Below are positions 1-64,000 of a DNA stretch of 64,000 bases, piece by piece. The notes below the pieces were generated by a model, which did no database searches, was not told the origin of the DNA, and was given only the letters and a program-made list of their open reading frames with translations. A program made the position numbers and the translations under genes. The stretch comes from a virus, in IMG/VR virus record IMGVR_UViG_3300007345_000001. One strand, written 5' to 3'. Position 1 is the stretch's first letter. Every line of letters starts with the position of its first letter.

Positions 1-3
1 AAC

Positions 4-153
4 CTTTAACACCAAAGAGAAATGAGTGATAACAATAAAGAAACAGAGTTATTAAGAGCTTCGTTAATGCAGCAAGTTAGTGAACTAACTGATAATGAAA
101 TTATATCTTTATATGATGACTTATCTGAATTCTTTAACACCAAAGAGAGATGA
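4..153 (+). repeat. Direct repeat pair CTTTAACACCAAAGAGA[A/G]ATGA (copies at 4-25 and 132-153)
   Basis: 21 of 22 nt are identical, 128 nt apart. Each copy encodes a C-terminal FNTKE[K/R] plus stop and ends in an ATGA stop/start overlap. Confidence 0.8.
22..153 (+). CDS. Small ORF (43 aa) whose C-terminus is paralogous to the ORF truncated at the window start
   Basis: The ATG overlaps the upstream TGA (ATGA). It translates to MSDNNKETELLRASLMQQVSELTDNEIISLYDDLSEFFNTKER. It is below the 60-aa cutoff of the supplied ORF track. Confidence 0.35.
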   Translation: MSDNNKETELLRASLMQQVSELTDNEIISLYDDLSEFFNTKER

Positions 154-186
154 AAGGAGTAATAACACTATGCCAGAGAGATCTGG

Positions 187-291
187 ATGAAAACGGAATT
201 GAAAATGATTAATTATGCAGTTTTATCTATAGTTTTGACATTAATATTGACAGGACTATTTTTAATGTGGAAAGACAGTAAAGATCAATAA
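187..291 (+). CDS. Small single-pass membrane peptide (34 aa)
   Basis: It translates to MKTELKMINYAVLSIVLTLILTGLFLMWKDSKDQ, with one clear hydrophobic helix. An alternative start exists at 205. Confidence 0.3.
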   Translation: MKTELKMINYAVLSIVLTLILTGLFLMWKDSKDQ

Positions 292-300
292 AGTATTTAT

Positions 301-687
301 ATGAAAAATCATATACATCTAAACGCTGAAATAAAAGATGGTAAGATTACTTATCCTATAAAAGCTAATGAATCCAGATTAAATAACTTCCTAGCCAATG
401 CTCCAGAAGGAGCAAAAGTTGAGATGTTTATAAGCGTTTCAGATGAAAAGAAAGGTAGTAATGCACAACTGGCAAGAATACATGCAATGTGTAGAGAGAT
501 TGCTAATGAGTTGGGTTATACCTTTGAAGAAGTAAAGTTACAAATCAAAAGACAAGCAGGTCTCTGTTTTATGAAAAATAATTCAGAGTACTGCAAGTCT
601 TTTGCTCAGTGTGACAGGGCAGAGTTAAATCTTGCTATTCAAGCAGCAATAGAAATAGGAGACTTTAGTAATATGAACTTAAGATAA
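301..687 (+). CDS. Hypothetical protein (128 aa)
   Basis: Clean ORF in the co-directional early array. No motif recognised. Confidence 0.6.
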   Translation: MKNHIHLNAEIKDGKITYPIKANESRLNNFLANAPEGAKVEMFISVSDEKKGSNAQLARIHAMCREIANELGYTFEEVKLQIKRQAGLCFMKNNSEYCKSFAQCDRAELNLAIQAAIEIGDFSNMNLR

Positions 688-1113
688 CTTCTTATCTACA
701 AGACTCATTACTTTCTTAAGTTTCTCAGAAGGTGAACCTTCTTCTTCAAGAAGTGCAGCCATATATTTCTGCATATCTTCTGGAGAAATATTAGTTTCTT
801 TCTCAACAGCAAGGTTTTGTTCTAATGCTTTTGCTTTAAGTAATTGATGGATGGCAAAGATTGTATATAACATTCTTTCCTTCATATCAAATTTTATTTC
901 TTTAAGCTTTTCCTGATCCTCATCAGCATTAGCAGCTTCAAGAAGTAATTTAAACTTTTCAAAAGTGGCTGGTATTGTTGATGGATCATCTATAACATTA
1001 CCCATAAAGTATAATAAAACATCATCAAGACCGTGGATAAATCCAGCATTGATTTCTAAATCCTTGATATTCTTAGTAATATCAAACTGTAGAGACTTGT
1101 ATTTATCTGCCAT
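679..1113 (-). CDS. Hypothetical acidic, helical protein (144 aa); the only minus-strand gene inside the plus-strand early module
   Basis: ORF rich in D/E with predicted helical or coiled character. Its 3' end overlaps 301-687 by 9 nt (convergent). It is divergent from the UDG gene across 33 nt. Confidence 0.55.
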   Translation of the reverse strand: MADKYKSLQFDITKNIKDLEINAGFIHGLDDVLLYFMGNVIDDPSTIPATFEKFKLLLEAANADEDQEKLKEIKFDMKERMLYTIFAIHQLLKAKALEQNLAVEKETNISPEDMQKYMAALLEEEGSPSEKLKKVMSLVDKKLS

Positions 1114-1146
1114 AACTTATTGTTTAATAAACAAATATAAGAATTT

Positions 1147-1848
1147 ATGAATCAAATTACAATTGATTTGCCTCAAAAGATAACAAGATTAAAAGCAAAA
1201 CTAAAAGATACCGGTTGGGAATATATACTGTACCCTTATTTAGACTCAGAAAGTTTTTATAACACACTTACCAAATTGGTAACTATGGTGCAGAATGGCA
1301 CCAGATTTACACCTAAGATGAAAAATTGGTTTAGATCTTTTGAGATCTGCCACTATAATAACATGAAAGTTATATTTATTGGTCAGGATCCATACCCACA
1401 ACTAGATGTTGCTGATGGTATTTCATTTAGTTGTAGTAATACAATGAAGGAACAACCATCTCTTAGACATATCTTTAATTCATTAGAGAAACAGTATCCA
1501 GGATATGAACGTAATCCAGACCTAAGCAGATGGGCAGAACAAGGTGTTCTTATGCTTAATACTGCACTAACTGTGGAAATAAACAAGATTGGATCCCATT
1601 ATTCACTATGGCATACATTTACCACAGGCTTATTAAACGGTATTAACAAAAACAATTCACAGTTAGTTGTTGTGTTACTTGGTAAGAAAGCACAAGAATG
1701 GAGAAAACTTCTTAATAATCAAATAATTATTGAAGTAGAACATCCAGCTGCTGCTGCCTATAAAGGTGGTATATGGAATGATCAAGATTTGTTCATTAAA
1801 ATCAATGATATACTAAAACAACAAGGAAAATCCTTGGTGGAATGGTAA
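1147..1848 (+). CDS. ung: Uracil-DNA glycosylase, family 1-like
   Basis: GQDPYP (family 1 motif GQDPYH), DGISFS, VLMLNTALTV and the C-terminal HPAAAAY (family 1 HPSPLS) are present in the canonical order and spacing. Confidence 0.85.
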   Translation: MNQITIDLPQKITRLKAKLKDTGWEYILYPYLDSESFYNTLTKLVTMVQNGTRFTPKMKNWFRSFEICHYNNMKVIFIGQDPYPQLDVADGISFSCSNTMKEQPSLRHIFNSLEKQYPGYERNPDLSRWAEQGVLMLNTALTVEINKIGSHYSLWHTFTTGLLNGINKNNSQLVVVLLGKKAQEWRKLLNNQIIIEVEHPAAAAYKGGIWNDQDLFIKINDILKQQGKSLVEW

Positions 1849-1885
1849 ATATTTATTAATTTTGTTACTCCCAAAACTACAATAA

Positions 1886-2407
1886 ATGACTGATAATCAA
1901 CGCGTTAACATTTTAAAAGAAGTTAAGAAGTTCAAATTTAAAATGAACAATAAATATGGTTTAGATATAAATGTCTTTGTAAAAAAAGATACTGAACAAT
2001 TATCTTTAGAAGCAATAGAAGCTTGTTGTGTTAGAGTATTTAATTCAAAGTTTCCTTTACTAGAAAATGTTCATACTATTTCCAAGAGGTTAAGAACCCA
2101 TTACTATGTAATGCTAAGACAAATCTTTTGTTATATAGCAGTAAAAGAATATGGTTATGGTTTAACAGAAACAGGAAGATACTTGCTTAGGAACCATGCT
2201 ACAGTAATACACTCTATTAAAGTGTGTGAAAACTATATGTTTCAAAATCATAGAGAGTTCACAGATTGTATGATGAGTGTAAAATATGGACTAAAAAAAT
2301 ATGTGGGAAATATTTCAGAAAATAGTACAGGAGAAAATAACTCCGAATCAGATGTATCTATTATACAGCATGAAAGAAAAGACTCAAGCATCATTGCTGA
2401 AGTCTAA
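1886..2407 (+). CDS. DnaA C-terminal (domain IV)-like helix-turn-helix DNA-binding protein
   Basis: LRQIFCYIAVKEYGYGLTETGRYLLRNHATVIHSIKVCE matches the DnaA domain IV pattern RQIAMYL...SL..IG..FGGRDHTTVxHA..KI. There is no AAA+ domain. The tail is low-complexity. Confidence 0.6.
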   Translation: MTDNQRVNILKEVKKFKFKMNNKYGLDINVFVKKDTEQLSLEAIEACCVRVFNSKFPLLENVHTISKRLRTHYYVMLRQIFCYIAVKEYGYGLTETGRYLLRNHATVIHSIKVCENYMFQNHREFTDCMMSVKYGLKKYVGNISENSTGENNSESDVSIIQHERKDSSIIAEV

Positions 2408-2894
2408 GGATGAATTGCCAGGTTTAATAGAGAATGATTTTGTAATAGAAGAAGATTCTGTATATAAAATAACAGATAAGGCAAAGAAGCTTATTACTAA
2501 GTTGGATAATTATTTTATTAAGGCCAAGAAAAAAACCAACATTCAATTGATGGGTAAGGATTATAATAAAATGATTGAAGACTATAGAAATGTGTTTCCT
2601 GCCGGTAAACTACCATCAGGTAAACCAGCAAGACAAAATGTGAGAGCTCTTGGTGAATCTTTTAGATGGTTCTTTGAAACTTATGATCATGATTGGGAGA
2701 TAATAATGAAAGCTACCAAAATGTATGTAAATGAGTATAGAGCCACAGATTACTTGTATATGATGACAAGTCAATACTTTGTATCAAAGCAAGATAAACA
2801 TAGAGTTAAACACAGTGCACTTGCTGATTACTGTGATATGATAAAAGATGGAGTTCAAACAGAAGTTCATCATTTTAAAGAAAAAGTTGTATGA
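2301..2894 (+). CDS. Hypothetical protein (up to 197 aa; start uncertain)
   Basis: ORF in the +1 frame overlapping 1886-2407 by 107 nt. Alternative ATGs at 2352 and 2370 shorten the overlap. Its stop overlaps the start of the helicase gene. Confidence 0.5.
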   Translation: MWEIFQKIVQEKITPNQMYLLYSMKEKTQASLLKSKDELPGLIENDFVIEEDSVYKITDKAKKLITKLDNYFIKAKKKTNIQLMGKDYNKMIEDYRNVFPAGKLPSGKPARQNVRALGESFRWFFETYDHDWEIIMKATKMYVNEYRATDYLYMMTSQYFVSKQDKHRVKHSALADYCDMIKDGVQTEVHHFKEKVV

Positions 2895-3847
2895 GTAAAC
2901 CAGAAGAAGCATGGGTTGGGCAGTATGCTGCCTTTAATGATGCCCTTAAATACATGTATAAACGTGCCAATGGTGAAGAGAAATCTATTTACACACCATG
3001 GCCAAAGTTTAATGATGCTACTACTGATGGTTTAGAATGGAATACACTTACCGTTATTGGTGGAAGACCTGGCTCAGGTAAAACATTGATAAAGGATCAG
3101 ATTGTAAGAGAATCATTTGCTTTAAACCCTGAAGATGATTTCAGAGTATTAGAGTTTCAATTTGAGATGGTTGGTAGAACCTCAGCACTACGTGAGTTTT
3201 CATCTATTACAGGTAAAACTTATAAAGAGTTATGTAGTGCAGGTAGTACACTTACCACTGATGTATTGAATAAATGTCATCAATATGCTAAAGAGCGTGT
3301 AAAGTATCCAGTTGATATTGTATCAAGACCTATGACTGTTAATCAGATGAGAGAACAGATTGATATGTATATGAATCAACATAAAGGTAAGAAGACAATT
3401 ATTACACTGGACCACACAATGCTTGTTAAGAGAGCACCATATCAGAATAGTAGTTTAGATATGCTATTTGAATTAGGTGAGTTCTTTACACAGACAAAAC
3501 GTGAATATCCCTGTATGTTTATAGCATTGTCACAGCTTAACAGAAATATTGATAACCCTGACCGTGCTCAACAAGGAAAGTATGGTAACTATATTCTTGA
3601 ATCAGATATATTTGGATCAGATGCAATGCTTCAACATGCTGATACCCTAATAGGTATTAACAGACCAGCAAAGCAGAAGATTAGACTATATGGTCCAGAC
3701 AGATATATCATAGAAGATGATAGAACATTAGTGCTACACTTTCTTAAAGCACGTAATGGTGACACTAGAATGAGTTTCTTTAAAGCTATGTTTGAAAAAA
3801 TGGAGATTGCTGAAATGCCAACTCCACCACAAGAAGAAAGAAGATGA
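2891..3847 (+). CDS. dnaB: DnaB-family replicative helicase (RecA-fold C-terminal domain only)
   Basis: Walker A GGRPGSGKT and Walker B IITLDHTML are present. ALSQLNRNI matches DnaB SQLSR, and LKARNGDT matches the DnaB arginine-finger block KxRNG. Confidence 0.8.
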   Translation: MSKPEEAWVGQYAAFNDALKYMYKRANGEEKSIYTPWPKFNDATTDGLEWNTLTVIGGRPGSGKTLIKDQIVRESFALNPEDDFRVLEFQFEMVGRTSALREFSSITGKTYKELCSAGSTLTTDVLNKCHQYAKERVKYPVDIVSRPMTVNQMREQIDMYMNQHKGKKTIITLDHTMLVKRAPYQNSSLDMLFELGEFFTQTKREYPCMFIALSQLNRNIDNPDRAQQGKYGNYILESDIFGSDAMLQHADTLIGINRPAKQKIRLYGPDRYIIEDDRTLVLHFLKARNGDTRMSFFKAMFEKMEIAEMPTPPQEERR

Positions 3848-4383
3848 TTTCAACAAAAAATTATGCAGTTAAAACATTAAAAATGACTCCAGAAGAAAGA
3901 AAAAAGAAAGTAGCAGAATTAAAAGTACAGCATGAGAGTTACTTTAATTCCAATGAACTAAGTAATCCTGCCTATATTCCAAAGATGGCTTACAGGCCAC
4001 CAAGTAAAGATGACTTACACATTAGTTTCTTTCCCAGTGAACTTGAGAGAAATAAAGATATTTACACAGAGTTTGTAAGTATTGACTATGACTCAGAAGA
4101 CCCAAAGAGAACATTGTATTTATATAAATATAATCCTCATTGGAAAGAAGAGTATGAACTGGTAGAAAGTAATAGTGGATTTCAAAGACATCTTGTTCCC
4201 GTATCAGAACTAAAAGTTGTTAGTGATGCTGTATCTAAGACAGGAAAAAATAATATATTTGAAAGTCTTGATGATATTGGTAACTTACCTAATCCGGATG
4301 AAACCTATTCACCAAGAGGTATAGTAGAAGCACTTAATAAAATAGCAGATACATTAATCAGAATAGAAAATAAATTAAAATAG
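3844..4383 (+). CDS. Hypothetical protein (179 aa)
   Basis: ORF with 4-nt overlaps to its neighbours. No motif recognised. Confidence 0.6.
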   Translation: MISTKNYAVKTLKMTPEERKKKVAELKVQHESYFNSNELSNPAYIPKMAYRPPSKDDLHISFFPSELERNKDIYTEFVSIDYDSEDPKRTLYLYKYNPHWKEEYELVESNSGFQRHLVPVSELKVVSDAVSKTGKNNIFESLDDIGNLPNPDETYSPRGIVEALNKIADTLIRIENKLK

Positions 4384-5070
4384 ATGGCACAAAGTGTTTT
4401 AGTAATTGCTGAGTCAGGCTCAGGTAAATCAACCTCAATTAGAAAACTGGATCCTAAAGAGACAGTTATTATTAACATTGCTAATAAACCATTACCTTTC
4501 AAGGGATGGAGAAGCAAATACACTCCTTTGGATAAAGCAAATCCAGATGGTAATTTGATCAGTGTATCAAGTGGACCAGGAGTTTATAAAGCCATGCAAC
4601 ATGTAAGTGAGAAGATGCCTCACATCAAAAACTTAGTTGTTGATGACTGGCAATATATGTCAAGCTTTGAGTACTTTGATAAAGCTACTGAGAAAGGCTA
4701 TGACAAGTTTACCCAGATTGCGGCTAATCTTGCACAAGTTGCCAAGCTTCCTAAAGATCTGAGAGATGATCTGTATGTGTTCTTCTTAACACACTCAGAA
4801 GAATCAACAGATATTAATGGCCACCGTAAGGTAAAAGCTAAGACTGTGGGTAAAATGATTGACAATGCTCTTACACTAGAGGGTTTATTCTCTATTGTAT
4901 TGTTTGGCAAAGTCCGTAAAGAAGATGATGGTAGTCTACACTATGGTTTTGAAACACAAAACAATGGTGAGAATACCTGTAAATCACCAATGGACATGTT
5001 TGACAGTGAATTTATTCCAAATGATCTGCAATATGTCAAGGATGCAATCTATGCATATGAAAATGAATAA
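4384..5070 (+). CDS. P-loop ATPase, Sak4-like/AAA_24-like recombination-type ATPase
   Basis: N-terminal Walker A AESGSGKST and Walker B-like LVVDDW. It has the small RecA-fold size and sits next to SSB-like and primase genes. Confidence 0.55.
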   Translation: MAQSVLVIAESGSGKSTSIRKLDPKETVIINIANKPLPFKGWRSKYTPLDKANPDGNLISVSSGPGVYKAMQHVSEKMPHIKNLVVDDWQYMSSFEYFDKATEKGYDKFTQIAANLAQVAKLPKDLRDDLYVFFLTHSEESTDINGHRKVKAKTVGKMIDNALTLEGLFSIVLFGKVRKEDDGSLHYGFETQNNGENTCKSPMDMFDSEFIPNDLQYVKDAIYAYENE

Positions 5071-5099
5071 TCAAAAGTTAAATTTTAAATCAACAAGAA

Positions 5100-5783
5100 A
5101 TGTTAAGTACTAAAGACATGTCAGCCGGTAGCGGCAAAGCAAAACCAGTAATTGATGCTGGTAATCAAGAATTGAAAATTAATTCAATCACATTACACAC
5201 TCCACCGTATGATCAAAATGCATATGATCTACAACTAAATGTAGAATCTGCACCAGTAGGTGGTGAGTTTGAAGGTTTTCTTCATGATGTAAATAATCCA
5301 AACGGATCAAGATATCAAGGTCAAGTTGGTAGAGTTAGTTTCCAACGCTATGCTTATGCTGATACTACACTACCAAGTGGTAGAGAGATTAACAGAGATG
5401 CTGAGATTATGAAGTCACTTATCTTCTTAGCAGAACAGCAAGACAAACGTTCAGAATTGGACTCTATTGAAGCACAAACTATTGAAGAGTTTGTAACAGC
5501 TGCAAGTAATATCTTGAGTGGTGATACTTATTACAACTTCTGTATTGCTGGTAGAGAATGGGAGAACAAAGAAGGTTATATTAACCTACAGTTCTTCTTA
5601 CCAAAGAGAACTTCAGCAGGTGTACCATTTGAGAGAGTTGATGTAACTAATTCAAGAATGGTAACATTCAACAGAGATGAGCATATTATCCCTGTAAGAA
5701 ATAAAACTGCAAGTGTTGCAAGTAACAATGGAAGTTTTGAACCAGTAGCTGGAACAGTTTCTGGTGATGACTTTGATCTTTAA
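5100..5783 (+). CDS. Hypothetical protein; possible ssDNA-binding protein
   Basis: The acidic C-terminal tip GDDFDL resembles SSB/gp2.5-type tails. It sits between the Sak4-like ATPase and the primase. The OB fold could not be verified by eye. Confidence 0.35.
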   Translation: MLSTKDMSAGSGKAKPVIDAGNQELKINSITLHTPPYDQNAYDLQLNVESAPVGGEFEGFLHDVNNPNGSRYQGQVGRVSFQRYAYADTTLPSGREINRDAEIMKSLIFLAEQQDKRSELDSIEAQTIEEFVTAASNILSGDTYYNFCIAGREWENKEGYINLQFFLPKRTSAGVPFERVDVTNSRMVTFNRDEHIIPVRNKTASVASNNGSFEPVAGTVSGDDFDL

Positions 5784-5793
5784 TCATTAAAAT

Positions 5794-5822
5794 AGGAGGG
5801 GCTTCGGCCCTTCCTTTTTTTA
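5794..5822 (+). terminator. Rho-independent terminator with UUCG tetraloop
   Basis: AGGAGGGGC-TTCG-GCCCTTCCT followed by T8, directly after the stop at 5783. Confidence 0.75.
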
Positions 5823-5824
5823 TT

Positions 5825-6802
5825 ATGTTCAGTACTAAAAATTTTGTAATAGAGATAAAGGATGTACCTAGCTATTGGGTATTTCAATACTATTTAGACC
5901 TACCGGAAAAACTTACTGGGCAAGATGTAAAGATTAAATCTATATTCAATCCATCAGAAAGAACCCCTAGCTTTGTTATCTATGTTGATACCAAGAGTAA
6001 TCAATATAAGTTCAAAGATTTTTCTACAGGAGTAGCAGGTAGTAAATCAGATTTAGTTCAAAAAATATTTAATCTGAATTTTACTCAAGCAGTTAATAAG
6101 ATTGTCCAGGACTACAATGATTATGTAAAAAATGGAGAGTTTGAATTAATTACTCTGAAACCAAGTGCTAAATGGAAAATGGATCATGTTCAAGCAAGAG
6201 GATGGACCAATGTTGATGCACAATTTTGGTTATCATTTAGGATAGGTTCTGATATGTTAAATACATATAATGTGAAGCCGGTAGAATACTTTACCATGAT
6301 AAGAGAACAGGAAGGTAAGATTGAAAAGGCCAAGTTTAGAAAGCCAATGACATATGCTTATTTCAATAAGGATGGTGATGTAATTAAATTATATCAACCA
6401 AAAGATGATAAGCACAAGTTCTATAATATTACTGACTATATACAAGGTTATGATCAGCTCTTGTATAATCAACCTTATCTTGTGATTTGTTCTTCACTTA
6501 AAGATGCTATGTGTCTTAAAGGTTTCGGCTACAATATAGAAGTTATTGCACCTAACAGTGAGAATACATTAATTAAACCTTACATTATTGAGAACCTAAA
6601 GAAGAAGTATAAAAAGATTATTACTCTCTTTGACAATGATGAAGCAGGTAACAATGCCATTGAAAAGTATGCTAATGCATATAATATTCAAGGATGTGCA
6701 CTATCTATATGTAAAGACATATCAGATGCTGTACAGACTCATGGTTTTGATGCAGTGCATAAGGAACTAAAACCTTTACTAAAGGAAACTTTAAATAAAT
6801 AA
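5825..6802 (+). CDS. dnaG: DnaG-like primase (TOPRIM) with a degenerate zinc-ribbon region
   Basis: The TOPRIM DxD block is ITLFDNDEAGNNA. The N-terminal SIFNPSERTPSFVIY...YKFKDFSTGVAGSKSDL aligns to the DnaG block CPFHxEKTPSF...CFGCGxxGD, but the Cys/His ligands are replaced. Confidence 0.7.
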   Translation: MFSTKNFVIEIKDVPSYWVFQYYLDLPEKLTGQDVKIKSIFNPSERTPSFVIYVDTKSNQYKFKDFSTGVAGSKSDLVQKIFNLNFTQAVNKIVQDYNDYVKNGEFELITLKPSAKWKMDHVQARGWTNVDAQFWLSFRIGSDMLNTYNVKPVEYFTMIREQEGKIEKAKFRKPMTYAYFNKDGDVIKLYQPKDDKHKFYNITDYIQGYDQLLYNQPYLVICSSLKDAMCLKGFGYNIEVIAPNSENTLIKPYIIENLKKKYKKIITLFDNDEAGNNAIEKYANAYNIQGCALSICKDISDAVQTHGFDAVHKELKPLLKETLNK

Positions 6803-6803
6803 T

Positions 6804-7259
6804 ATGAAGTGGTTTATACCCGGTAATGTACCAAGCTCAAAAAATGGGCGTAGATGGACAGGTAAGTATTTTATAGCAAGTAAAACTGTTGTAAACTACC
6901 GTAAGAATACAAAAGAGTATTATCAGAAATATGCTCCTGAGTTCAAAAAAGAACTTAAGAAGTATAAACTTCCTGTCAAAATTGGATTTACATTTATTAG
7001 GGGGACCCGTCATAAGTTTGATTATATAAATCCAGCACAAACAGTGCAAGATGATATGGTTAAACATGAATGGATTGTTGATGACAATGCTGAAAACATA
7101 ATACCTGTGTTTTATGATTATCAGTATGACAAAACAAATCCTGGTGTATACATAGAAATATTAAAAGAAAACAGTTTAAAAGATGGAAGAAGAAAAACAA
7201 CTAGGAAATCTGAGACGGATTCTAACTCTAATGAAAGTAAAAGATCAAGGAGTAAATAG
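6804..7259 (+). CDS. rusA: RusA-like Holliday junction resolvase
   Basis: VPSSKNGRR matches RusA PPSNNRYY. PVKIGFTF...HKFDYIN...VDDNAENI matches RusA PVKIRIE...RDLDN...LDDAQV. The basic Ser-rich tail overlaps the next ORF. Confidence 0.55.
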   Translation: MKWFIPGNVPSSKNGRRWTGKYFIASKTVVNYRKNTKEYYQKYAPEFKKELKKYKLPVKIGFTFIRGTRHKFDYINPAQTVQDDMVKHEWIVDDNAENIIPVFYDYQYDKTNPGVYIEILKENSLKDGRRKTTRKSETDSNSNESKRSRSK

Positions 7260-7557
7260 AATAAATATTAATTTTTCTGGATCTGGAGACAGTGGTGATA
7301 TTGATGATATAGAATATTATCAAGGTGATGAAGAAATATCTTCAGCTATTAAAATAAAAGAATCTGATGAGAATGTTCTTAAAGACTTTGCATATGATAT
7401 CATATGTTCAAAAGTAAATACCGTAGGAGATTGGGTTAATAATGAAGGTGGTTTTGGTAATATTGAAATCAATACTGAAACCAATCATTATACACTTAAT
7501 TATTCACAAAGAACTACAGAAGATTATGATTGGTCTGACGCTCAATTATTCATATAA
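7183..7557 (+). CDS. Hypothetical acidic protein (124 aa) with FSGSGDSGDIDD and NNEGGFG blocks
   Basis: ORF overlapping 6804-7259 by 77 nt. An alternative start at 7231 exists. Confidence 0.5.
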   Translation: MEEEKQLGNLRRILTLMKVKDQGVNRININFSGSGDSGDIDDIEYYQGDEEISSAIKIKESDENVLKDFAYDIICSKVNTVGDWVNNEGGFGNIEINTETNHYTLNYSQRTTEDYDWSDAQLFI

Positions 7558-7904
7558 TGGCACACCCAATAGTTCATGCTAAAAGTTCAGTGAAAAAATG
7601 GGGTGGTAAAGTAGAAGATTATATGCATATTCATGAATGGTTTGATGCTACTAAAGCATGGGCTGGTCATAGTATACATAGAATGTTCCGTCATCACTCT
7701 GAAGGTATCTTTGAAGTAGAAGAAAGATATGGTAAAAGTTTTACTAATTCAGATGGTAAAACTATATATACAAGATATGTTGGAGAACAACATGTAAAAG
7801 AGGATTGCAATGGTTATATACCTACAGCAAAGGAATGGTTAGTTCATATGAATAAAGAGAACAAACCTAAGTGGATGATAAAAACGTTAAAGATAGAAGA
7901 TTAA
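7557..7904 (+). CDS. Hypothetical His-rich protein (115 aa)
   Basis: Clean ORF whose ATG abuts the upstream stop. No family named. Confidence 0.6.
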   Translation: MAHPIVHAKSSVKKWGGKVEDYMHIHEWFDATKAWAGHSIHRMFRHHSEGIFEVEERYGKSFTNSDGKTIYTRYVGEQHVKEDCNGYIPTAKEWLVHMNKENKPKWMIKTLKIED

Positions 7905-8344
7905 TGGAAGTGTTAAATATAATTAAGTTACCAGAATTTATAGCATTAAAAAAAATGCTTAACTCTGAAATGGAGGAAGACAATAATGTGGGTATAGAAA
8001 ATATAAAGAATCTAGAACTTGATCCTTTGTATATTTTACTGTTAGTTAAACAGTGTAATGTACATATAAGAAATAAGGTTCTTGAAAAGTTTGATAGTTA
8101 TATTTTCTGTGATCCTAAGTTTACAAACTTTAAAAAAGAAGTGAGTAGATATTGGGGTAACAATACTCAAGTTGTAAATGTTAGTTGGGAAAATCTTTAT
8201 AATACTATTACAAGTTATTATAATGATGATGAAAATGCTAAAAAGATTTTTAATACAATGTTTACTGCTGAAGTTCAAGTTGCAGTTAAAGAAGTAATTG
8301 ATTATTCTTTTCTGGATACTATTAATATTAAAGTTAAATGGTAA
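7904..8344 (+). CDS. Hypothetical protein (146 aa with the corrected start)
   Basis: The track start at 7871 overlaps the upstream gene by 34 nt. The in-frame ATG at 7904 forms a TAATG stop/start junction with the upstream stop. Confidence 0.55.
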   Translation: MEVLNIIKLPEFIALKKMLNSEMEEDNNVGIENIKNLELDPLYILLLVKQCNVHIRNKVLEKFDSYIFCDPKFTNFKKEVSRYWGNNTQVVNVSWENLYNTITSYYNDDENAKKIFNTMFTAEVQVAVKEVIDYSFLDTINIKVKW

Positions 8345-9501
8345 ATATATCAGATCAACTTGCTAAGGCAAGTAAGACACTAATACTAGAGGAGCCCTTT
8401 TACGGGCTCTTTTTAGTTGGTCTAAACAAAACATTTAGAAAAGATATCCCAACAGCAGGTGTAAGTAAACATGGCATTGGAGTACAGTTGGCAGTTAATC
8501 CAGAATTCTTTGAAGGTTTATCCCTTGAACATAGAATAGGATTGCTGAAACATGAGTTACTTCATATTAGTTTTGGACACTTGTTGGTTAGGGACTTATA
8601 CAGCAACAAGAAACTATTTAATATTGCTGCAGATTTGGAAATTAATCAATACATAAATAATGATTATTTACCAGAGGGCGGACTTAAATTAGATTCTTTT
8701 CCTGAACTGAATCTTCCAGTTAAAGCAGGTACTAAAGTGTATTATGAGATATTGGAGAAAGCACAGAAAGATGGTACATCTCCGTCTCTTGATTCTTTAT
8801 TAAATCAAATGGATGGTGATAGTCAATATGATCATAAGACATGGGAAGAGATTGATGAACTAAGTGAAGCTGATAAAAAACTTATACAAAAGCAGATAGA
8901 ACATCAGCTTAAAGAAGTTGCTGATCAGACTGAGAAAAGACATGGTAATATACCAGGTGAGTTAGCTGATCTTATTTCAAGACTTAGACATGTTGAACCA
9001 GCTAAATTTGATTGGAAAGGATATTTGAGAAGGTTTGTTGGAAACTCTTCTATTGTTTATACAAAGAAGCTTAGAAGAAAATACAACAAACGTTACATTG
9101 AGAATCCTGGCCTTAAGATTAAGTTCAAAAATAATATACTTGTTGGTATAGACACATCTGGTTCTGTATCAAGAGATGAACTAAAGGAATTTATGAATGA
9201 ACTTGTGCATATGCATAAGACCGGGCATAAGATTACTATAGCTCAGTGTGATACACAACTTAACTCAGTTGCAGAGTTTAATCCTAAAAAGGATTTAGAA
9301 ATTAAAGGTAGAGGTGGTACATCATTTCAACCGGTTATTGATCACTTTAATGAAAAGAAGGGTACATATACAGCCCTAATATATTTAACAGATGGTGAGG
9401 CTTGGAATCCTGAGAACTGTCCTAAGAATACTCTATGGGTACTTAGCAGCAAATCTCAGATGAATAATGATTTACCAGGAAAAGTAATACAATTAAATTA
9501 A
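8338..9501 (+). CDS. Zincin-like metallopeptidase domain fused to a von Willebrand factor A (VWA) domain (DUF2201-type architecture)
   Basis: HExxH is HELLH at nt 8551-8565 (aa 72-76), preceded by EEPFYGLFL. The MIDAS motif DxSxS is DTSGS at nt 9151-9165 (aa 272-276). Confidence 0.75.
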   Translation: MVNISDQLAKASKTLILEEPFYGLFLVGLNKTFRKDIPTAGVSKHGIGVQLAVNPEFFEGLSLEHRIGLLKHELLHISFGHLLVRDLYSNKKLFNIAADLEINQYINNDYLPEGGLKLDSFPELNLPVKAGTKVYYEILEKAQKDGTSPSLDSLLNQMDGDSQYDHKTWEEIDELSEADKKLIQKQIEHQLKEVADQTEKRHGNIPGELADLISRLRHVEPAKFDWKGYLRRFVGNSSIVYTKKLRRKYNKRYIENPGLKIKFKNNILVGIDTSGSVSRDELKEFMNELVHMHKTGHKITIAQCDTQLNSVAEFNPKKDLEIKGRGGTSFQPVIDHFNEKKGTYTALIYLTDGEAWNPENCPKNTLWVLSSKSQMNNDLPGKVIQLN

Positions 9502-9509
9502 AAACAATT

Positions 9510-10775
9510 ATGGCACAAGTAAATTTAAACATTGATGATCTGAAAGGTTTTGTAAATCACGTAATTACAAACAACAGATTCTTGCAAGAGCAAGGAAAAC
9601 CACCAGTAGCAATTGAAGTTGTTGGTGAATCAGGTATTGGTAAAACATCTACAGTTGTAGAACTTGCAAAAGAAAACAATTTAAATTTTGTTAAGCTTAA
9701 CCTTGCTCAGATAGAAGAGCTTGGTGACTTGGTTGGTTTCCCTGTACGTCAATTCCAGATGTACAAAGAGAAAACAATTAAGAAAGTAGATGATCTTAAT
9801 TACACTACTGCACAAAGAACTGCAGCTGCTGGTGACTTAGCTAAAATGACTGGCACTGTAACAAAGAAAGTTGGTCAATGGGTTGATGAACTTGCAGTAA
9901 GTGAATATCTAAAGAATGGTTACAAGATGACCGGTAAGAATAGAATGTCATATGCAGCGCCAGAATGGATTGCAGACAAAAAAGAAGGAGGTATTCTTCT
10001 TCTTGATGACTGGAACCGTGCTGATGTGCGTTTTATACAAGCTGTGATGGAGTTGATTGATCGTCAGACATACATCTCTTGGTCTCTACCAAAAGACTGG
10101 CACATCATTCTAACTGCTAACCCAGATAACGGTGACTATATGGTTAATAGCATTGACAGCGCACAGAAAACCCGTTACATTACTGCAAATCTTAAGTTTG
10201 ATGTTAATGTCTGGGGGCGTTGGGCAGAAGAAGCAGGTATTGATACACGTTGTATTAACTTCTTGCTACTCCATCCAGAGCTTGTAACTCAAGAGACTAA
10301 TGCAAGATCTATCACCACATTCTTTAATGCTATCTCAAGCTTTGAATCTTTTGAAGATAACTTGAGTATGGTACAAATGATTGGTGAAGGTTCAGTTGGT
10401 GATGCATTTGCTAGTATGTTTACTACATTTATTAATAACAAACTTGACAAGCTTGTCACTCCTAAAGATTTGTTGACTCATGAAAATGAATCATACATAT
10501 TAGGTGAGCTTAGAGGTTGTATTGGTAAAGATGATGCATACCGTGCAGATATTGCATCAACTCTTGCAACACGTTTAGGTAACTATGCAGTTGTATACTC
10601 TAAAGAGAATACAATTACACAGAAGATTACAGACCGTTTGATTTCATTATGTACAAAAGATTACTTTACTAATGATCTTAAGTATTTGATTGTACGTACC
10701 ATCTTTAATGGTAACAAGCAGAAGTTTAACAAAATGATGATGAATCCAGAAATTATCAAAATGACAATGAAGTAA
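9510..10775 (+). CDS. MoxR/CbbQ-like AAA+ ATPase with a long insert and a C-terminal extension
   Basis: Walker A GESGIGKTS (aa 39-47) and Walker B ILLLDDWNRAD (aa 162-172). It lies immediately downstream of the VWA gene, the classical MoxR-VWA pairing. Confidence 0.7.
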   Translation: MAQVNLNIDDLKGFVNHVITNNRFLQEQGKPPVAIEVVGESGIGKTSTVVELAKENNLNFVKLNLAQIEELGDLVGFPVRQFQMYKEKTIKKVDDLNYTTAQRTAAAGDLAKMTGTVTKKVGQWVDELAVSEYLKNGYKMTGKNRMSYAAPEWIADKKEGGILLLDDWNRADVRFIQAVMELIDRQTYISWSLPKDWHIILTANPDNGDYMVNSIDSAQKTRYITANLKFDVNVWGRWAEEAGIDTRCINFLLLHPELVTQETNARSITTFFNAISSFESFEDNLSMVQMIGEGSVGDAFASMFTTFINNKLDKLVTPKDLLTHENESYILGELRGCIGKDDAYRADIASTLATRLGNYAVVYSKENTITQKITDRLISLCTKDYFTNDLKYLIVRTIFNGNKQKFNKMMMNPEIIKMTMK

Positions 10776-11824
10776 TGGCAAGTAAATCAGTATATCAAAA
10801 ATATAATACTGATGCACTAGATCACTTTGGATTAGAGACAGCCTCATACTATGGGGTTGTCTCATCCAGTGGTGTAGACACAGTATTGTTTACAGATTCA
10901 GAAACAACATATGATAAGGTTAAAAATCTTCTTAAAACTAATACCTTAAATGGTACTAGCTTTAAAAATAAGAAAAAAGCTTTCTTACTGCCTAAGAGCC
11001 CTGTATCTCTAGACAGAGTAAAAGCTGCATGCAAGGAGTACAAAATTACATTGACTAATGATTATGAGTTAGCTGATGTGATTATTACACATGATGCTTT
11101 TTCACAAAGGTTTGAGCATGGTGAAACTATAAAATCAACAGTTATGATGGGTAAATTTTGGAACTATCATACTGCAGTTGATAGTGGAAATCCTTCAAAA
11201 AATTTTGTAGATACGTATGTTGAAACAACAGGCTATGAAATTTTAATTGATACAAAGTCTGAAGATCATATACGTAGATATGGTTGTAGTAATGGTGAAT
11301 CTTTATATGATTCTTGGATGATTACAGGTATGGCTCTTGATTTAGCACATAAAATAGATTTAGGTGAGCTTGATAGTATTGATGTAGATACTGTGGTATC
11401 AGAATCTGCAAATAAACAAGAGTTGACTGATGATCTAATGAGAACTTTAATTACTCAGGTTAATTCATATAATGAAGAAGATCAATCAATGGCTGCTATG
11501 ATTCTTCCTACAATTGATTATACTAAGAATCATCACTTACTTTGGCAATTTGCTCAAGAATGTGGTCATAAGATGTATAATTTCAACAGGAACAAAGACG
11601 TCCAGTATTGGTTAGGTGCTTCTAATTTTATGAAGATGCATAATATGAATGCTCAATCTATGATACAATGGCTTGAGAGAGAGGAGTTACTTAGCTCTGA
11701 AAACTTTAGATACTTAGAACCTATTGTAAGAAAAGAAATTACCATCTATAATAGAGACCTATATGTATTTAAAGTTGAAGTTAAACCAGAATACAGAAAA
11801 TATTTAAAAAAAGTAAAACAATGA
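10775..11824 (+). CDS. Hypothetical protein (349 aa)
   Basis: TAATG junction with the AAA+ gene. No motif recognised. Confidence 0.6.
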   Translation: MASKSVYQKYNTDALDHFGLETASYYGVVSSSGVDTVLFTDSETTYDKVKNLLKTNTLNGTSFKNKKKAFLLPKSPVSLDRVKAACKEYKITLTNDYELADVIITHDAFSQRFEHGETIKSTVMMGKFWNYHTAVDSGNPSKNFVDTYVETTGYEILIDTKSEDHIRRYGCSNGESLYDSWMITGMALDLAHKIDLGELDSIDVDTVVSESANKQELTDDLMRTLITQVNSYNEEDQSMAAMILPTIDYTKNHHLLWQFAQECGHKMYNFNRNKDVQYWLGASNFMKMHNMNAQSMIQWLEREELLSSENFRYLEPIVRKEITIYNRDLYVFKVEVKPEYRKYLKKVKQ

Positions 11825-12936
11825 AAGACGTATATAGAATAAGATTAGACTGGGATGATAGTTTAAATCAGTATAATGAAGCTTCACTAATAGATGTTAG
11901 GAAGTTTATATCTAGTTATGCTAGTGAAGCAAATTTAATGAAAGGGATTACACTCAATAATATTGATGGCTCCATGATTAAAGATGCATCTTTTTATAGA
12001 TATCCTAAATTAACTCTGCCAAGAGCTAAAGTAGATATCCTAAAAGAGAAATTCAATATATCTGTTACAAGAGCAGAGGACAAAGCAGATTATAAAATTA
12101 TCTCTGAAAAGTATATTAATACTTTATGTGATATATCATGGTCTAATTTATATACTGTAGAAGATACATTAGATTGGATTAATAAAGAGCAAAATCAATT
12201 TACTATAGATACATTAGATATAGTAAAAGATAAGTTAAAAGATGCTAATGATGATGATCTTGTTGAATTAAATAGTAGTCATTATTGGAGTAATAAAGGA
12301 AAAAGAATAAATGAAACAAAAGATGCAGCCTATCATAACTATTATTACTTAAAAGCTGAAGAAATTCAGACATATAATGATATAGTAAATAGCAATAATC
12401 TTGTTAGTGATACATGTATTAATGATGTTATTTATGAGGACCTTCATGTATTAACAAAAGAAGAGTATAACAATTGCAGAAATATGCTTAAATCAAATGA
12501 TATAGAAAACAGAGCATTAGCTTTAGAAATGCTGGCTAACTGTAATCTTAATAAGTCCTTTGATTATGTATCTATGTTATACTATTTTTATTATGATTAT
12601 ATGAAAGATGCTAAGAATTGGAATAATGTAAATGTAAAGACATTAAGAAATGCTCTTTCTAATTTCAACCCAATGAGTAATATGGCATACGGTCATTATT
12701 ATAATAACTATTTACAACAGTTAGTAAAAGCAGATCAGCTTACTGAGTTTGCTTTTAAAGAATGTGCAAGATATGTATTTCATAATGTTGTTAAGAGACA
12801 TATGGGTATGGATGATAATTCTGTATTTAAGATTGATATAGATGCAATCCAAATTAATCCAAAGTATCTTGACAAATTAAAAAGTGAACATGACTTCTTT
12901 CTCACTGATGTAGAAAATGCTGTTATGAAATTTTAA
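11821..12936 (+). CDS. Hypothetical protein (371 aa), Asn/Tyr-rich
   Basis: ATGA overlap with the upstream gene. Followed by a terminator. Confidence 0.6.
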   Translation: MKDVYRIRLDWDDSLNQYNEASLIDVRKFISSYASEANLMKGITLNNIDGSMIKDASFYRYPKLTLPRAKVDILKEKFNISVTRAEDKADYKIISEKYINTLCDISWSNLYTVEDTLDWINKEQNQFTIDTLDIVKDKLKDANDDDLVELNSSHYWSNKGKRINETKDAAYHNYYYLKAEEIQTYNDIVNSNNLVSDTCINDVIYEDLHVLTKEEYNNCRNMLKSNDIENRALALEMLANCNLNKSFDYVSMLYYFYYDYMKDAKNWNNVNVKTLRNALSNFNPMSNMAYGHYYNNYLQQLVKADQLTEFAFKECARYVFHNVVKRHMGMDDNSVFKIDIDAIQINPKYLDKLKSEHDFFLTDVENAVMKF

Positions 12937-12956
12937 GGAGAATTAGCCATAATTGT

Positions 12957-12986
12957 GGGGGCTCTTCGGAGTCCCCCTCCTTATTT
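12957..12986 (+). terminator. Rho-independent terminator-like hairpin with UUCG tetraloop
   Basis: GGGGGCTC-TTCG-GAGTCCCCC followed by TCCTTATTT. This is a GC-rich stem in an AT-rich context, and the T tract is weak. Confidence 0.55.
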
Positions 12987-12999
12987 AATGTATTAATAA

Positions 13000-13977
13000 A
13001 TGGACAAAAACGCACTAGATAGTTTTTATAATGAAACATTTCAGTTTAGTTACTCATCACTAAACAAGTTATTGTTTTCACCATCCTTGTTTTACAAGGA
13101 CTATATATTGAAAGATAGAGAACTAAAGACAGACAAATATCTTATAGAAGGTAAGCTTGTACACTGTTTAGTATTTGAACCAGAGAACTTAACTGAAAAG
13201 TTTAAGCTTGTCCCTGATAAAACACCAACAGATAGTATTAGAAAGATCTTACATAAAGTCTATGCTAAGGATAATAGTATAGATATAATGTCTGCGGATG
13301 ATGTAATACTTGATACCCTTAAAGAAGAGAATCTATATCAAAGCTTGAAGGAAGATGAAGCAAGGTTGGCTAAAGTTAAAACACCAGAGACTAAAATCTA
13401 TTGGGAGTTTATAGCAAATCCTAATGTAGATGTTGTAGATCAAGATACTCTTAGTACTTGTACAGACTATGCTGAGATTATAAAATCTAATAAGGATGTT
13501 ATGGATCTCTTTGCTACTGTATCAACAGACTTTGATTTGGACCCAGTTCAAACATATGCAGAACAACCTTTAGAATGTGAATTAAAGGATAAACCATTTG
13601 GACTAAAAGGAATCATAGACTTTTATAAAGTTGATGATGATGAAAAGTTAGTTACAATAGTTGACCTTAAGACAACTGGTAAATCTATATCAGACTTTAA
13701 GGAAACCATAGATTACTATAACTACTGGTTGCAGGCTGTTATATATTGCAAACTGGTCTTTGAAAATCTTGATGAATCACAGCAGGATTACAATTTTATT
13801 TATAAATTTGTAGTAATTGATAAATACAAGCAGGTCTATGTCTTTGATGTATCACCTGAGACTTTATCAATCTGGACGCAGGGTTTAGAAGAGACATTAA
13901 AGATTGCAGAATACCACTATAATAAGAGAGATTATACCTTGCCTTATGAATTTTTAGTAGAAAAGGTTATCTTATAA
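13000..13977 (+). CDS. PD-(D/E)XK (RecB/Cas4-like) exonuclease
   Basis: GIIDFY...IVDLKTTGK supplies the D...(D/E)xK core. YWLQAVIYCKL supplies the QxxxY motif. Confidence 0.7.
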   Translation: MDKNALDSFYNETFQFSYSSLNKLLFSPSLFYKDYILKDRELKTDKYLIEGKLVHCLVFEPENLTEKFKLVPDKTPTDSIRKILHKVYAKDNSIDIMSADDVILDTLKEENLYQSLKEDEARLAKVKTPETKIYWEFIANPNVDVVDQDTLSTCTDYAEIIKSNKDVMDLFATVSTDFDLDPVQTYAEQPLECELKDKPFGLKGIIDFYKVDDDEKLVTIVDLKTTGKSISDFKETIDYYNYWLQAVIYCKLVFENLDESQQDYNFIYKFVVIDKYKQVYVFDVSPETLSIWTQGLEETLKIAEYHYNKRDYTLPYEFLVEKVIL

Positions 13978-13978
13978 T

Positions 13979-14560
13979 ATGGGAGGTATATACACACAAT
14001 ATTTTCAGAAGAGTAAAGTTTTTCTTTACCCACTTCTTAAACTTAAGAAGGGTATAGACTTTGTTCCTGAGCAAACATATATTGCTTGGGACAAACTTTA
14101 TTCTACTGAAGATATTAAGTTTATGTGCCTATATAATGCAAAGCGTACAGATAAGTATGATAGGTTTGAACAACTCTATTTAAAGTCTCATCCTTTATTA
14201 GAATCTTATTTTCAATTAGATGATGACAAACATCTATATATCTTTGACTTTATAGATTATAAATATGATTACAAAGCCTTTGTTCAAGGTAAGTATTCTA
14301 AGTTTAGTCTAAAGACAAAAGATATAATCAAAGACTTCTTTGGAAGTGTAGGTAGGATATCAGATTATGTATTAAGTTTTCTAGAACCAGAGGAGTATCA
14401 TGAGGATTATTCTGAAGCTTTAGGTGTAGATATAAAACTTATAAAACAGGTGCATGAATTATGTTCCCCACCGGATATTAAAAAGGAGACCGTGTATGAA
14501 AAAGTTCCACAAGAGGTAATGATATTTAAAAACAATTCTATATCTTTGGATAAATATTAA
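13979..14560 (+). CDS. Hypothetical protein (193 aa)
   Basis: Clean ORF 1 nt after the upstream stop. Confidence 0.6.
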   Translation: MGGIYTQYFQKSKVFLYPLLKLKKGIDFVPEQTYIAWDKLYSTEDIKFMCLYNAKRTDKYDRFEQLYLKSHPLLESYFQLDDDKHLYIFDFIDYKYDYKAFVQGKYSKFSLKTKDIIKDFFGSVGRISDYVLSFLEPEEYHEDYSEALGVDIKLIKQVHELCSPPDIKKETVYEKVPQEVMIFKNNSISLDKY

Positions 14561-14565
14561 AATCA

Positions 14566-14988
14566 ATGGCAAATAGTTTAGGAAATAATATGATGCTTGT
14601 AAACTCTGTATTTAGAGGAGCAAGATCATTTAGTTTAATTCCAGTGAGTAATGACTCACCTTATGTAGAAGCTATGTTTGATCCAAGTTCAAGCATTTTA
14701 GCAATTATTGGAAAAGAAAGAAAAGAATCTTTTCACATGATGCCAAGGCTAGATGATAGCGGGCAACCACAAAGATTAAAAGTACCAAACAATACTACAG
14801 GTAAGACTGTAAAGGAACAACGTGTCACATTAAACACATTCCAAGAGTACTACATTAATGATAAAGCAGATATTGAGACCTTTATTGAGCTCTTTGCAAT
14901 TAATGCTACATCATTTGATTATAAAGAGTTCCTAGAAGTAGACATTCAAGAAACGAAAACTTCTAATATTATAATGCCGGGTCAGTAA
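14566..14988 (+). CDS. Hypothetical protein (140 aa)
   Basis: Clean ORF followed by a terminator. Confidence 0.6.
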   Translation: MANSLGNNMMLVNSVFRGARSFSLIPVSNDSPYVEAMFDPSSSILAIIGKERKESFHMMPRLDDSGQPQRLKVPNNTTGKTVKEQRVTLNTFQEYYINDKADIETFIELFAINATSFDYKEFLEVDIQETKTSNIIMPGQ

Positions 14989-15011
14989 GCTTACACTCAC
15001 CCCAACAAATT

Positions 15012-15033
15012 AAGCCCCTTGTGGGCTTTTTTT
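15012..15033 (+). terminator. Rho-independent terminator
   Basis: AAGCCC-CTTGT-GGGCTT followed by a T run (15027-15033). Confidence 0.7.
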
Positions 15034-15055
15034 GGCACTATTAAAAAATGCAAGT

Positions 15056-17047
15056 ATGAATCACTGGGTAATGGACTATGAGACATTAAAGAATTGCTTT
15101 ACTGCAGTGTTTGAACATTATAAGACTAATGAAACAAAAGTCTTTGTTGTTCATGATCTGCGTAATGACTTTGATGATTTCATAGATTTCTTAAAACAAA
15201 ATACAGATAACCGGGAGTGGCATATTTCTTATAATGGTTTAGCGTTTGATGCACAAATCACACACTATATCATAGAGAATTATGAACTTTGGGAAAATCT
15301 AAGTGCTGGTGAAATAGCTGGCATTATATATCAGTATGCTGCTAAATGTATTGCCCGTAGTGATGCTAAAGAGTTTCATGATTATCCACAGTGGAAAATG
15401 TGTATAGGTCAAATTGATCTATTTAAAATGCATCATTGGGATAATCCTGCTAAAAGATCCAGCTTAAAATGGATTCAGTATAGTATGGATTGGGATAATA
15501 TGCTTGACATGCCTATACATCATGATACAGAAATAACTACACTAGAAGAGATTGATACTATACTTGAATATAATATCAATGATGTACGTTCAACCAAAGA
15601 AATATTTAACAGGTCTAAAGATCTAATTGCTCTAAGGAAAGAACTTACAAATACATATGGTATTAATCTCTACAGTGCTAGTGAACCACGTATTAGTAAA
15701 GAACTGTTTGCTTACTATATGTCAGAAAAACTAAACATTCCAAAACGAGACCTTAAACAAATGAGAACTCACAGGAATGTAATTAAGTTTGATGATATTG
15801 TACTTCCATATATAAAGTTTGTATCACCAGAGTTTAATCAGTTGCTTAATAGATTTAAAGCAGTGGAGTTGAATCCTGAGAATCTAAAAGGTGCTTTCAA
15901 GTATTCTGTTACGTATAAAGGAGTGAAGACAGACTTTGGTGTGGGTGGTGTACACGGTGCTAATGTTAATGGTATATATACTTCTGATAAAGACTCAGTT
16001 ATTATGTCATCAGATGTTACCAGTTTCTATCCTAATCTTGTTATTAGAAACAAGTGGGCACCAGGACATTTTCCAGCAGAAGAATTCTGTGATCAATATG
16101 AATGGTTCTTTGAAGAGAGAAAGAAGATACCAAAGAGTAATCCTATGAACTATGTCTATAAGATTATTCTTAATTCAACTTTCGGTCTCAGCAATGATAG
16201 AAATAGTTTCTTCTATGATCCTGAGCTAACTATGAGAATTACAATTAACGGTCAGCTTAGTCTTATGATGCTTTATGAAATGATCATGGAGCGTATACCA
16301 AATGCTATTGCTATTATGCATAATACAGATGGTTTAGAAACTAAGATTCCAAGAGAATATGTAGATGAATATATGTCTATATGTAAAGAATGGGAAGACC
16401 TCACTAATCTACAGTTAGAACATGATGAGTATCAGAAGCTTGTATCTGCAGGTTGTAATAATTACATAGGTCTTAATAATTATAAGCAAGTAGATATTAC
16501 TACCTGGCGGGATATAAGAAGTAAGAATCCTCATTATAAATTTAAAGTAGAAAATGATAAGTTCTTATTTGCTCCTGTAAAACTAAAAGGTAGATTTGAC
16601 TTCTATGGCTTACAATTACATAAGAACAAGTCTAAATTGATTATACCTAAAGCAATATTTAATTATTTTATCCATGACAAGATGCCGCAAGACTATCTTG
16701 AAGAGAATAAAAATATATTAGATTATTGCATAGGTGGTAAATCTAAAGGTGATTGGAAGCAAGTTGCTAAGTATATCAAAGATCAACAATATGTAGAAGA
16801 AGATCTTCAGAAGATAAACAGATATTATATTTCTAAATCTGGCGTCAAGATTATTAAAGTAAATAAGAAAGATGCAAGAGAAATACAATTAGAGTCAGGC
16901 CAATGGTTACAAACAGTGTTTAATACACTTAAGGTTGAACCAAAATGGGAGACGTATAATATCAATAAAGCTTATTATCTGGAGGCTATAGAACAAGAGA
17001 TAGATAATATTATGAATGTTAGCAGCAATCAACTAACTCTATTTTAA
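15056..17047 (+). CDS. polB: Family B DNA polymerase with 3'-5' exonuclease domain
   Basis: Exo I is MDYETL, Exo II is YNGLAFDAQI and Exo III is YNINDVRST. Pol motif A is SDVTSFYPNL, motif B is KIILNSTFGL and motif C is HNTDGL. The start is moved from the TTG at 15032, which lies inside the terminator T run, to the ATG at 15056. Confidence 0.85.
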   Translation: MNHWVMDYETLKNCFTAVFEHYKTNETKVFVVHDLRNDFDDFIDFLKQNTDNREWHISYNGLAFDAQITHYIIENYELWENLSAGEIAGIIYQYAAKCIARSDAKEFHDYPQWKMCIGQIDLFKMHHWDNPAKRSSLKWIQYSMDWDNMLDMPIHHDTEITTLEEIDTILEYNINDVRSTKEIFNRSKDLIALRKELTNTYGINLYSASEPRISKELFAYYMSEKLNIPKRDLKQMRTHRNVIKFDDIVLPYIKFVSPEFNQLLNRFKAVELNPENLKGAFKYSVTYKGVKTDFGVGGVHGANVNGIYTSDKDSVIMSSDVTSFYPNLVIRNKWAPGHFPAEEFCDQYEWFFEERKKIPKSNPMNYVYKIILNSTFGLSNDRNSFFYDPELTMRITINGQLSLMMLYEMIMERIPNAIAIMHNTDGLETKIPREYVDEYMSICKEWEDLTNLQLEHDEYQKLVSAGCNNYIGLNNYKQVDITTWRDIRSKNPHYKFKVENDKFLFAPVKLKGRFDFYGLQLHKNKSKLIIPKAIFNYFIHDKMPQDYLEENKNILDYCIGGKSKGDWKQVAKYIKDQQYVEEDLQKINRYYISKSGVKIIKVNKKDAREIQLESGQWLQTVFNTLKVEPKWETYNINKAYYLEAIEQEIDNIMNVSSNQLTLF

Positions 17048-17048
17048 T

Positions 17049-17222
17049 ATGCAAAATTGGGTAGCAAAAATAGCATGGAAGGATATGACAGATGATGGGG
17101 TAAACCATCGGTTTTTTACTGATTGGGATTACTGTAAGGAATATGTGCTTCCCTTAAATAAAAAACTTGGTCTTCATAGGATCAATAAACAAGACAACAT
17201 TAAAAACATACCAGGTAGATAA
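17049..17222 (+). CDS. Small ORF (57 aa), not in the supplied track
   Basis: It translates to MQNWVAKIAWKDMTDDGVNHRFFTDWDYCKEYVLPLNKKLGLHRINKQDNIKNIPGR. It fills the gap between the polB stop (17047) and the MazG ATG (17224) exactly. Confidence 0.35.
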   Translation: MQNWVAKIAWKDMTDDGVNHRFFTDWDYCKEYVLPLNKKLGLHRINKQDNIKNIPGR

Positions 17223-17223
17223 C

Positions 17224-17523
17224 ATGGATTATTTTGAATTAGAATGTGCCGTTGAAGAATGGGCACAAGAAAAAGGAATCTTGGATAAAGCCACACCAAT
17301 GGCCCAAGCTCTTAAAACTTTAGAAGAATGTACAGAACTATGTACAGCAATCAACGCAGATGACCGTGAAGAAGTCATTGATGCTATGGGTGATATTATG
17401 GTCACCCTGATCATTCAGGCTAAAATGCAAGGACTCAAATTAGAAGAGTGTCTTGAATCAGCCTATAATGTAATTGCTAAACGTACAGGTAAAATGGTTA
17501 ATGGTCAATTTGTAAAAGATTAA
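17224..17523 (+). CDS. mazG: MazG-like all-alpha nucleoside triphosphate pyrophosphohydrolase
   Basis: It shows the EExxE...E...D acidic pattern ECAVEEWAQEKG...LEECTELCTA...DAMGDIMVTLI. The ATG at 17224 is preferred over the track's TTG at 17167. Confidence 0.65.
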   Translation: MDYFELECAVEEWAQEKGILDKATPMAQALKTLEECTELCTAINADDREEVIDAMGDIMVTLIIQAKMQGLKLEECLESAYNVIAKRTGKMVNGQFVKD

Positions 17524-17525
17524 TA

Positions 17526-17726
17526 ATGGAACTATATAACGTACCTAGAAACTCAAGAATCAGAGTTATTAGTGATATTAAAGTACCACCAGGAGCTCCA
17601 GAGATTAAAGCTGGAGATGAATTAAACTTTAGAAGCATTGACGGAATGTATTCTTATTGTACAACAGATGCAGGACAAGTGGTGCATTTAGTTGCCTGGG
17701 CTGAAGTAGAAATAATAGATGATTAA
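17526..17726 (+). CDS. Hypothetical small protein (66 aa)
   Basis: Clean ORF tightly spaced with its neighbours. Confidence 0.5.
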   Translation: MELYNVPRNSRIRVISDIKVPPGAPEIKAGDELNFRSIDGMYSYCTTDAGQVVHLVAWAEVEIIDD

Positions 17727-18552
17727 AAAGCAGAGAACTAAAACTCTTGTAACTAAAGACAATAACAATAGTGCTAACTGCATTGCTCCTAACCTAATTT
17801 ATGGTTGCTTTGGAGGATGTGTTAGCACTTATTGTTATATGTCCAGGTATAATGACAAGAGAGTTTACGTGAATACAAACGTAGATGATATATTTCAGTC
17901 TGTTGTTGAATGGGAAAAGACCTTTGTTAAAGTACCAGATCAACAAGACCCTATATATACTATGGTAGATATTGCATGTAACACTGATTTAGTCTTAATG
18001 CAGAAACATTTACCAGAACCATTGATAGATTATCTTAAAAGGTATGATGATCACCCCCAACTTAATAGTACTATGGCTACTAAGTATCCAGGATTACTAA
18101 CGTTAGACGTCAGTAGTTTTAATAAGAAACCTAGAGTACGTGTAAGCCTTATGCCTCAAAAGTATTCTGATGTACTTGAACCTAAGATGTCAAGTATCTT
18201 AAGCAGAATACATGACATTAACCGGCTTAAAGCATTGGGTTGGGAAGTACATTGTAATTACAGTCCTCTGATCTTTTATCCAGGATGGAAAGAAGAATAT
18301 GATAATCTATTTAAACAAGTCAAAGAGATAGCCGGTGAGAATAAGTGTGAAGTTATTGCACTCACTAATCATAGATTTCAAATGGTTAGATCATCAGCTG
18401 AAGCTCAGGAACTTATGAAATATAGTTCAGAAGTAAAGAACAAAAGTGGTGTAATGAGATATCCTTTGAGCCACAAATCAAGATTACTTTCTGAATTTAA
18501 GTCTATTTATAGTAAATATTTTAGTCTTAATACAATCAGATATATCTTTTAA
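17719..18552 (+). CDS. Spore-photoproduct-lyase-like (radical-SAM DNA repair-type) protein with an atypical Cys cluster
   Basis: YGCFGGCVSTYCY resembles the SPL/COG1533 block GCxxxCxYCY but has CX3CX4C spacing. Downstream blocks are RVYVNTN, TKYP, RVSLMPQ..S..LEP, RI..I..L...GWEV..NYSPLI.YPGW..EY. Confidence 0.45.
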   Translation: MIKKQRTKTLVTKDNNNSANCIAPNLIYGCFGGCVSTYCYMSRYNDKRVYVNTNVDDIFQSVVEWEKTFVKVPDQQDPIYTMVDIACNTDLVLMQKHLPEPLIDYLKRYDDHPQLNSTMATKYPGLLTLDVSSFNKKPRVRVSLMPQKYSDVLEPKMSSILSRIHDINRLKALGWEVHCNYSPLIFYPGWKEEYDNLFKQVKEIAGENKCEVIALTNHRFQMVRSSAEAQELMKYSSEVKNKSGVMRYPLSHKSRLLSEFKSIYSKYFSLNTIRYIF

Positions 18553-18602
18553 TTTGGTTTCTTAAGTTAGATTAATTATATTTACACTTATAAAATTTAC
18601 AT

Positions 18603-19463
18603 ATGCCAAAGTTAATTAAAGAGTCTACAAGACACTATTTGGAGAATGCTCCACTACCGTCTCATGGAGATACATACACTGTAATTCCACACAGAGATGT
18701 TATAGAAAATACACTTAACATGCTGAATGCCAGCGGTTTTAAAGTACAAAGAGAACTTTATAGAGCTAACGTTAATGCTAATGTAGCTCAGGGTGTTTAT
18801 CACATTACGCCAAGTAATCCTATTGATGATAAGATTAGAACAGAATCAGAATTAGGGATGATGTTTGCTTGGACCAACTCATATGACAAGAGTACACGTT
18901 TTCAGTGTGCTATTGGTGGATACGTAATGGTTTGTTATAATGGTATGGTAGCAGGTGATATGATGTCATTTGCTAGAAAACACACTGGTTCTGCAGATTA
19001 TGAGATTAGAATGCAAATTTCTAATCAGATTAAAAATGCTGAAAAGTATTATAAAAGAATCATTGATGATAGAGACAATCTTAGAAAGGTTGATCTTACA
19101 ATGAAAGAACAGGCTGAGCTTCTTGGTAGATTATATGCACAAGAAGAAATCCTTGATGTATCACAACTTGTTACTGTAAAAGAAGAAATGATTAAACCTT
19201 CTTATGACTATCAGGCTGATCAGGAGAACGCTTGGGCTTTTTATAATCATGTTACACATGCACTTAAGAAATCACATCCAAGATCATGGTTAAGTGACTC
19301 TCAGAAGTTTCATGAGTTTATTGTAGGAGACTTGCTCGGTCAAATGGGTATTGCAACAAAAGATAATACAGAAGAGGTAGAAGAAGAAACACCAGAAAAT
19401 CAATTAGACTTATTTGATAAAGAAGTAGAGGTTGTTGAATCTGATTATACCTTTACTATATGA
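18603..19463 (+). CDS. Hypothetical protein, possibly DUF932-like (phage/plasmid family)
   Basis: The assignment rests only on overall length and N-terminal flavour (HGDTYTVIPHRDVIE...) and is weak. Confidence 0.3.
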   Translation: MPKLIKESTRHYLENAPLPSHGDTYTVIPHRDVIENTLNMLNASGFKVQRELYRANVNANVAQGVYHITPSNPIDDKIRTESELGMMFAWTNSYDKSTRFQCAIGGYVMVCYNGMVAGDMMSFARKHTGSADYEIRMQISNQIKNAEKYYKRIIDDRDNLRKVDLTMKEQAELLGRLYAQEEILDVSQLVTVKEEMIKPSYDYQADQENAWAFYNHVTHALKKSHPRSWLSDSQKFHEFIVGDLLGQMGIATKDNTEEVEEETPENQLDLFDKEVEVVESDYTFTI

Positions 19464-19816
19464 GCTCTATAGAGTTTAGAAATAACAATAAAAACTTATT
19501 ACAGTCTCTAAAGAAAAAACTTGAGTCAAAGGGTATTAGTATCACAGCAGATTTCTCAGATACTAATATCCCTTACTTGGGTTCTTCTATGATAAATGGC
19601 AAAGAAGGTCATTACATTAAGTTAGATCAACGTACATTCCTGTCACAGGAACAGACAGATCTTATTAATGAAGTATTTCCTCTAAAGATTTATAAAGATA
19701 ATGATGTATATAGTGCTGAATTATTATCCATTTCAGATTATGACTGGGATGATGATAGAGATTGGCCGCCATCTATATCATTTTTATTTGTTAAGAATGG
19801 GAGACCTATGATATGA
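19460..19816 (+). CDS. Hypothetical protein (118 aa)
   Basis: ATGA overlap with the upstream gene. Confidence 0.55.
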   Translation: MSSIEFRNNNKNLLQSLKKKLESKGISITADFSDTNIPYLGSSMINGKEGHYIKLDQRTFLSQEQTDLINEVFPLKIYKDNDVYSAELLSISDYDWDDDRDWPPSISFLFVKNGRPMI

Positions 19817-19899
19817 GTTGGTTTTTAGAAATGATATTAACCATACTCTGGATTATTATAGGTATTACTATATTTGGAGGTAGAAGTAAACGTAGATAG
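19813..19899 (+). CDS. Micro-ORF encoding a 28-aa single-pass membrane peptide
   Basis: It translates to MSWFLEMILTILWIIIGITIFGGRSKRR. Its ATG forms an ATGA overlap with the stop of 19460-19816. Confidence 0.3.
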   Translation: MSWFLEMILTILWIIIGITIFGGRSKRR

Positions 19900-19903
19900 T
19901 ATA

Positions 19904-19955
19904 AGGAAGGGAACCAATGCCACCGGTTTCTTGCATTTTCTGGTGGTCCCTTCCT
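19904..19955 (+). other. GC-rich bulged stem-loop in an intergenic region (terminator-like but lacking a T tract)
   Basis: AGGAAGGGA (19904-19912) pairs with TCCCTTCCT (19947-19955). CCACCGG (19920-19926) pairs with CTGGTGG (19940-19946). There is a 7-nt bulge and a 13-nt loop. Confidence 0.45.
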
Positions 19956-19974
19956 CTTACTTAAAAAATAACTT

Positions 19975-20160
19975 ATGACAGAAGAAAAACAACAAGCAGT
20001 TGAAATACTAAATAACCATGGAGCTATAGATGGACAAAAACATCTAACACAGCTAATATATTTTGCAGAAAATATAGAATCTAAAATACTACTTAGATAT
20101 TGGAAGGCCGTCAACATTCAATTTAATAGAATTATCAATGGAAAAAGACAAATGGAATAA
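19975..20160 (+). CDS. Hypothetical small protein (61 aa)
   Basis: An ORF lies opposite on the minus strand (19806-20117). The plus orientation is preferred because it fits the gene array. Confidence 0.4.
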   Translation: MTEEKQQAVEILNNHGAIDGQKHLTQLIYFAENIESKILLRYWKAVNIQFNRIINGKRQME

Positions 20161-20247
20161 ATGCACTATGTGTAAAGAGCCTATTCCACCTGGTTTAAGA
20201 ATGACTAAGGTTTGCCCTAAATGTTTAATTAAAAGACCAATTAAAAA

Positions 20248-20625
20248 ATGAATATAGCACTAATAGCACATGATAACAAAAAAGCAGATATGGTTGCTTT
20301 TGTATCAAAGAGACTTTCTTTCTTTAATAGGGAAGGTATAAATATCATTTGTACTGGAACTACCGGAAGACATGTAACACACGCAGGTATAAACAATGTA
20401 AGAGGTGTGGAGTCAGGACCGCTTGGTGGAGATGCACAAATAGCATCATTAGTTACTGAAGGTGAAATTGATCTTGTTATCTTTATGAGAGACCCATTAG
20501 ATAAACACCCGCATGATGTTGATATTAGTATGTTAATGAGATTGTGTGATGTATATAATGTACCTCTTGCAACAAATTATAGAACGGCCAGTTACCTGGT
20601 AAAGTATTTAAAAACTAAAATATGA
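20248..20625 (+). CDS. mgsA: Methylglyoxal synthase
   Basis: It is collinear with bacterial MgsA over its full length: IALIAHDNKK, CTGTTG, SGPLGGDAQIASLVTEGEIDLVIFMRDPL, HPHDVDISMLMRLCDVYNVPLATN. All the conserved blocks I recall as catalytic are present. Confidence 0.85.
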   Translation: MNIALIAHDNKKADMVAFVSKRLSFFNREGINIICTGTTGRHVTHAGINNVRGVESGPLGGDAQIASLVTEGEIDLVIFMRDPLDKHPHDVDISMLMRLCDVYNVPLATNYRTASYLVKYLKTKI

Positions 20626-20939
20626 CAGAACAGGAAATACATAAACTTATGGAGGTCCAATATTTAAAGGGCCGGATTGATGAGCTGCATAAAGCTTTTC
20701 CCACTATCACTAATATAGATAGAAGTAGAAAGATTGACGCACGTCTCACTAAATATTATGAGAAGTTGAAAAACACTTCAGAAGAAGCTTACCATCTTTA
20801 CCAGGTAGAAAGAGTTAATTATCAAATCTCAAAGCAAAAGTCTAAGACGTTCATGAAAGAACTACTTGAAGAGCTGGTCCTATATGTACAGGATGAGGAG
20901 CTTTTACAGAAACTCTCTAAACAAATAAATAAATATTAA
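20622..20939 (+). CDS. Hypothetical coiled-coil protein (105 aa)
   Basis: ATGA overlap with mgsA. Confidence 0.55.
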   Translation: MTEQEIHKLMEVQYLKGRIDELHKAFPTITNIDRSRKIDARLTKYYEKLKNTSEEAYHLYQVERVNYQISKQKSKTFMKELLEELVLYVQDEELLQKLSKQINKY

Positions 20940-20940
20940 T

Positions 20941-21345
20941 ATGAGTAAAGTAGAACCATTTGGTCATCCATTAAGTGACCTACAAGAAGATCCAGCAGCT
21001 GAGTACGGAATACACAGCCCTGTTTCTATTTGTGAGAGCAAGTATCCCGTAACAACTACAGAGTTTAAAAAGATTCAGCAGGAACAGTATGAGCTATTCT
21101 GCAGAAAGCAATTAGATTACGGACCAGAGAATATAACTCTTGGTAAAGGAACAGAAAAACCAGAGAACCGTCAGTTGAGTCTAATGGGATTATGGTTTAG
21201 AATGAATGACAAGATCCAACGCATCTTGAATATCGTCAACAACCAAGTTGAGCCCAACAATGAGAGTCTTGAAGATTCGTGGACTGATCTGTCTAACTAT
21301 TCAATCATCTCTATGCTAGTTCACCGTAATAAATGGGGAAAGTAA
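20941..21345 (+). CDS. DUF1599-like (nucleotide-modification-associated, MazG-fold-like) protein
   Basis: KQLDYGPENI, RMNDKIQRI and NESLEDSWTDLSNYSII match the remembered DUF1599 pattern K..DYG...R..DK..RI...E...D...D..NY.II. Confidence 0.5.
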   Translation: MSKVEPFGHPLSDLQEDPAAEYGIHSPVSICESKYPVTTTEFKKIQQEQYELFCRKQLDYGPENITLGKGTEKPENRQLSLMGLWFRMNDKIQRILNIVNNQVEPNNESLEDSWTDLSNYSIISMLVHRNKWGK

Positions 21346-21543
21346 TTAGTTATTTAATTTCTCTCTAGATGCAACTAGTCTTTCATAGTGGTCCTTTGAG
21401 ATTGTAGTTCTCGTTACAATAACTACTTTGTCTTCATAGATGATAGCTTCTCTTGTTGTTTTCGGTGTCTCAGAAATTAACTCTTGTGTAGGACCACAAG
21501 ACGCAAAAGTTAATAACATCACCATTATTACTAGATTCTTCAT
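21346..21543 (-). CDS. Small lipoprotein (65 aa)
   Basis: The signal peptide plus lipobox reads MKNLVIMVMLLTFAS-C. Its stop abuts the convergent stop of 20941-21345. Confidence 0.6.
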   Translation of the reverse strand: MKNLVIMVMLLTFASCGPTQELISETPKTTREAIIYEDKVVIVTRTTISKDHYERLVASREKLNN

Positions 21544-21600
21544 AATGTTAAATGAATGTTACTATACTATAAAGGTACGGTAAATAAATAAGAAATCAAA

Positions 21601-21750
21601 ATGAAAATAGAAATCTACAGCATGGACCGCTGGTATATAACACCAGCATTAGTACATTATAATGACTTTGACTGGCATGGATATACTAGTATAGACCTTG
21701 TTTGGTTAAAGTGGGGTGTGGGTTTTATATGGAATAAAAAAGGGGAGTAA
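21601..21750 (+). CDS. Small Trp-rich ORF (49 aa), not in the supplied track
   Basis: It translates to MKIEIYSMDRWYITPALVHYNDFDWHGYTSIDLVWLKWGVGFIWNKKGE. It shows weak resemblance to the small ORF at 27106-27252. Confidence 0.3.
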   Translation: MKIEIYSMDRWYITPALVHYNDFDWHGYTSIDLVWLKWGVGFIWNKKGE

Positions 21751-21764
21751 TTACACTCCCCTTT
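21733..21764 (-). terminator. Terminator hairpin ending the minus-strand fibre operon (possibly bidirectional)
   Basis: A perfect 10-bp stem, AAAGGGGAGT / ACTCCCCTTT, with a 6-nt loop. On the minus strand it is followed by TTTATT. It sits 12 nt past the stop of 21776-22087. Confidence 0.65.
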
Positions 21765-21775
21765 AAAACTAGAAA

Positions 21776-22087
21776 TTATCCTTTCTTCCATTTAGTACTC
21801 TTAGACTTTGTTTTGCTAGGAGACCATTTTACTTTATCTGCCCAATAAGCAGCAGACATCTTACCTCTTTTAATATTCTTAGCATGTCTGCTTTTAAAAG
21901 CCTTGCGTTGTCCTACAGTTTGATTTGTTTTAACACCCTGTTGTCCAAAGCGGATAGTCTTAACTTTATCACCTTCTTTAGCCACAACAATATGTGACTT
22001 AGTAGGATGAGAGGGAGTTCTCTTGGGTTTATTATACCCAGAGACCCCCGCTCTTGTTAATCTACTATCTTTCTTTTTAGTTGTCAT
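21776..22087 (-). CDS. Small highly basic protein (103 aa)
   Basis: It is very rich in K and R throughout. It is the last gene of the fibre operon. Confidence 0.6.
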   Translation of the reverse strand: MTTKKKDSRLTRAGVSGYNKPKRTPSHPTKSHIVVAKEGDKVKTIRFGQQGVKTNQTVGQRKAFKSRHAKNIKRGKMSAAYWADKVKWSPSKTKSKSTKWKKG

Positions 22088-22090
22088 CTA

Positions 22091-25000
22091 TTAATTTCTT
22101 ATAGGAAGTACTTGAATTCTGTCATTACTAGTTCCACTACATTCTGATTCAATAACTGTTAATTGACCGTTTTGAATAGTTAAACTTGTATCTCCTTGTA
22201 TTTGTATTTCAATAGTCTGACCTGGAGCACAATTAGCTACAGCATAAGTCCAAGTATGACTTGAAGCTAATTCACTTACAAAATAATTTGAATCATCAAA
22301 TTGCCATAAATCAATTGGAGTAGTTTGTGAATCTGCAACAACTTTTACATTAAACCCTTTTACGCCAGTTGTACCTAAAGATGTCAGTTCAAGAGTCCAT
22401 GTTAATGCATATTGCATTGTTTTTCCAGAATTATTTGAGAATCCCATTGGGAATCCTAGAGTTGCCTGACCTACAACTTGCCATTGTGATTGCAACTGTT
22501 GAGCAGACTGAATACCAATACCACTAATACATGCAATATCTGATGTTGGTAATGTTACTGTCTTAGTATTAACTTCTTCAACGTGACCAGTTGCATTAGT
22601 TGTTATGGTATCAATAACAGTGAATGAATCTCCGTGTGATGGTGAGGCCGCAGAAATATTATCAGTTCTATTTGTAGCATCATGATTTACAGTACCACCT
22701 GTTTCAGTTAAGTAAGTACCAAATGTAAAACTACTACTACCACTGGCAGCATCAATTGTAATTTCATTAGCACCATTATCAGTTAATGTAATATTAGTAC
22801 CTGCAACAAATTTAATATTATCTGAAGTAGCATCTGAGCCAGTCAATCTAATATTAACATCAGCTGCGTCTTGATTAGATCCTAAATCATAAGTAGTATT
22901 TGTATCATCTAATAATGTTGCAAGACTAACTGATCCATTAAATCCATTTCCAACAGAAGTAAATTCAAGATCTGTTCCGTTAAGCACAACTGCACTTACA
23001 TAATCAATATCATTAGGGAAAGTAAGTGCATCAATATAAGCCCAAATACCACCACTATTAACCAAAGCCTGACTGTTTTGTGAAGGCTGATTATTTAGAA
23101 TAGGTGAAATTGTTGTAATACCTGTTTGCGTATCATATGATGAGCTAAGAGCCTGTCCGTCTCCTAGTACTTGTTGTACAGGAGCAATATCTAATGCAGC
23201 AATGCCAGTACCATTGTTATTTTCATCTATATAAATAAGATTACCTCCACTAAATTGTAATGATGTGAGTGTTTCTGTACTTGCTAAAGCAGCAAGGTTA
23301 ATACTACCATTAAATGCACCACCAGTTCCTGTAAAGTCAAGAACACTTGTGTTACTATCAAATGTTACATTAGAAACAAAATCATTACCGTCAGCACCTG
23401 CACCAACAGTCCATGGCACATTTACTACTAATTGTTGCTGAGCATTAAACTGTACACCATATGTTCTGTCTGCTGTATCAGTAACAGGATTTGCAGGTGT
23501 AGGTTGAACTACATCACTAAATAATTTACCAGTACCTGTTACACTTGCTGACATAACAGGAGCACTAGTACCACCAGAAAGAGAAGATAAATCAACTGTA
23601 TTTGTTGTTACACCATCTGCTCCAACAATAGAAAGATCTGAACCTTGTAAATCAAGGACTTGTAGTCCTAATCCACTTATAACATGAACATTACCATTTT
23701 CATCTGTATATGTTAATTCATCTGTACCACTAACACTATCTCCAACATAAGTTAAAGTTGTGAGAGTTTCTGATAAACCTAAAGAACTTAAATCAACAGA
23801 ACCACTAAAGCCACCAAATGAACCAGCTGTACTTGTAAATGAAAGATTAGTTCCATTTAATGAAACATTAGTGAGACCTAACCAATCAGGCATTCTTAAT
23901 TGCTCTGCCCAGTAATTAGTTATATGACCAAAAGCATCAAATGTAATATTAGAACCTACAAGTTTACGTGGTAAATTCTGTCCGTAACCCATTGTTATAG
24001 TTGAAGGGTTATGTATATTGCGATTAACTGCATCATGATTAATAACACCATTTGATACAGTAATTACATCACCACCCGTTAAAGCAGCACCACCTCCAGC
24101 AATACTTGAAAGATCAACACTACCACCAAATCCATTACCTACACCATTAAAATCTAGTGATGTTCCATTTAAAGCTACAGTTTGTACATAGTCTCTTTGA
24201 TCATCAACATATTGACTGATCGCTCTTGCAGTTAATAAGGTTTCATCAAAATCAACAACATTAGCAATATCATTAACAATAGATGTAACTTGATAAGGAC
24301 CAGGGACACCTTTTAATGTCAAGAAATTTGTTGTTACACTATTAACATCAATATCATCATCTAAGTTAATTATAACTTTTTCTTGCCCATCAGTATCTGT
24401 ATTAATATTTGAACCTCCCACAATATGTAGAGCTTCAGAATTTAAAAGAATATCTAAAGGAGCACCTGAATCAGCAACAACATCTAGGTCCATTTGATCA
24501 GACCAGTCAATAATAGCTGCTACAGTTGCTAATGAGTTATCATTATCTTGAGAAGCTAAACCTTCAGCTTCATTAACTACATTAACTAAGCTTTCACCAT
24601 CTTGATGAATTGCTCCATTAATAAAGATATCTTCTGTACGGATATTATCACCAAACGTTGACCATAAACCTTGAGCTACATCCCACGCCCAAGTCTTAGT
24701 ACCACTGGGTTGAATCACTTCAATACCAGCATCAACTCCAGCACCACCAGAGTTAATACGCATAATGTTATCTGCTACTTCTACAATAGTTGATTCAACA
24801 ATTGTTTGTGTACCCAATACTAAAAGGTCTCCTTCTAATACAGTATTACCGGTAACTCTAAAGTCACCACTAACTAAACCTTCTGTTGCTCCTGGATCTT
24901 GACTGAAGATAGAATCAACAATAGTTTGTACATTACAATTATCTTTATTTACTGTAGACCACATTGGTAATGTGTGCTCAGTACCAGTACCTTCTACTAA

Positions 25001-25189
25001 ACCAGAAATGATCTGACATTTTAAGTCATCAAATCTAATAGCATGAGGTGTCATTTTAGGTGTGTAAAGTGGATTACCTACACTACTTTTTCTTGTTCTA
25101 CCAAACTCAAACCAGTCTTTTTTGAGTTCTAGCGTTTTCTTGTGCTCCTTTCTTTCAAGGATATTCAAGATTTCTTGTATAAGGTTCAT
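22091..25189 (-). CDS. Tail fibre / receptor-binding protein (1032 aa) with internal repeats
   Basis: The composition is Gly/Ser/Thr/Asn-rich. A fibre-type block is VADNIMRINSGGAGVDAGIEV...WAWD. It has five LNGTxLxF...GSVDLSSL repeats and shares an N-terminal module with the two upstream genes. Confidence 0.7.
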   Translation of the reverse strand: MNLIQEILNILERKEHKKTLELKKDWFEFGRTRKSSVGNPLYTPKMTPHAIRFDDLKCQIISGLVEGTGTEHTLPMWSTVNKDNCNVQTIVDSIFSQDPGATEGLVSGDFRVTGNTVLEGDLLVLGTQTIVESTIVEVADNIMRINSGGAGVDAGIEVIQPSGTKTWAWDVAQGLWSTFGDNIRTEDIFINGAIHQDGESLVNVVNEAEGLASQDNDNSLATVAAIIDWSDQMDLDVVADSGAPLDILLNSEALHIVGGSNINTDTDGQEKVIINLDDDIDVNSVTTNFLTLKGVPGPYQVTSIVNDIANVVDFDETLLTARAISQYVDDQRDYVQTVALNGTSLDFNGVGNGFGGSVDLSSIAGGGAALTGGDVITVSNGVINHDAVNRNIHNPSTITMGYGQNLPRKLVGSNITFDAFGHITNYWAEQLRMPDWLGLTNVSLNGTNLSFTSTAGSFGGFSGSVDLSSLGLSETLTTLTYVGDSVSGTDELTYTDENGNVHVISGLGLQVLDLQGSDLSIVGADGVTTNTVDLSSLSGGTSAPVMSASVTGTGKLFSDVVQPTPANPVTDTADRTYGVQFNAQQQLVVNVPWTVGAGADGNDFVSNVTFDSNTSVLDFTGTGGAFNGSINLAALASTETLTSLQFSGGNLIYIDENNNGTGIAALDIAPVQQVLGDGQALSSSYDTQTGITTISPILNNQPSQNSQALVNSGGIWAYIDALTFPNDIDYVSAVVLNGTDLEFTSVGNGFNGSVSLATLLDDTNTTYDLGSNQDAADVNIRLTGSDATSDNIKFVAGTNITLTDNGANEITIDAASGSSSFTFGTYLTETGGTVNHDATNRTDNISAASPSHGDSFTVIDTITTNATGHVEEVNTKTVTLPTSDIACISGIGIQSAQQLQSQWQVVGQATLGFPMGFSNNSGKTMQYALTWTLELTSLGTTGVKGFNVKVVADSQTTPIDLWQFDDSNYFVSELASSHTWTYAVANCAPGQTIEIQIQGDTSLTIQNGQLTVIESECSGTSNDRIQVLPIRN
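22913..24187 (-). repeat. Intragenic coding repeats (about 30 aa units) in the fibre gene
   Basis: Copies are at 24101-24187, 23780-23875, 23285-23380 and 22913-23002, plus a partial copy near aa 510-540. The consensus is [VL]xLNGTxLxFTxxGxxFxGSVxLxxL. Confidence 0.8.
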
Positions 25190-25207
25190 AATTATCTAGT
25201 TTTAATT

Positions 25208-25450
25208 TTATCTTTTTTTATTTTTATGTAAACCATGACTAGCATGTTGTTTACCTTTTTTAGTTGCATCTCTTTTTTTCTTATTAGCTGCAGCTAGTTT
25301 TGCTCTACCTTTTTTAGTACTCTTAAGTTTAGATATAGTTCTTGATGGAGCATATACTTCACCTGTTTCTGATGACTTTTTACCAGATGGTGTTCTCCAT
25401 TTCTGTTTTGTCCATCTATCTAAACTTTTTTGTCTCTTGGTTTTGGCCAT
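25208..25450 (-). CDS. Small lysine-rich protein (80 aa)
   Basis: It translates to MAKTKRQKSLDRWTKQKWRTPSGKK...KKRDATKKGKQ. About one third of residues are K or R. Confidence 0.6.
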   Translation of the reverse strand: MAKTKRQKSLDRWTKQKWRTPSGKKSSETGEVYAPSRTISKLKSTKKGRAKLAAANKKKRDATKKGKQHASHGLHKNKKR

Positions 25451-25656
25451 TACTTTTTAGTTTTATAACCACCACCTTTTGCTTTGTACTGTTTAGCAAG
25501 CATTTGGGCTTTACGTGCTGACCACTGACCAGCGCGCCCACCTTTACTACCAGCTTTAATTTTTTCAAACAAAGCTTTACGCATTCCAGGTTTTGTATAA
25601 TTCCCAGATGCGTTAACAGTACTTTTTTTCTTTGTTGCCTTCTTTTTTAATGCCAT
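25450..25656 (-). CDS. Small lysine-rich protein (68 aa)
   Basis: It contains KKKATKKK...GGRAGQWSARKAQMLAKQYKAKGGGYKTKK. It forms a TAATG junction with the downstream gene. Confidence 0.6.
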   Translation of the reverse strand: MALKKKATKKKSTVNASGNYTKPGMRKALFEKIKAGSKGGRAGQWSARKAQMLAKQYKAKGGGYKTKK

Positions 25657-25658
25657 AA

Positions 25659-26267
25659 TTAATGTGCTTTAGCTTGAATTACATACCATTCAATACCATC
25701 ATTCCAAATAGAAAGACCTTCATAAAATCTATCTATCTGCAAAGGACCAACACCACCATCAATAGTGGCTCCGGCTTGAGGATAAATCCATATTTGTTCA
25801 TTTGCATCTACAGTGGAGTCTGTAATAAATCTTATTGATCTAAACACGTTACCATCAATAGGTGGTAGATATACAGAATGATGACCATTCACACCTTCTT
25901 GACCCCACCTCAATAAAACCATATTAGATGGTAGATCTTCAACAGCATAATCTGTTACACCGCCAGATTCACCAATTAATATATGTGGAATTAATGTAGA
26001 TTGTATAGAACTTAAATCAACAGAGTTACCATTTTCAATAGTAAGAATGTTGTTTTCTAAACTAAGTGTTTGATTATCACTTGTTGGATCAAGACTTATG
26101 TAAGCTTTTAAATCTTTTAAAGTAACCAGATTTGTTTTCATTTCTGGTTTTGGTTTTAATATTTCTCTAGAAGTTTTATATCTACCAATTGGCAATACAT
26201 CAGTATCAACCGGCTTCACTTCTTTTTTTCTTGTTACTAATGCTAATATGTCTTGTAGTAAGTTCAT
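25659..26267 (-). CDS. Tail-fibre-like protein (202 aa) with the shared N-terminal module
   Basis: The N-terminus MNLLQDILALVTRKK is paralogous to those of 22091-25189 and 26270-26854. It carries one NGNSVDLSSI repeat-like unit. Confidence 0.6.
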   Translation of the reverse strand: MNLLQDILALVTRKKEVKPVDTDVLPIGRYKTSREILKPKPEMKTNLVTLKDLKAYISLDPTSDNQTLSLENNILTIENGNSVDLSSIQSTLIPHILIGESGGVTDYAVEDLPSNMVLLRWGQEGVNGHHSVYLPPIDGNVFRSIRFITDSTVDANEQIWIYPQAGATIDGGVGPLQIDRFYEGLSIWNDGIEWYVIQAKAH

Positions 26268-26269
26268 TG

Positions 26270-26854
26270 TTATACACTTAAATTAGTTGCTGAAAGATTA
26301 CCATTATTATCCACTGTAATTTCCCATTGAGTTCCATTAGGTGACTCTAGTAAAACACGTTTTAAACTTAGATCAACTTCATCAGCATTTTGTTCTATAC
26401 CTATTGTTTGATTTCCTGATACTAAGGTTCTGAATTTTAAATCTTCACCAACCTTAGATTCAAATACTTGAGCTCCACTACCTATATTACTAGCTGTATT
26501 AGGTTCCCCTGTTGTAGATATTTCTATCTCATTAGCATTTTGTACTACTTGAATATTGTTTCCTGTAGTACTAATGCTTCTCAAGTTAATAGAACAAGGA
26601 TTACTTGTTTTATTAATATATACTCCAACCGGTTTGGTTCCTGTTCCATTATTAAGATTTGTGTATCCGCAGGTATTCTCTGGAAAGAGATCTTTTACCT
26701 TAACCAGCTTAGCACTCTTATATGGAATAGGAGAAGCAACACCTAACATATCAGGCTCTTCGTGTCTACCAACTACAATAAGATCTTCTGGAGTTGGTTC
26801 CGTAACAATTTGCTTTCTCTTAAAGAGACTTAATATATCAGTAAGTATTTGCAT
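26270..26854 (-). CDS. Tail-fibre-like protein (194 aa) with the shared N-terminal module
   Basis: The N-terminus is MQILTDILSLFKRKQ. The body is Asn/Gly/Thr-rich and looks beta-rich. Confidence 0.6.
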   Translation of the reverse strand: MQILTDILSLFKRKQIVTEPTPEDLIVVGRHEEPDMLGVASPIPYKSAKLVKVKDLFPENTCGYTNLNNGTGTKPVGVYINKTSNPCSINLRSISTTGNNIQVVQNANEIEISTTGEPNTASNIGSGAQVFESKVGEDLKFRTLVSGNQTIGIEQNADEVDLSLKRVLLESPNGTQWEITVDNNGNLSATNLSV

Positions 26855-27103
26855 TTACTTCTTTTTTGCTTTTTTCTTTTTAGGTCCTGAGTATGTGCTT
26901 CTACCAGATGTACCACCCATTTTCATTTCTTTGCCATAACCAGCATATTCTTTACCGTATCTCATTTTCTCTGCAGCCATTTCTGCAAAGTCAACCATAC
27001 CACCAGCTTGCATAAGTAGTTTTTCACCACCCATTTGTTTGTATCCTTTTGCTTTAAGTGCATCAAACAATGCTTGTGCACCTGCTTTTTTACTATTTCC
27101 CAT
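26855..27103 (-). CDS. Small basic protein (82 aa) carrying three x-G-G motifs
   Basis: It contains YKQMGGE, MQAGGM and MKMGGT, and has a C-terminal KKKKAKKK. Confidence 0.55.
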   Translation of the reverse strand: MGNSKKAGAQALFDALKAKGYKQMGGEKLLMQAGGMVDFAEMAAEKMRYGKEYAGYGKEMKMGGTSGRSTYSGPKKKKAKKK

Positions 27104-27105
27104 TA

Positions 27106-27252
27106 TTAATCTATATCTAATGTTAATGTCATTATAAATAAATACAACTTAATTGTTGTATAATTAAACTCTTCTGTTGGATCTATCCAGTCCCAACCAA
27201 GAGCTAATCTATTATGAGGCCAGTGAAATGCTATTTCTAATTGCCAATTCAT
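27106..27252 (-). CDS. Small Trp-rich ORF (48 aa), not in the supplied track
   Basis: It translates to MNWQLEIAFHWPHNRLALGWDWIDPTEEFNYTTIKLYLFIMTLTLDID. Its stop is 2 nt from the next start. Confidence 0.25.
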   Translation of the reverse strand: MNWQLEIAFHWPHNRLALGWDWIDPTEEFNYTTIKLYLFIMTLTLDID

Positions 27253-27334
27253 TATATCTTACTTTTGCTTTGACGGCAATAACCCATGCAGATTTTACCA
27301 CGTGATATCCACTGAATAAATAAGCATAGTTGTC

Positions 27335-27469
27335 TCATCTTCCTTGTCCTCTATATTTCTTTTTATAGTTCTTACTTGATTGCAAGTTTGAACTTTTACT
27401 CTTTGCATGAACACCTGGTCTTTTTCTTTTAGCAGGCTTTACATACACTTGAAGGTTTAATTTTGCCAT
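27335..27469 (-). CDS. Small highly basic ORF (44 aa), not in the supplied track
   Basis: It translates to MAKLNLQVYVKPAKRKRPGVHAKSKSSNLQSSKNYKKKYRGQGR. Its ATG forms a TAATG junction with the stop of the holin-like gene. Confidence 0.35.
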   Translation of the reverse strand: MAKLNLQVYVKPAKRKRPGVHAKSKSSNLQSSKNYKKKYRGQGR

Positions 27470-27711
27470 TATTCGTTATCTCTTTTACCCCAAATTTTAT
27501 CAACTGAAGCAAGACCTAGTCCTCCAATACAGATTGCTGCAACAGCATTCACTAATGAAGGAGAGGGTGCAATTTGTTCGTCTGTGGCTTGATTTACATA
27601 TAGGGTTATACATAAAGAGATACCAGCAAGAATGCCAATAAATCTTTTAGAAGAAGGAGTTCCTTTCTCATCTTTTAATAATCCCCCAAGCCAAGCTACA
27701 ATCTTTTTCAT
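27469..27711 (-). CDS. Holin-like two-TM membrane protein (80 aa)
   Basis: Two hydrophobic helices are FIGILAGISLCITLYV and LVNAVAAICIGGLGLASV. It has a charged C-terminus and an N-terminal GTPSSKRF block typical of some holin families. Confidence 0.45.
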   Translation of the reverse strand: MKKIVAWLGGLLKDEKGTPSSKRFIGILAGISLCITLYVNQATDEQIAPSPSLVNAVAAICIGGLGLASVDKIWGKRDNE

Positions 27712-27998
27712 TACTGTTTTTTCTTTGGTCTACCTCTACGTTTTGTACCCTTAGCTGCAGCAACAACATCTTTAGATTGTTCTACTACATCTTTGATCTC
27801 TTCTTTAACATCTTGGAGTTCTTCTTTAACTCTTTTGGCTCTACGTTTAGTTTCTTTAACTACTTCAATTGCCTTTTCATCAACGGTAGTCTTAGACCAA
27901 ATCCAGTCCCAACCTTGCTTGAGTGAAAAATTCCAGATTTTTTGTAATACCTTCTTAATCATTGTTTTAATATTTACGTTTACTCTAATAATATACAA
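27711..27998 (-). CDS. Coiled-coil protein with a C-terminal AT-hook
   Basis: The C-terminus TKRRGRPKKKQ is a canonical RGRP AT-hook core flanked by basic residues. An alternative start at 27962 gives MIKKVLQ. Confidence 0.55.
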   Translation of the reverse strand: MYIIRVNVNIKTMIKKVLQKIWNFSLKQGWDWIWSKTTVDEKAIEVVKETKRRAKRVKEELQDVKEEIKDVVEQSKDVVAAAKGTKRRGRPKKKQ

Positions 27999-28027
27999 AA
28001 AGTTTAAATCTTTTCAAAACAGTAAAC

Positions 28028-28336
28028 TTAGGTGTTCTTTAATCTCTCATTTTCTTTTTCAAGAAATTCCACCTTAACTCTTAGAGCATGGACTTCTGCA
28101 GTAAGCTGAAGTACTTGTTCTCTCATTTCATCTTTTTCTTCAGAAGACTGAGCTAATAAAGACTCAAGATTTCTTACTCTACTTTTTAGGTCATCTCTAT
28201 ATTGCACACCGTCACTGTTTAATGTTTCAAATTTCTCTTTTGCTTTATTCTCTTTATATCTTGTAGATATAAATTGCCATATCCCAGTTGACCCTGCAAC
28301 TGTGATGACCGTTATCAATATCTGTGTGAAATCCAT
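28028..28336 (-). CDS. N-terminally anchored coiled-coil membrane protein (102 aa with the corrected start)
   Basis: The track start at 28393 is a GTG. The ATG at 28336 gives MDFTQILITVITVAGSTGIWQFI, a TM helix, followed by a long heptad-like coiled coil. Confidence 0.5.
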   Translation of the reverse strand: MDFTQILITVITVAGSTGIWQFISTRYKENKAKEKFETLNSDGVQYRDDLKSRVRNLESLLAQSSEEKDEMREQVLQLTAEVHALRVKVEFLEKENERLKNT

Positions 28337-28464
28337 TTTAAATAAATTATAAACAAAAAGGATAGTTGGTATAAAAAACTTATCTTTACACACTATCTAT
28401 ATATAATATACAAAATCTCTCTGGGATTTTGAAATTTTAAATCTATTAACTTTAAATTTTAATT

Positions 28465-28656
28465 ATGTCAAACGTTACAGAAAACACTTTCAACCATAGA
28501 TTCCATGTTAGTTTATTACCATCTGAGCCTTTATTAGGCATCAATGTTCACAACACGGAAGTTCTATGTGCTGATGATGAATTCAGACCAGTATTTAGTA
28601 TTGAGTTTGGTTTCTTATTTTTTACATTAAGTTATTCTAACATGAAGTGGAATTAA
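28465..28656 (+). CDS. Hypothetical small protein (63 aa)
   Basis: It is the first ORF after the divergent intergenic region. Two hairpins follow, the second a terminator. Confidence 0.35.
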   Translation: MSNVTENTFNHRFHVSLLPSEPLLGINVHNTEVLCADDEFRPVFSIEFGFLFFTLSYSNMKWN

Positions 28657-28712
28657 ACCACTTTCCTTTAGGAAGACTGATCAATTTTTTGTAAATTGAT
28701 TATACACTAAAC

Positions 28713-28757
28713 AGCTATACTGCCAGCAAGATCTGTTGGCTTTATAGCTCTTTTTTT
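28713..28757 (+). terminator. Rho-independent terminator (two-tier stem)
   Basis: AGCTATA/TATAGCT forms the outer stem and GCCAGCA/TGTTGGC the inner stem, with loop AGATC. T7 follows at 28751-28757. Confidence 0.7.
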
Positions 28758-28784
28758 CTATAACAGATTTTAAATGAACACATT

Positions 28785-29765
28785 ATGACAAAAAACATTT
28801 TTATGCCACGGGAGAATATTCTTCCATATGAATATCCAAGCTTACTAGATTACAAGGATGCAATTAGACACTCTTACTGGATTGACAGTGAATATAACTT
28901 TACAACTGACATAAATGATTTTAAGATTAATGTGTCTGAAGAAGAACGTGAAGTAATTAAAAGAACTATGTTAGCCATTGCTCAAATTGAAGTTAAAGTA
29001 AAAACTTTCTGGGCTGATTTATATAAGCGTATGCCTATCACAGAAATTGGTGATGTGGGTATGACGTTTGCAGAATCTGAAGTAAGGCATAAAGATGCTT
29101 ACGCAAAACTTCTTAGAATCTTAGGTCTTGAAGAAGAGTTTAAAAATGTAGTTGAGATACCTGCAATTAAAAATAGAATTAAATATCTTAAGAAGTACTT
29201 AGATGGCTCACGCAGTAGAGATAATAAGATGTACACCAAGTCTGTATTATTATTCTCTTTATTCATTGAGCATGTAAGTTTGTTTAGTCAGTTCTTGATT
29301 ATGATGTCATTCAATAAAGAAAGAAATATATTTAAGGGTATTTCTAATGTTGTTGAGGCTACATCCAAAGAGGAAGATATCCATGGTAACTTTGGAGCTG
29401 AGATTATTAATATTATTAAACAAGAAAACCCTGATTGGTTTGATGCTGAGTTTGAAGAACTTATATATTCTGCATGTAGAAAAGCATACAGAGCTGAGTG
29501 TGGTATTTTAGATTGGATCTTTGAAGAAGGTGAATTAGATTTTCTACCAAAGCAAACCATATATCACTTTATAAAAAATAGATTTAATAATTCATTGAAG
29601 AAGATTGGAATGCAACCCCTCTTTGAAGTAAATGATGAATTATTAAGACAGACCAAATGGTTTGAAGTAGAAATTACTGCAACTAAAGAAGGTGACTTTT
29701 TCTATAAGAAACAAATAGATTACAATAAAAAGAGTAAGAGTATAACAGTAGATGACCTATTCTAA
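28785..29765 (+). CDS. nrdB: Ribonucleotide reductase class I small (beta) subunit
   Basis: Ferritin-like di-iron ligands are ESEVRH and EEDIH. The radical Tyr is at H+4 (RHKDAY). The C-terminal tail is ...VDDLF. Confidence 0.85.
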   Translation: MTKNIFMPRENILPYEYPSLLDYKDAIRHSYWIDSEYNFTTDINDFKINVSEEEREVIKRTMLAIAQIEVKVKTFWADLYKRMPITEIGDVGMTFAESEVRHKDAYAKLLRILGLEEEFKNVVEIPAIKNRIKYLKKYLDGSRSRDNKMYTKSVLLFSLFIEHVSLFSQFLIMMSFNKERNIFKGISNVVEATSKEEDIHGNFGAEIINIIKQENPDWFDAEFEELIYSACRKAYRAECGILDWIFEEGELDFLPKQTIYHFIKNRFNNSLKKIGMQPLFEVNDELLRQTKWFEVEITATKEGDFFYKKQIDYNKKSKSITVDDLF

Positions 29766-31392
29766 AATGGATTATAAGAAGTATTATTGGCTGAATGAAG
29801 ATAGCCGCACATTTTTATCAAGAGGATATATAAGTGAAAGTCCTGAACAAAGAATAAAAGATATAGCTAACACAGCAGAAAAGTATCTTAAGATAGAAGG
29901 ATTTGCACAAAAGTTTGAGGATTATATGGCAAGGGGTTTTTACTCCTTGTCTACTCCTGTATGGATTAACTTTGGAAAACAAAAAGGATTACCTATTAGT
30001 TGTTACGGATCTAACATTGATGATACATTAGATAGTATTCTTAATGCTGGACGTGAAATAGGTATGATGTCTAAGTATGGTGGGGGCACTAGTGTTTATC
30101 TAGGTAATATTAGAGAGCGTGGTGCTACTATATCAACCGGTGGTACTGCAGATGGACCAGTTCATTATGCTAGGATTTATGATACTGTTGTTGATGTATG
30201 TAAACAATCAGAAGCAAGACGTGGTGCTTGTGCTGCTTGGTTACCTGTAGAACATTCAGATATCTTAGAGTTCTTAGATATTGGTAGTGAAGGTAATCCT
30301 ATTCAAAACTTACAATATGGTGTTACAGTAACAGATGCTTGGTTAGAGGAAATGAAAGAAGGTGATCCTGATAAACGTAAAGTATGGGCCAAAGTAATTC
30401 AGAGAAGAAATGAATTTGGATATCCATACATAATGTTTAAAGATAACTCTAATAATAATTCTCCATATAAAGAGTTAGGTTTAGAAATTACTGCATCTAA
30501 TTTATGTTCTGAAATTCAACTACCTACAGATAGCTATAATTCTTTTGTATGCTGTCTTGGTTCTATGAACTTATTACATTGGGAAGAAATAGAACAAACT
30601 GATGCGGTTGAGACTTATGTAATGTTCTTAAATGCAGTGATGGATGAATTCATTACTAAATCTTCTACTCTACCTGGTCTAAAAAGAGCCCATAGGTTTG
30701 CTAATCAACACAGAGCCATAGGTTTGGGTGCTTTGGGATATCATTCTTTCTTACAATCCAAGCTTATAGAATTTGAATCTTTGGAAGCAAAAATGTGGAA
30801 TAGCAGAATTTTTAGAAAGATAAAAGAAAAAAGTGATGCAACATCTAAATGGTTACATGAGTACAAAGGTTATACCTCTCTAAGAGAAGGATTTGCTAAT
30901 ACAACATTGATAGCTATTGCACCAACCAAATCTAGTAGTTTCATTCATGGTGCTGTATCAATGGGTATTGAGCCTATTAAATCTAATTATTTTATTAAGG
31001 ATCTGGCTAAAAGTAAAACCATCTACAAGAATCCTTTCCTTGAAGAAGAGTTAGAGAAATATGGTATGAATAATGAAGATACCTGGGAAAGCATATTAAA
31101 GAAAGATGGATCTGTCCAACACTTAGACTTTCCAACAAAAGGTGTATTTAAATCTTTTATTGAGATTAGTCCCAAAGAACTTGTATTACAAGCTGCACAA
31201 AGACAAAAGCATATTGATCAATCACAGTCTTTAAACTTGATGATTCACCCTAGTGTTTCTGCTAAGGATATAAACCAATTATATCTCTATGCTCATGAAG
31301 AAGGTGTGAAGACTTTATACTATCAGTTTAGTCAAAGTTCAGCTCAAGCATTTTCTAGAAACATTCTAGAGTGTGCAAGTTGTGAAGGCTAA
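29752..31392 (+). CDS. nrdA: Ribonucleotide reductase class I large (alpha) subunit, short form without ATP-cone
   Basis: Motifs are PISCYGSN, ASNLCSEIQLP (NxCxE), APTKSSS, the TLYY pair and the C-terminal CASCEG. An alternative non-overlapping start lies at 29767. Confidence 0.85.
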   Translation: MTYSKMDYKKYYWLNEDSRTFLSRGYISESPEQRIKDIANTAEKYLKIEGFAQKFEDYMARGFYSLSTPVWINFGKQKGLPISCYGSNIDDTLDSILNAGREIGMMSKYGGGTSVYLGNIRERGATISTGGTADGPVHYARIYDTVVDVCKQSEARRGACAAWLPVEHSDILEFLDIGSEGNPIQNLQYGVTVTDAWLEEMKEGDPDKRKVWAKVIQRRNEFGYPYIMFKDNSNNNSPYKELGLEITASNLCSEIQLPTDSYNSFVCCLGSMNLLHWEEIEQTDAVETYVMFLNAVMDEFITKSSTLPGLKRAHRFANQHRAIGLGALGYHSFLQSKLIEFESLEAKMWNSRIFRKIKEKSDATSKWLHEYKGYTSLREGFANTTLIAIAPTKSSSFIHGAVSMGIEPIKSNYFIKDLAKSKTIYKNPFLEEELEKYGMNNEDTWESILKKDGSVQHLDFPTKGVFKSFIEISPKELVLQAAQRQKHIDQSQSLNLMIHPSVSAKDINQLYLYAHEEGVKTLYYQFSQSSAQAFSRNILECASCEG

Positions 31393-31413
31393 TAAAATTA
31401 ATACTTAACAGAT

Positions 31414-31446
31414 AAGAACCGGTTAGAAATGGCCGGTTCTTTTTTT
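31414..31446 (+). terminator. Rho-independent terminator after nrdA
   Basis: AAGAACCGG (31414-31422) pairs with CCGGTTCTT (31433-31441). The T run extends to 31446. Confidence 0.8.
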
Positions 31447-31447
31447 G

Positions 31448-31477
31448 TTTACACCTGTAAAATTTGTATATTATAAT
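31448..31477 (+). promoter_or_regulatory. Sigma-70-like promoter candidate for the envelope cassette
   Basis: TTTACA (31448-31453), an 18-nt spacer and TATAAT (31472-31477), 41 nt upstream of the ATG at 31519. Whether the host uses this promoter type is uncertain. Confidence 0.3.
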
Positions 31478-31518
31478 ATAAACCAATCTAACATAGATGT
31501 AAACCTAAATTAGATTAA

Positions 31519-32706
31519 ATGAAAAAATTATTAGCACTTCTGTTATTATTGACAACAACACAGGCATACTCTCAAAGTTTTATTAGTGAGTTATACAAAG
31601 ACTTTTTAAAATATGGAACTGTGTATGGCGCAGGAGAAATAAGAAATTCTGTTGAAGCCCCACATCCAACTTACTTTGTAAGAACTAATGATAACGGTAA
31701 TATTTATTCAATACCAGTAGTAGTAGATAATACGGTAGAATATCCTATGGATTATAGAATTGGTTTTGGTATTAGAAAACTTGCAAGATTTGATTATGAA
31801 AGAAAACCTAGAAATTACTATGATGGTACTGAAGATCAATTAGTATTTACAGCTCCATCTTCTGCAATACAAGGTCTTGAATATCAATTCCATAGAGAAT
31901 GGGAAAGATGGATGGGTAGAGAATTTGACAATAATAGATACTTTTTAAAACACACCGGTAAGTATCATATTGTAAAAGCAGAGTCTAGAGAAGTAGGTAG
32001 AATTAATTTAAAGTATCAATCAGCTGAAGCAAGAGCTAGACTACCTATTGGTAAAAAATTCTCTATTTCAGGTGGTGCAATCTTTAGAACTCATGATCGT
32101 GCTTATGGATATAATCCAATTGCAATTTGGTTAAATGAAAAAGATGAAGATGGTTATGCTGTAAATCCTTGGTGGACTCTTGGGTATGAGTATGGATATA
32201 ATGATATATTTTATACACAAACAAATGAACTAGGTGACACTACTTCTGATTGGTTTTGGGTAGATGCAGATGGCAATGAAGTTGCTCATTCAGATCTAGC
32301 GTTTAGAGAAAATGTGTTCCCTTCATTAATGAATAGATTTAATGAAGAGCGTTGGGCTGAGCTAGACAGATTTGGTGAAATTGCTCCTATACTTGGTTTT
32401 GATTTTTATCATTACAAATCTAACTTTTGGTTACATGCATATGCCAATTGGATTTTGCCTTATCATCATTATGTAATGGGTGATGAAGACTTTTCTTATT
32501 TACATAGAAATGGTTGGGATATGCAGGGTCATAATCAACAACATGAGTTAGGTATGGGTGATCAATGGAGTGATTATTCTTTTGGTGCTAATCTAGGTTG
32601 GAAAGTTGGAAAGAGATTAGGAATATTTGTAGAAGGAGAATATAGTAAAATGTGGGATAGCAGATTATATCAATCTACATTTGGATTAAATTATACATTT
32701 AAATAA
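31519..32706 (+). CDS. Secreted outer-membrane beta-barrel-like protein (395 aa)
   Basis: The signal peptide is MKKLLALLLLLTTTQAYSQ. The body is rich in aromatics and Gly with alternating patterns. The C-terminus is a beta-signal-like FGLNYTFK. Confidence 0.55.
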   Translation: MKKLLALLLLLTTTQAYSQSFISELYKDFLKYGTVYGAGEIRNSVEAPHPTYFVRTNDNGNIYSIPVVVDNTVEYPMDYRIGFGIRKLARFDYERKPRNYYDGTEDQLVFTAPSSAIQGLEYQFHREWERWMGREFDNNRYFLKHTGKYHIVKAESREVGRINLKYQSAEARARLPIGKKFSISGGAIFRTHDRAYGYNPIAIWLNEKDEDGYAVNPWWTLGYEYGYNDIFYTQTNELGDTTSDWFWVDADGNEVAHSDLAFRENVFPSLMNRFNEERWAELDRFGEIAPILGFDFYHYKSNFWLHAYANWILPYHHYVMGDEDFSYLHRNGWDMQGHNQQHELGMGDQWSDYSFGANLGWKVGKRLGIFVEGEYSKMWDSRLYQSTFGLNYTFK

Positions 32707-32714
32707 GAGATAGA

Positions 32715-32999
32715 ATGGCACAACAAATAGATGAAGGAACTAAAGTAACTTTAGATTTAAAAACAATAGGTATTCTCTTATTCTTTGTAGCAACTGTAAT
32801 CGGTATGTGGTTTACACTACAAGCGGATATACAAGAAGCTATGGAAAAACCAGAACCTGTAATTGATAGAACAGAATATGATCTTAAGGATGAATTAATC
32901 CGCCAGACTATTATGGATACTCAAGATGATGTAGATAAAATTTTAGAGGATCTAGAAAAAATAGATCAACGTTTATATGAGTTACAAAAAATAAGATAA
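32715..32999 (+). CDS. Single-pass membrane protein with an acidic coiled-coil C-terminal domain (94 aa)
   Basis: The TM helix is IGILLFFVATVIGMWF. An Asp/Glu-rich helical tail follows. Confidence 0.55.
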   Translation: MAQQIDEGTKVTLDLKTIGILLFFVATVIGMWFTLQADIQEAMEKPEPVIDRTEYDLKDELIRQTIMDTQDDVDKILEDLEKIDQRLYELQKIR

Positions 33000-33000
33000 A

Positions 33001-33411
33001 ATGAAATATATTTTATTATTTATAAGTTTCTTTTTTGTAGTGACTCTACAAGCTCAATCAATAGATTGGGTTAGTGATAACAACTATGATGAAAGAATAC
33101 ATGAAAAATCTCCATTTGGTGATGATAAAACTTCTATTGTAGTAATAGAATTTTGGGCCAAGTTTAATGATCAAAACGCATTCAAAGAATATAATAAAGT
33201 AAAAGAAATTACACATTACTACAGATGTGATTTATCTATAAATCCAGAATTAAAAAAGAAGTATAGAATTAGAATGGCCCCAACTATATTAATCTTTAAG
33301 GATGGTATATTAGAAGAATCATTTAGAGCTGGTTTAGACTTAGAATGTCCTGTAGATTTAAATGAATTAAATGAGAAAATTATAGAAATAAAAAATGCAA
33401 GTCAATTCTAA
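33001..33411 (+). CDS. Secreted thioredoxin-fold-like protein lacking the CxxC active site
   Basis: The signal peptide is MKYILLFISFFFVVTLQAQ. VVIEFWAKFNDQNAF aligns to the Trx block V(L/V)DFWAxWCGPC with the cysteines absent. MAPTILIFKDG matches the Trx cis-Pro block. Confidence 0.5.
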   Translation: MKYILLFISFFFVVTLQAQSIDWVSDNNYDERIHEKSPFGDDKTSIVVIEFWAKFNDQNAFKEYNKVKEITHYYRCDLSINPELKKKYRIRMAPTILIFKDGILEESFRAGLDLECPVDLNELNEKIIEIKNASQF

Positions 33412-34000
33412 AAATATATTTGATTACATCAAAGATTTAAAGACACTTTTAATCATTGTTCTTATTATTGTTATACTATTAATGAGATCTTGCTCTGGTA
33501 ATAAGCAGCCAGTAGAGCCTAAAATTATTACTAAGATTGAGACAAGATATGATACTATCACAAAAGAAGTACCTGTTTACGTACCTAAATACGTACAGAA
33601 AATAGAGACCAGGATAGACACTATAATTAAAACACAACCTATTGATACAGTAGCAATACTAAAAGATTACTTTGCTACATATGTATATCAAGATAGACAA
33701 AAGCTTGATAGCCTTAACTTAACTATTATAGACTCTATCTCACAGAATAAGATCTTTGCACGCAGTATAGAGTATGATCTTATTTATCCCACCACAACAA
33801 TTACTAAAGAAATCTACCTAAATAATAGAGAGCTATACTGGGGTCTAGATATAAATGGTACAGCTGATCAATTAAACTATGTGGGTGGAGGACTTATCTA
33901 TAGAAATAGAAAGAAACAAATCTATGGATTAGGTGTAGGCATAGATCAAAATCTACAGCCTGTATTATCTGGAAGACTTTATTGGAAGATTGGAAAGTAA
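33395..34000 (+). CDS. N-terminally anchored (or lipidated) envelope protein (201 aa)
   Basis: The hydrophobic stretch TLLIIVLIIVILLMRSC is followed by a beta-rich body. It overlaps the upstream gene by 17 nt. Confidence 0.5.
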   Translation: MQVNSKNIFDYIKDLKTLLIIVLIIVILLMRSCSGNKQPVEPKIITKIETRYDTITKEVPVYVPKYVQKIETRIDTIIKTQPIDTVAILKDYFATYVYQDRQKLDSLNLTIIDSISQNKIFARSIEYDLIYPTTTITKEIYLNNRELYWGLDINGTADQLNYVGGGLIYRNRKKQIYGLGVGIDQNLQPVLSGRLYWKIGK

Positions 34001-34010
34001 CGGCCAGGCT

Positions 34011-34064
34011 GCTAGAGGTTGGGGCTTCAACCCACTTGGCTTATCACTCCCTCTACAACCTAGC
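34011..34064. other. GC-rich structured element in the convergent intergenic region (probable bidirectional terminator)
   Basis: GCTA-GGTTG (34011-34021, with a 2-nt bulge) pairs with CAACC-TAGC (34056-34064). An alternative pairing is TAGAGG with CCTCTA. The segment is visibly GC-rich against an AT-rich background. Confidence 0.4.
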
Positions 34065-34090
34065 TCAAACAAATTACCATCTATAGGTAA

Positions 34091-37000
34091 TTATTTAATA
34101 AAGAAGTTATTAAACTGAATGTAGTCATTCCATTTCTTTACCTCATATAAAATAGGTATTACGTCAGACCACTCTTTATTTACTTTTAATTGTCCGGCTC
34201 TTCTACCCCTTGTATAATATACATCTTTGTTGTAGAACCAGTCTTCTGGATCACCTGTAGCTAAATAGACTGCTCCATTTTTAGCATAACTGAATGTAGC
34301 ATCTAATGCTCCACCAAATTCACCTAATGTTCTAGTTGCAGCAAATGGACTTTCAAAAAATTGTAGGACTTGTTGATATCCACCAAGGGATGGTGTAAAT
34401 AGAATCATTTCATCTCTAGCTCTATCTGCTTGATAGCGTGCAATGTTCTTAAGTCTTTTAATTGTATCACCGTCATCATCATCTGCCCACATACCTCTTA
34501 ACAAACCAATGGTCATATAAATCATCATGATAGTTGCAAGTTCACCATTAACTCTATGAATATTATATACTTTATTCATAATACGGTCATCAGCTTGTGA
34601 ACCATCATCTTGGAATCCAAGAGACTCCATGAAACCTTTAATAGAATTTTCTTTACCGGTTAAAACATTAGATGCGTTCTTCAATACATATCTTATAAAC
34701 TGAGCATATGATATGTATCTACCTTCCAACCAACCAAGGTTTTCATCAAAGTATTCTGCTTGCCATCTTGCTCTAATTGCAGGTGCCACCCATTTATGGA
34801 ACTGTGCTAATAATTTACCAAGAGTATAGGTTTGTAAAACCATTCTATCTTCTCTTGCATAGTTACCATGAATCTGTTTATTAACCTCACGGATTTTCAT
34901 ACGCAAGTTATATCTAAAGGTATCATTGTATTCACCTTCTACAGTGTATAGCATGTTGCCCTTCTCATCTCTTTTTATATTGCTTCCTTTAAGTGCTTGT
35001 CTAAACGTAGGAATATTTTTCTTAGGTTTTACTATTGTTGTAAAACCTTCTTTCATATCTAATTCTTGATCTCCATTAAACTCAAAAGCATCATATAGAC
35101 TTAGTATTTCTCCTGTAGTTGGATTTAAAATATATGTATCCATCAGAATAGCCATACCTACTTTAGTCTGTACATTATATTCTGCAGCATCCTGGAAAGA
35201 ATAACCAAATTCTTTAAATCTTTCCCAGTATGATTTTCCTGTTGTGTCCGTTATACCAGCTTGCTCTCGGATATCACCTTTGTTATCCATCATTCTAAAT
35301 AGATCAACAAAAGCTTCATATTTACTTTGTGGCTTATAAGGATCAAATGCAGCACCTGTTCTTACTTTCATAGCACTGTAAGATGCTCTTTGAATTATAT
35401 CAGATATAGCTCTACCATTAAATTCTTTTGTTGCTCTTATATAAGCATTTCTGGAGAAGAACCTTTGTCCCATAACCTCAATACCGTTGTTAAGTCTACC
35501 TAATACATAGTTATTAAAGTTACCAAAGACGTTAAATGCTACATATGATAATGAAGTATAAGATAGTAGTTTATCAACCGCCTTCTCTAACATACCTTTT
35601 GTTACATCTTCTTCATCATAGAATACCATCTCCATGAATTTCTCTGCAGCATTTTGAACATTAGCTCTTTTCTTCATGTATACATCTTGATCTTTCTTGC
35701 CACTTACACTTCTTGCAATTCTTTTAATCTTAGAAGAGTTTTCTTTGTATTGTCTCTTTTCAATAACTGTTTGGAAAGCAATCATTGTATCTTCTACAGC
35801 AGTCATGATTTCATAATTTTCTGCCATAGCACTAAACTTAAGTAGACTTGATACCATATCAAAACTTAACTCTTGTGCTGTAGGTTTAGATCTTATAGCA
35901 GCAATCTTAGATTCAAGCTCTGCAACTTTACTATTGTATGTTTCAGAGTTAGCTCTAGGAGCTTTTGCATATGCTTCTTTTATTTCTTCAAGCTCTTTTT
36001 CTAATTTTTCAATTGCTTCTTCACTTCTAAGATTACCAGTATACATGATTGGAATACTACTAACAATATTTCCATTTTCATCTACATTAACTCTTGTCAG
36101 TCTTGTAGTTTGTTTTGTAAAGTCTTTTACACCTCTTACAGTTCTAGCCCATAGTTGTTGTGCACCCTGTCCGTTTAACTTAATTTCTGAAGCAAGATTA
36201 CCTGCAATTCTTGGAGTTAACCCAAGCATACTATCTGCTACATTCTGTGGTAACTTATCAAGAGATTCTTTAAAGTGTCTCATGTAAGCTAAATAGAATG
36301 TTCTTCTTGCAACAGCTAATTCATCTGTTGCAGAAGCATCCATTATTGCTTTATATTTTTCACTTCTTTGATCTTTACCAGATGCAGTTATATCTCTAAC
36401 TACTCTATATTTTTTTAGTGGGAAGTGTGCAATCTTCTTGATGGTTCTTCCAGTAAATACACCATCTTTGAATATAGGACTATTAATTTCAACCGCATTA
36501 AAGTGTTTTGCATAGAAAGCTTCTTTCTCTGTTTGACTTAAACCAGCCTTATCAACCCACATTCCGTCTTCTCCAGCTGCAATAAAATCTTGATATCTAT
36601 TTCTGATATCATACCACTCTTCTGTGTACTCATGAAACTCTCCACCTGTTGGTTGTTTATCGGCACCTATTGTTTCCGCTCTTAAAAAATCAGAGTATGC
36701 TTTTTTCTTAGCATATAAATCTTTATTGAATTTGATATCTTCTGGTTTAGCTTTACTAATATCATCTATAGGTCTATACTGCAACCAGTCTCCTTGCTCA
36801 TCTGTAAGTTGAGATCTAAGCTCATATAATTTATCAGTGTATTCTTTACCAACACGCTGAACCAATCTACCTGTATGATTACCATCTTCATCAAGTTCAA
36901 TCATATAAGAGAATCTGTCTTTCATTGTTTTCCCTGGTGTGAGTCTAGAAAGTCTAGATCCAAGCATAGCAATATCATCTTCTCTTGCTTTAATTCTATC

Positions 37001-39832
37001 TAATACTCTTTGTCTTTCCTGATGCCATAGCTTTTTCATAATAGCTAATAGTGTATCAGGAGATGTATTAGTATCTCTAGTCAAGTAATCTTTACCAGAA
37101 ATATCCACAGCTTCTTTAAATAGTTGTTCAAATGGGTCAACCTCTTCTCCTGTTATAGGGTCAGTGTATGGAGTAAAATCTCTAGTGGATGTTTCTTTAA
37201 CTATTGCTTTAACGTGATTAAAGATTGCTTCATCTACAACACTTAGTTTATCTTTTGTACTTGAACTAAGTCTATTAAGAGTATTCTGTATTTGTAATAT
37301 TAGATTCTTTTGAGAATTGTTTAATGATACAACATCATCTAATTTATATAGACCTTCAAATGTTCTGGCAAAGTTTTCATAGTTTCTTGCTCTTGTGATA
37401 TAATCCGAGTTCTTAGCATTCTCTTTATCTAAGAGATACTTTTCATACTGAAGTAATTCATTCTTTGCATCTGTAAGCAGTTCCGTAAAAATTCTTCTTG
37501 TTTCTGCTGTGTCAGAAGATAAAGCAATTGTTGCTAGTGCAATGCTTGTACTAATTCTTTCAATAGCATCATCTTTAGATCTATCCATAAACACAGTACT
37601 CTTTACAGTCTGTATTACATCTCTTCTGGTAACAAGATCTTCTCTATACTTTTTAATTGCATTATAGTATACATCCATTTCAACACCACCAAATTCCGTA
37701 GCATCTTGACCTTCAGCTTGTCTTTGTGCTTCTTGTGCATCTCTATAGTCTTGATCTTCTAATACAGCACCAGCATCACTATTTCTAATAGCTTTTTTAA
37801 TTTGATCTTCAGAAACTTTATTTACGTCTCTTGGTACTAGTGCATCAACGTATGGTTTATTTTGACCTACTGGATGAAACACAGCATCCTCAAGTTCAAA
37901 GTTTCCATTGAACTTTTGATCTTTTCTTTTTCCTTCTATATCAACCCAAATATGATATGTACTAACTGCTTGATCTGAATTATCAAACTGATAACCCATG
38001 TTCTCAAGCATTCTTCTATATAGATTTACTTGAAGATTATGTTTTTGCTTAGTAGATAGTGTCTTAACACCAAATGCTTTTAGCAGAGAATCATCTTTAA
38101 TATCCCACTGAGCATTGTACTTACCATCTTCACTTGTAGAATATCTATTCTTGCTTGTTTTAAGATCAATAATCTTTAGTTTTCCTTGAGGAGATATAAG
38201 AAGTAAATCAATAGTTCCTGCAATGTTAGATCCATCTGGTGCAGTGTAATGCACTACAACTTGAGGGATAACTAAGTCACCTCTACTTCTAATTGCAGTT
38301 ATATAACCATTTAAGTTATCATATGCTCTTCTTGCTTGAGCTTCATCAAGCTTTTCCATTTGATCTTTTAGTTCATCAAATGTCTTATATAAAGCTATGC
38401 CTTCTGCTATTTTATCAAAGTCATTACCCACGGCAAGGTTAAGTGCAACGTCTTCTTCATTTTTCATCTTACCATCAATAGCCGTTGTTGTAGATACATA
38501 CTTCTTGGTTAAATCATTTAAGTTATAGTAAGTGTGATCCTTTTCATTAAGGATTACAATCTCATCACCCAATGATATATCTTCTCTACTAGCTGGAAAG
38601 CCTGAAACTTCTTGTTCTTTACTTCTAGCAACATGTAGTAGTTTATCAATCAGTTGTTTTTGTAAATCATTACCTCTTGACTTAATTGCATTCAAAGACT
38701 TTTCTCTATCTTCAGATAAAGCATACTTTACTTTTCTATCTATTCTTTCAAGAGTAAACGCTAAGTCACTGGTATTCAATAGCTTAGCTATATCAGATAA
38801 TGAGGTACCTTCTTTAATATTTTGTACTTTAAGTTCTAAACCTCCTTCTGTAATATAACTATACAGATCTTTTATGATATTCATAAACCAGTCTAAGAAA
38901 CTTTTAATCTTAGACTTGAAAGATCTTGTTGGTTCATTCTCATACTCTCTTGCAAAATGTCTAGTTAATGCTTGGGTAACAAGCTCTAAATCTCTTTGCT
39001 CCTCTGTAAACTTTCTATACTTAGTATTATATGCATCTTCTATTTCTTGAGCTAATACCGGGAAGTTCTTTTTTGCTTCTGCTAGTAAAGAATCAAATAA
39101 TTCTCTATTGTCTAAATAAAGAGCATCAACAAAAGGGTGAAGTATTTCTTCTATTGCTGTATCATTAGTAACTCTACCTTTAATAAGGATAGCTTGACCA
39201 TCAACAAAAAAACTTTTTACTGAATCAAAAGGAACCTTTGCCTTTTGCCAGCTTGGTAAACTATTATAAAAAGCTTGTGCTTCAGCAACAGTAACTATAT
39301 TAATATTAATCTGTGGAAAGACTCTTTTTAAATGTCTTAATACATCAACTGTGTGTGATGATGCTGCTGCTCTAGATTTTGGTAGAATATCTTTTGGTGT
39401 AAAGACAGTATCATCAACAGTTATAATAAAAGACTTATTGGTTCTTTCTAGTTTAACAGCTTCTCTAGGAATATTATTATGATCTAAGTATTTATATATA
39501 GCCTTACGGTTTGCTTTTAAGCTTTCTTCTGAGCCTACATATTCATTTTCTCTAGTGTTATTTACAAAGTATCTCTGGTACTTATTGGACCAGCTTATAA
39601 GATTATTACGTGATAGATTAGATAAAACAGCTTCACCAAAGTCTTTTGTCTTTAGTGAAAAAGCAGTCTCTGCATCTTTAACATACTGCTTAGCTTCTTC
39701 TACCGTGGGGTATTCTTCAGACTTATTAAACGCCTGCCAGTTGCTAATAATGCTATCAACAATAATATCTTTCTTAAACTCCTGTTTAAGATTCTGATAC
39801 TCATTTAAATTTTTATTATAACACTTGCTCAT
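34091..39832 (-). CDS. Giant virion-module protein (1913 aa) with an embedded PD-(D/E)XK nuclease core and C-terminal hydrophobic segments
   Basis: GTIDLLLISPQGKLKIIDLKTSK provides D542 and D556-x-K558. LQVNLY provides Q601...Y605. Hydrophobic stretches are LSYVAFNVFGNF and ATIMMIYMTIGLL. It starts 6 nt after the 4578-aa gene ends. Confidence 0.6.
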   Translation of the reverse strand: MSKCYNKNLNEYQNLKQEFKKDIIVDSIISNWQAFNKSEEYPTVEEAKQYVKDAETAFSLKTKDFGEAVLSNLSRNNLISWSNKYQRYFVNNTRENEYVGSEESLKANRKAIYKYLDHNNIPREAVKLERTNKSFIITVDDTVFTPKDILPKSRAAASSHTVDVLRHLKRVFPQININIVTVAEAQAFYNSLPSWQKAKVPFDSVKSFFVDGQAILIKGRVTNDTAIEEILHPFVDALYLDNRELFDSLLAEAKKNFPVLAQEIEDAYNTKYRKFTEEQRDLELVTQALTRHFAREYENEPTRSFKSKIKSFLDWFMNIIKDLYSYITEGGLELKVQNIKEGTSLSDIAKLLNTSDLAFTLERIDRKVKYALSEDREKSLNAIKSRGNDLQKQLIDKLLHVARSKEQEVSGFPASREDISLGDEIVILNEKDHTYYNLNDLTKKYVSTTTAIDGKMKNEEDVALNLAVGNDFDKIAEGIALYKTFDELKDQMEKLDEAQARRAYDNLNGYITAIRSRGDLVIPQVVVHYTAPDGSNIAGTIDLLLISPQGKLKIIDLKTSKNRYSTSEDGKYNAQWDIKDDSLLKAFGVKTLSTKQKHNLQVNLYRRMLENMGYQFDNSDQAVSTYHIWVDIEGKRKDQKFNGNFELEDAVFHPVGQNKPYVDALVPRDVNKVSEDQIKKAIRNSDAGAVLEDQDYRDAQEAQRQAEGQDATEFGGVEMDVYYNAIKKYREDLVTRRDVIQTVKSTVFMDRSKDDAIERISTSIALATIALSSDTAETRRIFTELLTDAKNELLQYEKYLLDKENAKNSDYITRARNYENFARTFEGLYKLDDVVSLNNSQKNLILQIQNTLNRLSSSTKDKLSVVDEAIFNHVKAIVKETSTRDFTPYTDPITGEEVDPFEQLFKEAVDISGKDYLTRDTNTSPDTLLAIMKKLWHQERQRVLDRIKAREDDIAMLGSRLSRLTPGKTMKDRFSYMIELDEDGNHTGRLVQRVGKEYTDKLYELRSQLTDEQGDWLQYRPIDDISKAKPEDIKFNKDLYAKKKAYSDFLRAETIGADKQPTGGEFHEYTEEWYDIRNRYQDFIAAGEDGMWVDKAGLSQTEKEAFYAKHFNAVEINSPIFKDGVFTGRTIKKIAHFPLKKYRVVRDITASGKDQRSEKYKAIMDASATDELAVARRTFYLAYMRHFKESLDKLPQNVADSMLGLTPRIAGNLASEIKLNGQGAQQLWARTVRGVKDFTKQTTRLTRVNVDENGNIVSSIPIMYTGNLRSEEAIEKLEKELEEIKEAYAKAPRANSETYNSKVAELESKIAAIRSKPTAQELSFDMVSSLLKFSAMAENYEIMTAVEDTMIAFQTVIEKRQYKENSSKIKRIARSVSGKKDQDVYMKKRANVQNAAEKFMEMVFYDEEDVTKGMLEKAVDKLLSYTSLSYVAFNVFGNFNNYVLGRLNNGIEVMGQRFFSRNAYIRATKEFNGRAISDIIQRASYSAMKVRTGAAFDPYKPQSKYEAFVDLFRMMDNKGDIREQAGITDTTGKSYWERFKEFGYSFQDAAEYNVQTKVGMAILMDTYILNPTTGEILSLYDAFEFNGDQELDMKEGFTTIVKPKKNIPTFRQALKGSNIKRDEKGNMLYTVEGEYNDTFRYNLRMKIREVNKQIHGNYAREDRMVLQTYTLGKLLAQFHKWVAPAIRARWQAEYFDENLGWLEGRYISYAQFIRYVLKNASNVLTGKENSIKGFMESLGFQDDGSQADDRIMNKVYNIHRVNGELATIMMIYMTIGLLRGMWADDDDGDTIKRLKNIARYQADRARDEMILFTPSLGGYQQVLQFFESPFAATRTLGEFGGALDATFSYAKNGAVYLATGDPEDWFYNKDVYYTRGRRAGQLKVNKEWSDVIPILYEVKKWNDYIQFNNFFIK

Positions 39833-39838
39833 TTTATA

Positions 39839-42800
39839 TTATTTAAGATAACACTTCTTAATATGCTCAGTGAATTCTTCTTCATTTGTAAATTTACTAC
39901 TTTCAAAAGACTTTCTAAAGCTTTCTAAGCTGTTAATACTAATGCCAGCATCTTGTAATGCTTCTACATCTACATCCTGTGTTTTAATAATTTCATAAAA
40001 CTCCTGAAGAGGATCAACATCTAAATTTAATTCTAATTGTTCACCTTCTTCTATTTCTTGGATAGGATCTTCTACTTGTTTTTCTTGTTGTATAAATGCT
40101 TCTAACTTAGAAGTTGCATCTTCAATACCTGCTGGTGCTTTTGCATCTGCAATATTAACACCATCAATCTCAATACCTTTTTCTGTTGCTGTTCTATCAC
40201 CTTGGTTAAATGCTTCAAGTTTTGCCAATGTATTCTGATCATAAGCAAAGTCTTCAAGAGCAGCAAAATCATCAACATCCATTGGATCAATACCACCAAA
40301 TGGATCCTCAAACATTTCTCTATTTTCACCTACCTGTAGCTTATCTAAAGTTGGTCTTGAGAAGTTTTCATTATCAAACATAAACCCTATTGCAGATTGC
40401 TTGAAAGAACCTTTAGGTACAAATCTTTCATAAGTTACTTTATCTGCAATCACTCTTCCTGATGTACTATTAATATCAATACTTGTAGTTTCTTTGCCGT
40501 TTACATCTCCAGCTTGAGTAAGTCTATAATATGTAGAACCACCAGTAACAAAATCTTTTATTTGCATAAATCTAGGGAATCCTAGTTTAGGTGCATCACT
40601 ACGCTGCTGTCTTTGAATTACAATAGAAGCTCCTTTATCAATTTTTGTTATTGAGTGCTTGTTTTGTGCTAAAGATTTTTCACTAACCGCAGCTATATTT
40701 CTTGCGTGTGAAGTAGACTCACCATAATTAGATGCAAGTTCATTAGACAATTCAATGAATGACATACCAAACACATCTTCAAAGGATTTATCACCTTTAA
40801 ATGCAGCAAATGCATTCTTTGATGCTTGTAAATATTTTTCTAAACCAAATGGTGTAATAGCATCTAACACAGAACCAAAGTCATATTGAAGACCATCCTT
40901 AATCATAATGTAATGTAAGATGTGCATTGCATCAGCTCTAGTTTCTCTTTCTCCATATAGAGATTGGAATCCATTTTGAATTCTCACTTTTTCATTGTCA
41001 CTGAGCTTACCAAAACTATTAGTGACAATAGTATTCATACCTGTTTTGTTATCGGCAGAATCAAATGGTCTATTATATAAGAAGTAATCAAGGAAGTAAT
41101 TATCTCTATCTTGATACTTAGCTCTTAGATCTGTAATAACTTTATTTATATTAAAGCTAGACTCACCCGGATATATAAATTCATTGCTTAAAGAAGCACC
41201 TATTACAGCTCCAGCTTCTGTCTCAAAGACTTGTTTCATGTAAGCTTTAAGAGTAATGTAAGCTAGAATATCTTTATATATTTTTGTTTTGAGTTTACTT
41301 CCTCTAGCATTTAACTGAGCGTATGTGTAGCTCATTACAGACTCATACATTTCTTTAAACTCTGGAGTTTGAGTTAAGAATATCTGAGGTAAAATAGACT
41401 CAGTAAATTCTTTATTAATTCTCAAATACTCACCTATAAAATGTGATGTAGGTTCATTCATTGGTGTGTTTATACCAAATGCCTTTCTAAGATCCATTGG
41501 CATAGGAGCACCTCTGTATCTCATTTCTTTAAATACATCACCTTTTACATATAAACCAAGAGCATCAATATTTTGCTGACGGTCTCTTAGTGCTGAGAAG
41601 TCTTTACCAAAACCATTGTTTAGTCTAAAGATAGAAATCATTTCATCAGCAAAAGAAACTACAGTATTTACTTTATTCATTAAGTAATATATACCTAACA
41701 ACTCAGCTTCTGATGCTTCTCCAGCAACCATAGCTTTTTCAATACTCTTAGTTGTTACCGCCACTGGTTCAATTCCCTTATTAACTAGTTCAGCAATTGC
41801 AAGCTTTAATTCACCAGCGTAAGTGTCTTCACTAATTATTTTTCTTATGCTGTCCGTATTAATAAGCATTGTAGCTGTATGTAATGGCACACCGTATGCT
41901 ACCATTGTTTCAACTGTTTTAATTGCTTTCTTAACATAACCAAGCTTACTTAACAATCTTTCTTTAGCATCATCTGTTGCTGCAGAAATCAAGTTAGATA
42001 TAATGTATTGAGATCTTCTAAGTTCTTTTAGTCCTTCTTCATTATCTACAAGCTTGTTGTATGGCTTTCCATTAATGTTAAATGCACCAAATTCTTTTCT
42101 AAGAGATACACCTTGTTCTTTCAAGAAGTTAAAGATTACATTAGGTGGTACAACAGCACCAATCAAATTTGCATTTTCTTTTACATTCTTGTGTGTAAAG
42201 TATTGACCAATTAAGTTATCAATAGAAATACCTTCTTCTAGCGTTAGAGCTTTTAAGAATGGGAATTGTTCACTTAATGTATTCCATTCTTCTTTGAGTG
42301 CTTCAACATCCGCAGGTTGATATGAAATAGGAACTCCAGTCTCTGATTCAGTAAGTTTTGTATTCCCTTGCAATGCAAAGTTCATATCCAAAATTCTGTT
42401 AATCATAGGAGCTCTATAAGGTTCTAGACCAGAATCTTTAACATACTTATTATACTCTGCTAATGTTTTAGGAAGATTTAATACATACAGAGCATGTATT
42501 GCATCCTCTGAGTAACCTAGATTTTCTAACTCTATTTCTTCACTTTTTTCAAATGATTTATCTATAGATACTAGACCACCTTGATCATACTTTAAAGCTG
42601 CATCATATAAGTATGAGCCTTTCTTGGCAACTTTCTTATTAGTGTAGTTTACATAGTCCTCAAAACCTTCTTGACCAGTTCTTGAACCATACTCAATAAA
42701 CTTACCTTCTTTAACATACCACTCTTTGATTGCAGTGTATACTTTATCAATATCAAAGTCAGCACCTGAAATCTCAATAAGTTCTTCTGGGAATACACCA

Positions 42801-45800
42801 GTAGAACCATTGTACACAGGATCAAAGTCTACAAGACGTACAGCCATTGCAGAATGCTTATCTTGTGAAGGAATACGTACAGCAAACATCTTAGCAATAA
42901 CATCTGGAATAGGAACATTTTTGTTCTCAATTAAATCCATTACTTCTTTATAGTGCGCTGGTATAATAGCCTCAGCATATCTAACATTTGTTTTAACCCA
43001 AGTACTAGGGTCTTCAGTAACCTTATCATACTCTGGTAAGTTAATTCTTAACCTATCTATTACAGTAACAGATTGACCAGGGTTATTAGCTAAAGCATCT
43101 CTAAGCTCTTGCATACCCTCTTCTGTTCTTATATCAATGGTTACGGATTGACCAGACTTATCAAAGTTCTTTCTTCTTATAACTTCTTGCTTATCTATAT
43201 TACCCTCAGCATCTAAAGAGTATACTTTTCTAATAACACCTTTACCAAAGTCAGACTTAAGTGCAAGTGACATACCTGGTGTTTTTTGTGCAAGAACTTT
43301 CTTACTAAAGTATGCTAAGAAGAATTGCTCAAACTTAGGAATTGTAAGCGTATTGTTTAATTCATATTTAGCCTGACCATTTTCATCAGCAAAGAACTCA
43401 ATCATATTACTACCTGCAGCAGAAGCTTTAAGATTGGCTTGTGCAGTTCTAATAAACGTAGCTAAGTTTGGTTCAATGCTCCCTGATCTCTCTAGTTCAT
43501 TTACAATGTTACCATCAATGTGTGGTAATAGATCAAATATCAAGTTTCTTTTTTGTGCATAGTCAAATCTTACACCAGCAGCTACAAGTCTATGATACTC
43601 TTCTCTCACATCATTCATGCTTAGGTCTTCCCCAGCTATTCTAACTTTAAAGTCTTCTCCTTGATATTGTTCAGATGTAATTAAAGACTTAATCTGAGTT
43701 GGTATAGTTATCTCAAGTTTGTTAGATGGATTGATCATTTGTCTACCAAAATCTCTTGCATTTAAAAGAGTAACTTCATCTTGAGTAATTACATTTCTAG
43801 AACCAGATAATGTTTCAACAGGTAATATATTTTGCTTCAACATTTTTACTGCACTTGTTGGAGCCACAATAGCAACCTTACCTTGATTTTCTGCTTCAAA
43901 AGCTTCCATGTTTTCACGCATGTAGTGAAGCTCTTCCATTCCGGGTCTTGGTCTAAGTACACCGTCAACTTCTATAGAAGTTTCTTCTTTAGTTAAAACA
44001 ACAGTAGACATCTTTAAGAAAGTCTGACCATCTCCATATACATACTTCTTAGAATTCAGATAAGCATTTGCTGGTTGATATTTACCAAACCAATCTTCAG
44101 AAGTAATTTCTTCACCTCTCTCAATCTTATCTAACATTTCTGCAAACTCCTCATTTAATTGACCAAGACCATATGCAAAGTATCTTGCCCCTTTTGCAGT
44201 AACATATGTCTGAGCATCTGCTTTATCACCTTTTCTGTTACCAGGTACTGCACCATTTGTATAACGCTGTTCAAATGCAGGATCTGTTATAGTCATCAAA
44301 GCAATTGATTCATCTCCTAATGTATGCTCAATACCTACCTCTTCTTCTGGTATTACATCAAATGCTACACTATCATGTGCTGCATTCTGCATTTTAGCAC
44401 GCTTAATTGGATCAACAACAGCATCTTTAAATAGTCTTGCCTCTTCACCAAGAATTAATTCATTGATAGCAAGAGTATTCATCCAGTTGTTTAAGAAAAT
44501 TTGCTTTAGATTTTGCTCTACATTATTTCTAACTAAGTTTAATTCAGCCATTGCTTTCTCAGTAGAATCTGTTTGTGCAAAGTTTCCTTGAATTAAACTT
44601 GAAACATTAATACCACTGGCTTTAACTAAATTAACAAAGTCTTGTGCTGTAGCTTCAAGAACTTGTCCAACTTCTTTAGCAATATCATCTCTGCTTATAT
44701 CTTTCCATTGAACACCTTTTTTAGCTTTTGCAATTAAATCAGCTTTAGTTTCTAGTGAGATTAAGTTATCTGCTTTAAAGAATTTAAAACCATTACCCTG
44801 ATCTGTGTCATTGTAATTTTTAATTGCACCTAAACCAGCTTCAAAGTTATCTCTAATAATATTGTACTCTTTTTCTATGATGTCAGTAAATACATCTATA
44901 GTACTCTCTGTTATCTTACCATCTTGTATTGTAGTGTTAACCGGCAATGATATCATATCATTAGTATTTGCAGACTCTAGTATTCTAATAAGAACAGGAG
45001 CTGTAGCAGCAGATTGACCTTCTGCTTCAATAATATTATTTTTACCACTCTTAGTGTTATAATCAGCAACGTATAGGTTGATTAATACTCTAATGAAGTC
45101 AACAGATTTAAAGTCTCCATAAGTTTGACCCATGGACGGTGTGTAATCTTCTAAAGTATTGTCCTCTTCATTAGTCTTTATTTTACCAGCATTTAAACCA
45201 GCAACTCTGATAATACCAAGTTGGTTATCTTTAGACATCTGTCTAAAAATTGGATTATTAAGTAATGAGTTTAGCTCAAATTGCTCAGATAAATCTGATA
45301 TAGTATCAGCCTCATTTAACTCATTTATTCTTTTAAGATGATATGTTTGATTTTGATGTGCATATACTAAGTTACCATTAGGATCTTCAAACACAGTATT
45401 ACCAACACTCTCATCAAACAAAGCATTACCAAGAGCAATAGACTTTAATCTACTACTCATACCAGCACCTTGATCATCAATAAATAAATTCTGAGGTTTT
45501 GGAATATTAGTCTTCTTCTTACCATTAACAATAATCTCCTCAGCACTTAGCATATTAACTAAGATGTTTGAGTCTTCAGATGTCATCAATCTTTTATCTG
45601 ATCCAAGTTGAACTAATTGTTCTTGATATTTAGTTCTAACACCACTCAAAGATGAAGCAATGCTTATCTCTAAATACAAAGGACTTAACTTAATACCAAG
45701 TTTATCAAAGATCTCCTTAGATAATCTATTGGATTCACTTGACAAAAGTTTATTAGTTATAGTCTTCTTGTTTAAAAGCTTATCTAAAGCATTAACTACA

Positions 45801-48800
45801 GAGATTGCTTCATTAAGTTTTTGTCTATTTGTTCTAAACAACTCAAACTTATCATTAAAACCTTTCTTCCAGTAATCAATTTGACTATTAGCTGCATCTC
45901 TATTTGATGCTGAGAAGATTGCAACATTACTTGCATTATCTTCTTGCTCAAAATGGAAAATATAATCTACTCTTGAGTTTGTAAATGTTGTTACAAATTC
46001 ATTAAAGAGTTTAGATTTTTTAATTTTCTTTGGTAGTTCATTACTCTCCATTAATGTTTCAGCATCAATGCCGGTTCTTCTAAAGAACTCATCTACAACT
46101 GCACCTGAATGCTCATTTCTACGTGAGAAAATATACATTGCTTTTAGTATGTCAGCTGTATTTGTCTTATTCATTGCAGCTAACATCAAACCATTGTAGA
46201 CATCAATGTGATCAACGGGAACCTTAATCTTTTGACCGTCTAATAACTCTACGTTACCAAACATATCTTTGGAGTCTATTGCAACACTAGCAATAAACAT
46301 TCTAATATTTTTACTTGCTGATGCATACCCACCAAATTGGTTAGCATCTTTATTGTAGTCACCAACACGTCTTGGACCAAACTCATCTTCAAGTTGGTCT
46401 ACTTCATCTTCCTGCTCCTCTATCTTAATGTTTACAATATCTAGGTGTTGTTCTACAGCATCTGCAACCGCTTCACCCTCATTCATTATAAGAGCATCAT
46501 ATATGTTTTCTAGTTTATCAAAATCTTTTTCTGATAAACTATTATATTTCTCTTGTTCTGGATTATATAATTCTCCGTACTTATCTATGATTGTTCCAAG
46601 AAGATCTTTATCATTAAGTTCTCCATATTTAGTATCTTGTCTTCTTTCTACATAAGTATTACCAATCATTCTAATAAGAAGATTAGCCGTAGAAGGATCT
46701 AAGTATTTTGCTGAAGTCATCTTATCACCAGAAATAACTTCATAAGGAATAATCTTAAAGGTATCTACAATAACATCATTCTGTAATCCTCTTGTATAGA
46801 TGTTATCTTGTATAGCTGCATTCTTAAACTTACGTGAATCAATTGCTTCAAAAAGATTTGTAAGTTCATTACCTCTATAACCTTTTAATACAGATCTAAT
46901 CCACTGAAGAAGTCTGTTAAAGAATGACTTGATTGCAGAATTAGTTTTAGTATCTCTAGGATTAGTTTTGAACTTCTCAAACTCATCCGCCATGTATTCT
47001 TCTAAGTACTCATTCTCTAGATCTTTAGAAGACATAGCTCTATACTTAGGATGCAAGTTTTTGAATCTACTTAACTCATTTAAGTAAGCCTCTCTTGTTT
47101 TAAATTTCTTTCTTACTTCATCTTTTGCAAGTCTTCTTAATTTAGCTTGCTCCTCATCTGTAAGTAGTAATCTATAAACAGCGTGAAATGCTTCATGGTA
47201 TCTGTATGAATTACCCACACCTGTGTATATAGTACCTTCTATATCAAGATTACCAGCAAGACGTTTTAAATACATTGTAAACTGACCCACTTGGATACCA
47301 CGTTCAGTAAGTCTTGTATGTAATTCATCAAGATCTCTTACCTGAATAAACTCTGGTAAGTTTTCTTTTGCCCATACAAGGAAGCTTTCTAATGTATACT
47401 CTTCTCCAAAAGACTCTGTAGGATCTAATACTTTAAATGCATTAAGATCATTACGTTTCTTTTCTAATGCTCTAAGTTTATTTAGAGCTGCTTGATATGA
47501 CTCAGACTCTCTCTTAAGAACTCTTCTGTTCTTCTTAGTCTTAGCCCACTCAGCTTCAATAAGAGCCTTTTCTTTTTCTAACTCTTGCTCAGCTTCTTCA
47601 ATTTGTTTATCTAATGTAGACTCTTCTGTTGGAGTAGAGCTCTGCATACTGGCCATTGCTATAAGAGCTTCTATATCTTCTCTGCTCTTAAGAACCTCTG
47701 CTTCTCTATCAGTAAGGCTATCTCTACCTTCACTTACAACCTTGGCTGCAATACCTCTTGTTATATCAGATGATATATCTTGGAAGTCATTCTTTTTGAA
47801 TTCTTCATACAATGCATCATCCATTGTTTGAAGATCTGTATTTTCTTTTAGATCTTCAACTCTTTTTCTTTCTTCTAATATTTTATTAATCTCAGCTGTT
47901 TTAGCATTAAAGATTGCAATATCTTTTTCATCACTTAATTGATCACCCTTTTGAATTAAATCAGCAATTCTTTCTAAAGTTTCTTGTGATACGTTTCCTG
48001 TATTAACAAATTCAGCATACTCATCAGAAGTAGTATCTTCTACAGAATTGTTTACTATCTTTTCTGCACTGCTTAAATCAGCACTTGTTGTCATGTAAAC
48101 CTTTTGTCCAAATCTTACACGTCTATCAAGATCTGTTTTTGTTTTACCTACAATCTCATCAATAGCAGCATCAATTGGGAATACTTGCAGCAATGACTCT
48201 TCCGTAAAGTTGAGCTTATAAGGACTGCTTTCATTAAATTGTTTTACTGCAGGATTATTACTTAATTTAGTAAATAAAGAAGCTAAGGTAGCTGGATCTT
48301 TAGCATACTCATCTAACTGCTGAGGTGTAATCTTAACCTGTGATATAAATGCAGTAGGTGCACTCTTTCCAACTTTAATGCGTAATACAATGTTTCCTTT
48401 TAGATCAACTTTTAAATCTAAGAAAGCAGGAGAAAGATTAGGATTGATTGGAATATAAAACTTAGCATTAAAGCTATCATTCCAAGCATATAAATCTTTT
48501 TTCTCTACTTTACCATCTTTAACTTCTTGAGCTTTTTCTATAAGTTCTTTGTAAAGAGTAACTCTTTCTTCTTGTGAATATGGTGCTTGTTTTAATTGAG
48601 CTAAGGTAATAGCACCATTTGGTGATTTAATAATAGCAACATATCTACCTAGAGTCCTTGCTTCATTAAACATATTAGACTGACCACCAGATACACTTTG
48701 TGCTTTTAACTGAGCTTCTACACCATTAATAAACTCAGCATCATCTTCTAGATTTGTAACATATGAAAGACCCAAACCTCCACCTTTTTGTTTGGTGTTA

Positions 48801-51800
48801 ATCATAATGATCATATTACCATCAAACGTGTTATGATCAAGTTCTTCTAAAGAAACAGGTTCTTTACCTTGCTCAAACTTACCATTAGTAAGAACAATGT
48901 CAAAGTCAGTAGCTTCTCTAAACTCAGCCATCTTAAAGGCTTTGTTATTGCTGTCTTTCATTAACTCATCAACCTTACCAATAAAGTAAGCTTGTTGAGC
49001 TGCTGCATTTTTAAGATCAGCAGCACTAACGCCTTCAGGTGTTATATATCTCTCAATCTTGCTATCTTCAATAGCTGAGATATTTATTTCTTTACCTTTA
49101 ACCCCAGTAAAAGAATACTGGTCATTGGCAATAAAACCAATACTACCTCCAAAATCTTCTGGATATGCATAGATACTATCTTCTAAAGCTTGTTGTACTT
49201 TGTTAGCAGCATCTTGCTCCAATACAATTTCAATATGATATTTATCTCCATTATCATTTACAAAAGCATTTTCAGGAGTTATACCAATCTGTAATTTAAT
49301 AGGCTCTCTTCTGTCATTTCTAATAATAACAATAGTGGCTTTTGCTAAGTCTTCTTCAGATAATACACTTAAAGCTCTAGCCAATCTCTCATTTGGGTTA
49401 ATACCTTTTTCAGTATCTCCTTCAAATCTTCTACCATATAAGGCAGACATATCTTTAGGATCTAGCTTACTCATATTCTCAGTAAACGTAACACCTTTAA
49501 AAGACTGCTCTACTTTACTATATAGATCAGAAAAACTAGTCTCTTCTGCAAAGAATGATGCAGCTTCTCTTTCTTGACCTTGAAGTTCTCTGTCTTCAAA
49601 ACGTAATAGTTTAAGCTTAGCCCCTTTATCTGTAGACACAGATGTTCCAAGTACAATAAACTTATTACCCTGAGCATCTTCTACTTCATCTAAATATTTT
49701 AATTCTATACCATCAAATTCATAAGTAGAATCTTCTGGTCTGTTTTGTAAAAGCTTTTTGTAAGATTCAACAGCTTTATCTAATGATATCTCATTTGCTT
49801 TGCTAACACCTGCTCTATCCAGTTCTTGTTGTGATAGCTGCACACCATTATTATCTGTAAGGGTATACATAATCTGTTGATCTTCTTCAGATGTAGGATC
49901 ACCAACTCTTCTTTCTAAGATATTAATACCCGGACCTTTTTGAATCCATCTTTTGTTAGGATCATCTTCTACTACAGAATCAAGACCAACACCAGTTGTG
50001 TCCATCTCAACATCACTAAATCTAATACCACCAAGCATCAATGCTCTTGATACAAGAGGATCTTCTTTTTGTGACATCAACCATGATTGGAATCCATCAT
50101 CTTCTTTATATGCTTTCTCAATCTGTTCTTCAGTAAGATTAGATTTAGTTAAAGAAACATACCACATCTTCTTTAACTTCTCTAATGCTTTTACAGCACC
50201 TCTACCTTCTCTACTGTTAACCCATTCATCTAGTGGTAAGTATTCCTCACCTTTACTAAACTGATCTAACTTGTATTTGGCATAGAGGTTTAATAAGATT
50301 TCTTGGGCAAATGGAGACTGATCTTCTACCAAAAGGTTAGCATCTGGTGCTTCATCCATTTCAGCTTGTAAGTCATCAGGTATTTCTTGTGAATCTATTT
50401 CATCAAAAGCTTCTTCTGGCGTAGCTGTGTCTTTTTTAGCTTCTGCCTTTTCTTGTTTTGCTTTTGCTAAATCCTCTTTTGTTTGAGTGTAATTATTCAA
50501 GATAGCTTGAATCTTACTCCATAACTCAGGATCAGCTTGTGGAAATACTTTACCGTTTTCTGTATAAAAGTCTTTTAACTTTGATACATCTTTGGTTTTA
50601 AGGAATTCTAATACTTGTGCAGCATCTGGGTAAACACCAAGTTCTTTAAACTGTGATACAACCTGATTAGCTTCTGCATCTTCAACAGCTCCTTTTACAT
50701 TCTTTTCAAACTGAGCTTTGTTGTTATCAAATACTACTTTAAGATGATCACCAATTCTATCAATAATATCTGTTACCTTATCTGGATTACTAAATAGAGA
50801 AACCGTTCTGCTATATAACTGAGCTCTCTTGTCTAAGTTATTATGATCAACAAGAGCATAAAGTACTTCATCAATTAAATCTTCTTTAACAAAACCACCT
50901 TTGTTCTCTGCTAACTTTTCTAAGTATTGAACTAAGGGTTTTCTTAAAGCTTCAAGTTTTTCTCTATCATATACACCAGACTCTTCATCATATATATTCT
51001 CAAGAGCAGCTCTATATCCGGCAAGAGCAATTAACTTATCCTCTTTTTCTTTTATAAGCTTCTCATCTTTTTCTTCAGCTTGATTTAATACTTGAACCTC
51101 TTGCAATAACAGTTTGTTTTCTGCATCAATAGAATCCGTTGATAAAAGAACAGTAAGATCATCAGTATCTAACTGATCACCCATTACACCAGAAGTCTTA
51201 AGATAATTATTAAGCTTATCTCTACGGTTTAATGCTTGTGCAAATGAATCACCTGCAAACAAGTATAACAATCTAGCATGTTCTACAGCTAAATGTTTTT
51301 GTCTTGTTTGATTATACTCTCTACTACCTTTCTTATATTGTTTAAAGTTGTAAGGATTTACAATCTTATCATATGATGCTTGATATTCTTTAGTAAACTT
51401 CTTAAGGTCATCAATAGATCTTTGAATATATTCTTGACCTTTGCCTGGTTCAATGATATCCTCAAACTGAGGAAACATTTCTTTGAGCTCCTCTTTGCTT
51501 AGTTTACTTATATCTTCAAGCTGTTCTAAATATAAACTTTCAGTACCAGAAGACATCATAAAGTATCTATTCATAAATGCAGAAGCATCTTTTGCATCAT
51601 AAAATCCCATAGGATCTGCTTCAAATAGATTTCTTTCTGCATCTTCTTGAGTATCTTTCTGAAAGAATAAGTGTAGTCTTTTGTCATTAAAATAATCAAA
51701 AGGATTATCTTGAATATCATTACCAACTTCATTTACTCTTGCCTCAAACTTTTCCATGTTTTCCTGATACTTCTTATAAGCTTCAGGATTTCTTTTTCTC

Positions 51801-53575
51801 TGATATACTTCAGGAATAGTTTCAAACAAAACTTTTTGTGGTCCTTGTACTAAACCACCCATTAAGAAACCAGACATAAATACTTCTGCTCCTTGTGCAG
51901 ACATCTGACTCTTTAGTCCACTTCTAATGGACTCATACATAAGATCTGTTTGATTAGCTTGAGGATTATCTAATAACTTAGTATAGTAATTTACCACACC
52001 TACAGCAACACCTTCTTGGTAAACTTCTTGCACACCTTCACCTAAAGAAGCAGCAGAATATCTCAATAAGTTATGAGCTGTTCCTTTACCAATACCTATA
52101 GCTCTAAGTTTTTTGAATCCGAAAAGTTTACCTAATACTGATTTAGCACCAACATTCTTAAATAAATTTCTAGCTGCTTTACCTGTTGCTGCATCTCTAA
52201 CTGGTTTACTTTTTATAAAGTTCTTTGCAAATCCGGGTAAACTCTTATTAAAGATTCTTCTTAATGTGGGAGAAAAACCAGATAGTGCTGTACCAAGAAC
52301 AAGTTTATTTGTTGCATAAATAAATGGTGCATTTAATAAAATTGTAGTTGCAGCAGCATCTAACGCAGCTTTATTAATTTCTTCTAGCTCTTCAATTGTA
52401 GCTAACTGACCATTATTTTTAGCAAGATGTTCAGCGTATACGTCAGAATAAACTAAACCACCTTCCATTTTAGCTTCACTCATGGCTAAGTTAATAGCTC
52501 TAAGATCTCTATAGAAAGCACCATATGTAGCACCTTTAGCTAATACTTCTAAACCTTGAATTGTATTTTCACCTGTTTTAAAAGCTTTTAATGTTGCTCT
52601 TAACTCTGGTGTAAAAATATCTCCAGCAAATCTTACCGTACCTATACCGGCAGCTCTAGCCGCAGTCCAAAAATCTTTTGCTTTATCAGCAGTTCTTAGT
52701 CCATCAAGAATTGATGAAGTAGTTTTAAGTGCTCTTCTAACGTCAAACATATTACCCAGAGCTTTCATACCTCTACCAAAATTGTAAAGAGTTCGTCCTA
52801 GAAAACCAACACCAGTTCCTCCGCCAGTAGCTGCAGTAGCTGCTGCTAGTGCAAGTTCTTCAGCAGCAATACTACCAATAATACCAACCGTATAACCAGA
52901 CTGAAGAAAAAGATTAGTTCCAAATCCTGATAAACCACCTCTTGTACTTGAACCTAATCTATTTGCCTCTGCAAACTCCATTGCAGATTGATAATCACCA
53001 GTTTTAAAATAACTATCATCACTAAACAAATCTGCAATAGCTCTATATCCAGACATAAAACCAGTACCTACACTATCTGCCCAAGGACCCCAAGCTCTTT
53101 GAAAATCTGACCATCCTGATGTATTAGCATTATAATATGCTTCATTATCTCTAGCAGGATTCCACCCTAATTTATTAAAGTCAGGATGTAATGCTATTCT
53201 ATCATAGCCGGATGATCTAGAACCAGATATGATTGGATCTTGTATTTGAATATTTTCTGATTGTCCTGATAGAAAAGGATTAGGACTATTAAATACTTTT
53301 GAAAAACCCTCAAAAGAACTAAAATTTTTAGTTGAGTTTTGAGGCATATTGTTTGGAACATTTGCTAAATACAAAGACTTAGTAATATCATTGACAACAG
53401 GTGCAATGGCATTCAATTCTTTCATGTACTCATCCATACCTTGAACGCTTTCTACGTCAAAGTCTTTATCAAACATTTCTTCTACCGGTGTAAACTCAAA
53501 ACCGTTTGGATTGTAAAATGGTTCAGTTTGTATGTTTGACTCTGGAGTGTTGGCTACTTTTTTGTCAATGCTCAT
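39839..53575 (-). CDS. Giant polyprotein (4578 aa) containing a beta-prime-like DPBB RNA polymerase catalytic motif; putative virion-packaged RNAP
   Basis: FAVRIPSQDKHSAMAVRLVDF...EISGADFDIDKVY (D3606/D3608/D3610, nt 42746-42760) parallels bacterial beta-prime NRAPTLHRLGIQAFEP...NADFDGDQM. It also has HEAFH at aa 2127-2131 and Gly-rich hydrophobic segments near aa 214-260. Confidence 0.65.
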   Translation of the reverse strand: MSIDKKVANTPESNIQTEPFYNPNGFEFTPVEEMFDKDFDVESVQGMDEYMKELNAIAPVVNDITKSLYLANVPNNMPQNSTKNFSSFEGFSKVFNSPNPFLSGQSENIQIQDPIISGSRSSGYDRIALHPDFNKLGWNPARDNEAYYNANTSGWSDFQRAWGPWADSVGTGFMSGYRAIADLFSDDSYFKTGDYQSAMEFAEANRLGSSTRGGLSGFGTNLFLQSGYTVGIIGSIAAEELALAAATAATGGGTGVGFLGRTLYNFGRGMKALGNMFDVRRALKTTSSILDGLRTADKAKDFWTAARAAGIGTVRFAGDIFTPELRATLKAFKTGENTIQGLEVLAKGATYGAFYRDLRAINLAMSEAKMEGGLVYSDVYAEHLAKNNGQLATIEELEEINKAALDAAATTILLNAPFIYATNKLVLGTALSGFSPTLRRIFNKSLPGFAKNFIKSKPVRDAATGKAARNLFKNVGAKSVLGKLFGFKKLRAIGIGKGTAHNLLRYSAASLGEGVQEVYQEGVAVGVVNYYTKLLDNPQANQTDLMYESIRSGLKSQMSAQGAEVFMSGFLMGGLVQGPQKVLFETIPEVYQRKRNPEAYKKYQENMEKFEARVNEVGNDIQDNPFDYFNDKRLHLFFQKDTQEDAERNLFEADPMGFYDAKDASAFMNRYFMMSSGTESLYLEQLEDISKLSKEELKEMFPQFEDIIEPGKGQEYIQRSIDDLKKFTKEYQASYDKIVNPYNFKQYKKGSREYNQTRQKHLAVEHARLLYLFAGDSFAQALNRRDKLNNYLKTSGVMGDQLDTDDLTVLLSTDSIDAENKLLLQEVQVLNQAEEKDEKLIKEKEDKLIALAGYRAALENIYDEESGVYDREKLEALRKPLVQYLEKLAENKGGFVKEDLIDEVLYALVDHNNLDKRAQLYSRTVSLFSNPDKVTDIIDRIGDHLKVVFDNNKAQFEKNVKGAVEDAEANQVVSQFKELGVYPDAAQVLEFLKTKDVSKLKDFYTENGKVFPQADPELWSKIQAILNNYTQTKEDLAKAKQEKAEAKKDTATPEEAFDEIDSQEIPDDLQAEMDEAPDANLLVEDQSPFAQEILLNLYAKYKLDQFSKGEEYLPLDEWVNSREGRGAVKALEKLKKMWYVSLTKSNLTEEQIEKAYKEDDGFQSWLMSQKEDPLVSRALMLGGIRFSDVEMDTTGVGLDSVVEDDPNKRWIQKGPGINILERRVGDPTSEEDQQIMYTLTDNNGVQLSQQELDRAGVSKANEISLDKAVESYKKLLQNRPEDSTYEFDGIELKYLDEVEDAQGNKFIVLGTSVSTDKGAKLKLLRFEDRELQGQEREAASFFAEETSFSDLYSKVEQSFKGVTFTENMSKLDPKDMSALYGRRFEGDTEKGINPNERLARALSVLSEEDLAKATIVIIRNDRREPIKLQIGITPENAFVNDNGDKYHIEIVLEQDAANKVQQALEDSIYAYPEDFGGSIGFIANDQYSFTGVKGKEINISAIEDSKIERYITPEGVSAADLKNAAAQQAYFIGKVDELMKDSNNKAFKMAEFREATDFDIVLTNGKFEQGKEPVSLEELDHNTFDGNMIIMINTKQKGGGLGLSYVTNLEDDAEFINGVEAQLKAQSVSGGQSNMFNEARTLGRYVAIIKSPNGAITLAQLKQAPYSQEERVTLYKELIEKAQEVKDGKVEKKDLYAWNDSFNAKFYIPINPNLSPAFLDLKVDLKGNIVLRIKVGKSAPTAFISQVKITPQQLDEYAKDPATLASLFTKLSNNPAVKQFNESSPYKLNFTEESLLQVFPIDAAIDEIVGKTKTDLDRRVRFGQKVYMTTSADLSSAEKIVNNSVEDTTSDEYAEFVNTGNVSQETLERIADLIQKGDQLSDEKDIAIFNAKTAEINKILEERKRVEDLKENTDLQTMDDALYEEFKKNDFQDISSDITRGIAAKVVSEGRDSLTDREAEVLKSREDIEALIAMASMQSSTPTEESTLDKQIEEAEQELEKEKALIEAEWAKTKKNRRVLKRESESYQAALNKLRALEKKRNDLNAFKVLDPTESFGEEYTLESFLVWAKENLPEFIQVRDLDELHTRLTERGIQVGQFTMYLKRLAGNLDIEGTIYTGVGNSYRYHEAFHAVYRLLLTDEEQAKLRRLAKDEVRKKFKTREAYLNELSRFKNLHPKYRAMSSKDLENEYLEEYMADEFEKFKTNPRDTKTNSAIKSFFNRLLQWIRSVLKGYRGNELTNLFEAIDSRKFKNAAIQDNIYTRGLQNDVIVDTFKIIPYEVISGDKMTSAKYLDPSTANLLIRMIGNTYVERRQDTKYGELNDKDLLGTIIDKYGELYNPEQEKYNSLSEKDFDKLENIYDALIMNEGEAVADAVEQHLDIVNIKIEEQEDEVDQLEDEFGPRRVGDYNKDANQFGGYASASKNIRMFIASVAIDSKDMFGNVELLDGQKIKVPVDHIDVYNGLMLAAMNKTNTADILKAMYIFSRRNEHSGAVVDEFFRRTGIDAETLMESNELPKKIKKSKLFNEFVTTFTNSRVDYIFHFEQEDNASNVAIFSASNRDAANSQIDYWKKGFNDKFELFRTNRQKLNEAISVVNALDKLLNKKTITNKLLSSESNRLSKEIFDKLGIKLSPLYLEISIASSLSGVRTKYQEQLVQLGSDKRLMTSEDSNILVNMLSAEEIIVNGKKKTNIPKPQNLFIDDQGAGMSSRLKSIALGNALFDESVGNTVFEDPNGNLVYAHQNQTYHLKRINELNEADTISDLSEQFELNSLLNNPIFRQMSKDNQLGIIRVAGLNAGKIKTNEEDNTLEDYTPSMGQTYGDFKSVDFIRVLINLYVADYNTKSGKNNIIEAEGQSAATAPVLIRILESANTNDMISLPVNTTIQDGKITESTIDVFTDIIEKEYNIIRDNFEAGLGAIKNYNDTDQGNGFKFFKADNLISLETKADLIAKAKKGVQWKDISRDDIAKEVGQVLEATAQDFVNLVKASGINVSSLIQGNFAQTDSTEKAMAELNLVRNNVEQNLKQIFLNNWMNTLAINELILGEEARLFKDAVVDPIKRAKMQNAAHDSVAFDVIPEEEVGIEHTLGDESIALMTITDPAFEQRYTNGAVPGNRKGDKADAQTYVTAKGARYFAYGLGQLNEEFAEMLDKIERGEEITSEDWFGKYQPANAYLNSKKYVYGDGQTFLKMSTVVLTKEETSIEVDGVLRPRPGMEELHYMRENMEAFEAENQGKVAIVAPTSAVKMLKQNILPVETLSGSRNVITQDEVTLLNARDFGRQMINPSNKLEITIPTQIKSLITSEQYQGEDFKVRIAGEDLSMNDVREEYHRLVAAGVRFDYAQKRNLIFDLLPHIDGNIVNELERSGSIEPNLATFIRTAQANLKASAAGSNMIEFFADENGQAKYELNNTLTIPKFEQFFLAYFSKKVLAQKTPGMSLALKSDFGKGVIRKVYSLDAEGNIDKQEVIRRKNFDKSGQSVTIDIRTEEGMQELRDALANNPGQSVTVIDRLRINLPEYDKVTEDPSTWVKTNVRYAEAIIPAHYKEVMDLIENKNVPIPDVIAKMFAVRIPSQDKHSAMAVRLVDFDPVYNGSTGVFPEELIEISGADFDIDKVYTAIKEWYVKEGKFIEYGSRTGQEGFEDYVNYTNKKVAKKGSYLYDAALKYDQGGLVSIDKSFEKSEEIELENLGYSEDAIHALYVLNLPKTLAEYNKYVKDSGLEPYRAPMINRILDMNFALQGNTKLTESETGVPISYQPADVEALKEEWNTLSEQFPFLKALTLEEGISIDNLIGQYFTHKNVKENANLIGAVVPPNVIFNFLKEQGVSLRKEFGAFNINGKPYNKLVDNEEGLKELRRSQYIISNLISAATDDAKERLLSKLGYVKKAIKTVETMVAYGVPLHTATMLINTDSIRKIISEDTYAGELKLAIAELVNKGIEPVAVTTKSIEKAMVAGEASEAELLGIYYLMNKVNTVVSFADEMISIFRLNNGFGKDFSALRDRQQNIDALGLYVKGDVFKEMRYRGAPMPMDLRKAFGINTPMNEPTSHFIGEYLRINKEFTESILPQIFLTQTPEFKEMYESVMSYTYAQLNARGSKLKTKIYKDILAYITLKAYMKQVFETEAGAVIGASLSNEFIYPGESSFNINKVITDLRAKYQDRDNYFLDYFLYNRPFDSADNKTGMNTIVTNSFGKLSDNEKVRIQNGFQSLYGERETRADAMHILHYIMIKDGLQYDFGSVLDAITPFGLEKYLQASKNAFAAFKGDKSFEDVFGMSFIELSNELASNYGESTSHARNIAAVSEKSLAQNKHSITKIDKGASIVIQRQQRSDAPKLGFPRFMQIKDFVTGGSTYYRLTQAGDVNGKETTSIDINSTSGRVIADKVTYERFVPKGSFKQSAIGFMFDNENFSRPTLDKLQVGENREMFEDPFGGIDPMDVDDFAALEDFAYDQNTLAKLEAFNQGDRTATEKGIEIDGVNIADAKAPAGIEDATSKLEAFIQQEKQVEDPIQEIEEGEQLELNLDVDPLQEFYEIIKTQDVDVEALQDAGISINSLESFRKSFESSKFTNEEEFTEHIKKCYLK

Positions 53576-56500
53576 TTTTTAATACCGTTTTTTTTCTTCC
53601 AAGCTTTCTGCTGCTCTATATTCTGTTTATATATTTCCTCCATAGTTCTTCTATAGTGTGCAGCATATCTATCAATATTTGCTTTAGTGACGGGCTGCCC
53701 TTCATCATTTACAATTATAGTAGGACTCTGTATACCAGCGGTTTCAAATAAACCTGTTTCAGGATTTACTTTCATCATTTCCATAGCTACGTAATATAAA
53801 CCACCATCATTAAATATTTTAAAAGAACCTGCTTTATTTGATAAAAGATTATAATTATAAACCTTTTCATCACTCATATTTATTTGAAAATCTATAGCAG
53901 AGAAATTATAATTACCAGCTGCTCTTGGATTCATGTCTTGATCCATAGGTACAAGCATTGTTATTTCAGAATATTTAACAATATCACTTGTGCTAATTTC
54001 TTTAGTAATTTTATTTTGTTTATCAGGAGTATCTGCAAATTGTTGTATCTGATCTCTGGTTAATTTTAAGGTGTAAGAAGCATATGATTCACCATCAACA
54101 GTCTTAACGGGATTATATGTAATATCATAAAGTAAATTTTTTGAACTTGCTTTATCAGGTGTTAGCATTGCTCTTTTTGTATCTAACAAAGTTTTCTCAA
54201 AAATGTAAGCTGCAGTTGGATCATTTTCTGCTTCTACTTCTTCAGCAGTAGAAGCTCCTGTAGCTACAATAATTTTGTTAGCTGTTTCATTATGTTGTTT
54301 AACTAAGTTCATCAACATACTAACCGCATCAGGATTATTTAAATTTTCTACATTAAATGTTTCTTGATAACCTCTATAAGTATACAACTCAGATGCATTC
54401 ATTTGATCTAAAGGAACACCTCTAAAATATGCATCAGCAGAAAAAGGTTGTGTTACTCTTGCTCCACCAAGAGATGTATTAACGGCTTCATTTAAAGAGC
54501 CACCTAATGCAGCATATTGATCATCATATAGTTTATCTGCCTCTCGTCTTGCAGCATCTTCATCAAAATATGTAACATATGTATAGTTATGTGTAAAGTC
54601 ACCACCAGCACCCTTACGCATGCTTGTACTTGCATCATATCTTCTTTCTCTTACCATGTAAGCATCATCATCTATGCCTCTGATTGCTTTATTTCTAACT
54701 CTACTTACATAAATATCTTGAAACTCTGTTTTACTTAATAATCTAGGTTTAAATTCTGATCCACCAGCTCCAGAAACCGCATCAACTTGTCCTAAAAGAA
54801 CAGCTTTAGGATCTGCTGTAATAATTGAAGGAACACCATTATTAAGTTGACTATTAATTTCTTTACCCTTATCTGTTGTCCTTATTCTTTTCATATTATC
54901 AAAAAGAACTTGACTATAAGTTTCTTCATAATCAAGAGACATGCTTTCACGCGCTCTAATATTTTCTTGAGCACCTGTAAGAGCTACATATGCTGGAAGC
55001 TCACTTGCTTTAGGATTAGTTTCTGGTAATGTTTCTAGTTTTAGTTTAGAATCTTTATATAATGTTGAAATAGCAGGACTATTAACAAGAGTACCACTTT
55101 CATCTTTTTCTAATAACTTTGATCTAATTTGATCATAACTCCCAGTATAGTCTGTACCATCTGCAAGCTTTATAGTCATTCTATTAAGATCAACATCTTG
55201 GATACTCTTACCTGTCTTAGATAATTTATCCATCTCTGTGATAAAAGCAACTTGCTCTTCCAGAGTTTTATTTGCAAAGTTTGCAGCATCTTCTGCATTT
55301 CTTGCTATTGGATCTTCTGCTTCCTCAAACTGAGTTGACTGAGCATCTAATGGAGCATTTCCTCCCCAAATCATATCAACTAAATTAGCAATAGCACCTT
55401 CTTTAGTTGATGGATCTATCTTAGCTTTATGCTCAATCTCTTTCATTTTATTAAGATGACGTTGATTGATTTCTGCCATATCATATATGTGCTCAATCTC
55501 CATCTTCTTATATGGGTTAGCTTCTAGAGTTCTTTCATAATCACGCATACTATATGCTTGAGCAGCACCAAGTATATCACTACTAATATTGTAACTCATA
55601 AGAAGATTATATGCCTTTGATAAAAGATCATCATCCAAAGATGTATTATCTAATCTTTGCATATCCTCTTCATTTCTTTGTAATGCGCCATTTAACTTAT
55701 CATAGTGTTCTAGTGCATCCATCATTGCTTTAGCTTCATCACTGCCTGGTACTATACCTTCTTCTTTCTCATAAGCCTCCCAGTTTTCTTTTGTATCTAA
55801 AGCATCTTCAAACTGACGTTTAAGAATTTCATTTGCTGTAGCATTTCTTTGTGCTAAGTCTTGTAGTGTTTGACGTGCCCAAGCATTCTGACCTTCTGAT
55901 ATATTTGCATATTGTCCTGATTCTACACCAGCTTCAGCAAAACTTCTTGATTGTACGTAACCACTAGCTCTATATGCATCAATCACTCTTGGATCTTCCA
56001 AAAGGGTTTTCTGTAAATAGTTATATGCACCAGGCACTTGCTGCTGGCCATTCTTTTCAGTAATAATCCAAGCCCCATCATCAGAAGGAATATCAATCTT
56101 TACATCCTCAAAACCCGCTTCTTCAAGAAGCTTTGTTGACATGGCCATAAGATCTACATTCTCTACATAAGTGGGTAGTGCTTGTTTTAAAGCTCCATCT
56201 CTATCAGCAGTTTTAAAGTCTTCCATTTGATAATTTAAATACTGCATACCTGTACCCCAGTATTTCTTTCTTTGATCTAAATTATCTGAGTCTTTATAAA
56301 CCTGTGCCAATTGTACATTCTTCTTAAACTGTTTTGTGTAAACAAGATCTTTTACAATAAGATCATCTTCATAGAATGGTTTAAATAGACCTTGTGCAGC
56401 ATCAACATTTTGACGCAAGGAAAGGTCCATACCAGAAATTTGTTGAATTTTTGGAGCAAGTTGGTTTGCATACTGATCTCTCATCTCAGTGGTATCTTGT

Positions 56501-56670
56501 CTTGATAAGTCTGCATATACAACTCTACCATACAAATCACTTAATTGTTTATAATTTGTATCATAACGGTCTTGCCTAACATCTAATACATTGGATAAGA
56601 ATTTATAATCCGGTGTAAAAGGTTGGGTTTCCCTTGCGTATATTTGACTTCCTGGTACGTAAGTTGCCAT
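53572..56670 (-). CDS. Large virion-module protein (1032 aa), function unknown
   Basis: Uninterrupted ORF whose TGA overlaps the ATG of the 4578-aa gene (ATGA). Confidence 0.6.
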   Translation of the reverse strand: MATYVPGSQIYARETQPFTPDYKFLSNVLDVRQDRYDTNYKQLSDLYGRVVYADLSRQDTTEMRDQYANQLAPKIQQISGMDLSLRQNVDAAQGLFKPFYEDDLIVKDLVYTKQFKKNVQLAQVYKDSDNLDQRKKYWGTGMQYLNYQMEDFKTADRDGALKQALPTYVENVDLMAMSTKLLEEAGFEDVKIDIPSDDGAWIITEKNGQQQVPGAYNYLQKTLLEDPRVIDAYRASGYVQSRSFAEAGVESGQYANISEGQNAWARQTLQDLAQRNATANEILKRQFEDALDTKENWEAYEKEEGIVPGSDEAKAMMDALEHYDKLNGALQRNEEDMQRLDNTSLDDDLLSKAYNLLMSYNISSDILGAAQAYSMRDYERTLEANPYKKMEIEHIYDMAEINQRHLNKMKEIEHKAKIDPSTKEGAIANLVDMIWGGNAPLDAQSTQFEEAEDPIARNAEDAANFANKTLEEQVAFITEMDKLSKTGKSIQDVDLNRMTIKLADGTDYTGSYDQIRSKLLEKDESGTLVNSPAISTLYKDSKLKLETLPETNPKASELPAYVALTGAQENIRARESMSLDYEETYSQVLFDNMKRIRTTDKGKEINSQLNNGVPSIITADPKAVLLGQVDAVSGAGGSEFKPRLLSKTEFQDIYVSRVRNKAIRGIDDDAYMVRERRYDASTSMRKGAGGDFTHNYTYVTYFDEDAARREADKLYDDQYAALGGSLNEAVNTSLGGARVTQPFSADAYFRGVPLDQMNASELYTYRGYQETFNVENLNNPDAVSMLMNLVKQHNETANKIIVATGASTAEEVEAENDPTAAYIFEKTLLDTKRAMLTPDKASSKNLLYDITYNPVKTVDGESYASYTLKLTRDQIQQFADTPDKQNKITKEISTSDIVKYSEITMLVPMDQDMNPRAAGNYNFSAIDFQINMSDEKVYNYNLLSNKAGSFKIFNDGGLYYVAMEMMKVNPETGLFETAGIQSPTIIVNDEGQPVTKANIDRYAAHYRRTMEEIYKQNIEQQKAWKKKNGIKK

Positions 56671-56728
56671 AATCTAATTTACTAAAATTTTTTAAGTTTT
56701 AAAAACTTTTTCTATACACTTATTTAGT

Positions 56729-58897
56729 TTAAGAACCAACCTTTCCCGTATAGAAGGGAACAATATACTTCTTGATCTCTTTACCTTTTTTACCATATCC
56801 CGTTGGCATACCAGATTCTCTAATCATCCTTAGTACATCTGAATAAGGATCAAGACCTTGTGTTGATACAGGCCCTGCCTTAGATCCATATTGCAAATCT
56901 AATATTTTATTTATATTAGAAGCATCAAGACCTCTACCTTGCATTTCAAGAGCTGCTTGTTCCATTTGCTCCATTTGACTTAATTGATTAGCTGCCTGTT
57001 TGTTTGCAACTAATGCTGGTAAATCACCACTTAAACCAATCATACCACCAGTAGTAGGATCAATGTTAAAATATGGATACAATGTATTTAAGTTGTAAGT
57101 ATTAGCCATGTTAGTATATGCATTGGCTTGTAAATCAGCCATTTGCTCTCTATCTAAGTTCTTCTCATCCATATAGTTTTGAAGAGTTAGTTGAGTATCA
57201 TCATATAACTTAACCTTTCTATCTCTTTGTTCTTTCTGAGCTCCTGATCTAAGCTGTGCATCCACCAGTTTACCTCTGTTCACTGTACCAATATTTCTAC
57301 CATGTACTTGAGCAAAGGTATTTGCATTAGCTCTAAGGCTATCACCTTGTGCTTTAGCCATTCTAGCACTCAAAGACTGAGGACCAGTAAATGAACCTAA
57401 AGCTTGAGCTGCAATATTAAACTGCTCATTAACATCAGCAAGTTGTCTTGTAGGTTCTTCAAGCACATAACCTGATTGAGGAATCTCAACAGCAGGTTGA
57501 TATGGTAAAAACATATCTCTGTCTCTCATTGCAAGAGCACCCATCTTTAACATATCTTGTATCCAAAATTTACCATCTTCAGGTGTATATGGAGGAGGTG
57601 TAGGTGGTGGTTTAGGACCTGGTGTTTCTTCTGGTGGTTCAGGTTTAATTGGTTCTTTAACCTGTAAGAATTGATTCAGTGTGTTATTACCGTAAAATCC
57701 TTCTGCTTTAGAAACAGTTCTGTTGTCAGCCCAGTTTGTTTTTTGATCAGGTCCGGTAGCTGTATATGATAAATAAGGTTCAGCATTATCCTTATCTGCT
57801 ATAGTAACAGCTTGGAAGAATAACTGATTTAATTTTGTATCACTATCATCAATAGTGTAACCTTCATAAATGTCAGGATATAATTCTCTTGCTTTATCAA
57901 ATAATGCTTGAGTATTTTTATTCTTTCTATCTCCACTACCTCTATCCAGTTCTTTTGCATATCTAAAATCATCTGGCATTAGATCTGCAATCATATAGTT
58001 GTTTTTCTGATATGCTAAGAATTTATTAAGCATATCATCTCTACTAGGAATACTAGTAACACCTTGAGCTTTGGCATTAGCTGCAAAAGCTTCATATGCT
58101 CTATCAATAGTTTTATTCCAGATATCATCACCAGAAGTAAACAATCTTTCTAGTTCCTGATATTGTTTATAATTATCACCTAAAGATCTACCACCTTCAA
58201 TACCGGAAACATCAAGTGTTCTACCACCACGTCCTCTTGAAGGAGAAGTAGATGAAGGAGTTACATTTGAAGAAGTAAAAGATTTATTTGTATTATTTTC
58301 ATATATATTTGGATCTTCTGCTGGTAATGGTTGTGCATTTAAACCACCTATTCTTGAATTTAATGGTGCAGAGTCAAATCTATTTATTACACCATCCCCA
58401 TCTGAATCATCTTCAGGATTAAGCAAACCTAAACCAAACTGCGCCTTTGGTAATTCTTTACCATAAGCAGCCATAGGTTGTTGTGGCATTTGACCAGCTT
58501 GTTCCATCATCTGTCTTAAAGCCATTACCTGAGCTTGTTGATTGGGTGGTAATGTTTCAAACATTCTTTGAGCAGCTTGTTGTGCTGTAATGTTTTCTAC
58601 CTTCTGTGTAAATTCAACAGGATTAATACCCATTGATACAAGGTATGGGTGTGAAGCTAAAGGCACACCGTCAGCAAAGTTTTTCTTTTGTTCTTGACCA
58701 AAAGCAAGTTTAGATAATCCCATAAGGTTTTTATCTAACATAAGTTCTGCACTCTTAACTTTAATAAGATCAGCATCTTGATTTTGCATAGCACCAATAA
58801 ATTCATTTAGTTGATACTTCTTAGATACTTGTGCTGGAGTCATTTTCTTTCTTGATTCAATACCAAACTCTGCAAGTTCTTGTCTGTTAAACTTCAT
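56729..58897 (-). CDS. Virion-module protein (722 aa with the corrected start) with a TSP3-like Ca-binding motif and a proline-rich linker
   Basis: The start is moved to the ATG at 58897 (MKFNRQELAEF), 10 nt after the upstream stop. It contains DDSDGDGVINRFD and PEPPEETPGPKPPPTPPPYTP. Confidence 0.6.
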   Translation of the reverse strand: MKFNRQELAEFGIESRKKMTPAQVSKKYQLNEFIGAMQNQDADLIKVKSAELMLDKNLMGLSKLAFGQEQKKNFADGVPLASHPYLVSMGINPVEFTQKVENITAQQAAQRMFETLPPNQQAQVMALRQMMEQAGQMPQQPMAAYGKELPKAQFGLGLLNPEDDSDGDGVINRFDSAPLNSRIGGLNAQPLPAEDPNIYENNTNKSFTSSNVTPSSTSPSRGRGGRTLDVSGIEGGRSLGDNYKQYQELERLFTSGDDIWNKTIDRAYEAFAANAKAQGVTSIPSRDDMLNKFLAYQKNNYMIADLMPDDFRYAKELDRGSGDRKNKNTQALFDKARELYPDIYEGYTIDDSDTKLNQLFFQAVTIADKDNAEPYLSYTATGPDQKTNWADNRTVSKAEGFYGNNTLNQFLQVKEPIKPEPPEETPGPKPPPTPPPYTPEDGKFWIQDMLKMGALAMRDRDMFLPYQPAVEIPQSGYVLEEPTRQLADVNEQFNIAAQALGSFTGPQSLSARMAKAQGDSLRANANTFAQVHGRNIGTVNRGKLVDAQLRSGAQKEQRDRKVKLYDDTQLTLQNYMDEKNLDREQMADLQANAYTNMANTYNLNTLYPYFNIDPTTGGMIGLSGDLPALVANKQAANQLSQMEQMEQAALEMQGRGLDASNINKILDLQYGSKAGPVSTQGLDPYSDVLRMIRESGMPTGYGKKGKEIKKYIVPFYTGKVGS

Positions 58898-58907
58898 CTT
58901 GCCTGTA

Positions 58908-59261
58908 TCAGAAAATACAAATGACTGTTCTGGTAAGTACAGGTACACCACCTTGGCTATGTCTTGGACCAGTAATATTATATAGACCAAATTGGCCATC
59001 ATTATTTAAATCAGTTAGGACGGTCTCTCCACCCTCTGCTTCTATATTAGCAACTTCTTTTGGTACAGATGACAATGAGTATCTTACGCTTTTATCACTG
59101 CTATTATTAAATTGATCATTGCCTAAATTATATGGAGATGTAATAAGGCCATAGTTAAACTGATCACCAGTCATCATACCACCCTGCTGCATCTTCTTTA
59201 CAACTTTACCATCTCTGACTTCAAAGCCATCAGGTAATTTTTTTAATCTAATCTTTGCCAT
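58908..59261 (-). CDS. Small virion-module protein (117 aa) with x-G-G motifs
   Basis: It contains KMQQGGM, EAEGGE and HSQGGV. It is tightly spaced with its neighbours. Confidence 0.55.
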   Translation of the reverse strand: MAKIRLKKLPDGFEVRDGKVVKKMQQGGMMTGDQFNYGLITSPYNLGNDQFNNSSDKSVRYSLSSVPKEVANIEAEGGETVLTDLNNDGQFGLYNITGPRHSQGGVPVLTRTVICIF

Positions 59262-59263
59262 AA

Positions 59264-61117
59264 TTATAACATTTCTATATCTGCTCCAGCAGCTATTAAT
59301 GCAGCAAGAGTGTCATTATCTACTTCTAATTCACCACCATAACTCATTTCATCCTTATGTAAGTATCCCATCTTAGCCATTCTTTCATGGTCAGCTGGTA
59401 CTCTAGCTTCATAACCTTTGCCAGTTTTAGGATCAAACATCATGTGTGGTTCAAACTCACCACCTTTTTTATACATTTCTCTACCATACATTGCTTGAGC
59501 ATAGTAATCAACAAGATTATCTGGCTCAGCAAGTCCTGTATTTATATCAAATGTTCCTCTTTTGTTTGATGGATCTTCTACAGTTGTATATATTTTATCT
59601 GCTACTGTAGTATTTCTTAATTTATTTTTATAATCTCTAAACTCTTTTTCTTGAAAATATTCATTTGCAAGATTAGCACCCATTACTGCAAAGTTTGAAA
59701 CATCAGCAAACGCTTGCACCGTAGGATCACTTTCTATAAAAGTTTTAATTTGCTTAGGTACATTCTTAAGTTCTCTTTTTCTTTTTACAGTTGGTTCAGT
59801 TAATGTAGAATCTAATCCGTCCAATGCATTCTCATCAAATGTAGATGTTGTTGATAGTAAATTTTCATTTTGCTGCTCAAAAGGTGTGGGTCCTAATCCA
59901 GGATTTTCTTTTTTAAGTTGAGCATCTCTCACTATTTGTGTATCTCTAGCATAGTCTGTAGTTGCTTGATCCATTATCATATTTTGAAAACCCATAGGAT
60001 CCTTTAATTGATCTTCAAATAAAAAGTCAGATAAATCACTAAATGCTTGACCACCTAATTGTTTCTTTCCTAATGGAAAAGATGTTGTAGGTGTAAAAAC
60101 AAATGGAGCAGATGTCATTTTTTGATTACCAAGCATAATGTCCCTGTAACCACTTCTAAGCTTTTCTATCTCTTCTTTAGTTCTGCCATCTTCTGTATAG
60201 CTAGTCATATCTAACCCAAGTCCTGTTCCTTTATCATAGTTTCTTCTTGCATTAATCATCATGTCAATTTCATCCTGAGATAAATCACCAACATTCTCTG
60301 TAAACTTTTGTAGACTAATAGCATCACCGAATTGTTTGTTACCAATCATTCTAGATTCTAAATTATTAGAAGCTAACATTCCTGTATATTTGTTCTTCTC
60401 CGCATCAAAGTCTATTTTAGAATACTTTTGTACATCTTCTGCATATTGATCTTTAGTTCTAACTCTACCTTCAGCAAAATCATTAAAGTTAACCACATAG
60501 TTAGAAGGATCTAAATCTCCATAATCAACATCAAATGTTTTATTAAGATTCTGCATTCCTTTATATCTAGCTCTTTTAGCACCCATATCTCTAAAGGTAC
60601 CATCCATCAATCCATCACCATCTCTATCTTCTTTGCTGGTAAATTGTTGAAGTGCATCTGCAAATAAAAGACCAGCACCTAATATATTTCCTCTTTTAGG
60701 AATAGGTGGTAAGTATAAAGGAGTTGGTCTACCGGTAGCATATGATGTGGTTTCAAAACCATATTGAGCTTCTGGTACATCTTCTTCAACTTTATTAAGC
60801 TCTTCCATTAATTGCTGTTGAGCCATCTGTGGATCTTGAGCGGATTGTTGTTGTTGATTTACCATTGTCTCAACACTCTGCATTAAACTACCAAAAGAAC
60901 TTGGATCATAACCTATTGTCTCAAAGGCTAATGCAAGTTGTTCTTGAGGAATCCCTTCTTGAAGAAAAGAATATAATACTTGTTCTGCAGGTTCTCCCTG
61001 TTCTACTCTTGCTCTTACAACTTTTGCAAGTTCATCAATAGCAGGGTTAAGAGAATCTTTAGGAACCATTCCCCCTTCCTGATATAAACCTTTTTTATTT
61101 AAATTCTTGGTAGCCAT
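59264..61117 (-). CDS. Virion-module protein (617 aa) with a TSP3-like Ca-binding motif and x-G-G motifs
   Basis: It contains YQEGGM (aa 12-17), EDRDGDGLMDG (aa 163-173, nt 60602-60628), KQLGGQ, YKKGGE and SYGGE. Confidence 0.6.
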   Translation of the reverse strand: MATKNLNKKGLYQEGGMVPKDSLNPAIDELAKVVRARVEQGEPAEQVLYSFLQEGIPQEQLALAFETIGYDPSSFGSLMQSVETMVNQQQQSAQDPQMAQQQLMEELNKVEEDVPEAQYGFETTSYATGRPTPLYLPPIPKRGNILGAGLLFADALQQFTSKEDRDGDGLMDGTFRDMGAKRARYKGMQNLNKTFDVDYGDLDPSNYVVNFNDFAEGRVRTKDQYAEDVQKYSKIDFDAEKNKYTGMLASNNLESRMIGNKQFGDAISLQKFTENVGDLSQDEIDMMINARRNYDKGTGLGLDMTSYTEDGRTKEEIEKLRSGYRDIMLGNQKMTSAPFVFTPTTSFPLGKKQLGGQAFSDLSDFLFEDQLKDPMGFQNMIMDQATTDYARDTQIVRDAQLKKENPGLGPTPFEQQNENLLSTTSTFDENALDGLDSTLTEPTVKRKRELKNVPKQIKTFIESDPTVQAFADVSNFAVMGANLANEYFQEKEFRDYKNKLRNTTVADKIYTTVEDPSNKRGTFDINTGLAEPDNLVDYYAQAMYGREMYKKGGEFEPHMMFDPKTGKGYEARVPADHERMAKMGYLHKDEMSYGGELEVDNDTLAALIAAGADIEML

Positions 61118-61154
61118 ATTACATTAATAATATACAAATAATTAAGGAGAATCC

Positions 61155-64000
61155 CTAATTATCAGATTGTTTCATAACCTTAGTTAATATATAATTTGGT
61201 ACAGTTGTACCTGATTGTTTTGCTTCTTTATAATAAACTCTATTAAGTTTATCATATATCTTTTCTGCTTTGCTTTGCATTTCAGTTCCATCATATACTC
61301 CATACACGTAGTCTTTGTATATTTTAAGCTGATCTGTTTCACCACCAAATTCTCTATAAATTTGATTATAATAATCATTAAACTTCTTACGGTGAGCTTC
61401 TGCACCTCCGTATTTATCTACACCACCTTTGTTGTAGTATTTTAAATAGTAGTTGTACAAAGCATCTGGATCATCTCCTGATGGTAAAGCTTCCGGTGCT
61501 CTACCATATATAAGTCTTGCCACTGCCATAGAAGCCATGGGGTCATCAGCTCTTAATAAAGAATCAACATCAGAGGTATTAATACCTAAACCTTCTAACC
61601 ATTCTGCATTTTTTTTCTGTTGAGCTGTATAACCTTTAGCACCTTCTCTTAAGTTAAATAGATCATCATACGCTACATCATCAATAGACATTGGACTTCT
61701 AGTATAATCTCTACCATATGCTTTTGGATCAGCACCTAATGTATTTTCCATTACAGCACTCATCACAAGAAGTTTTCTAAGGTTATCATCATCTCCTTGT
61801 GCAGATGCTACTGTATTAGCTGCATTTAACAAAGACTGTCTTCTTGCTACTTGTTCTTCTGATAATCCTTTTAAAATATCTTTGTTATAGAATAACTTAT
61901 CTTCTTTTGGTTCTTCTTTAACTTCAGGAGTTGGTGCTAATTCTGTTGTATATCTGTCACCATAGTACATAAATTGATCTTGATCTTCTTCTCTAGCTTT
62001 TGCAAATGCTTCACCAAATGTTCCAGCATCATCATATGTGTAGACACCCCAATTAAAAGGATTAGCATAATCAAGCCATGATGTCTTTTCACCACCCTTT
62101 TGATATAGTTTCTGTAAAGTAATATTAGGAACACTAACATTATAATATTTTTCCAAAGCTCTTGGATCTCTTATACTCTGGAGTCCAGGTATCTCAAATA
62201 TATTGTATCCTTTATTTCCAAGATTTAAAACAGGTACTTGTCTAGAACCTAACCCTCTAAATTCAGATATACCTAAGTTATTAAATACGTCCATGTACTG
62301 AGCATTTAATGCATTAAAATCACTTTGTGAAAAAGTAAATGCATCTCGTCCAAGTCTATTTCTTCCTTTGGCAAACTCATTCAAATTAATATAATCAGCA
62401 TCATAGTTGGTAAGATCTCTAAATCTTCTAGTATCACCCAATCTTCTAGTCATCAAATTAAAAGAATCTTGACTTAAAGTACCACCAGGTGCTTGTTTTA
62501 ATATAGATCCTTTAGGAACTAAGTCTTCTGCCATTTTTAAAGCCCTGCCCGCTAACATAGGATTATCAATAAAACTTTCTGTAAATGAATAATAATCTTG
62601 ACCAGTGGTAGCATCTAAAAACTTTTTTAAGGTCATATGATTATTTCTTGGTCCAGCAGCCTGTGCTATTAACACACCATCTTTTGTACCTTTTATTCCT
62701 GGAACTAATCCAGGCATGGCATGAGTCATTAAAAGATCACTATTACCTACAGGAACATTTTTTACATACTTAGGTAATGACTTTGCTCCCACCTTGACAA
62801 CATTTCTACCTTGTGATACAGAAGAAGGTATTACAGGTATTGCACCCAATGCATCAAATGCTGCGGCTGTATAATTACCTTCTTTAAGATTTTTATCTGC
62901 TGATTCTGCATATGCTGCCCATGCAGCAGGATTAATCATATCAAAAGCCATATCATAAGTATTCCTATTTTCTGCATTAATTGGAATTCTATCAGGCAAA
63001 TCTTTTCCCTGAACTATGTAACTAAGTGCAGTCATAGGACTTGCTAAATAGTCAGCTGCCTTTTCATACCATGCTGGTTCTTCATATTGTGATATAGTAG
63101 CTTGTGGTCTATATCCAGTTGCTTGTTGTGCAGCAATTTTAGAAGCTTCACCACCATCTTGTTTAACTTCTTGAAAACCTTTCCACCAATGTGGTGTTAA
63201 TTCAGCACTACGGATCTTTCTTATTTCATCATATGCTTCTTTTGAAAGTGATCTGCTTTCTGCACTTATAACATCGTCTATAGGTAATATAAATTCTACA
63301 TCACTTTTACCACTACCATAAGCCTTCCGTGCATCAGAACTTAAATTAGCAACCTTAAAGTCATCTAAATAACTAGTAGGTAATCTTTGAATTAGCAATT
63401 CAGGATTTATTAAATTAGGGTCATAGCCTCTCCAAGAAGTAAATGAAGGATTACTATAATTTGATATATCAGCAGGATCAGATGAAAATCCTCTACCCCA
63501 TCCATATCTTCTAGAAGAATTCCTATCTAAATTTTGTCTCCAGTTTAACTTTTTTCCTTGATTTGCTAAGTCATCATAGTATTGACCCATAACTAGTTTT
63601 CCTGTTTGCCCAGGCATTTGAGTTCTAACTACTGTGGTAAACGGAGGCTGTTGATTAGCAAGAGGATTAAATTGATAAAGTCTCTTATGACTAAGAGGGG
63701 TTACATACTTATTTCCTACTTGAACAGATCTTTTAAATAATTTTGTTCCTTGCTTTGCAGCTGTAGGTACTATAGGTGTAAGGGTAATAGCATCAAGACC
63801 AGCTCCTACAATATCACCTTCACCTATCTTTTCACCCATATCAACAACTGTATTAGCATATGACGCAGGATTAATAACATCAACGGCATAATCAATAATG
63901 TTTCTATCTGGACTGTTTCCTAGTCTATCTGGCATAATATCCGTTTGACCCCTCACAACATAACCCAAACTAGTCATTGGATTACTAATTTTATCCCACA
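61155..64000 (-). CDS. Large virion-module protein, 5'-truncated by the window edge (more than 947 aa)
   Basis: The frame stays open upstream of the track's ATG (63977) to nt 64000. Homology to the internal repeat copy continues upstream of that Met (SNPMTSLGYVV against ASPMTALSYIV). Confidence 0.6.
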   Translation of the reverse strand, partial: WDKISNPMTSLGYVVRGQTDIMPDRLGNSPDRNIIDYAVDVINPASYANTVVDMGEKIGEGDIVGAGLDAITLTPIVPTAAKQGTKLFKRSVQVGNKYVTPLSHKRLYQFNPLANQQPPFTTVVRTQMPGQTGKLVMGQYYDDLANQGKKLNWRQNLDRNSSRRYGWGRGFSSDPADISNYSNPSFTSWRGYDPNLINPELLIQRLPTSYLDDFKVANLSSDARKAYGSGKSDVEFILPIDDVISAESRSLSKEAYDEIRKIRSAELTPHWWKGFQEVKQDGGEASKIAAQQATGYRPQATISQYEEPAWYEKAADYLASPMTALSYIVQGKDLPDRIPINAENRNTYDMAFDMINPAAWAAYAESADKNLKEGNYTAAAFDALGAIPVIPSSVSQGRNVVKVGAKSLPKYVKNVPVGNSDLLMTHAMPGLVPGIKGTKDGVLIAQAAGPRNNHMTLKKFLDATTGQDYYSFTESFIDNPMLAGRALKMAEDLVPKGSILKQAPGGTLSQDSFNLMTRRLGDTRRFRDLTNYDADYINLNEFAKGRNRLGRDAFTFSQSDFNALNAQYMDVFNNLGISEFRGLGSRQVPVLNLGNKGYNIFEIPGLQSIRDPRALEKYYNVSVPNITLQKLYQKGGEKTSWLDYANPFNWGVYTYDDAGTFGEAFAKAREEDQDQFMYYGDRYTTELAPTPEVKEEPKEDKLFYNKDILKGLSEEQVARRQSLLNAANTVASAQGDDDNLRKLLVMSAVMENTLGADPKAYGRDYTRSPMSIDDVAYDDLFNLREGAKGYTAQQKKNAEWLEGLGINTSDVDSLLRADDPMASMAVARLIYGRAPEALPSGDDPDALYNYYLKYYNKGGVDKYGGAEAHRKKFNDYYNQIYREFGGETDQLKIYKDYVYGVYDGTEMQSKAEKIYDKLNRVYYKEAKQSGTTVPNYILTKVMKQSDN
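62793..64000 (-). repeat. Intragenic duplication of an ~80-aa unit
   Basis: Unit 1 is aa 1-82 (nt 63732-63977, extending to the window edge). Unit 2 is aa 315-395 (nt 62793-63035). The shared pattern is PMT.L.Y.V.G...PDR....RN..D.A.D.INPA..A....K..EG.....DA....P..P....QG....K. Confidence 0.7.

Follow-up and report, generated by a model that had tools for sequence, protein, structure and literature searches.

The window analysed here, a stretch of 64,000 nucleotides, comes from an uncultured crAss-like (Crassvirales-type) phage of about 117 kb. On its minus strand, where all the features given below with coordinates are located, an open reading frame with an ATG start extends over positions 39839..53575 and encodes a protein of 4578 amino acids (ORF list and translation), in which homology and HMM comparisons distinguish a gp47-like cargo/zincin part and a gp66/gp50-like virion RNA polymerase. 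The ORF and all the motif coordinates of an earlier note, written by a model from the sequence alone, were reproduced on recomputation, with MFAVRIPSQ starting at aa 3563, PGNRKGDK at aa 3111 and HEAFH located at aa 2127. An identical 4578-aa product was called on 22 contigs, most of them of about 117 kb and from several ENA and JGI samples, and therefore the ORF is no product of faulty assembly. The protein is rich in Gly and Ala between aa 201 and 400 (G+A 29%) and acidic in aa 801-1400 and 1801-2000 (D+E 20-24%), so that the Gly-rich hydrophobic segments, the acidic stretch and the HExxH motif described earlier agree with its composition, hydropathy and motif positions.

The six-gene block of giant ORFs of the earlier note is also present, as six large co-oriented ORFs in a row of 1913, 4578, 1032, 757, 617 and 940 aa. 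The four upstream of the giant gene (53572..56670, 56729..59002, 59264..61117 and 61155..63977) belong to the same cargo/tail block as it does and lack cysteine altogether; the last of them ends at the window edge, and the full gene in the larger contig encodes 1520 aa. Farther upstream, the contig of about 117 kb has a gene of 1703 aa and encodes a protein in which the Pfam domain CrAss_Ring_1 was recognized. On the other side, the 1913-aa gene (34091..39832) was identified by BLAST as a homolog of crAss001 gp49 (5e-26), of phi14:2 gp65, the "RNAP-associated protein" (7e-8), and of the C-terminal half of p-crAssphage gp44 (residues 3795-4001, 7.5e-16). A replication block with DnaB helicase, primase, PolA and RNR is encoded on the strand opposite to the giant gene. 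A tblastn search with PolA yielded no lineage signal, its best matches being Vibrio phages, and neither tRNA genes (ARAGORN) nor RNA families, introns included, were detected in the window at the Rfam gathering threshold.

The RNA polymerase module

The region from aa ~2300 to aa 4578 is a crAss-like virion RNA polymerase of the single-chain two-barrel type. The earlier note had proposed such an enzyme within a multi-module protein, and tblastn, a family HMM and an AlphaFold model back the proposal. With aa 2900-4300 as tblastn query, 77 crAss-like phage records were matched at the locus annotated as "RNAP catalytic subunit", and the E values to crAss-like RNAP genes were between 1e-6 and 1e-10. 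The family HMM recognized phi14:2 gp66 with 65.5 + 30 bits, along a region that spans the DFDID motif, the bridge helix and the trigger loop, and also crAss001 gp50 (94.6 bits) and p-crAssphage gp44 (57.6 bits). Sequence searches with the giant protein gave no match in Pfam, PHROGs or PDB, nor did a 6-sequence profile in PDB; within Pfam, RNA_pol_Rpb1 was not matched at E ≤ 1, and RdRP was not matched.

A structure prediction followed by Foldseek, suggested in the earlier note as a check, was carried out on aa 3090-3960 (AlphaFold, pLDDT 86.3, pTM 0.88). The best match was phi14:2 gp66 (PDB 6VR4; E 1.1e-21, TM 0.61 over 966 columns), followed by QDE-1 (E 3.4e-4, TM about 0.19), and P23-45 gp96 appeared at E 2e-3. 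Cellular and poxviral largest subunits (beta-prime, Rpo147 and RPA190) gave E values of 0.02-0.1, alone not significant, and the structure of YonO was absent among the 50 best PDB matches. In the BFVD structure search the top matches were crAss-like phage proteins.

The first, beta-like double-psi barrel region occupies aa ~3090-3273 (43757..44308; model strands E2-7 to E180-182) and aligns by hmmalign to gp66 residues 915-1094, ahead of the published connector (1095-1238); the barrel limits and the equivalence to the cellular beta lysines derive from secondary structure and HMM alignment, not from superposition. In this region K3188 and K3244 are invariant among the aligned homologs, and D3120, Q3122, T3126, K3128 and R3131 are conserved. 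The GDK tripeptide (G3116-K3118, nt 44222-44230) had been put forward as a candidate for this barrel: its location was right, as it falls at gp66 ~931-950, N-terminal of the connector, but the tripeptide itself is poorly conserved (G3116 in 14/57, D3117 in 30/57 and K3118 in 18/58 homologs). The connector between the barrels (aa ~3274-3430; 43286..43756) was delimited by hmmalign to gp66 residues 1091-1249, includes the conserved PSNK3286...Q3294-I-K3296...E3302, and is mostly helical in the model; the published connector of gp66 itself (1095-1238) corresponds to aa 3274-3438 in this alignment. K3286 and K3296 of the PSNK...QIK segment were considered as the beta-like lysines and rejected, as both fall in the connector, outside the barrel.

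The second, beta-prime-like catalytic double-psi barrel covers aa ~3431-3629 (42689..43285; model strands E342-351 to E536-539, Foldseek). It carries the strand R3567-I-P-S-Q-D3572 (42860..42877), which by conservation and alignment is the counterpart of cellular NRAPTLH and matches YRIPNQG in gp66 and YRIPTEG in p-crAssphage gp44, and the catalytic metal-binding motif D3606-F-D3608-I-D3610 (42746..42760), aligned to 1361-DFDID-1365 of gp66. R3567, P3569 and the three Asp are identical in 68/68 aligned homologs, and therefore the catalytic motif is no chance match; within DFDID, Phe is found in 63/68 and Ile in 58/68. The R-x-P-[ST] strand and DFDID had been read as a beta-prime catalytic site, with conservation of the loop named as a check, and both the alignment to gp66 and the retention of all three Asp bear this out. 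Further downstream, a bridge-helix candidate at aa 3788-3820 (42116..42214; model helix H699-731) aligns to gp66 ~1529-1559, its published bridge helix, and a candidate for the trigger-loop region at aa ~3855-3893 (ISNLISAATDDAKERL...; 41897..42013; model helices H766-804) aligns to the published trigger loop of gp66 (~1598-1636), with a DNAK/DDAK motif common to both proteins.

The likeness to phi14:2 gp66 thus comprises a single-chain two-barrel RNAP with identical DFDID and a RIP[SN]Q strand, the collinearity of the first-barrel DAQxxxTxK and LK[MY]S motifs, connector, bridge helix and trigger-loop region, the terminal cysteines described below, and the neighbourhood of gp67-like (upstream) and gp65-like (downstream) virion proteins. 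On the other hand, gp66 is a separate protein of 2180 aa with its DFDID at position 1361, whereas that of the giant protein is found at 3606, behind ~2300 extra residues; the identity in the structural alignment is only ~14%, and HExxH is located in the downstream gp65 in phi14:2 but upstream of the RNAP in the giant protein. Two double-psi barrels, DxDxD on the second one and a bridge helix are shared also with QDE-1 and the cellular beta/beta-prime subunits, but sequence similarity to these is undetectable and most of the giant protein has no counterpart in them. The motif reads ADFDID and not the NADFDGD of cellular beta-prime, with Ile instead of Gly at position 4, and the relation to QDE-1-type RdRP is one of fold class (TM about 0.19), not of membership.

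The N-terminal part and the fused architecture

Some 3000 N-terminal residues had been left as unexplained in the earlier note; they are largely accounted for by a gp47-type cargo protein with a zincin-like HExxH module. The region from aa 1 to ~2300 is the counterpart of the virion cargo protein gp47 of crAss001, with which the family HMM gave collinear matches of 45 + 33 bits. The first of them (45 bits, gp47 residues 89-988) corresponds to a conserved G/A-rich block at aa ~100-900 (50876..53278), delimited with a BLAST depth profile, which also matches weakly residues 268-572 of phi14:2 gp67 (22 bits) and contains one moderately hydrophobic segment, aa 230-248, in a hydropathy scan. No matches were obtained by tblastn of aa 1-1450 against the phage collection. 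According to the depth profile and the composition, variable acidic linkers flank the modules of the giant protein.

The zincin-type motif consists of H2127-E-A-F-H2131 and, ~65 residues on, E2192-E2193-Y-x-A-D2197 (46985..47197). Across 11 diverse homologs there is no variation at H2127, E2128, H2131 and E2192/E2193/D2197, and HEAFH is found in nearly all the listed homologs of at least 4000 aa, as well as in crAss001 gp47 and cr50_1 gp059. The assignment of this HExxH...E module as a putative zincin, of the gluzincin type, stands at the motif level: the profile comparison with PDB aligned both motifs to the Pro-Pro endopeptidase 6fpc at a non-significant E of 0.96, hhalign placed three motifs in order on the annotated zincin of p-crAssphage gp45 with a non-significant probability of 2%, hhalign against phi14:2 gp65 was not significant, and Pfam gave no match for the region.

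The order of modules was compared among relatives. In crAss001, gp47 and gp50 are collinear with the giant protein (HEAFH at 2157 of the 2341-aa gp47, versus 2127 here) and gp49 is the match of the 1913-aa neighbour, but each of the three has a gene of its own, that of gp47 being on the strand opposite to gp50 and gp49. The same order as in the giant protein appears in cr50_1 gp059 (4774 aa; HEAFH at 1665, then DFDID at 3154) and, after removal of a group I intron, in cr108_1 gp054 and gp053. In p-crAssphage gp44 (4070 aa), cr8_1 gp93 (4422 aa), cr110_1 and Rudgehvirus it is the other junction that is fused, RNAP to gp49-like protein, and the zincin protein is separate.

At E ≤ 1e-3, homologs of the giant protein amounted to 1330 cluster representatives, the best-scoring ones mostly of 4-6 kaa, and 89 of the best 150 representatives exceed 4000 aa (4.1-6.2 kaa). 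In the giant homologs listed, HEAFH and ADFDID occur together, separated by ~1500 aa. This architecture is found without interruption also at ~60 IMG/VR loci, and the BLAST depth shows unbroken conservation between aa ~2000 and 4300, a stretch that includes the presumed gp47/RNAP junction. The RefSeq Crassvirales already include versions of 4070-4774 aa (p-crAssphage gp44 and cr50_1 gp059 at the two ends), in such a manner that the size, given in the earlier note as roughly twice that of the characterised phage enzyme, is not exceptional. The clade of the window is aquatic/environmental, with <40% identity to any record of the phage collection, and in this large clade the RNAP is as a rule fused to a zincin-bearing gp47-like protein. 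The loci akin to crAss001 gp50, almost all of them >94% identical, contributed no diversity. Two relatives (L001 and L002) carry the parts in separate ORFs within a syntenic locus, in which a second split corresponds to giant aa ~2893/2944. For crAss-like phages, both a zincin domain and polyproteins of the fused kind were already noted (Drobysheva et al., bioRxiv 10.1101/2020.03.07.982082), and the giant protein is one more, very divergent, crAss-like virion RNAP.

Terminal cysteines and the virion cargo

The only cysteine of the giant protein is C4575 (codon 39851..39853), four residues from the C-terminus (...EHIKKCYLK), and the sole cysteine of the 1913-aa protein is C4 (codon 39821-39823, MSKCYNKN). 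Altogether, the six ORFs of the block contain 2 Cys in 9837 aa, compared with 0.94% Cys in the window's own plus-strand genes. These genes were also the control for the terminal Cys; antisense ORFs, tried first for that purpose, were discarded, being spurious and mutually homologous. A cysteine within the last 8 residues was found in 86/89 giant homologs, and in 63/63 non-redundant IMG/VR loci each protein has exactly one Cys at the facing termini, that of the giant protein within its last 8 residues. The pattern extends to unfused junctions in phi14:2, crAss001 (where gp47, gp50 and gp49 all show it), cr108_1, p-crAssphage, cr8_1, cr50_1 (gp059 ends in ...KECE and the next protein begins with MQC) and Rudgehvirus, with cr110_1 as a weaker case, its downstream Cys being at residue 17. 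Extra internal cysteines are present in gut phages. No mention of the terminal Cys pairs was found in the literature searched, the final published text of Drobysheva et al. lying outside that search, and they seem to be unreported.

The giant gene and the 1913-aa gene are in the same frame here, and two copies of aagtgttat are found at a distance of 27 nt. Ribosome hopping, or readthrough of the stop codon, from one gene to the other was considered on these grounds but rejected, given an intergenic gap of -1 to 26 nt in relatives and the presence of the Cys pattern at crAss001 gp47/gp50, encoded on opposite strands.

An analogous system is found in N4-like phages (Schitoviridae), whose virion RNAP (gp50, or gp71 in DEV) is a packaged and ejected early-gene polymerase of ~3400-3500 aa with suppressed Cys content, a suppression published likewise for N4-like ejection proteins. 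Its fold, that of a T7-like single-subunit polymerase, is unrelated to that of the giant protein, and unlike the latter it lacks terminal Cys, DEV gp71 being reported as fully Cys-free.

The pattern at Cys4575 and Cys4 suggests that the cargo proteins may form disulfide-linked, head-to-tail chains. Disulfides do form in crAss001 virions. The reducing cytoplasm is where capsids assemble, which counts against a disulfide. The terminal cysteines could instead serve another role, as an anchor to portal or capsid, in metal binding, as a packaging signal or as a site for lipid or other modification, a possibility that we regard as doubtful but of real weight. The near-C-terminal Cys of p-crAssphage gp47 and gp48, which have no obvious partner, and the additional split of L001 and L002, which has no Cys pair, speak for such a role. 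Against it, the cysteines always form facing pairs, one at the C-terminal end of the upstream protein and one at the N-terminal end of its downstream partner, along the series gp47 -> gp50 -> gp49, even where the genes are on opposite strands, and the pair is gone where a peptide bond joins the two parts; a metal site is unlikely, as neither a conserved His nor a second Cys is present nearby.

A true polyprotein, cut for instance by its own zincin module before or during packaging, the fusion itself having no role in the virion, is unlikely, though it keeps an appreciable share of our credence. Fused forms were described as "likely cleaved into individual components" (Drobysheva et al., bioRxiv 10.1101/2020.03.07.982082), and the conserved HExxH...E module between the two parts and the variable acidic linkers beside the modules would fit this. 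However, the cleavage site is undefined, the conservation runs on continuously over the presumed junction, and the terminal Cys pairs are conserved at exactly the junctions where the genes are separate, a pattern that suggests linkage, and not separation, as the property selected in the virion.

It is very improbable that the RNAP-like module has degenerated into a relic without catalytic activity, in a protein with only a structural or ejection function (channel-forming or peptidoglycan-digesting). The composition of the N-terminal part does resemble that of ejection proteins, and gp66 was crystallised in a self-inhibited form with a non-canonical DFDID conformation; but gp66, whose motif likewise reads DFDID, is active as a polymerase, >60 homologs at 27-76% identity all retain K3188, K3244, R3567, P3569 and the three Asp, and conservation extends to the regions of the bridge helix and the trigger loop, which align to gp66. 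Finally, a fusion produced by mis-assembly, sequencing error, a missed stop or recoding, for which the separate ORFs of L001 and L002 and the introns known in crAss-like RNAP genes (in cr108_1, interruption of the DxDxD motif by a group I intron was confirmed here) might be invoked, is refuted for practical purposes by the identical protein on 22 independent contigs, the uninterrupted frames of the 89/150 best representatives and ~60 IMG/VR loci, and the lack of an Rfam intron in the window.

With these alternatives weighed, the locus is very probably that of a crAss-like phage with a fused gp47-type protein and virion RNAP, for which homology would predict packaging and ejection and the cysteines a disulfide link. 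Among the homologs, gp66 is packaged in the virion and transcribes early genes in a rifampicin-resistant manner (Drobysheva et al., bioRxiv 10.1101/2020.03.07.982082 / Nature 2021), and crAss001 virions were found to contain gp47, gp49 and gp50, which were assigned to the cargo zone of the capsid (Bayfield et al. 2023, PMC10172136). By analogy with them, at 14-33% identity, the giant protein would be made late and packed in the capsid, would be extruded, partly unfolded, by way of the tail before the DNA, and its injected RNAP would transcribe the early (replication) genes, which have the opposite orientation, with no need of the host polymerase. The depletion of Cys in the block is an indirect sign in favour of packaging and ejection. 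Cys4575 might form a disulfide with Cys4 of the 1913-aa gp49/gp65-like protein, in which case the whole cargo module could exit the virion as a single thread, in N-to-C direction, its parts being released by reduction in the cytoplasm. Extended to the Crassvirales, and as a tentative proposal, plausible but short of probable, the cargo would be concatenated as gp47 -> RNAP -> gp49 either by a peptide bond or by a terminal-Cys disulfide, with other Cys purged, into a thread of ~6500 residues unlinked in the same way.

The giant protein is useful for annotation, as Pfam and PHROGs are blind to it, and a fused crAss-like virion RNAP is unlikely to surprise a specialist. The Cys pattern could matter more, as it argues that linkage and not cleavage is under selection and provides a concrete, cheaply testable hypothesis on how a cargo of ~0.7 MDa is ordered and translocated through the narrow crassvirus tail; a link through terminal cysteines would also explain how, from one family to another, a fusion at one junction can stand in for a fusion at a different one.

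Polymerase half of the giant protein

The minus-strand ORF at 39839..53575 encodes a giant protein of 4578 aa, and is the second of six large ORFs that share the same orientation. The same protein was called on 22 contigs, most of them of around 117 kb and from several independent metagenomes, and therefore the ORF is considered real. The motifs described in the earlier note were all found exactly where it had placed them, with PGNRKGDK from aa 3111, MFAVRIPSQ from aa 3563 and DFDID at aa 3606-3610 (nt 42746-42760). The HExxH motif that it mentioned is present as HEAFH at aa 2127, and the composition confirmed its Gly-rich and acidic stretches as G/A-rich and acidic ones.

Sequence searches in Pfam, PHROGs and PDB gave no match for this protein. 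A tblastn search with aa 2900-4300 matched 77 crAss-like phage records, centred on aa ~3529-3722, and these matches fall on genes annotated as "RNAP catalytic subunit". A profile search against 1.84 billion cluster representatives found 1330 relatives, 68 of which were used to build a family HMM. This HMM matched residues 678-1038 and 1317-1837 of gp66 from the Cellulophaga phage phi14:2, a virion RNAP characterised by experiment (Drobysheva et al., bioRxiv 10.1101/2020.03.07.982082), and also gp50 of crAss001 (94.6 bits) and gp44 of p-crAssphage.

The earlier note had proposed a beta-prime-type DPBB RNAP, naming a two-barrel fold and the conservation of the DFDID loop as tests. A confident AlphaFold model of aa 3090-3960 was obtained with 55 sequences (pLDDT 86.3, pTM 0.88), and the two-barrel fold was found in it, with the gp66 structure 6VR4 as the top Foldseek match (E 1.1e-21, TM 0.61, 966 columns), followed by QDE-1 (E 3e-4), P23-45 gp96 (E 2e-3) and cellular and poxviral largest subunits (E 0.02-0.1); a BFVD search with the model led to crAss-like phage proteins. 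By combining published gp66 landmarks with the HMM alignment, we assigned a beta-like barrel (aa ~3090-3273), a connector (aa ~3274-3430), a catalytic barrel (aa ~3431-3629) with R3567-I-P-S-Q-D and D3606-F-D-I-D, a bridge helix (aa 3788-3820) and a trigger-loop region (aa ~3855-3893). In 68/68 homologs the DFDID loop keeps its three Asp, and R3567 and P3569 are identical as well. The giant adds a divergent new member to a known family, and the interpretation first given to it was right in essence.

The GDK motif had been put forward as a candidate for the beta-like DPBB. The domain was right, as GDKADAQTYVTAKG lies inside the beta-like barrel and aligns in the HMM alignment with ...NQTDAQAWITPK of gp66, but a residue-level equivalence with the cellular GDKxxxRHGNKG is unsupported: G3116 (14/57), D3117 (30/57) and K3118 (18/58) are variable among homologs. 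The residues conserved close to it are D3120 (58/58), Q3122, T3126, K3128 and R3131, and further downstream K3188 (60/60) and K3244 (64/64) are invariant.

N-terminal part and the fusion

Conservation among homologs divides the giant into four zones: a conserved one at aa ~100-900, a variable and acidic one at aa ~1000-2000, a single unbroken conserved region at aa ~2000-4300, and a variable tail. The last ~250 residues (window 39842-40400, aa ~4390-4578) vary among homologs and are acidic in composition, with the exception of a conserved F-[IL]-[ED]-x-[IL]-K-x-C-x-x right before the stop. The family HMM is collinear with residues 89-988 and 1637-2295 of crAss001 gp47, a virion cargo protein of 2341 aa with HEAFH at 2157, and matches phi14:2 gp67 weakly (22 bits). 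In the giant, H2127, E2128, H2131 and E2192/E2193/D2197 are invariant among the homologs compared. For this candidate zincin region, outside support for the fold was limited to a non-significant profile match to Pro-Pro endopeptidase, with both motifs aligned, and to an hhalign against the annotated zincin of p-crAssphage gp45, with collinear motifs at a non-significant score.

The fused arrangement is common and already published. Of the 150 best cluster representatives (of 1330), 89 are 4.1-6.2 kaa long and carry the RNAP module around 2700-4500. Some 60 IMG/VR loci have a single uninterrupted ORF as in the giant, and in nearly every giant among the matches listed HEAFH precedes ADFDID by ~1500 aa. 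The same order of HEAFH and DFDID is seen in gp059 of cr50_1 (4774 aa), an annotated RefSeq member of Crassvirales. In cr108_1 a gene of the giant type is broken by a group I intron (RF00028, 80 bits; 19334-19652 of NC_055878), located exactly between gp054, ending in ...AKAGSD, and gp053, starting with LYDIDK, and therefore inside the catalytic DxDxD motif. The pair, annotated as "hypothetical proteins", forms a single spliced gene of ~3750 aa for zincin and RNAP. Unlike in the giant, it is the other junction that is fused in p-crAssphage gp44 (4070 aa), cr8_1 gp93 (4422 aa), cr110_1 gp40 (4417 aa) and Rudgehvirus (4098 aa).

In two relatives, L001 and L002, the parts are on separate ORFs, split around aa 2893/2944 of the giant. 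The gaps measure 167 nt (L001, 9834-10000) and 575 nt (L002, 2932-3506, containing a 130-aa antisense ORF), Rfam detected no intron at the split, and the downstream part has ~220-330 extra N-terminal residues without similarity to the window protein.

Neighbouring genes

The 1913-aa gene downstream of the giant matches crAss001 gp49 (5e-26), the C-terminal part of p-crAssphage gp44 (7.5e-16) and the "RNAP-associated protein" gp65 of phi14:2 (7e-8). Upstream of the block, the full ~117-kb contig carries a 1520-aa gene, a 1703-aa gene and a CrAss_Ring_1 (PF24228) protein; the first of these is the complete form of the "940-aa" ORF that runs past the window end (61155-64000, minus strand), and its C-terminal part matches phrog_3108, of unknown function. 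The start of the minus-strand ORF at 56729-59263 is uncertain: the metagenome call puts it right after the upstream stop, for a length of 844 aa, and a mechanical ORF list puts it at the ATG at 59002, for a length of 757 aa.

DnaB helicase, primase, PolA, exonuclease and RNR are encoded on the opposite strand, an early replication block opposing a late cargo/tail block, which is the crAss-like layout. Within the replication block, an ORF of 387 aa (8338-9501, plus strand) strongly matches the HNH endonuclease family phrog_1314 (E 1.5e-66) and is possibly a mobile element. Just past the cargo block and adjoining the RNR genes, a 136-aa ORF (33001-33411, plus strand) shows a faint thioredoxin Pfam match; p-crAssphage, cr8_1 and Rudgehvirus likewise have annotated thioredoxin genes close to the cargo block. 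The 136-aa ORF probably goes with RNR, and it might conceivably help to reduce ejected cargo.

Facing terminal cysteines and proposed ejection

The six large minus-strand ORFs (34091-64000) contain 2 Cys in 9837 residues, and the plus-strand genes of the window 62 in 6582 (0.94%). Cys suppression has likewise been described for N4-like ejection proteins, and its presence in the six ORFs supports ejection, indirectly and independently. Our analysis itself provides the two-barrel fold in the model, the intact catalytic constellation and the collinearity with three proteins known from crAss virions. By analogy with published homologs, the giant would be expressed late, packaged into the capsid cargo zone, extruded partly unfolded ahead of the DNA, and would then transcribe early genes independently of the host.

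The sole Cys of the giant is C4575 (...KKCYLK*, codon 39851-39853), and that of the 1913-aa protein is C4 (MSKCYNKN, codon 39821-39823). For one protein at the background frequency of Cys, 4577 residues free of any further Cys have a probability of ~2e-19. Among non-redundant IMG/VR loci (394,806 residues), 63 of 63 encode an RNAP giant with a single Cys, located in its last 8 residues, and a downstream ~1900-aa protein with a single Cys, located in its first 6.

Facing Cys pairs were seen at most of the unfused gp47-RNAP-gp49 junctions examined across Crassvirales, and are absent from fused ones. Taken as a whole, the Cys observation covers the window and the compared loci L003, L004, L005, L010-L089, L090 and L147-L150. 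In phi14:2, gp67 (...TIC) faces gp66 (MAC), and gp66 (...QECK) faces gp65 (MSC); in crAss001, gp47 (...RCNS) faces gp50 (MSKRC), the pattern being kept with gp47 encoded opposite gp50's strand, and gp50 (...ICGANTLYEL) faces gp49 (MAKKC). The same holds for cr108_1 gp053 (...LCK) and gp052 (MANVC), p-crAssphage gp45 (...SCM) and gp44 (MSC), cr8_1 gp92 (...TCK) and gp93 (MANNC), cr50_1 gp059 (...KECE) and gp060 (MQC), and the upstream (...YTCS) and downstream (MAC) proteins of Rudgehvirus. The fit is less clean in cr110_1, where gp39 ends in ...MYCE and gp40 has no Cys before residue 17; some proteins of gut phages have additional or unpaired terminal Cys, and the extra split of L001 and L002 has no Cys pair. 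We found no mention of facing terminal Cys pairs in the literature open to search.

The giant and the 1913-aa gene are in the same frame with a 6-nt gap, and a nonamer, aagtgttat (K-C-Y), flanks the stop and the next start, 27 nt apart (39810-39860, minus strand). Readthrough or hopping at this repeat was rejected, as frame and spacing are unconserved in relatives, whose intergenic gaps range from -1 to 26 nt; a recoding explanation of the Cys pattern is therefore excluded. The simplest reading suggested by the pattern is that the C-end and N-end Cys join as an intermolecular disulfide; disulfides occur elsewhere in crAss001 virions.

The RNAP finding is itself of modest interest, and the part worth pursuing is the terminal-Cys rule, which suggests from the sequences that the cargo proteins are concatenated via disulfides. 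Separate proteins joined in this way would be the functional equivalent of a fused protein, forming one N-to-C chain for ejection that would be freed in the cytoplasm by reduction.
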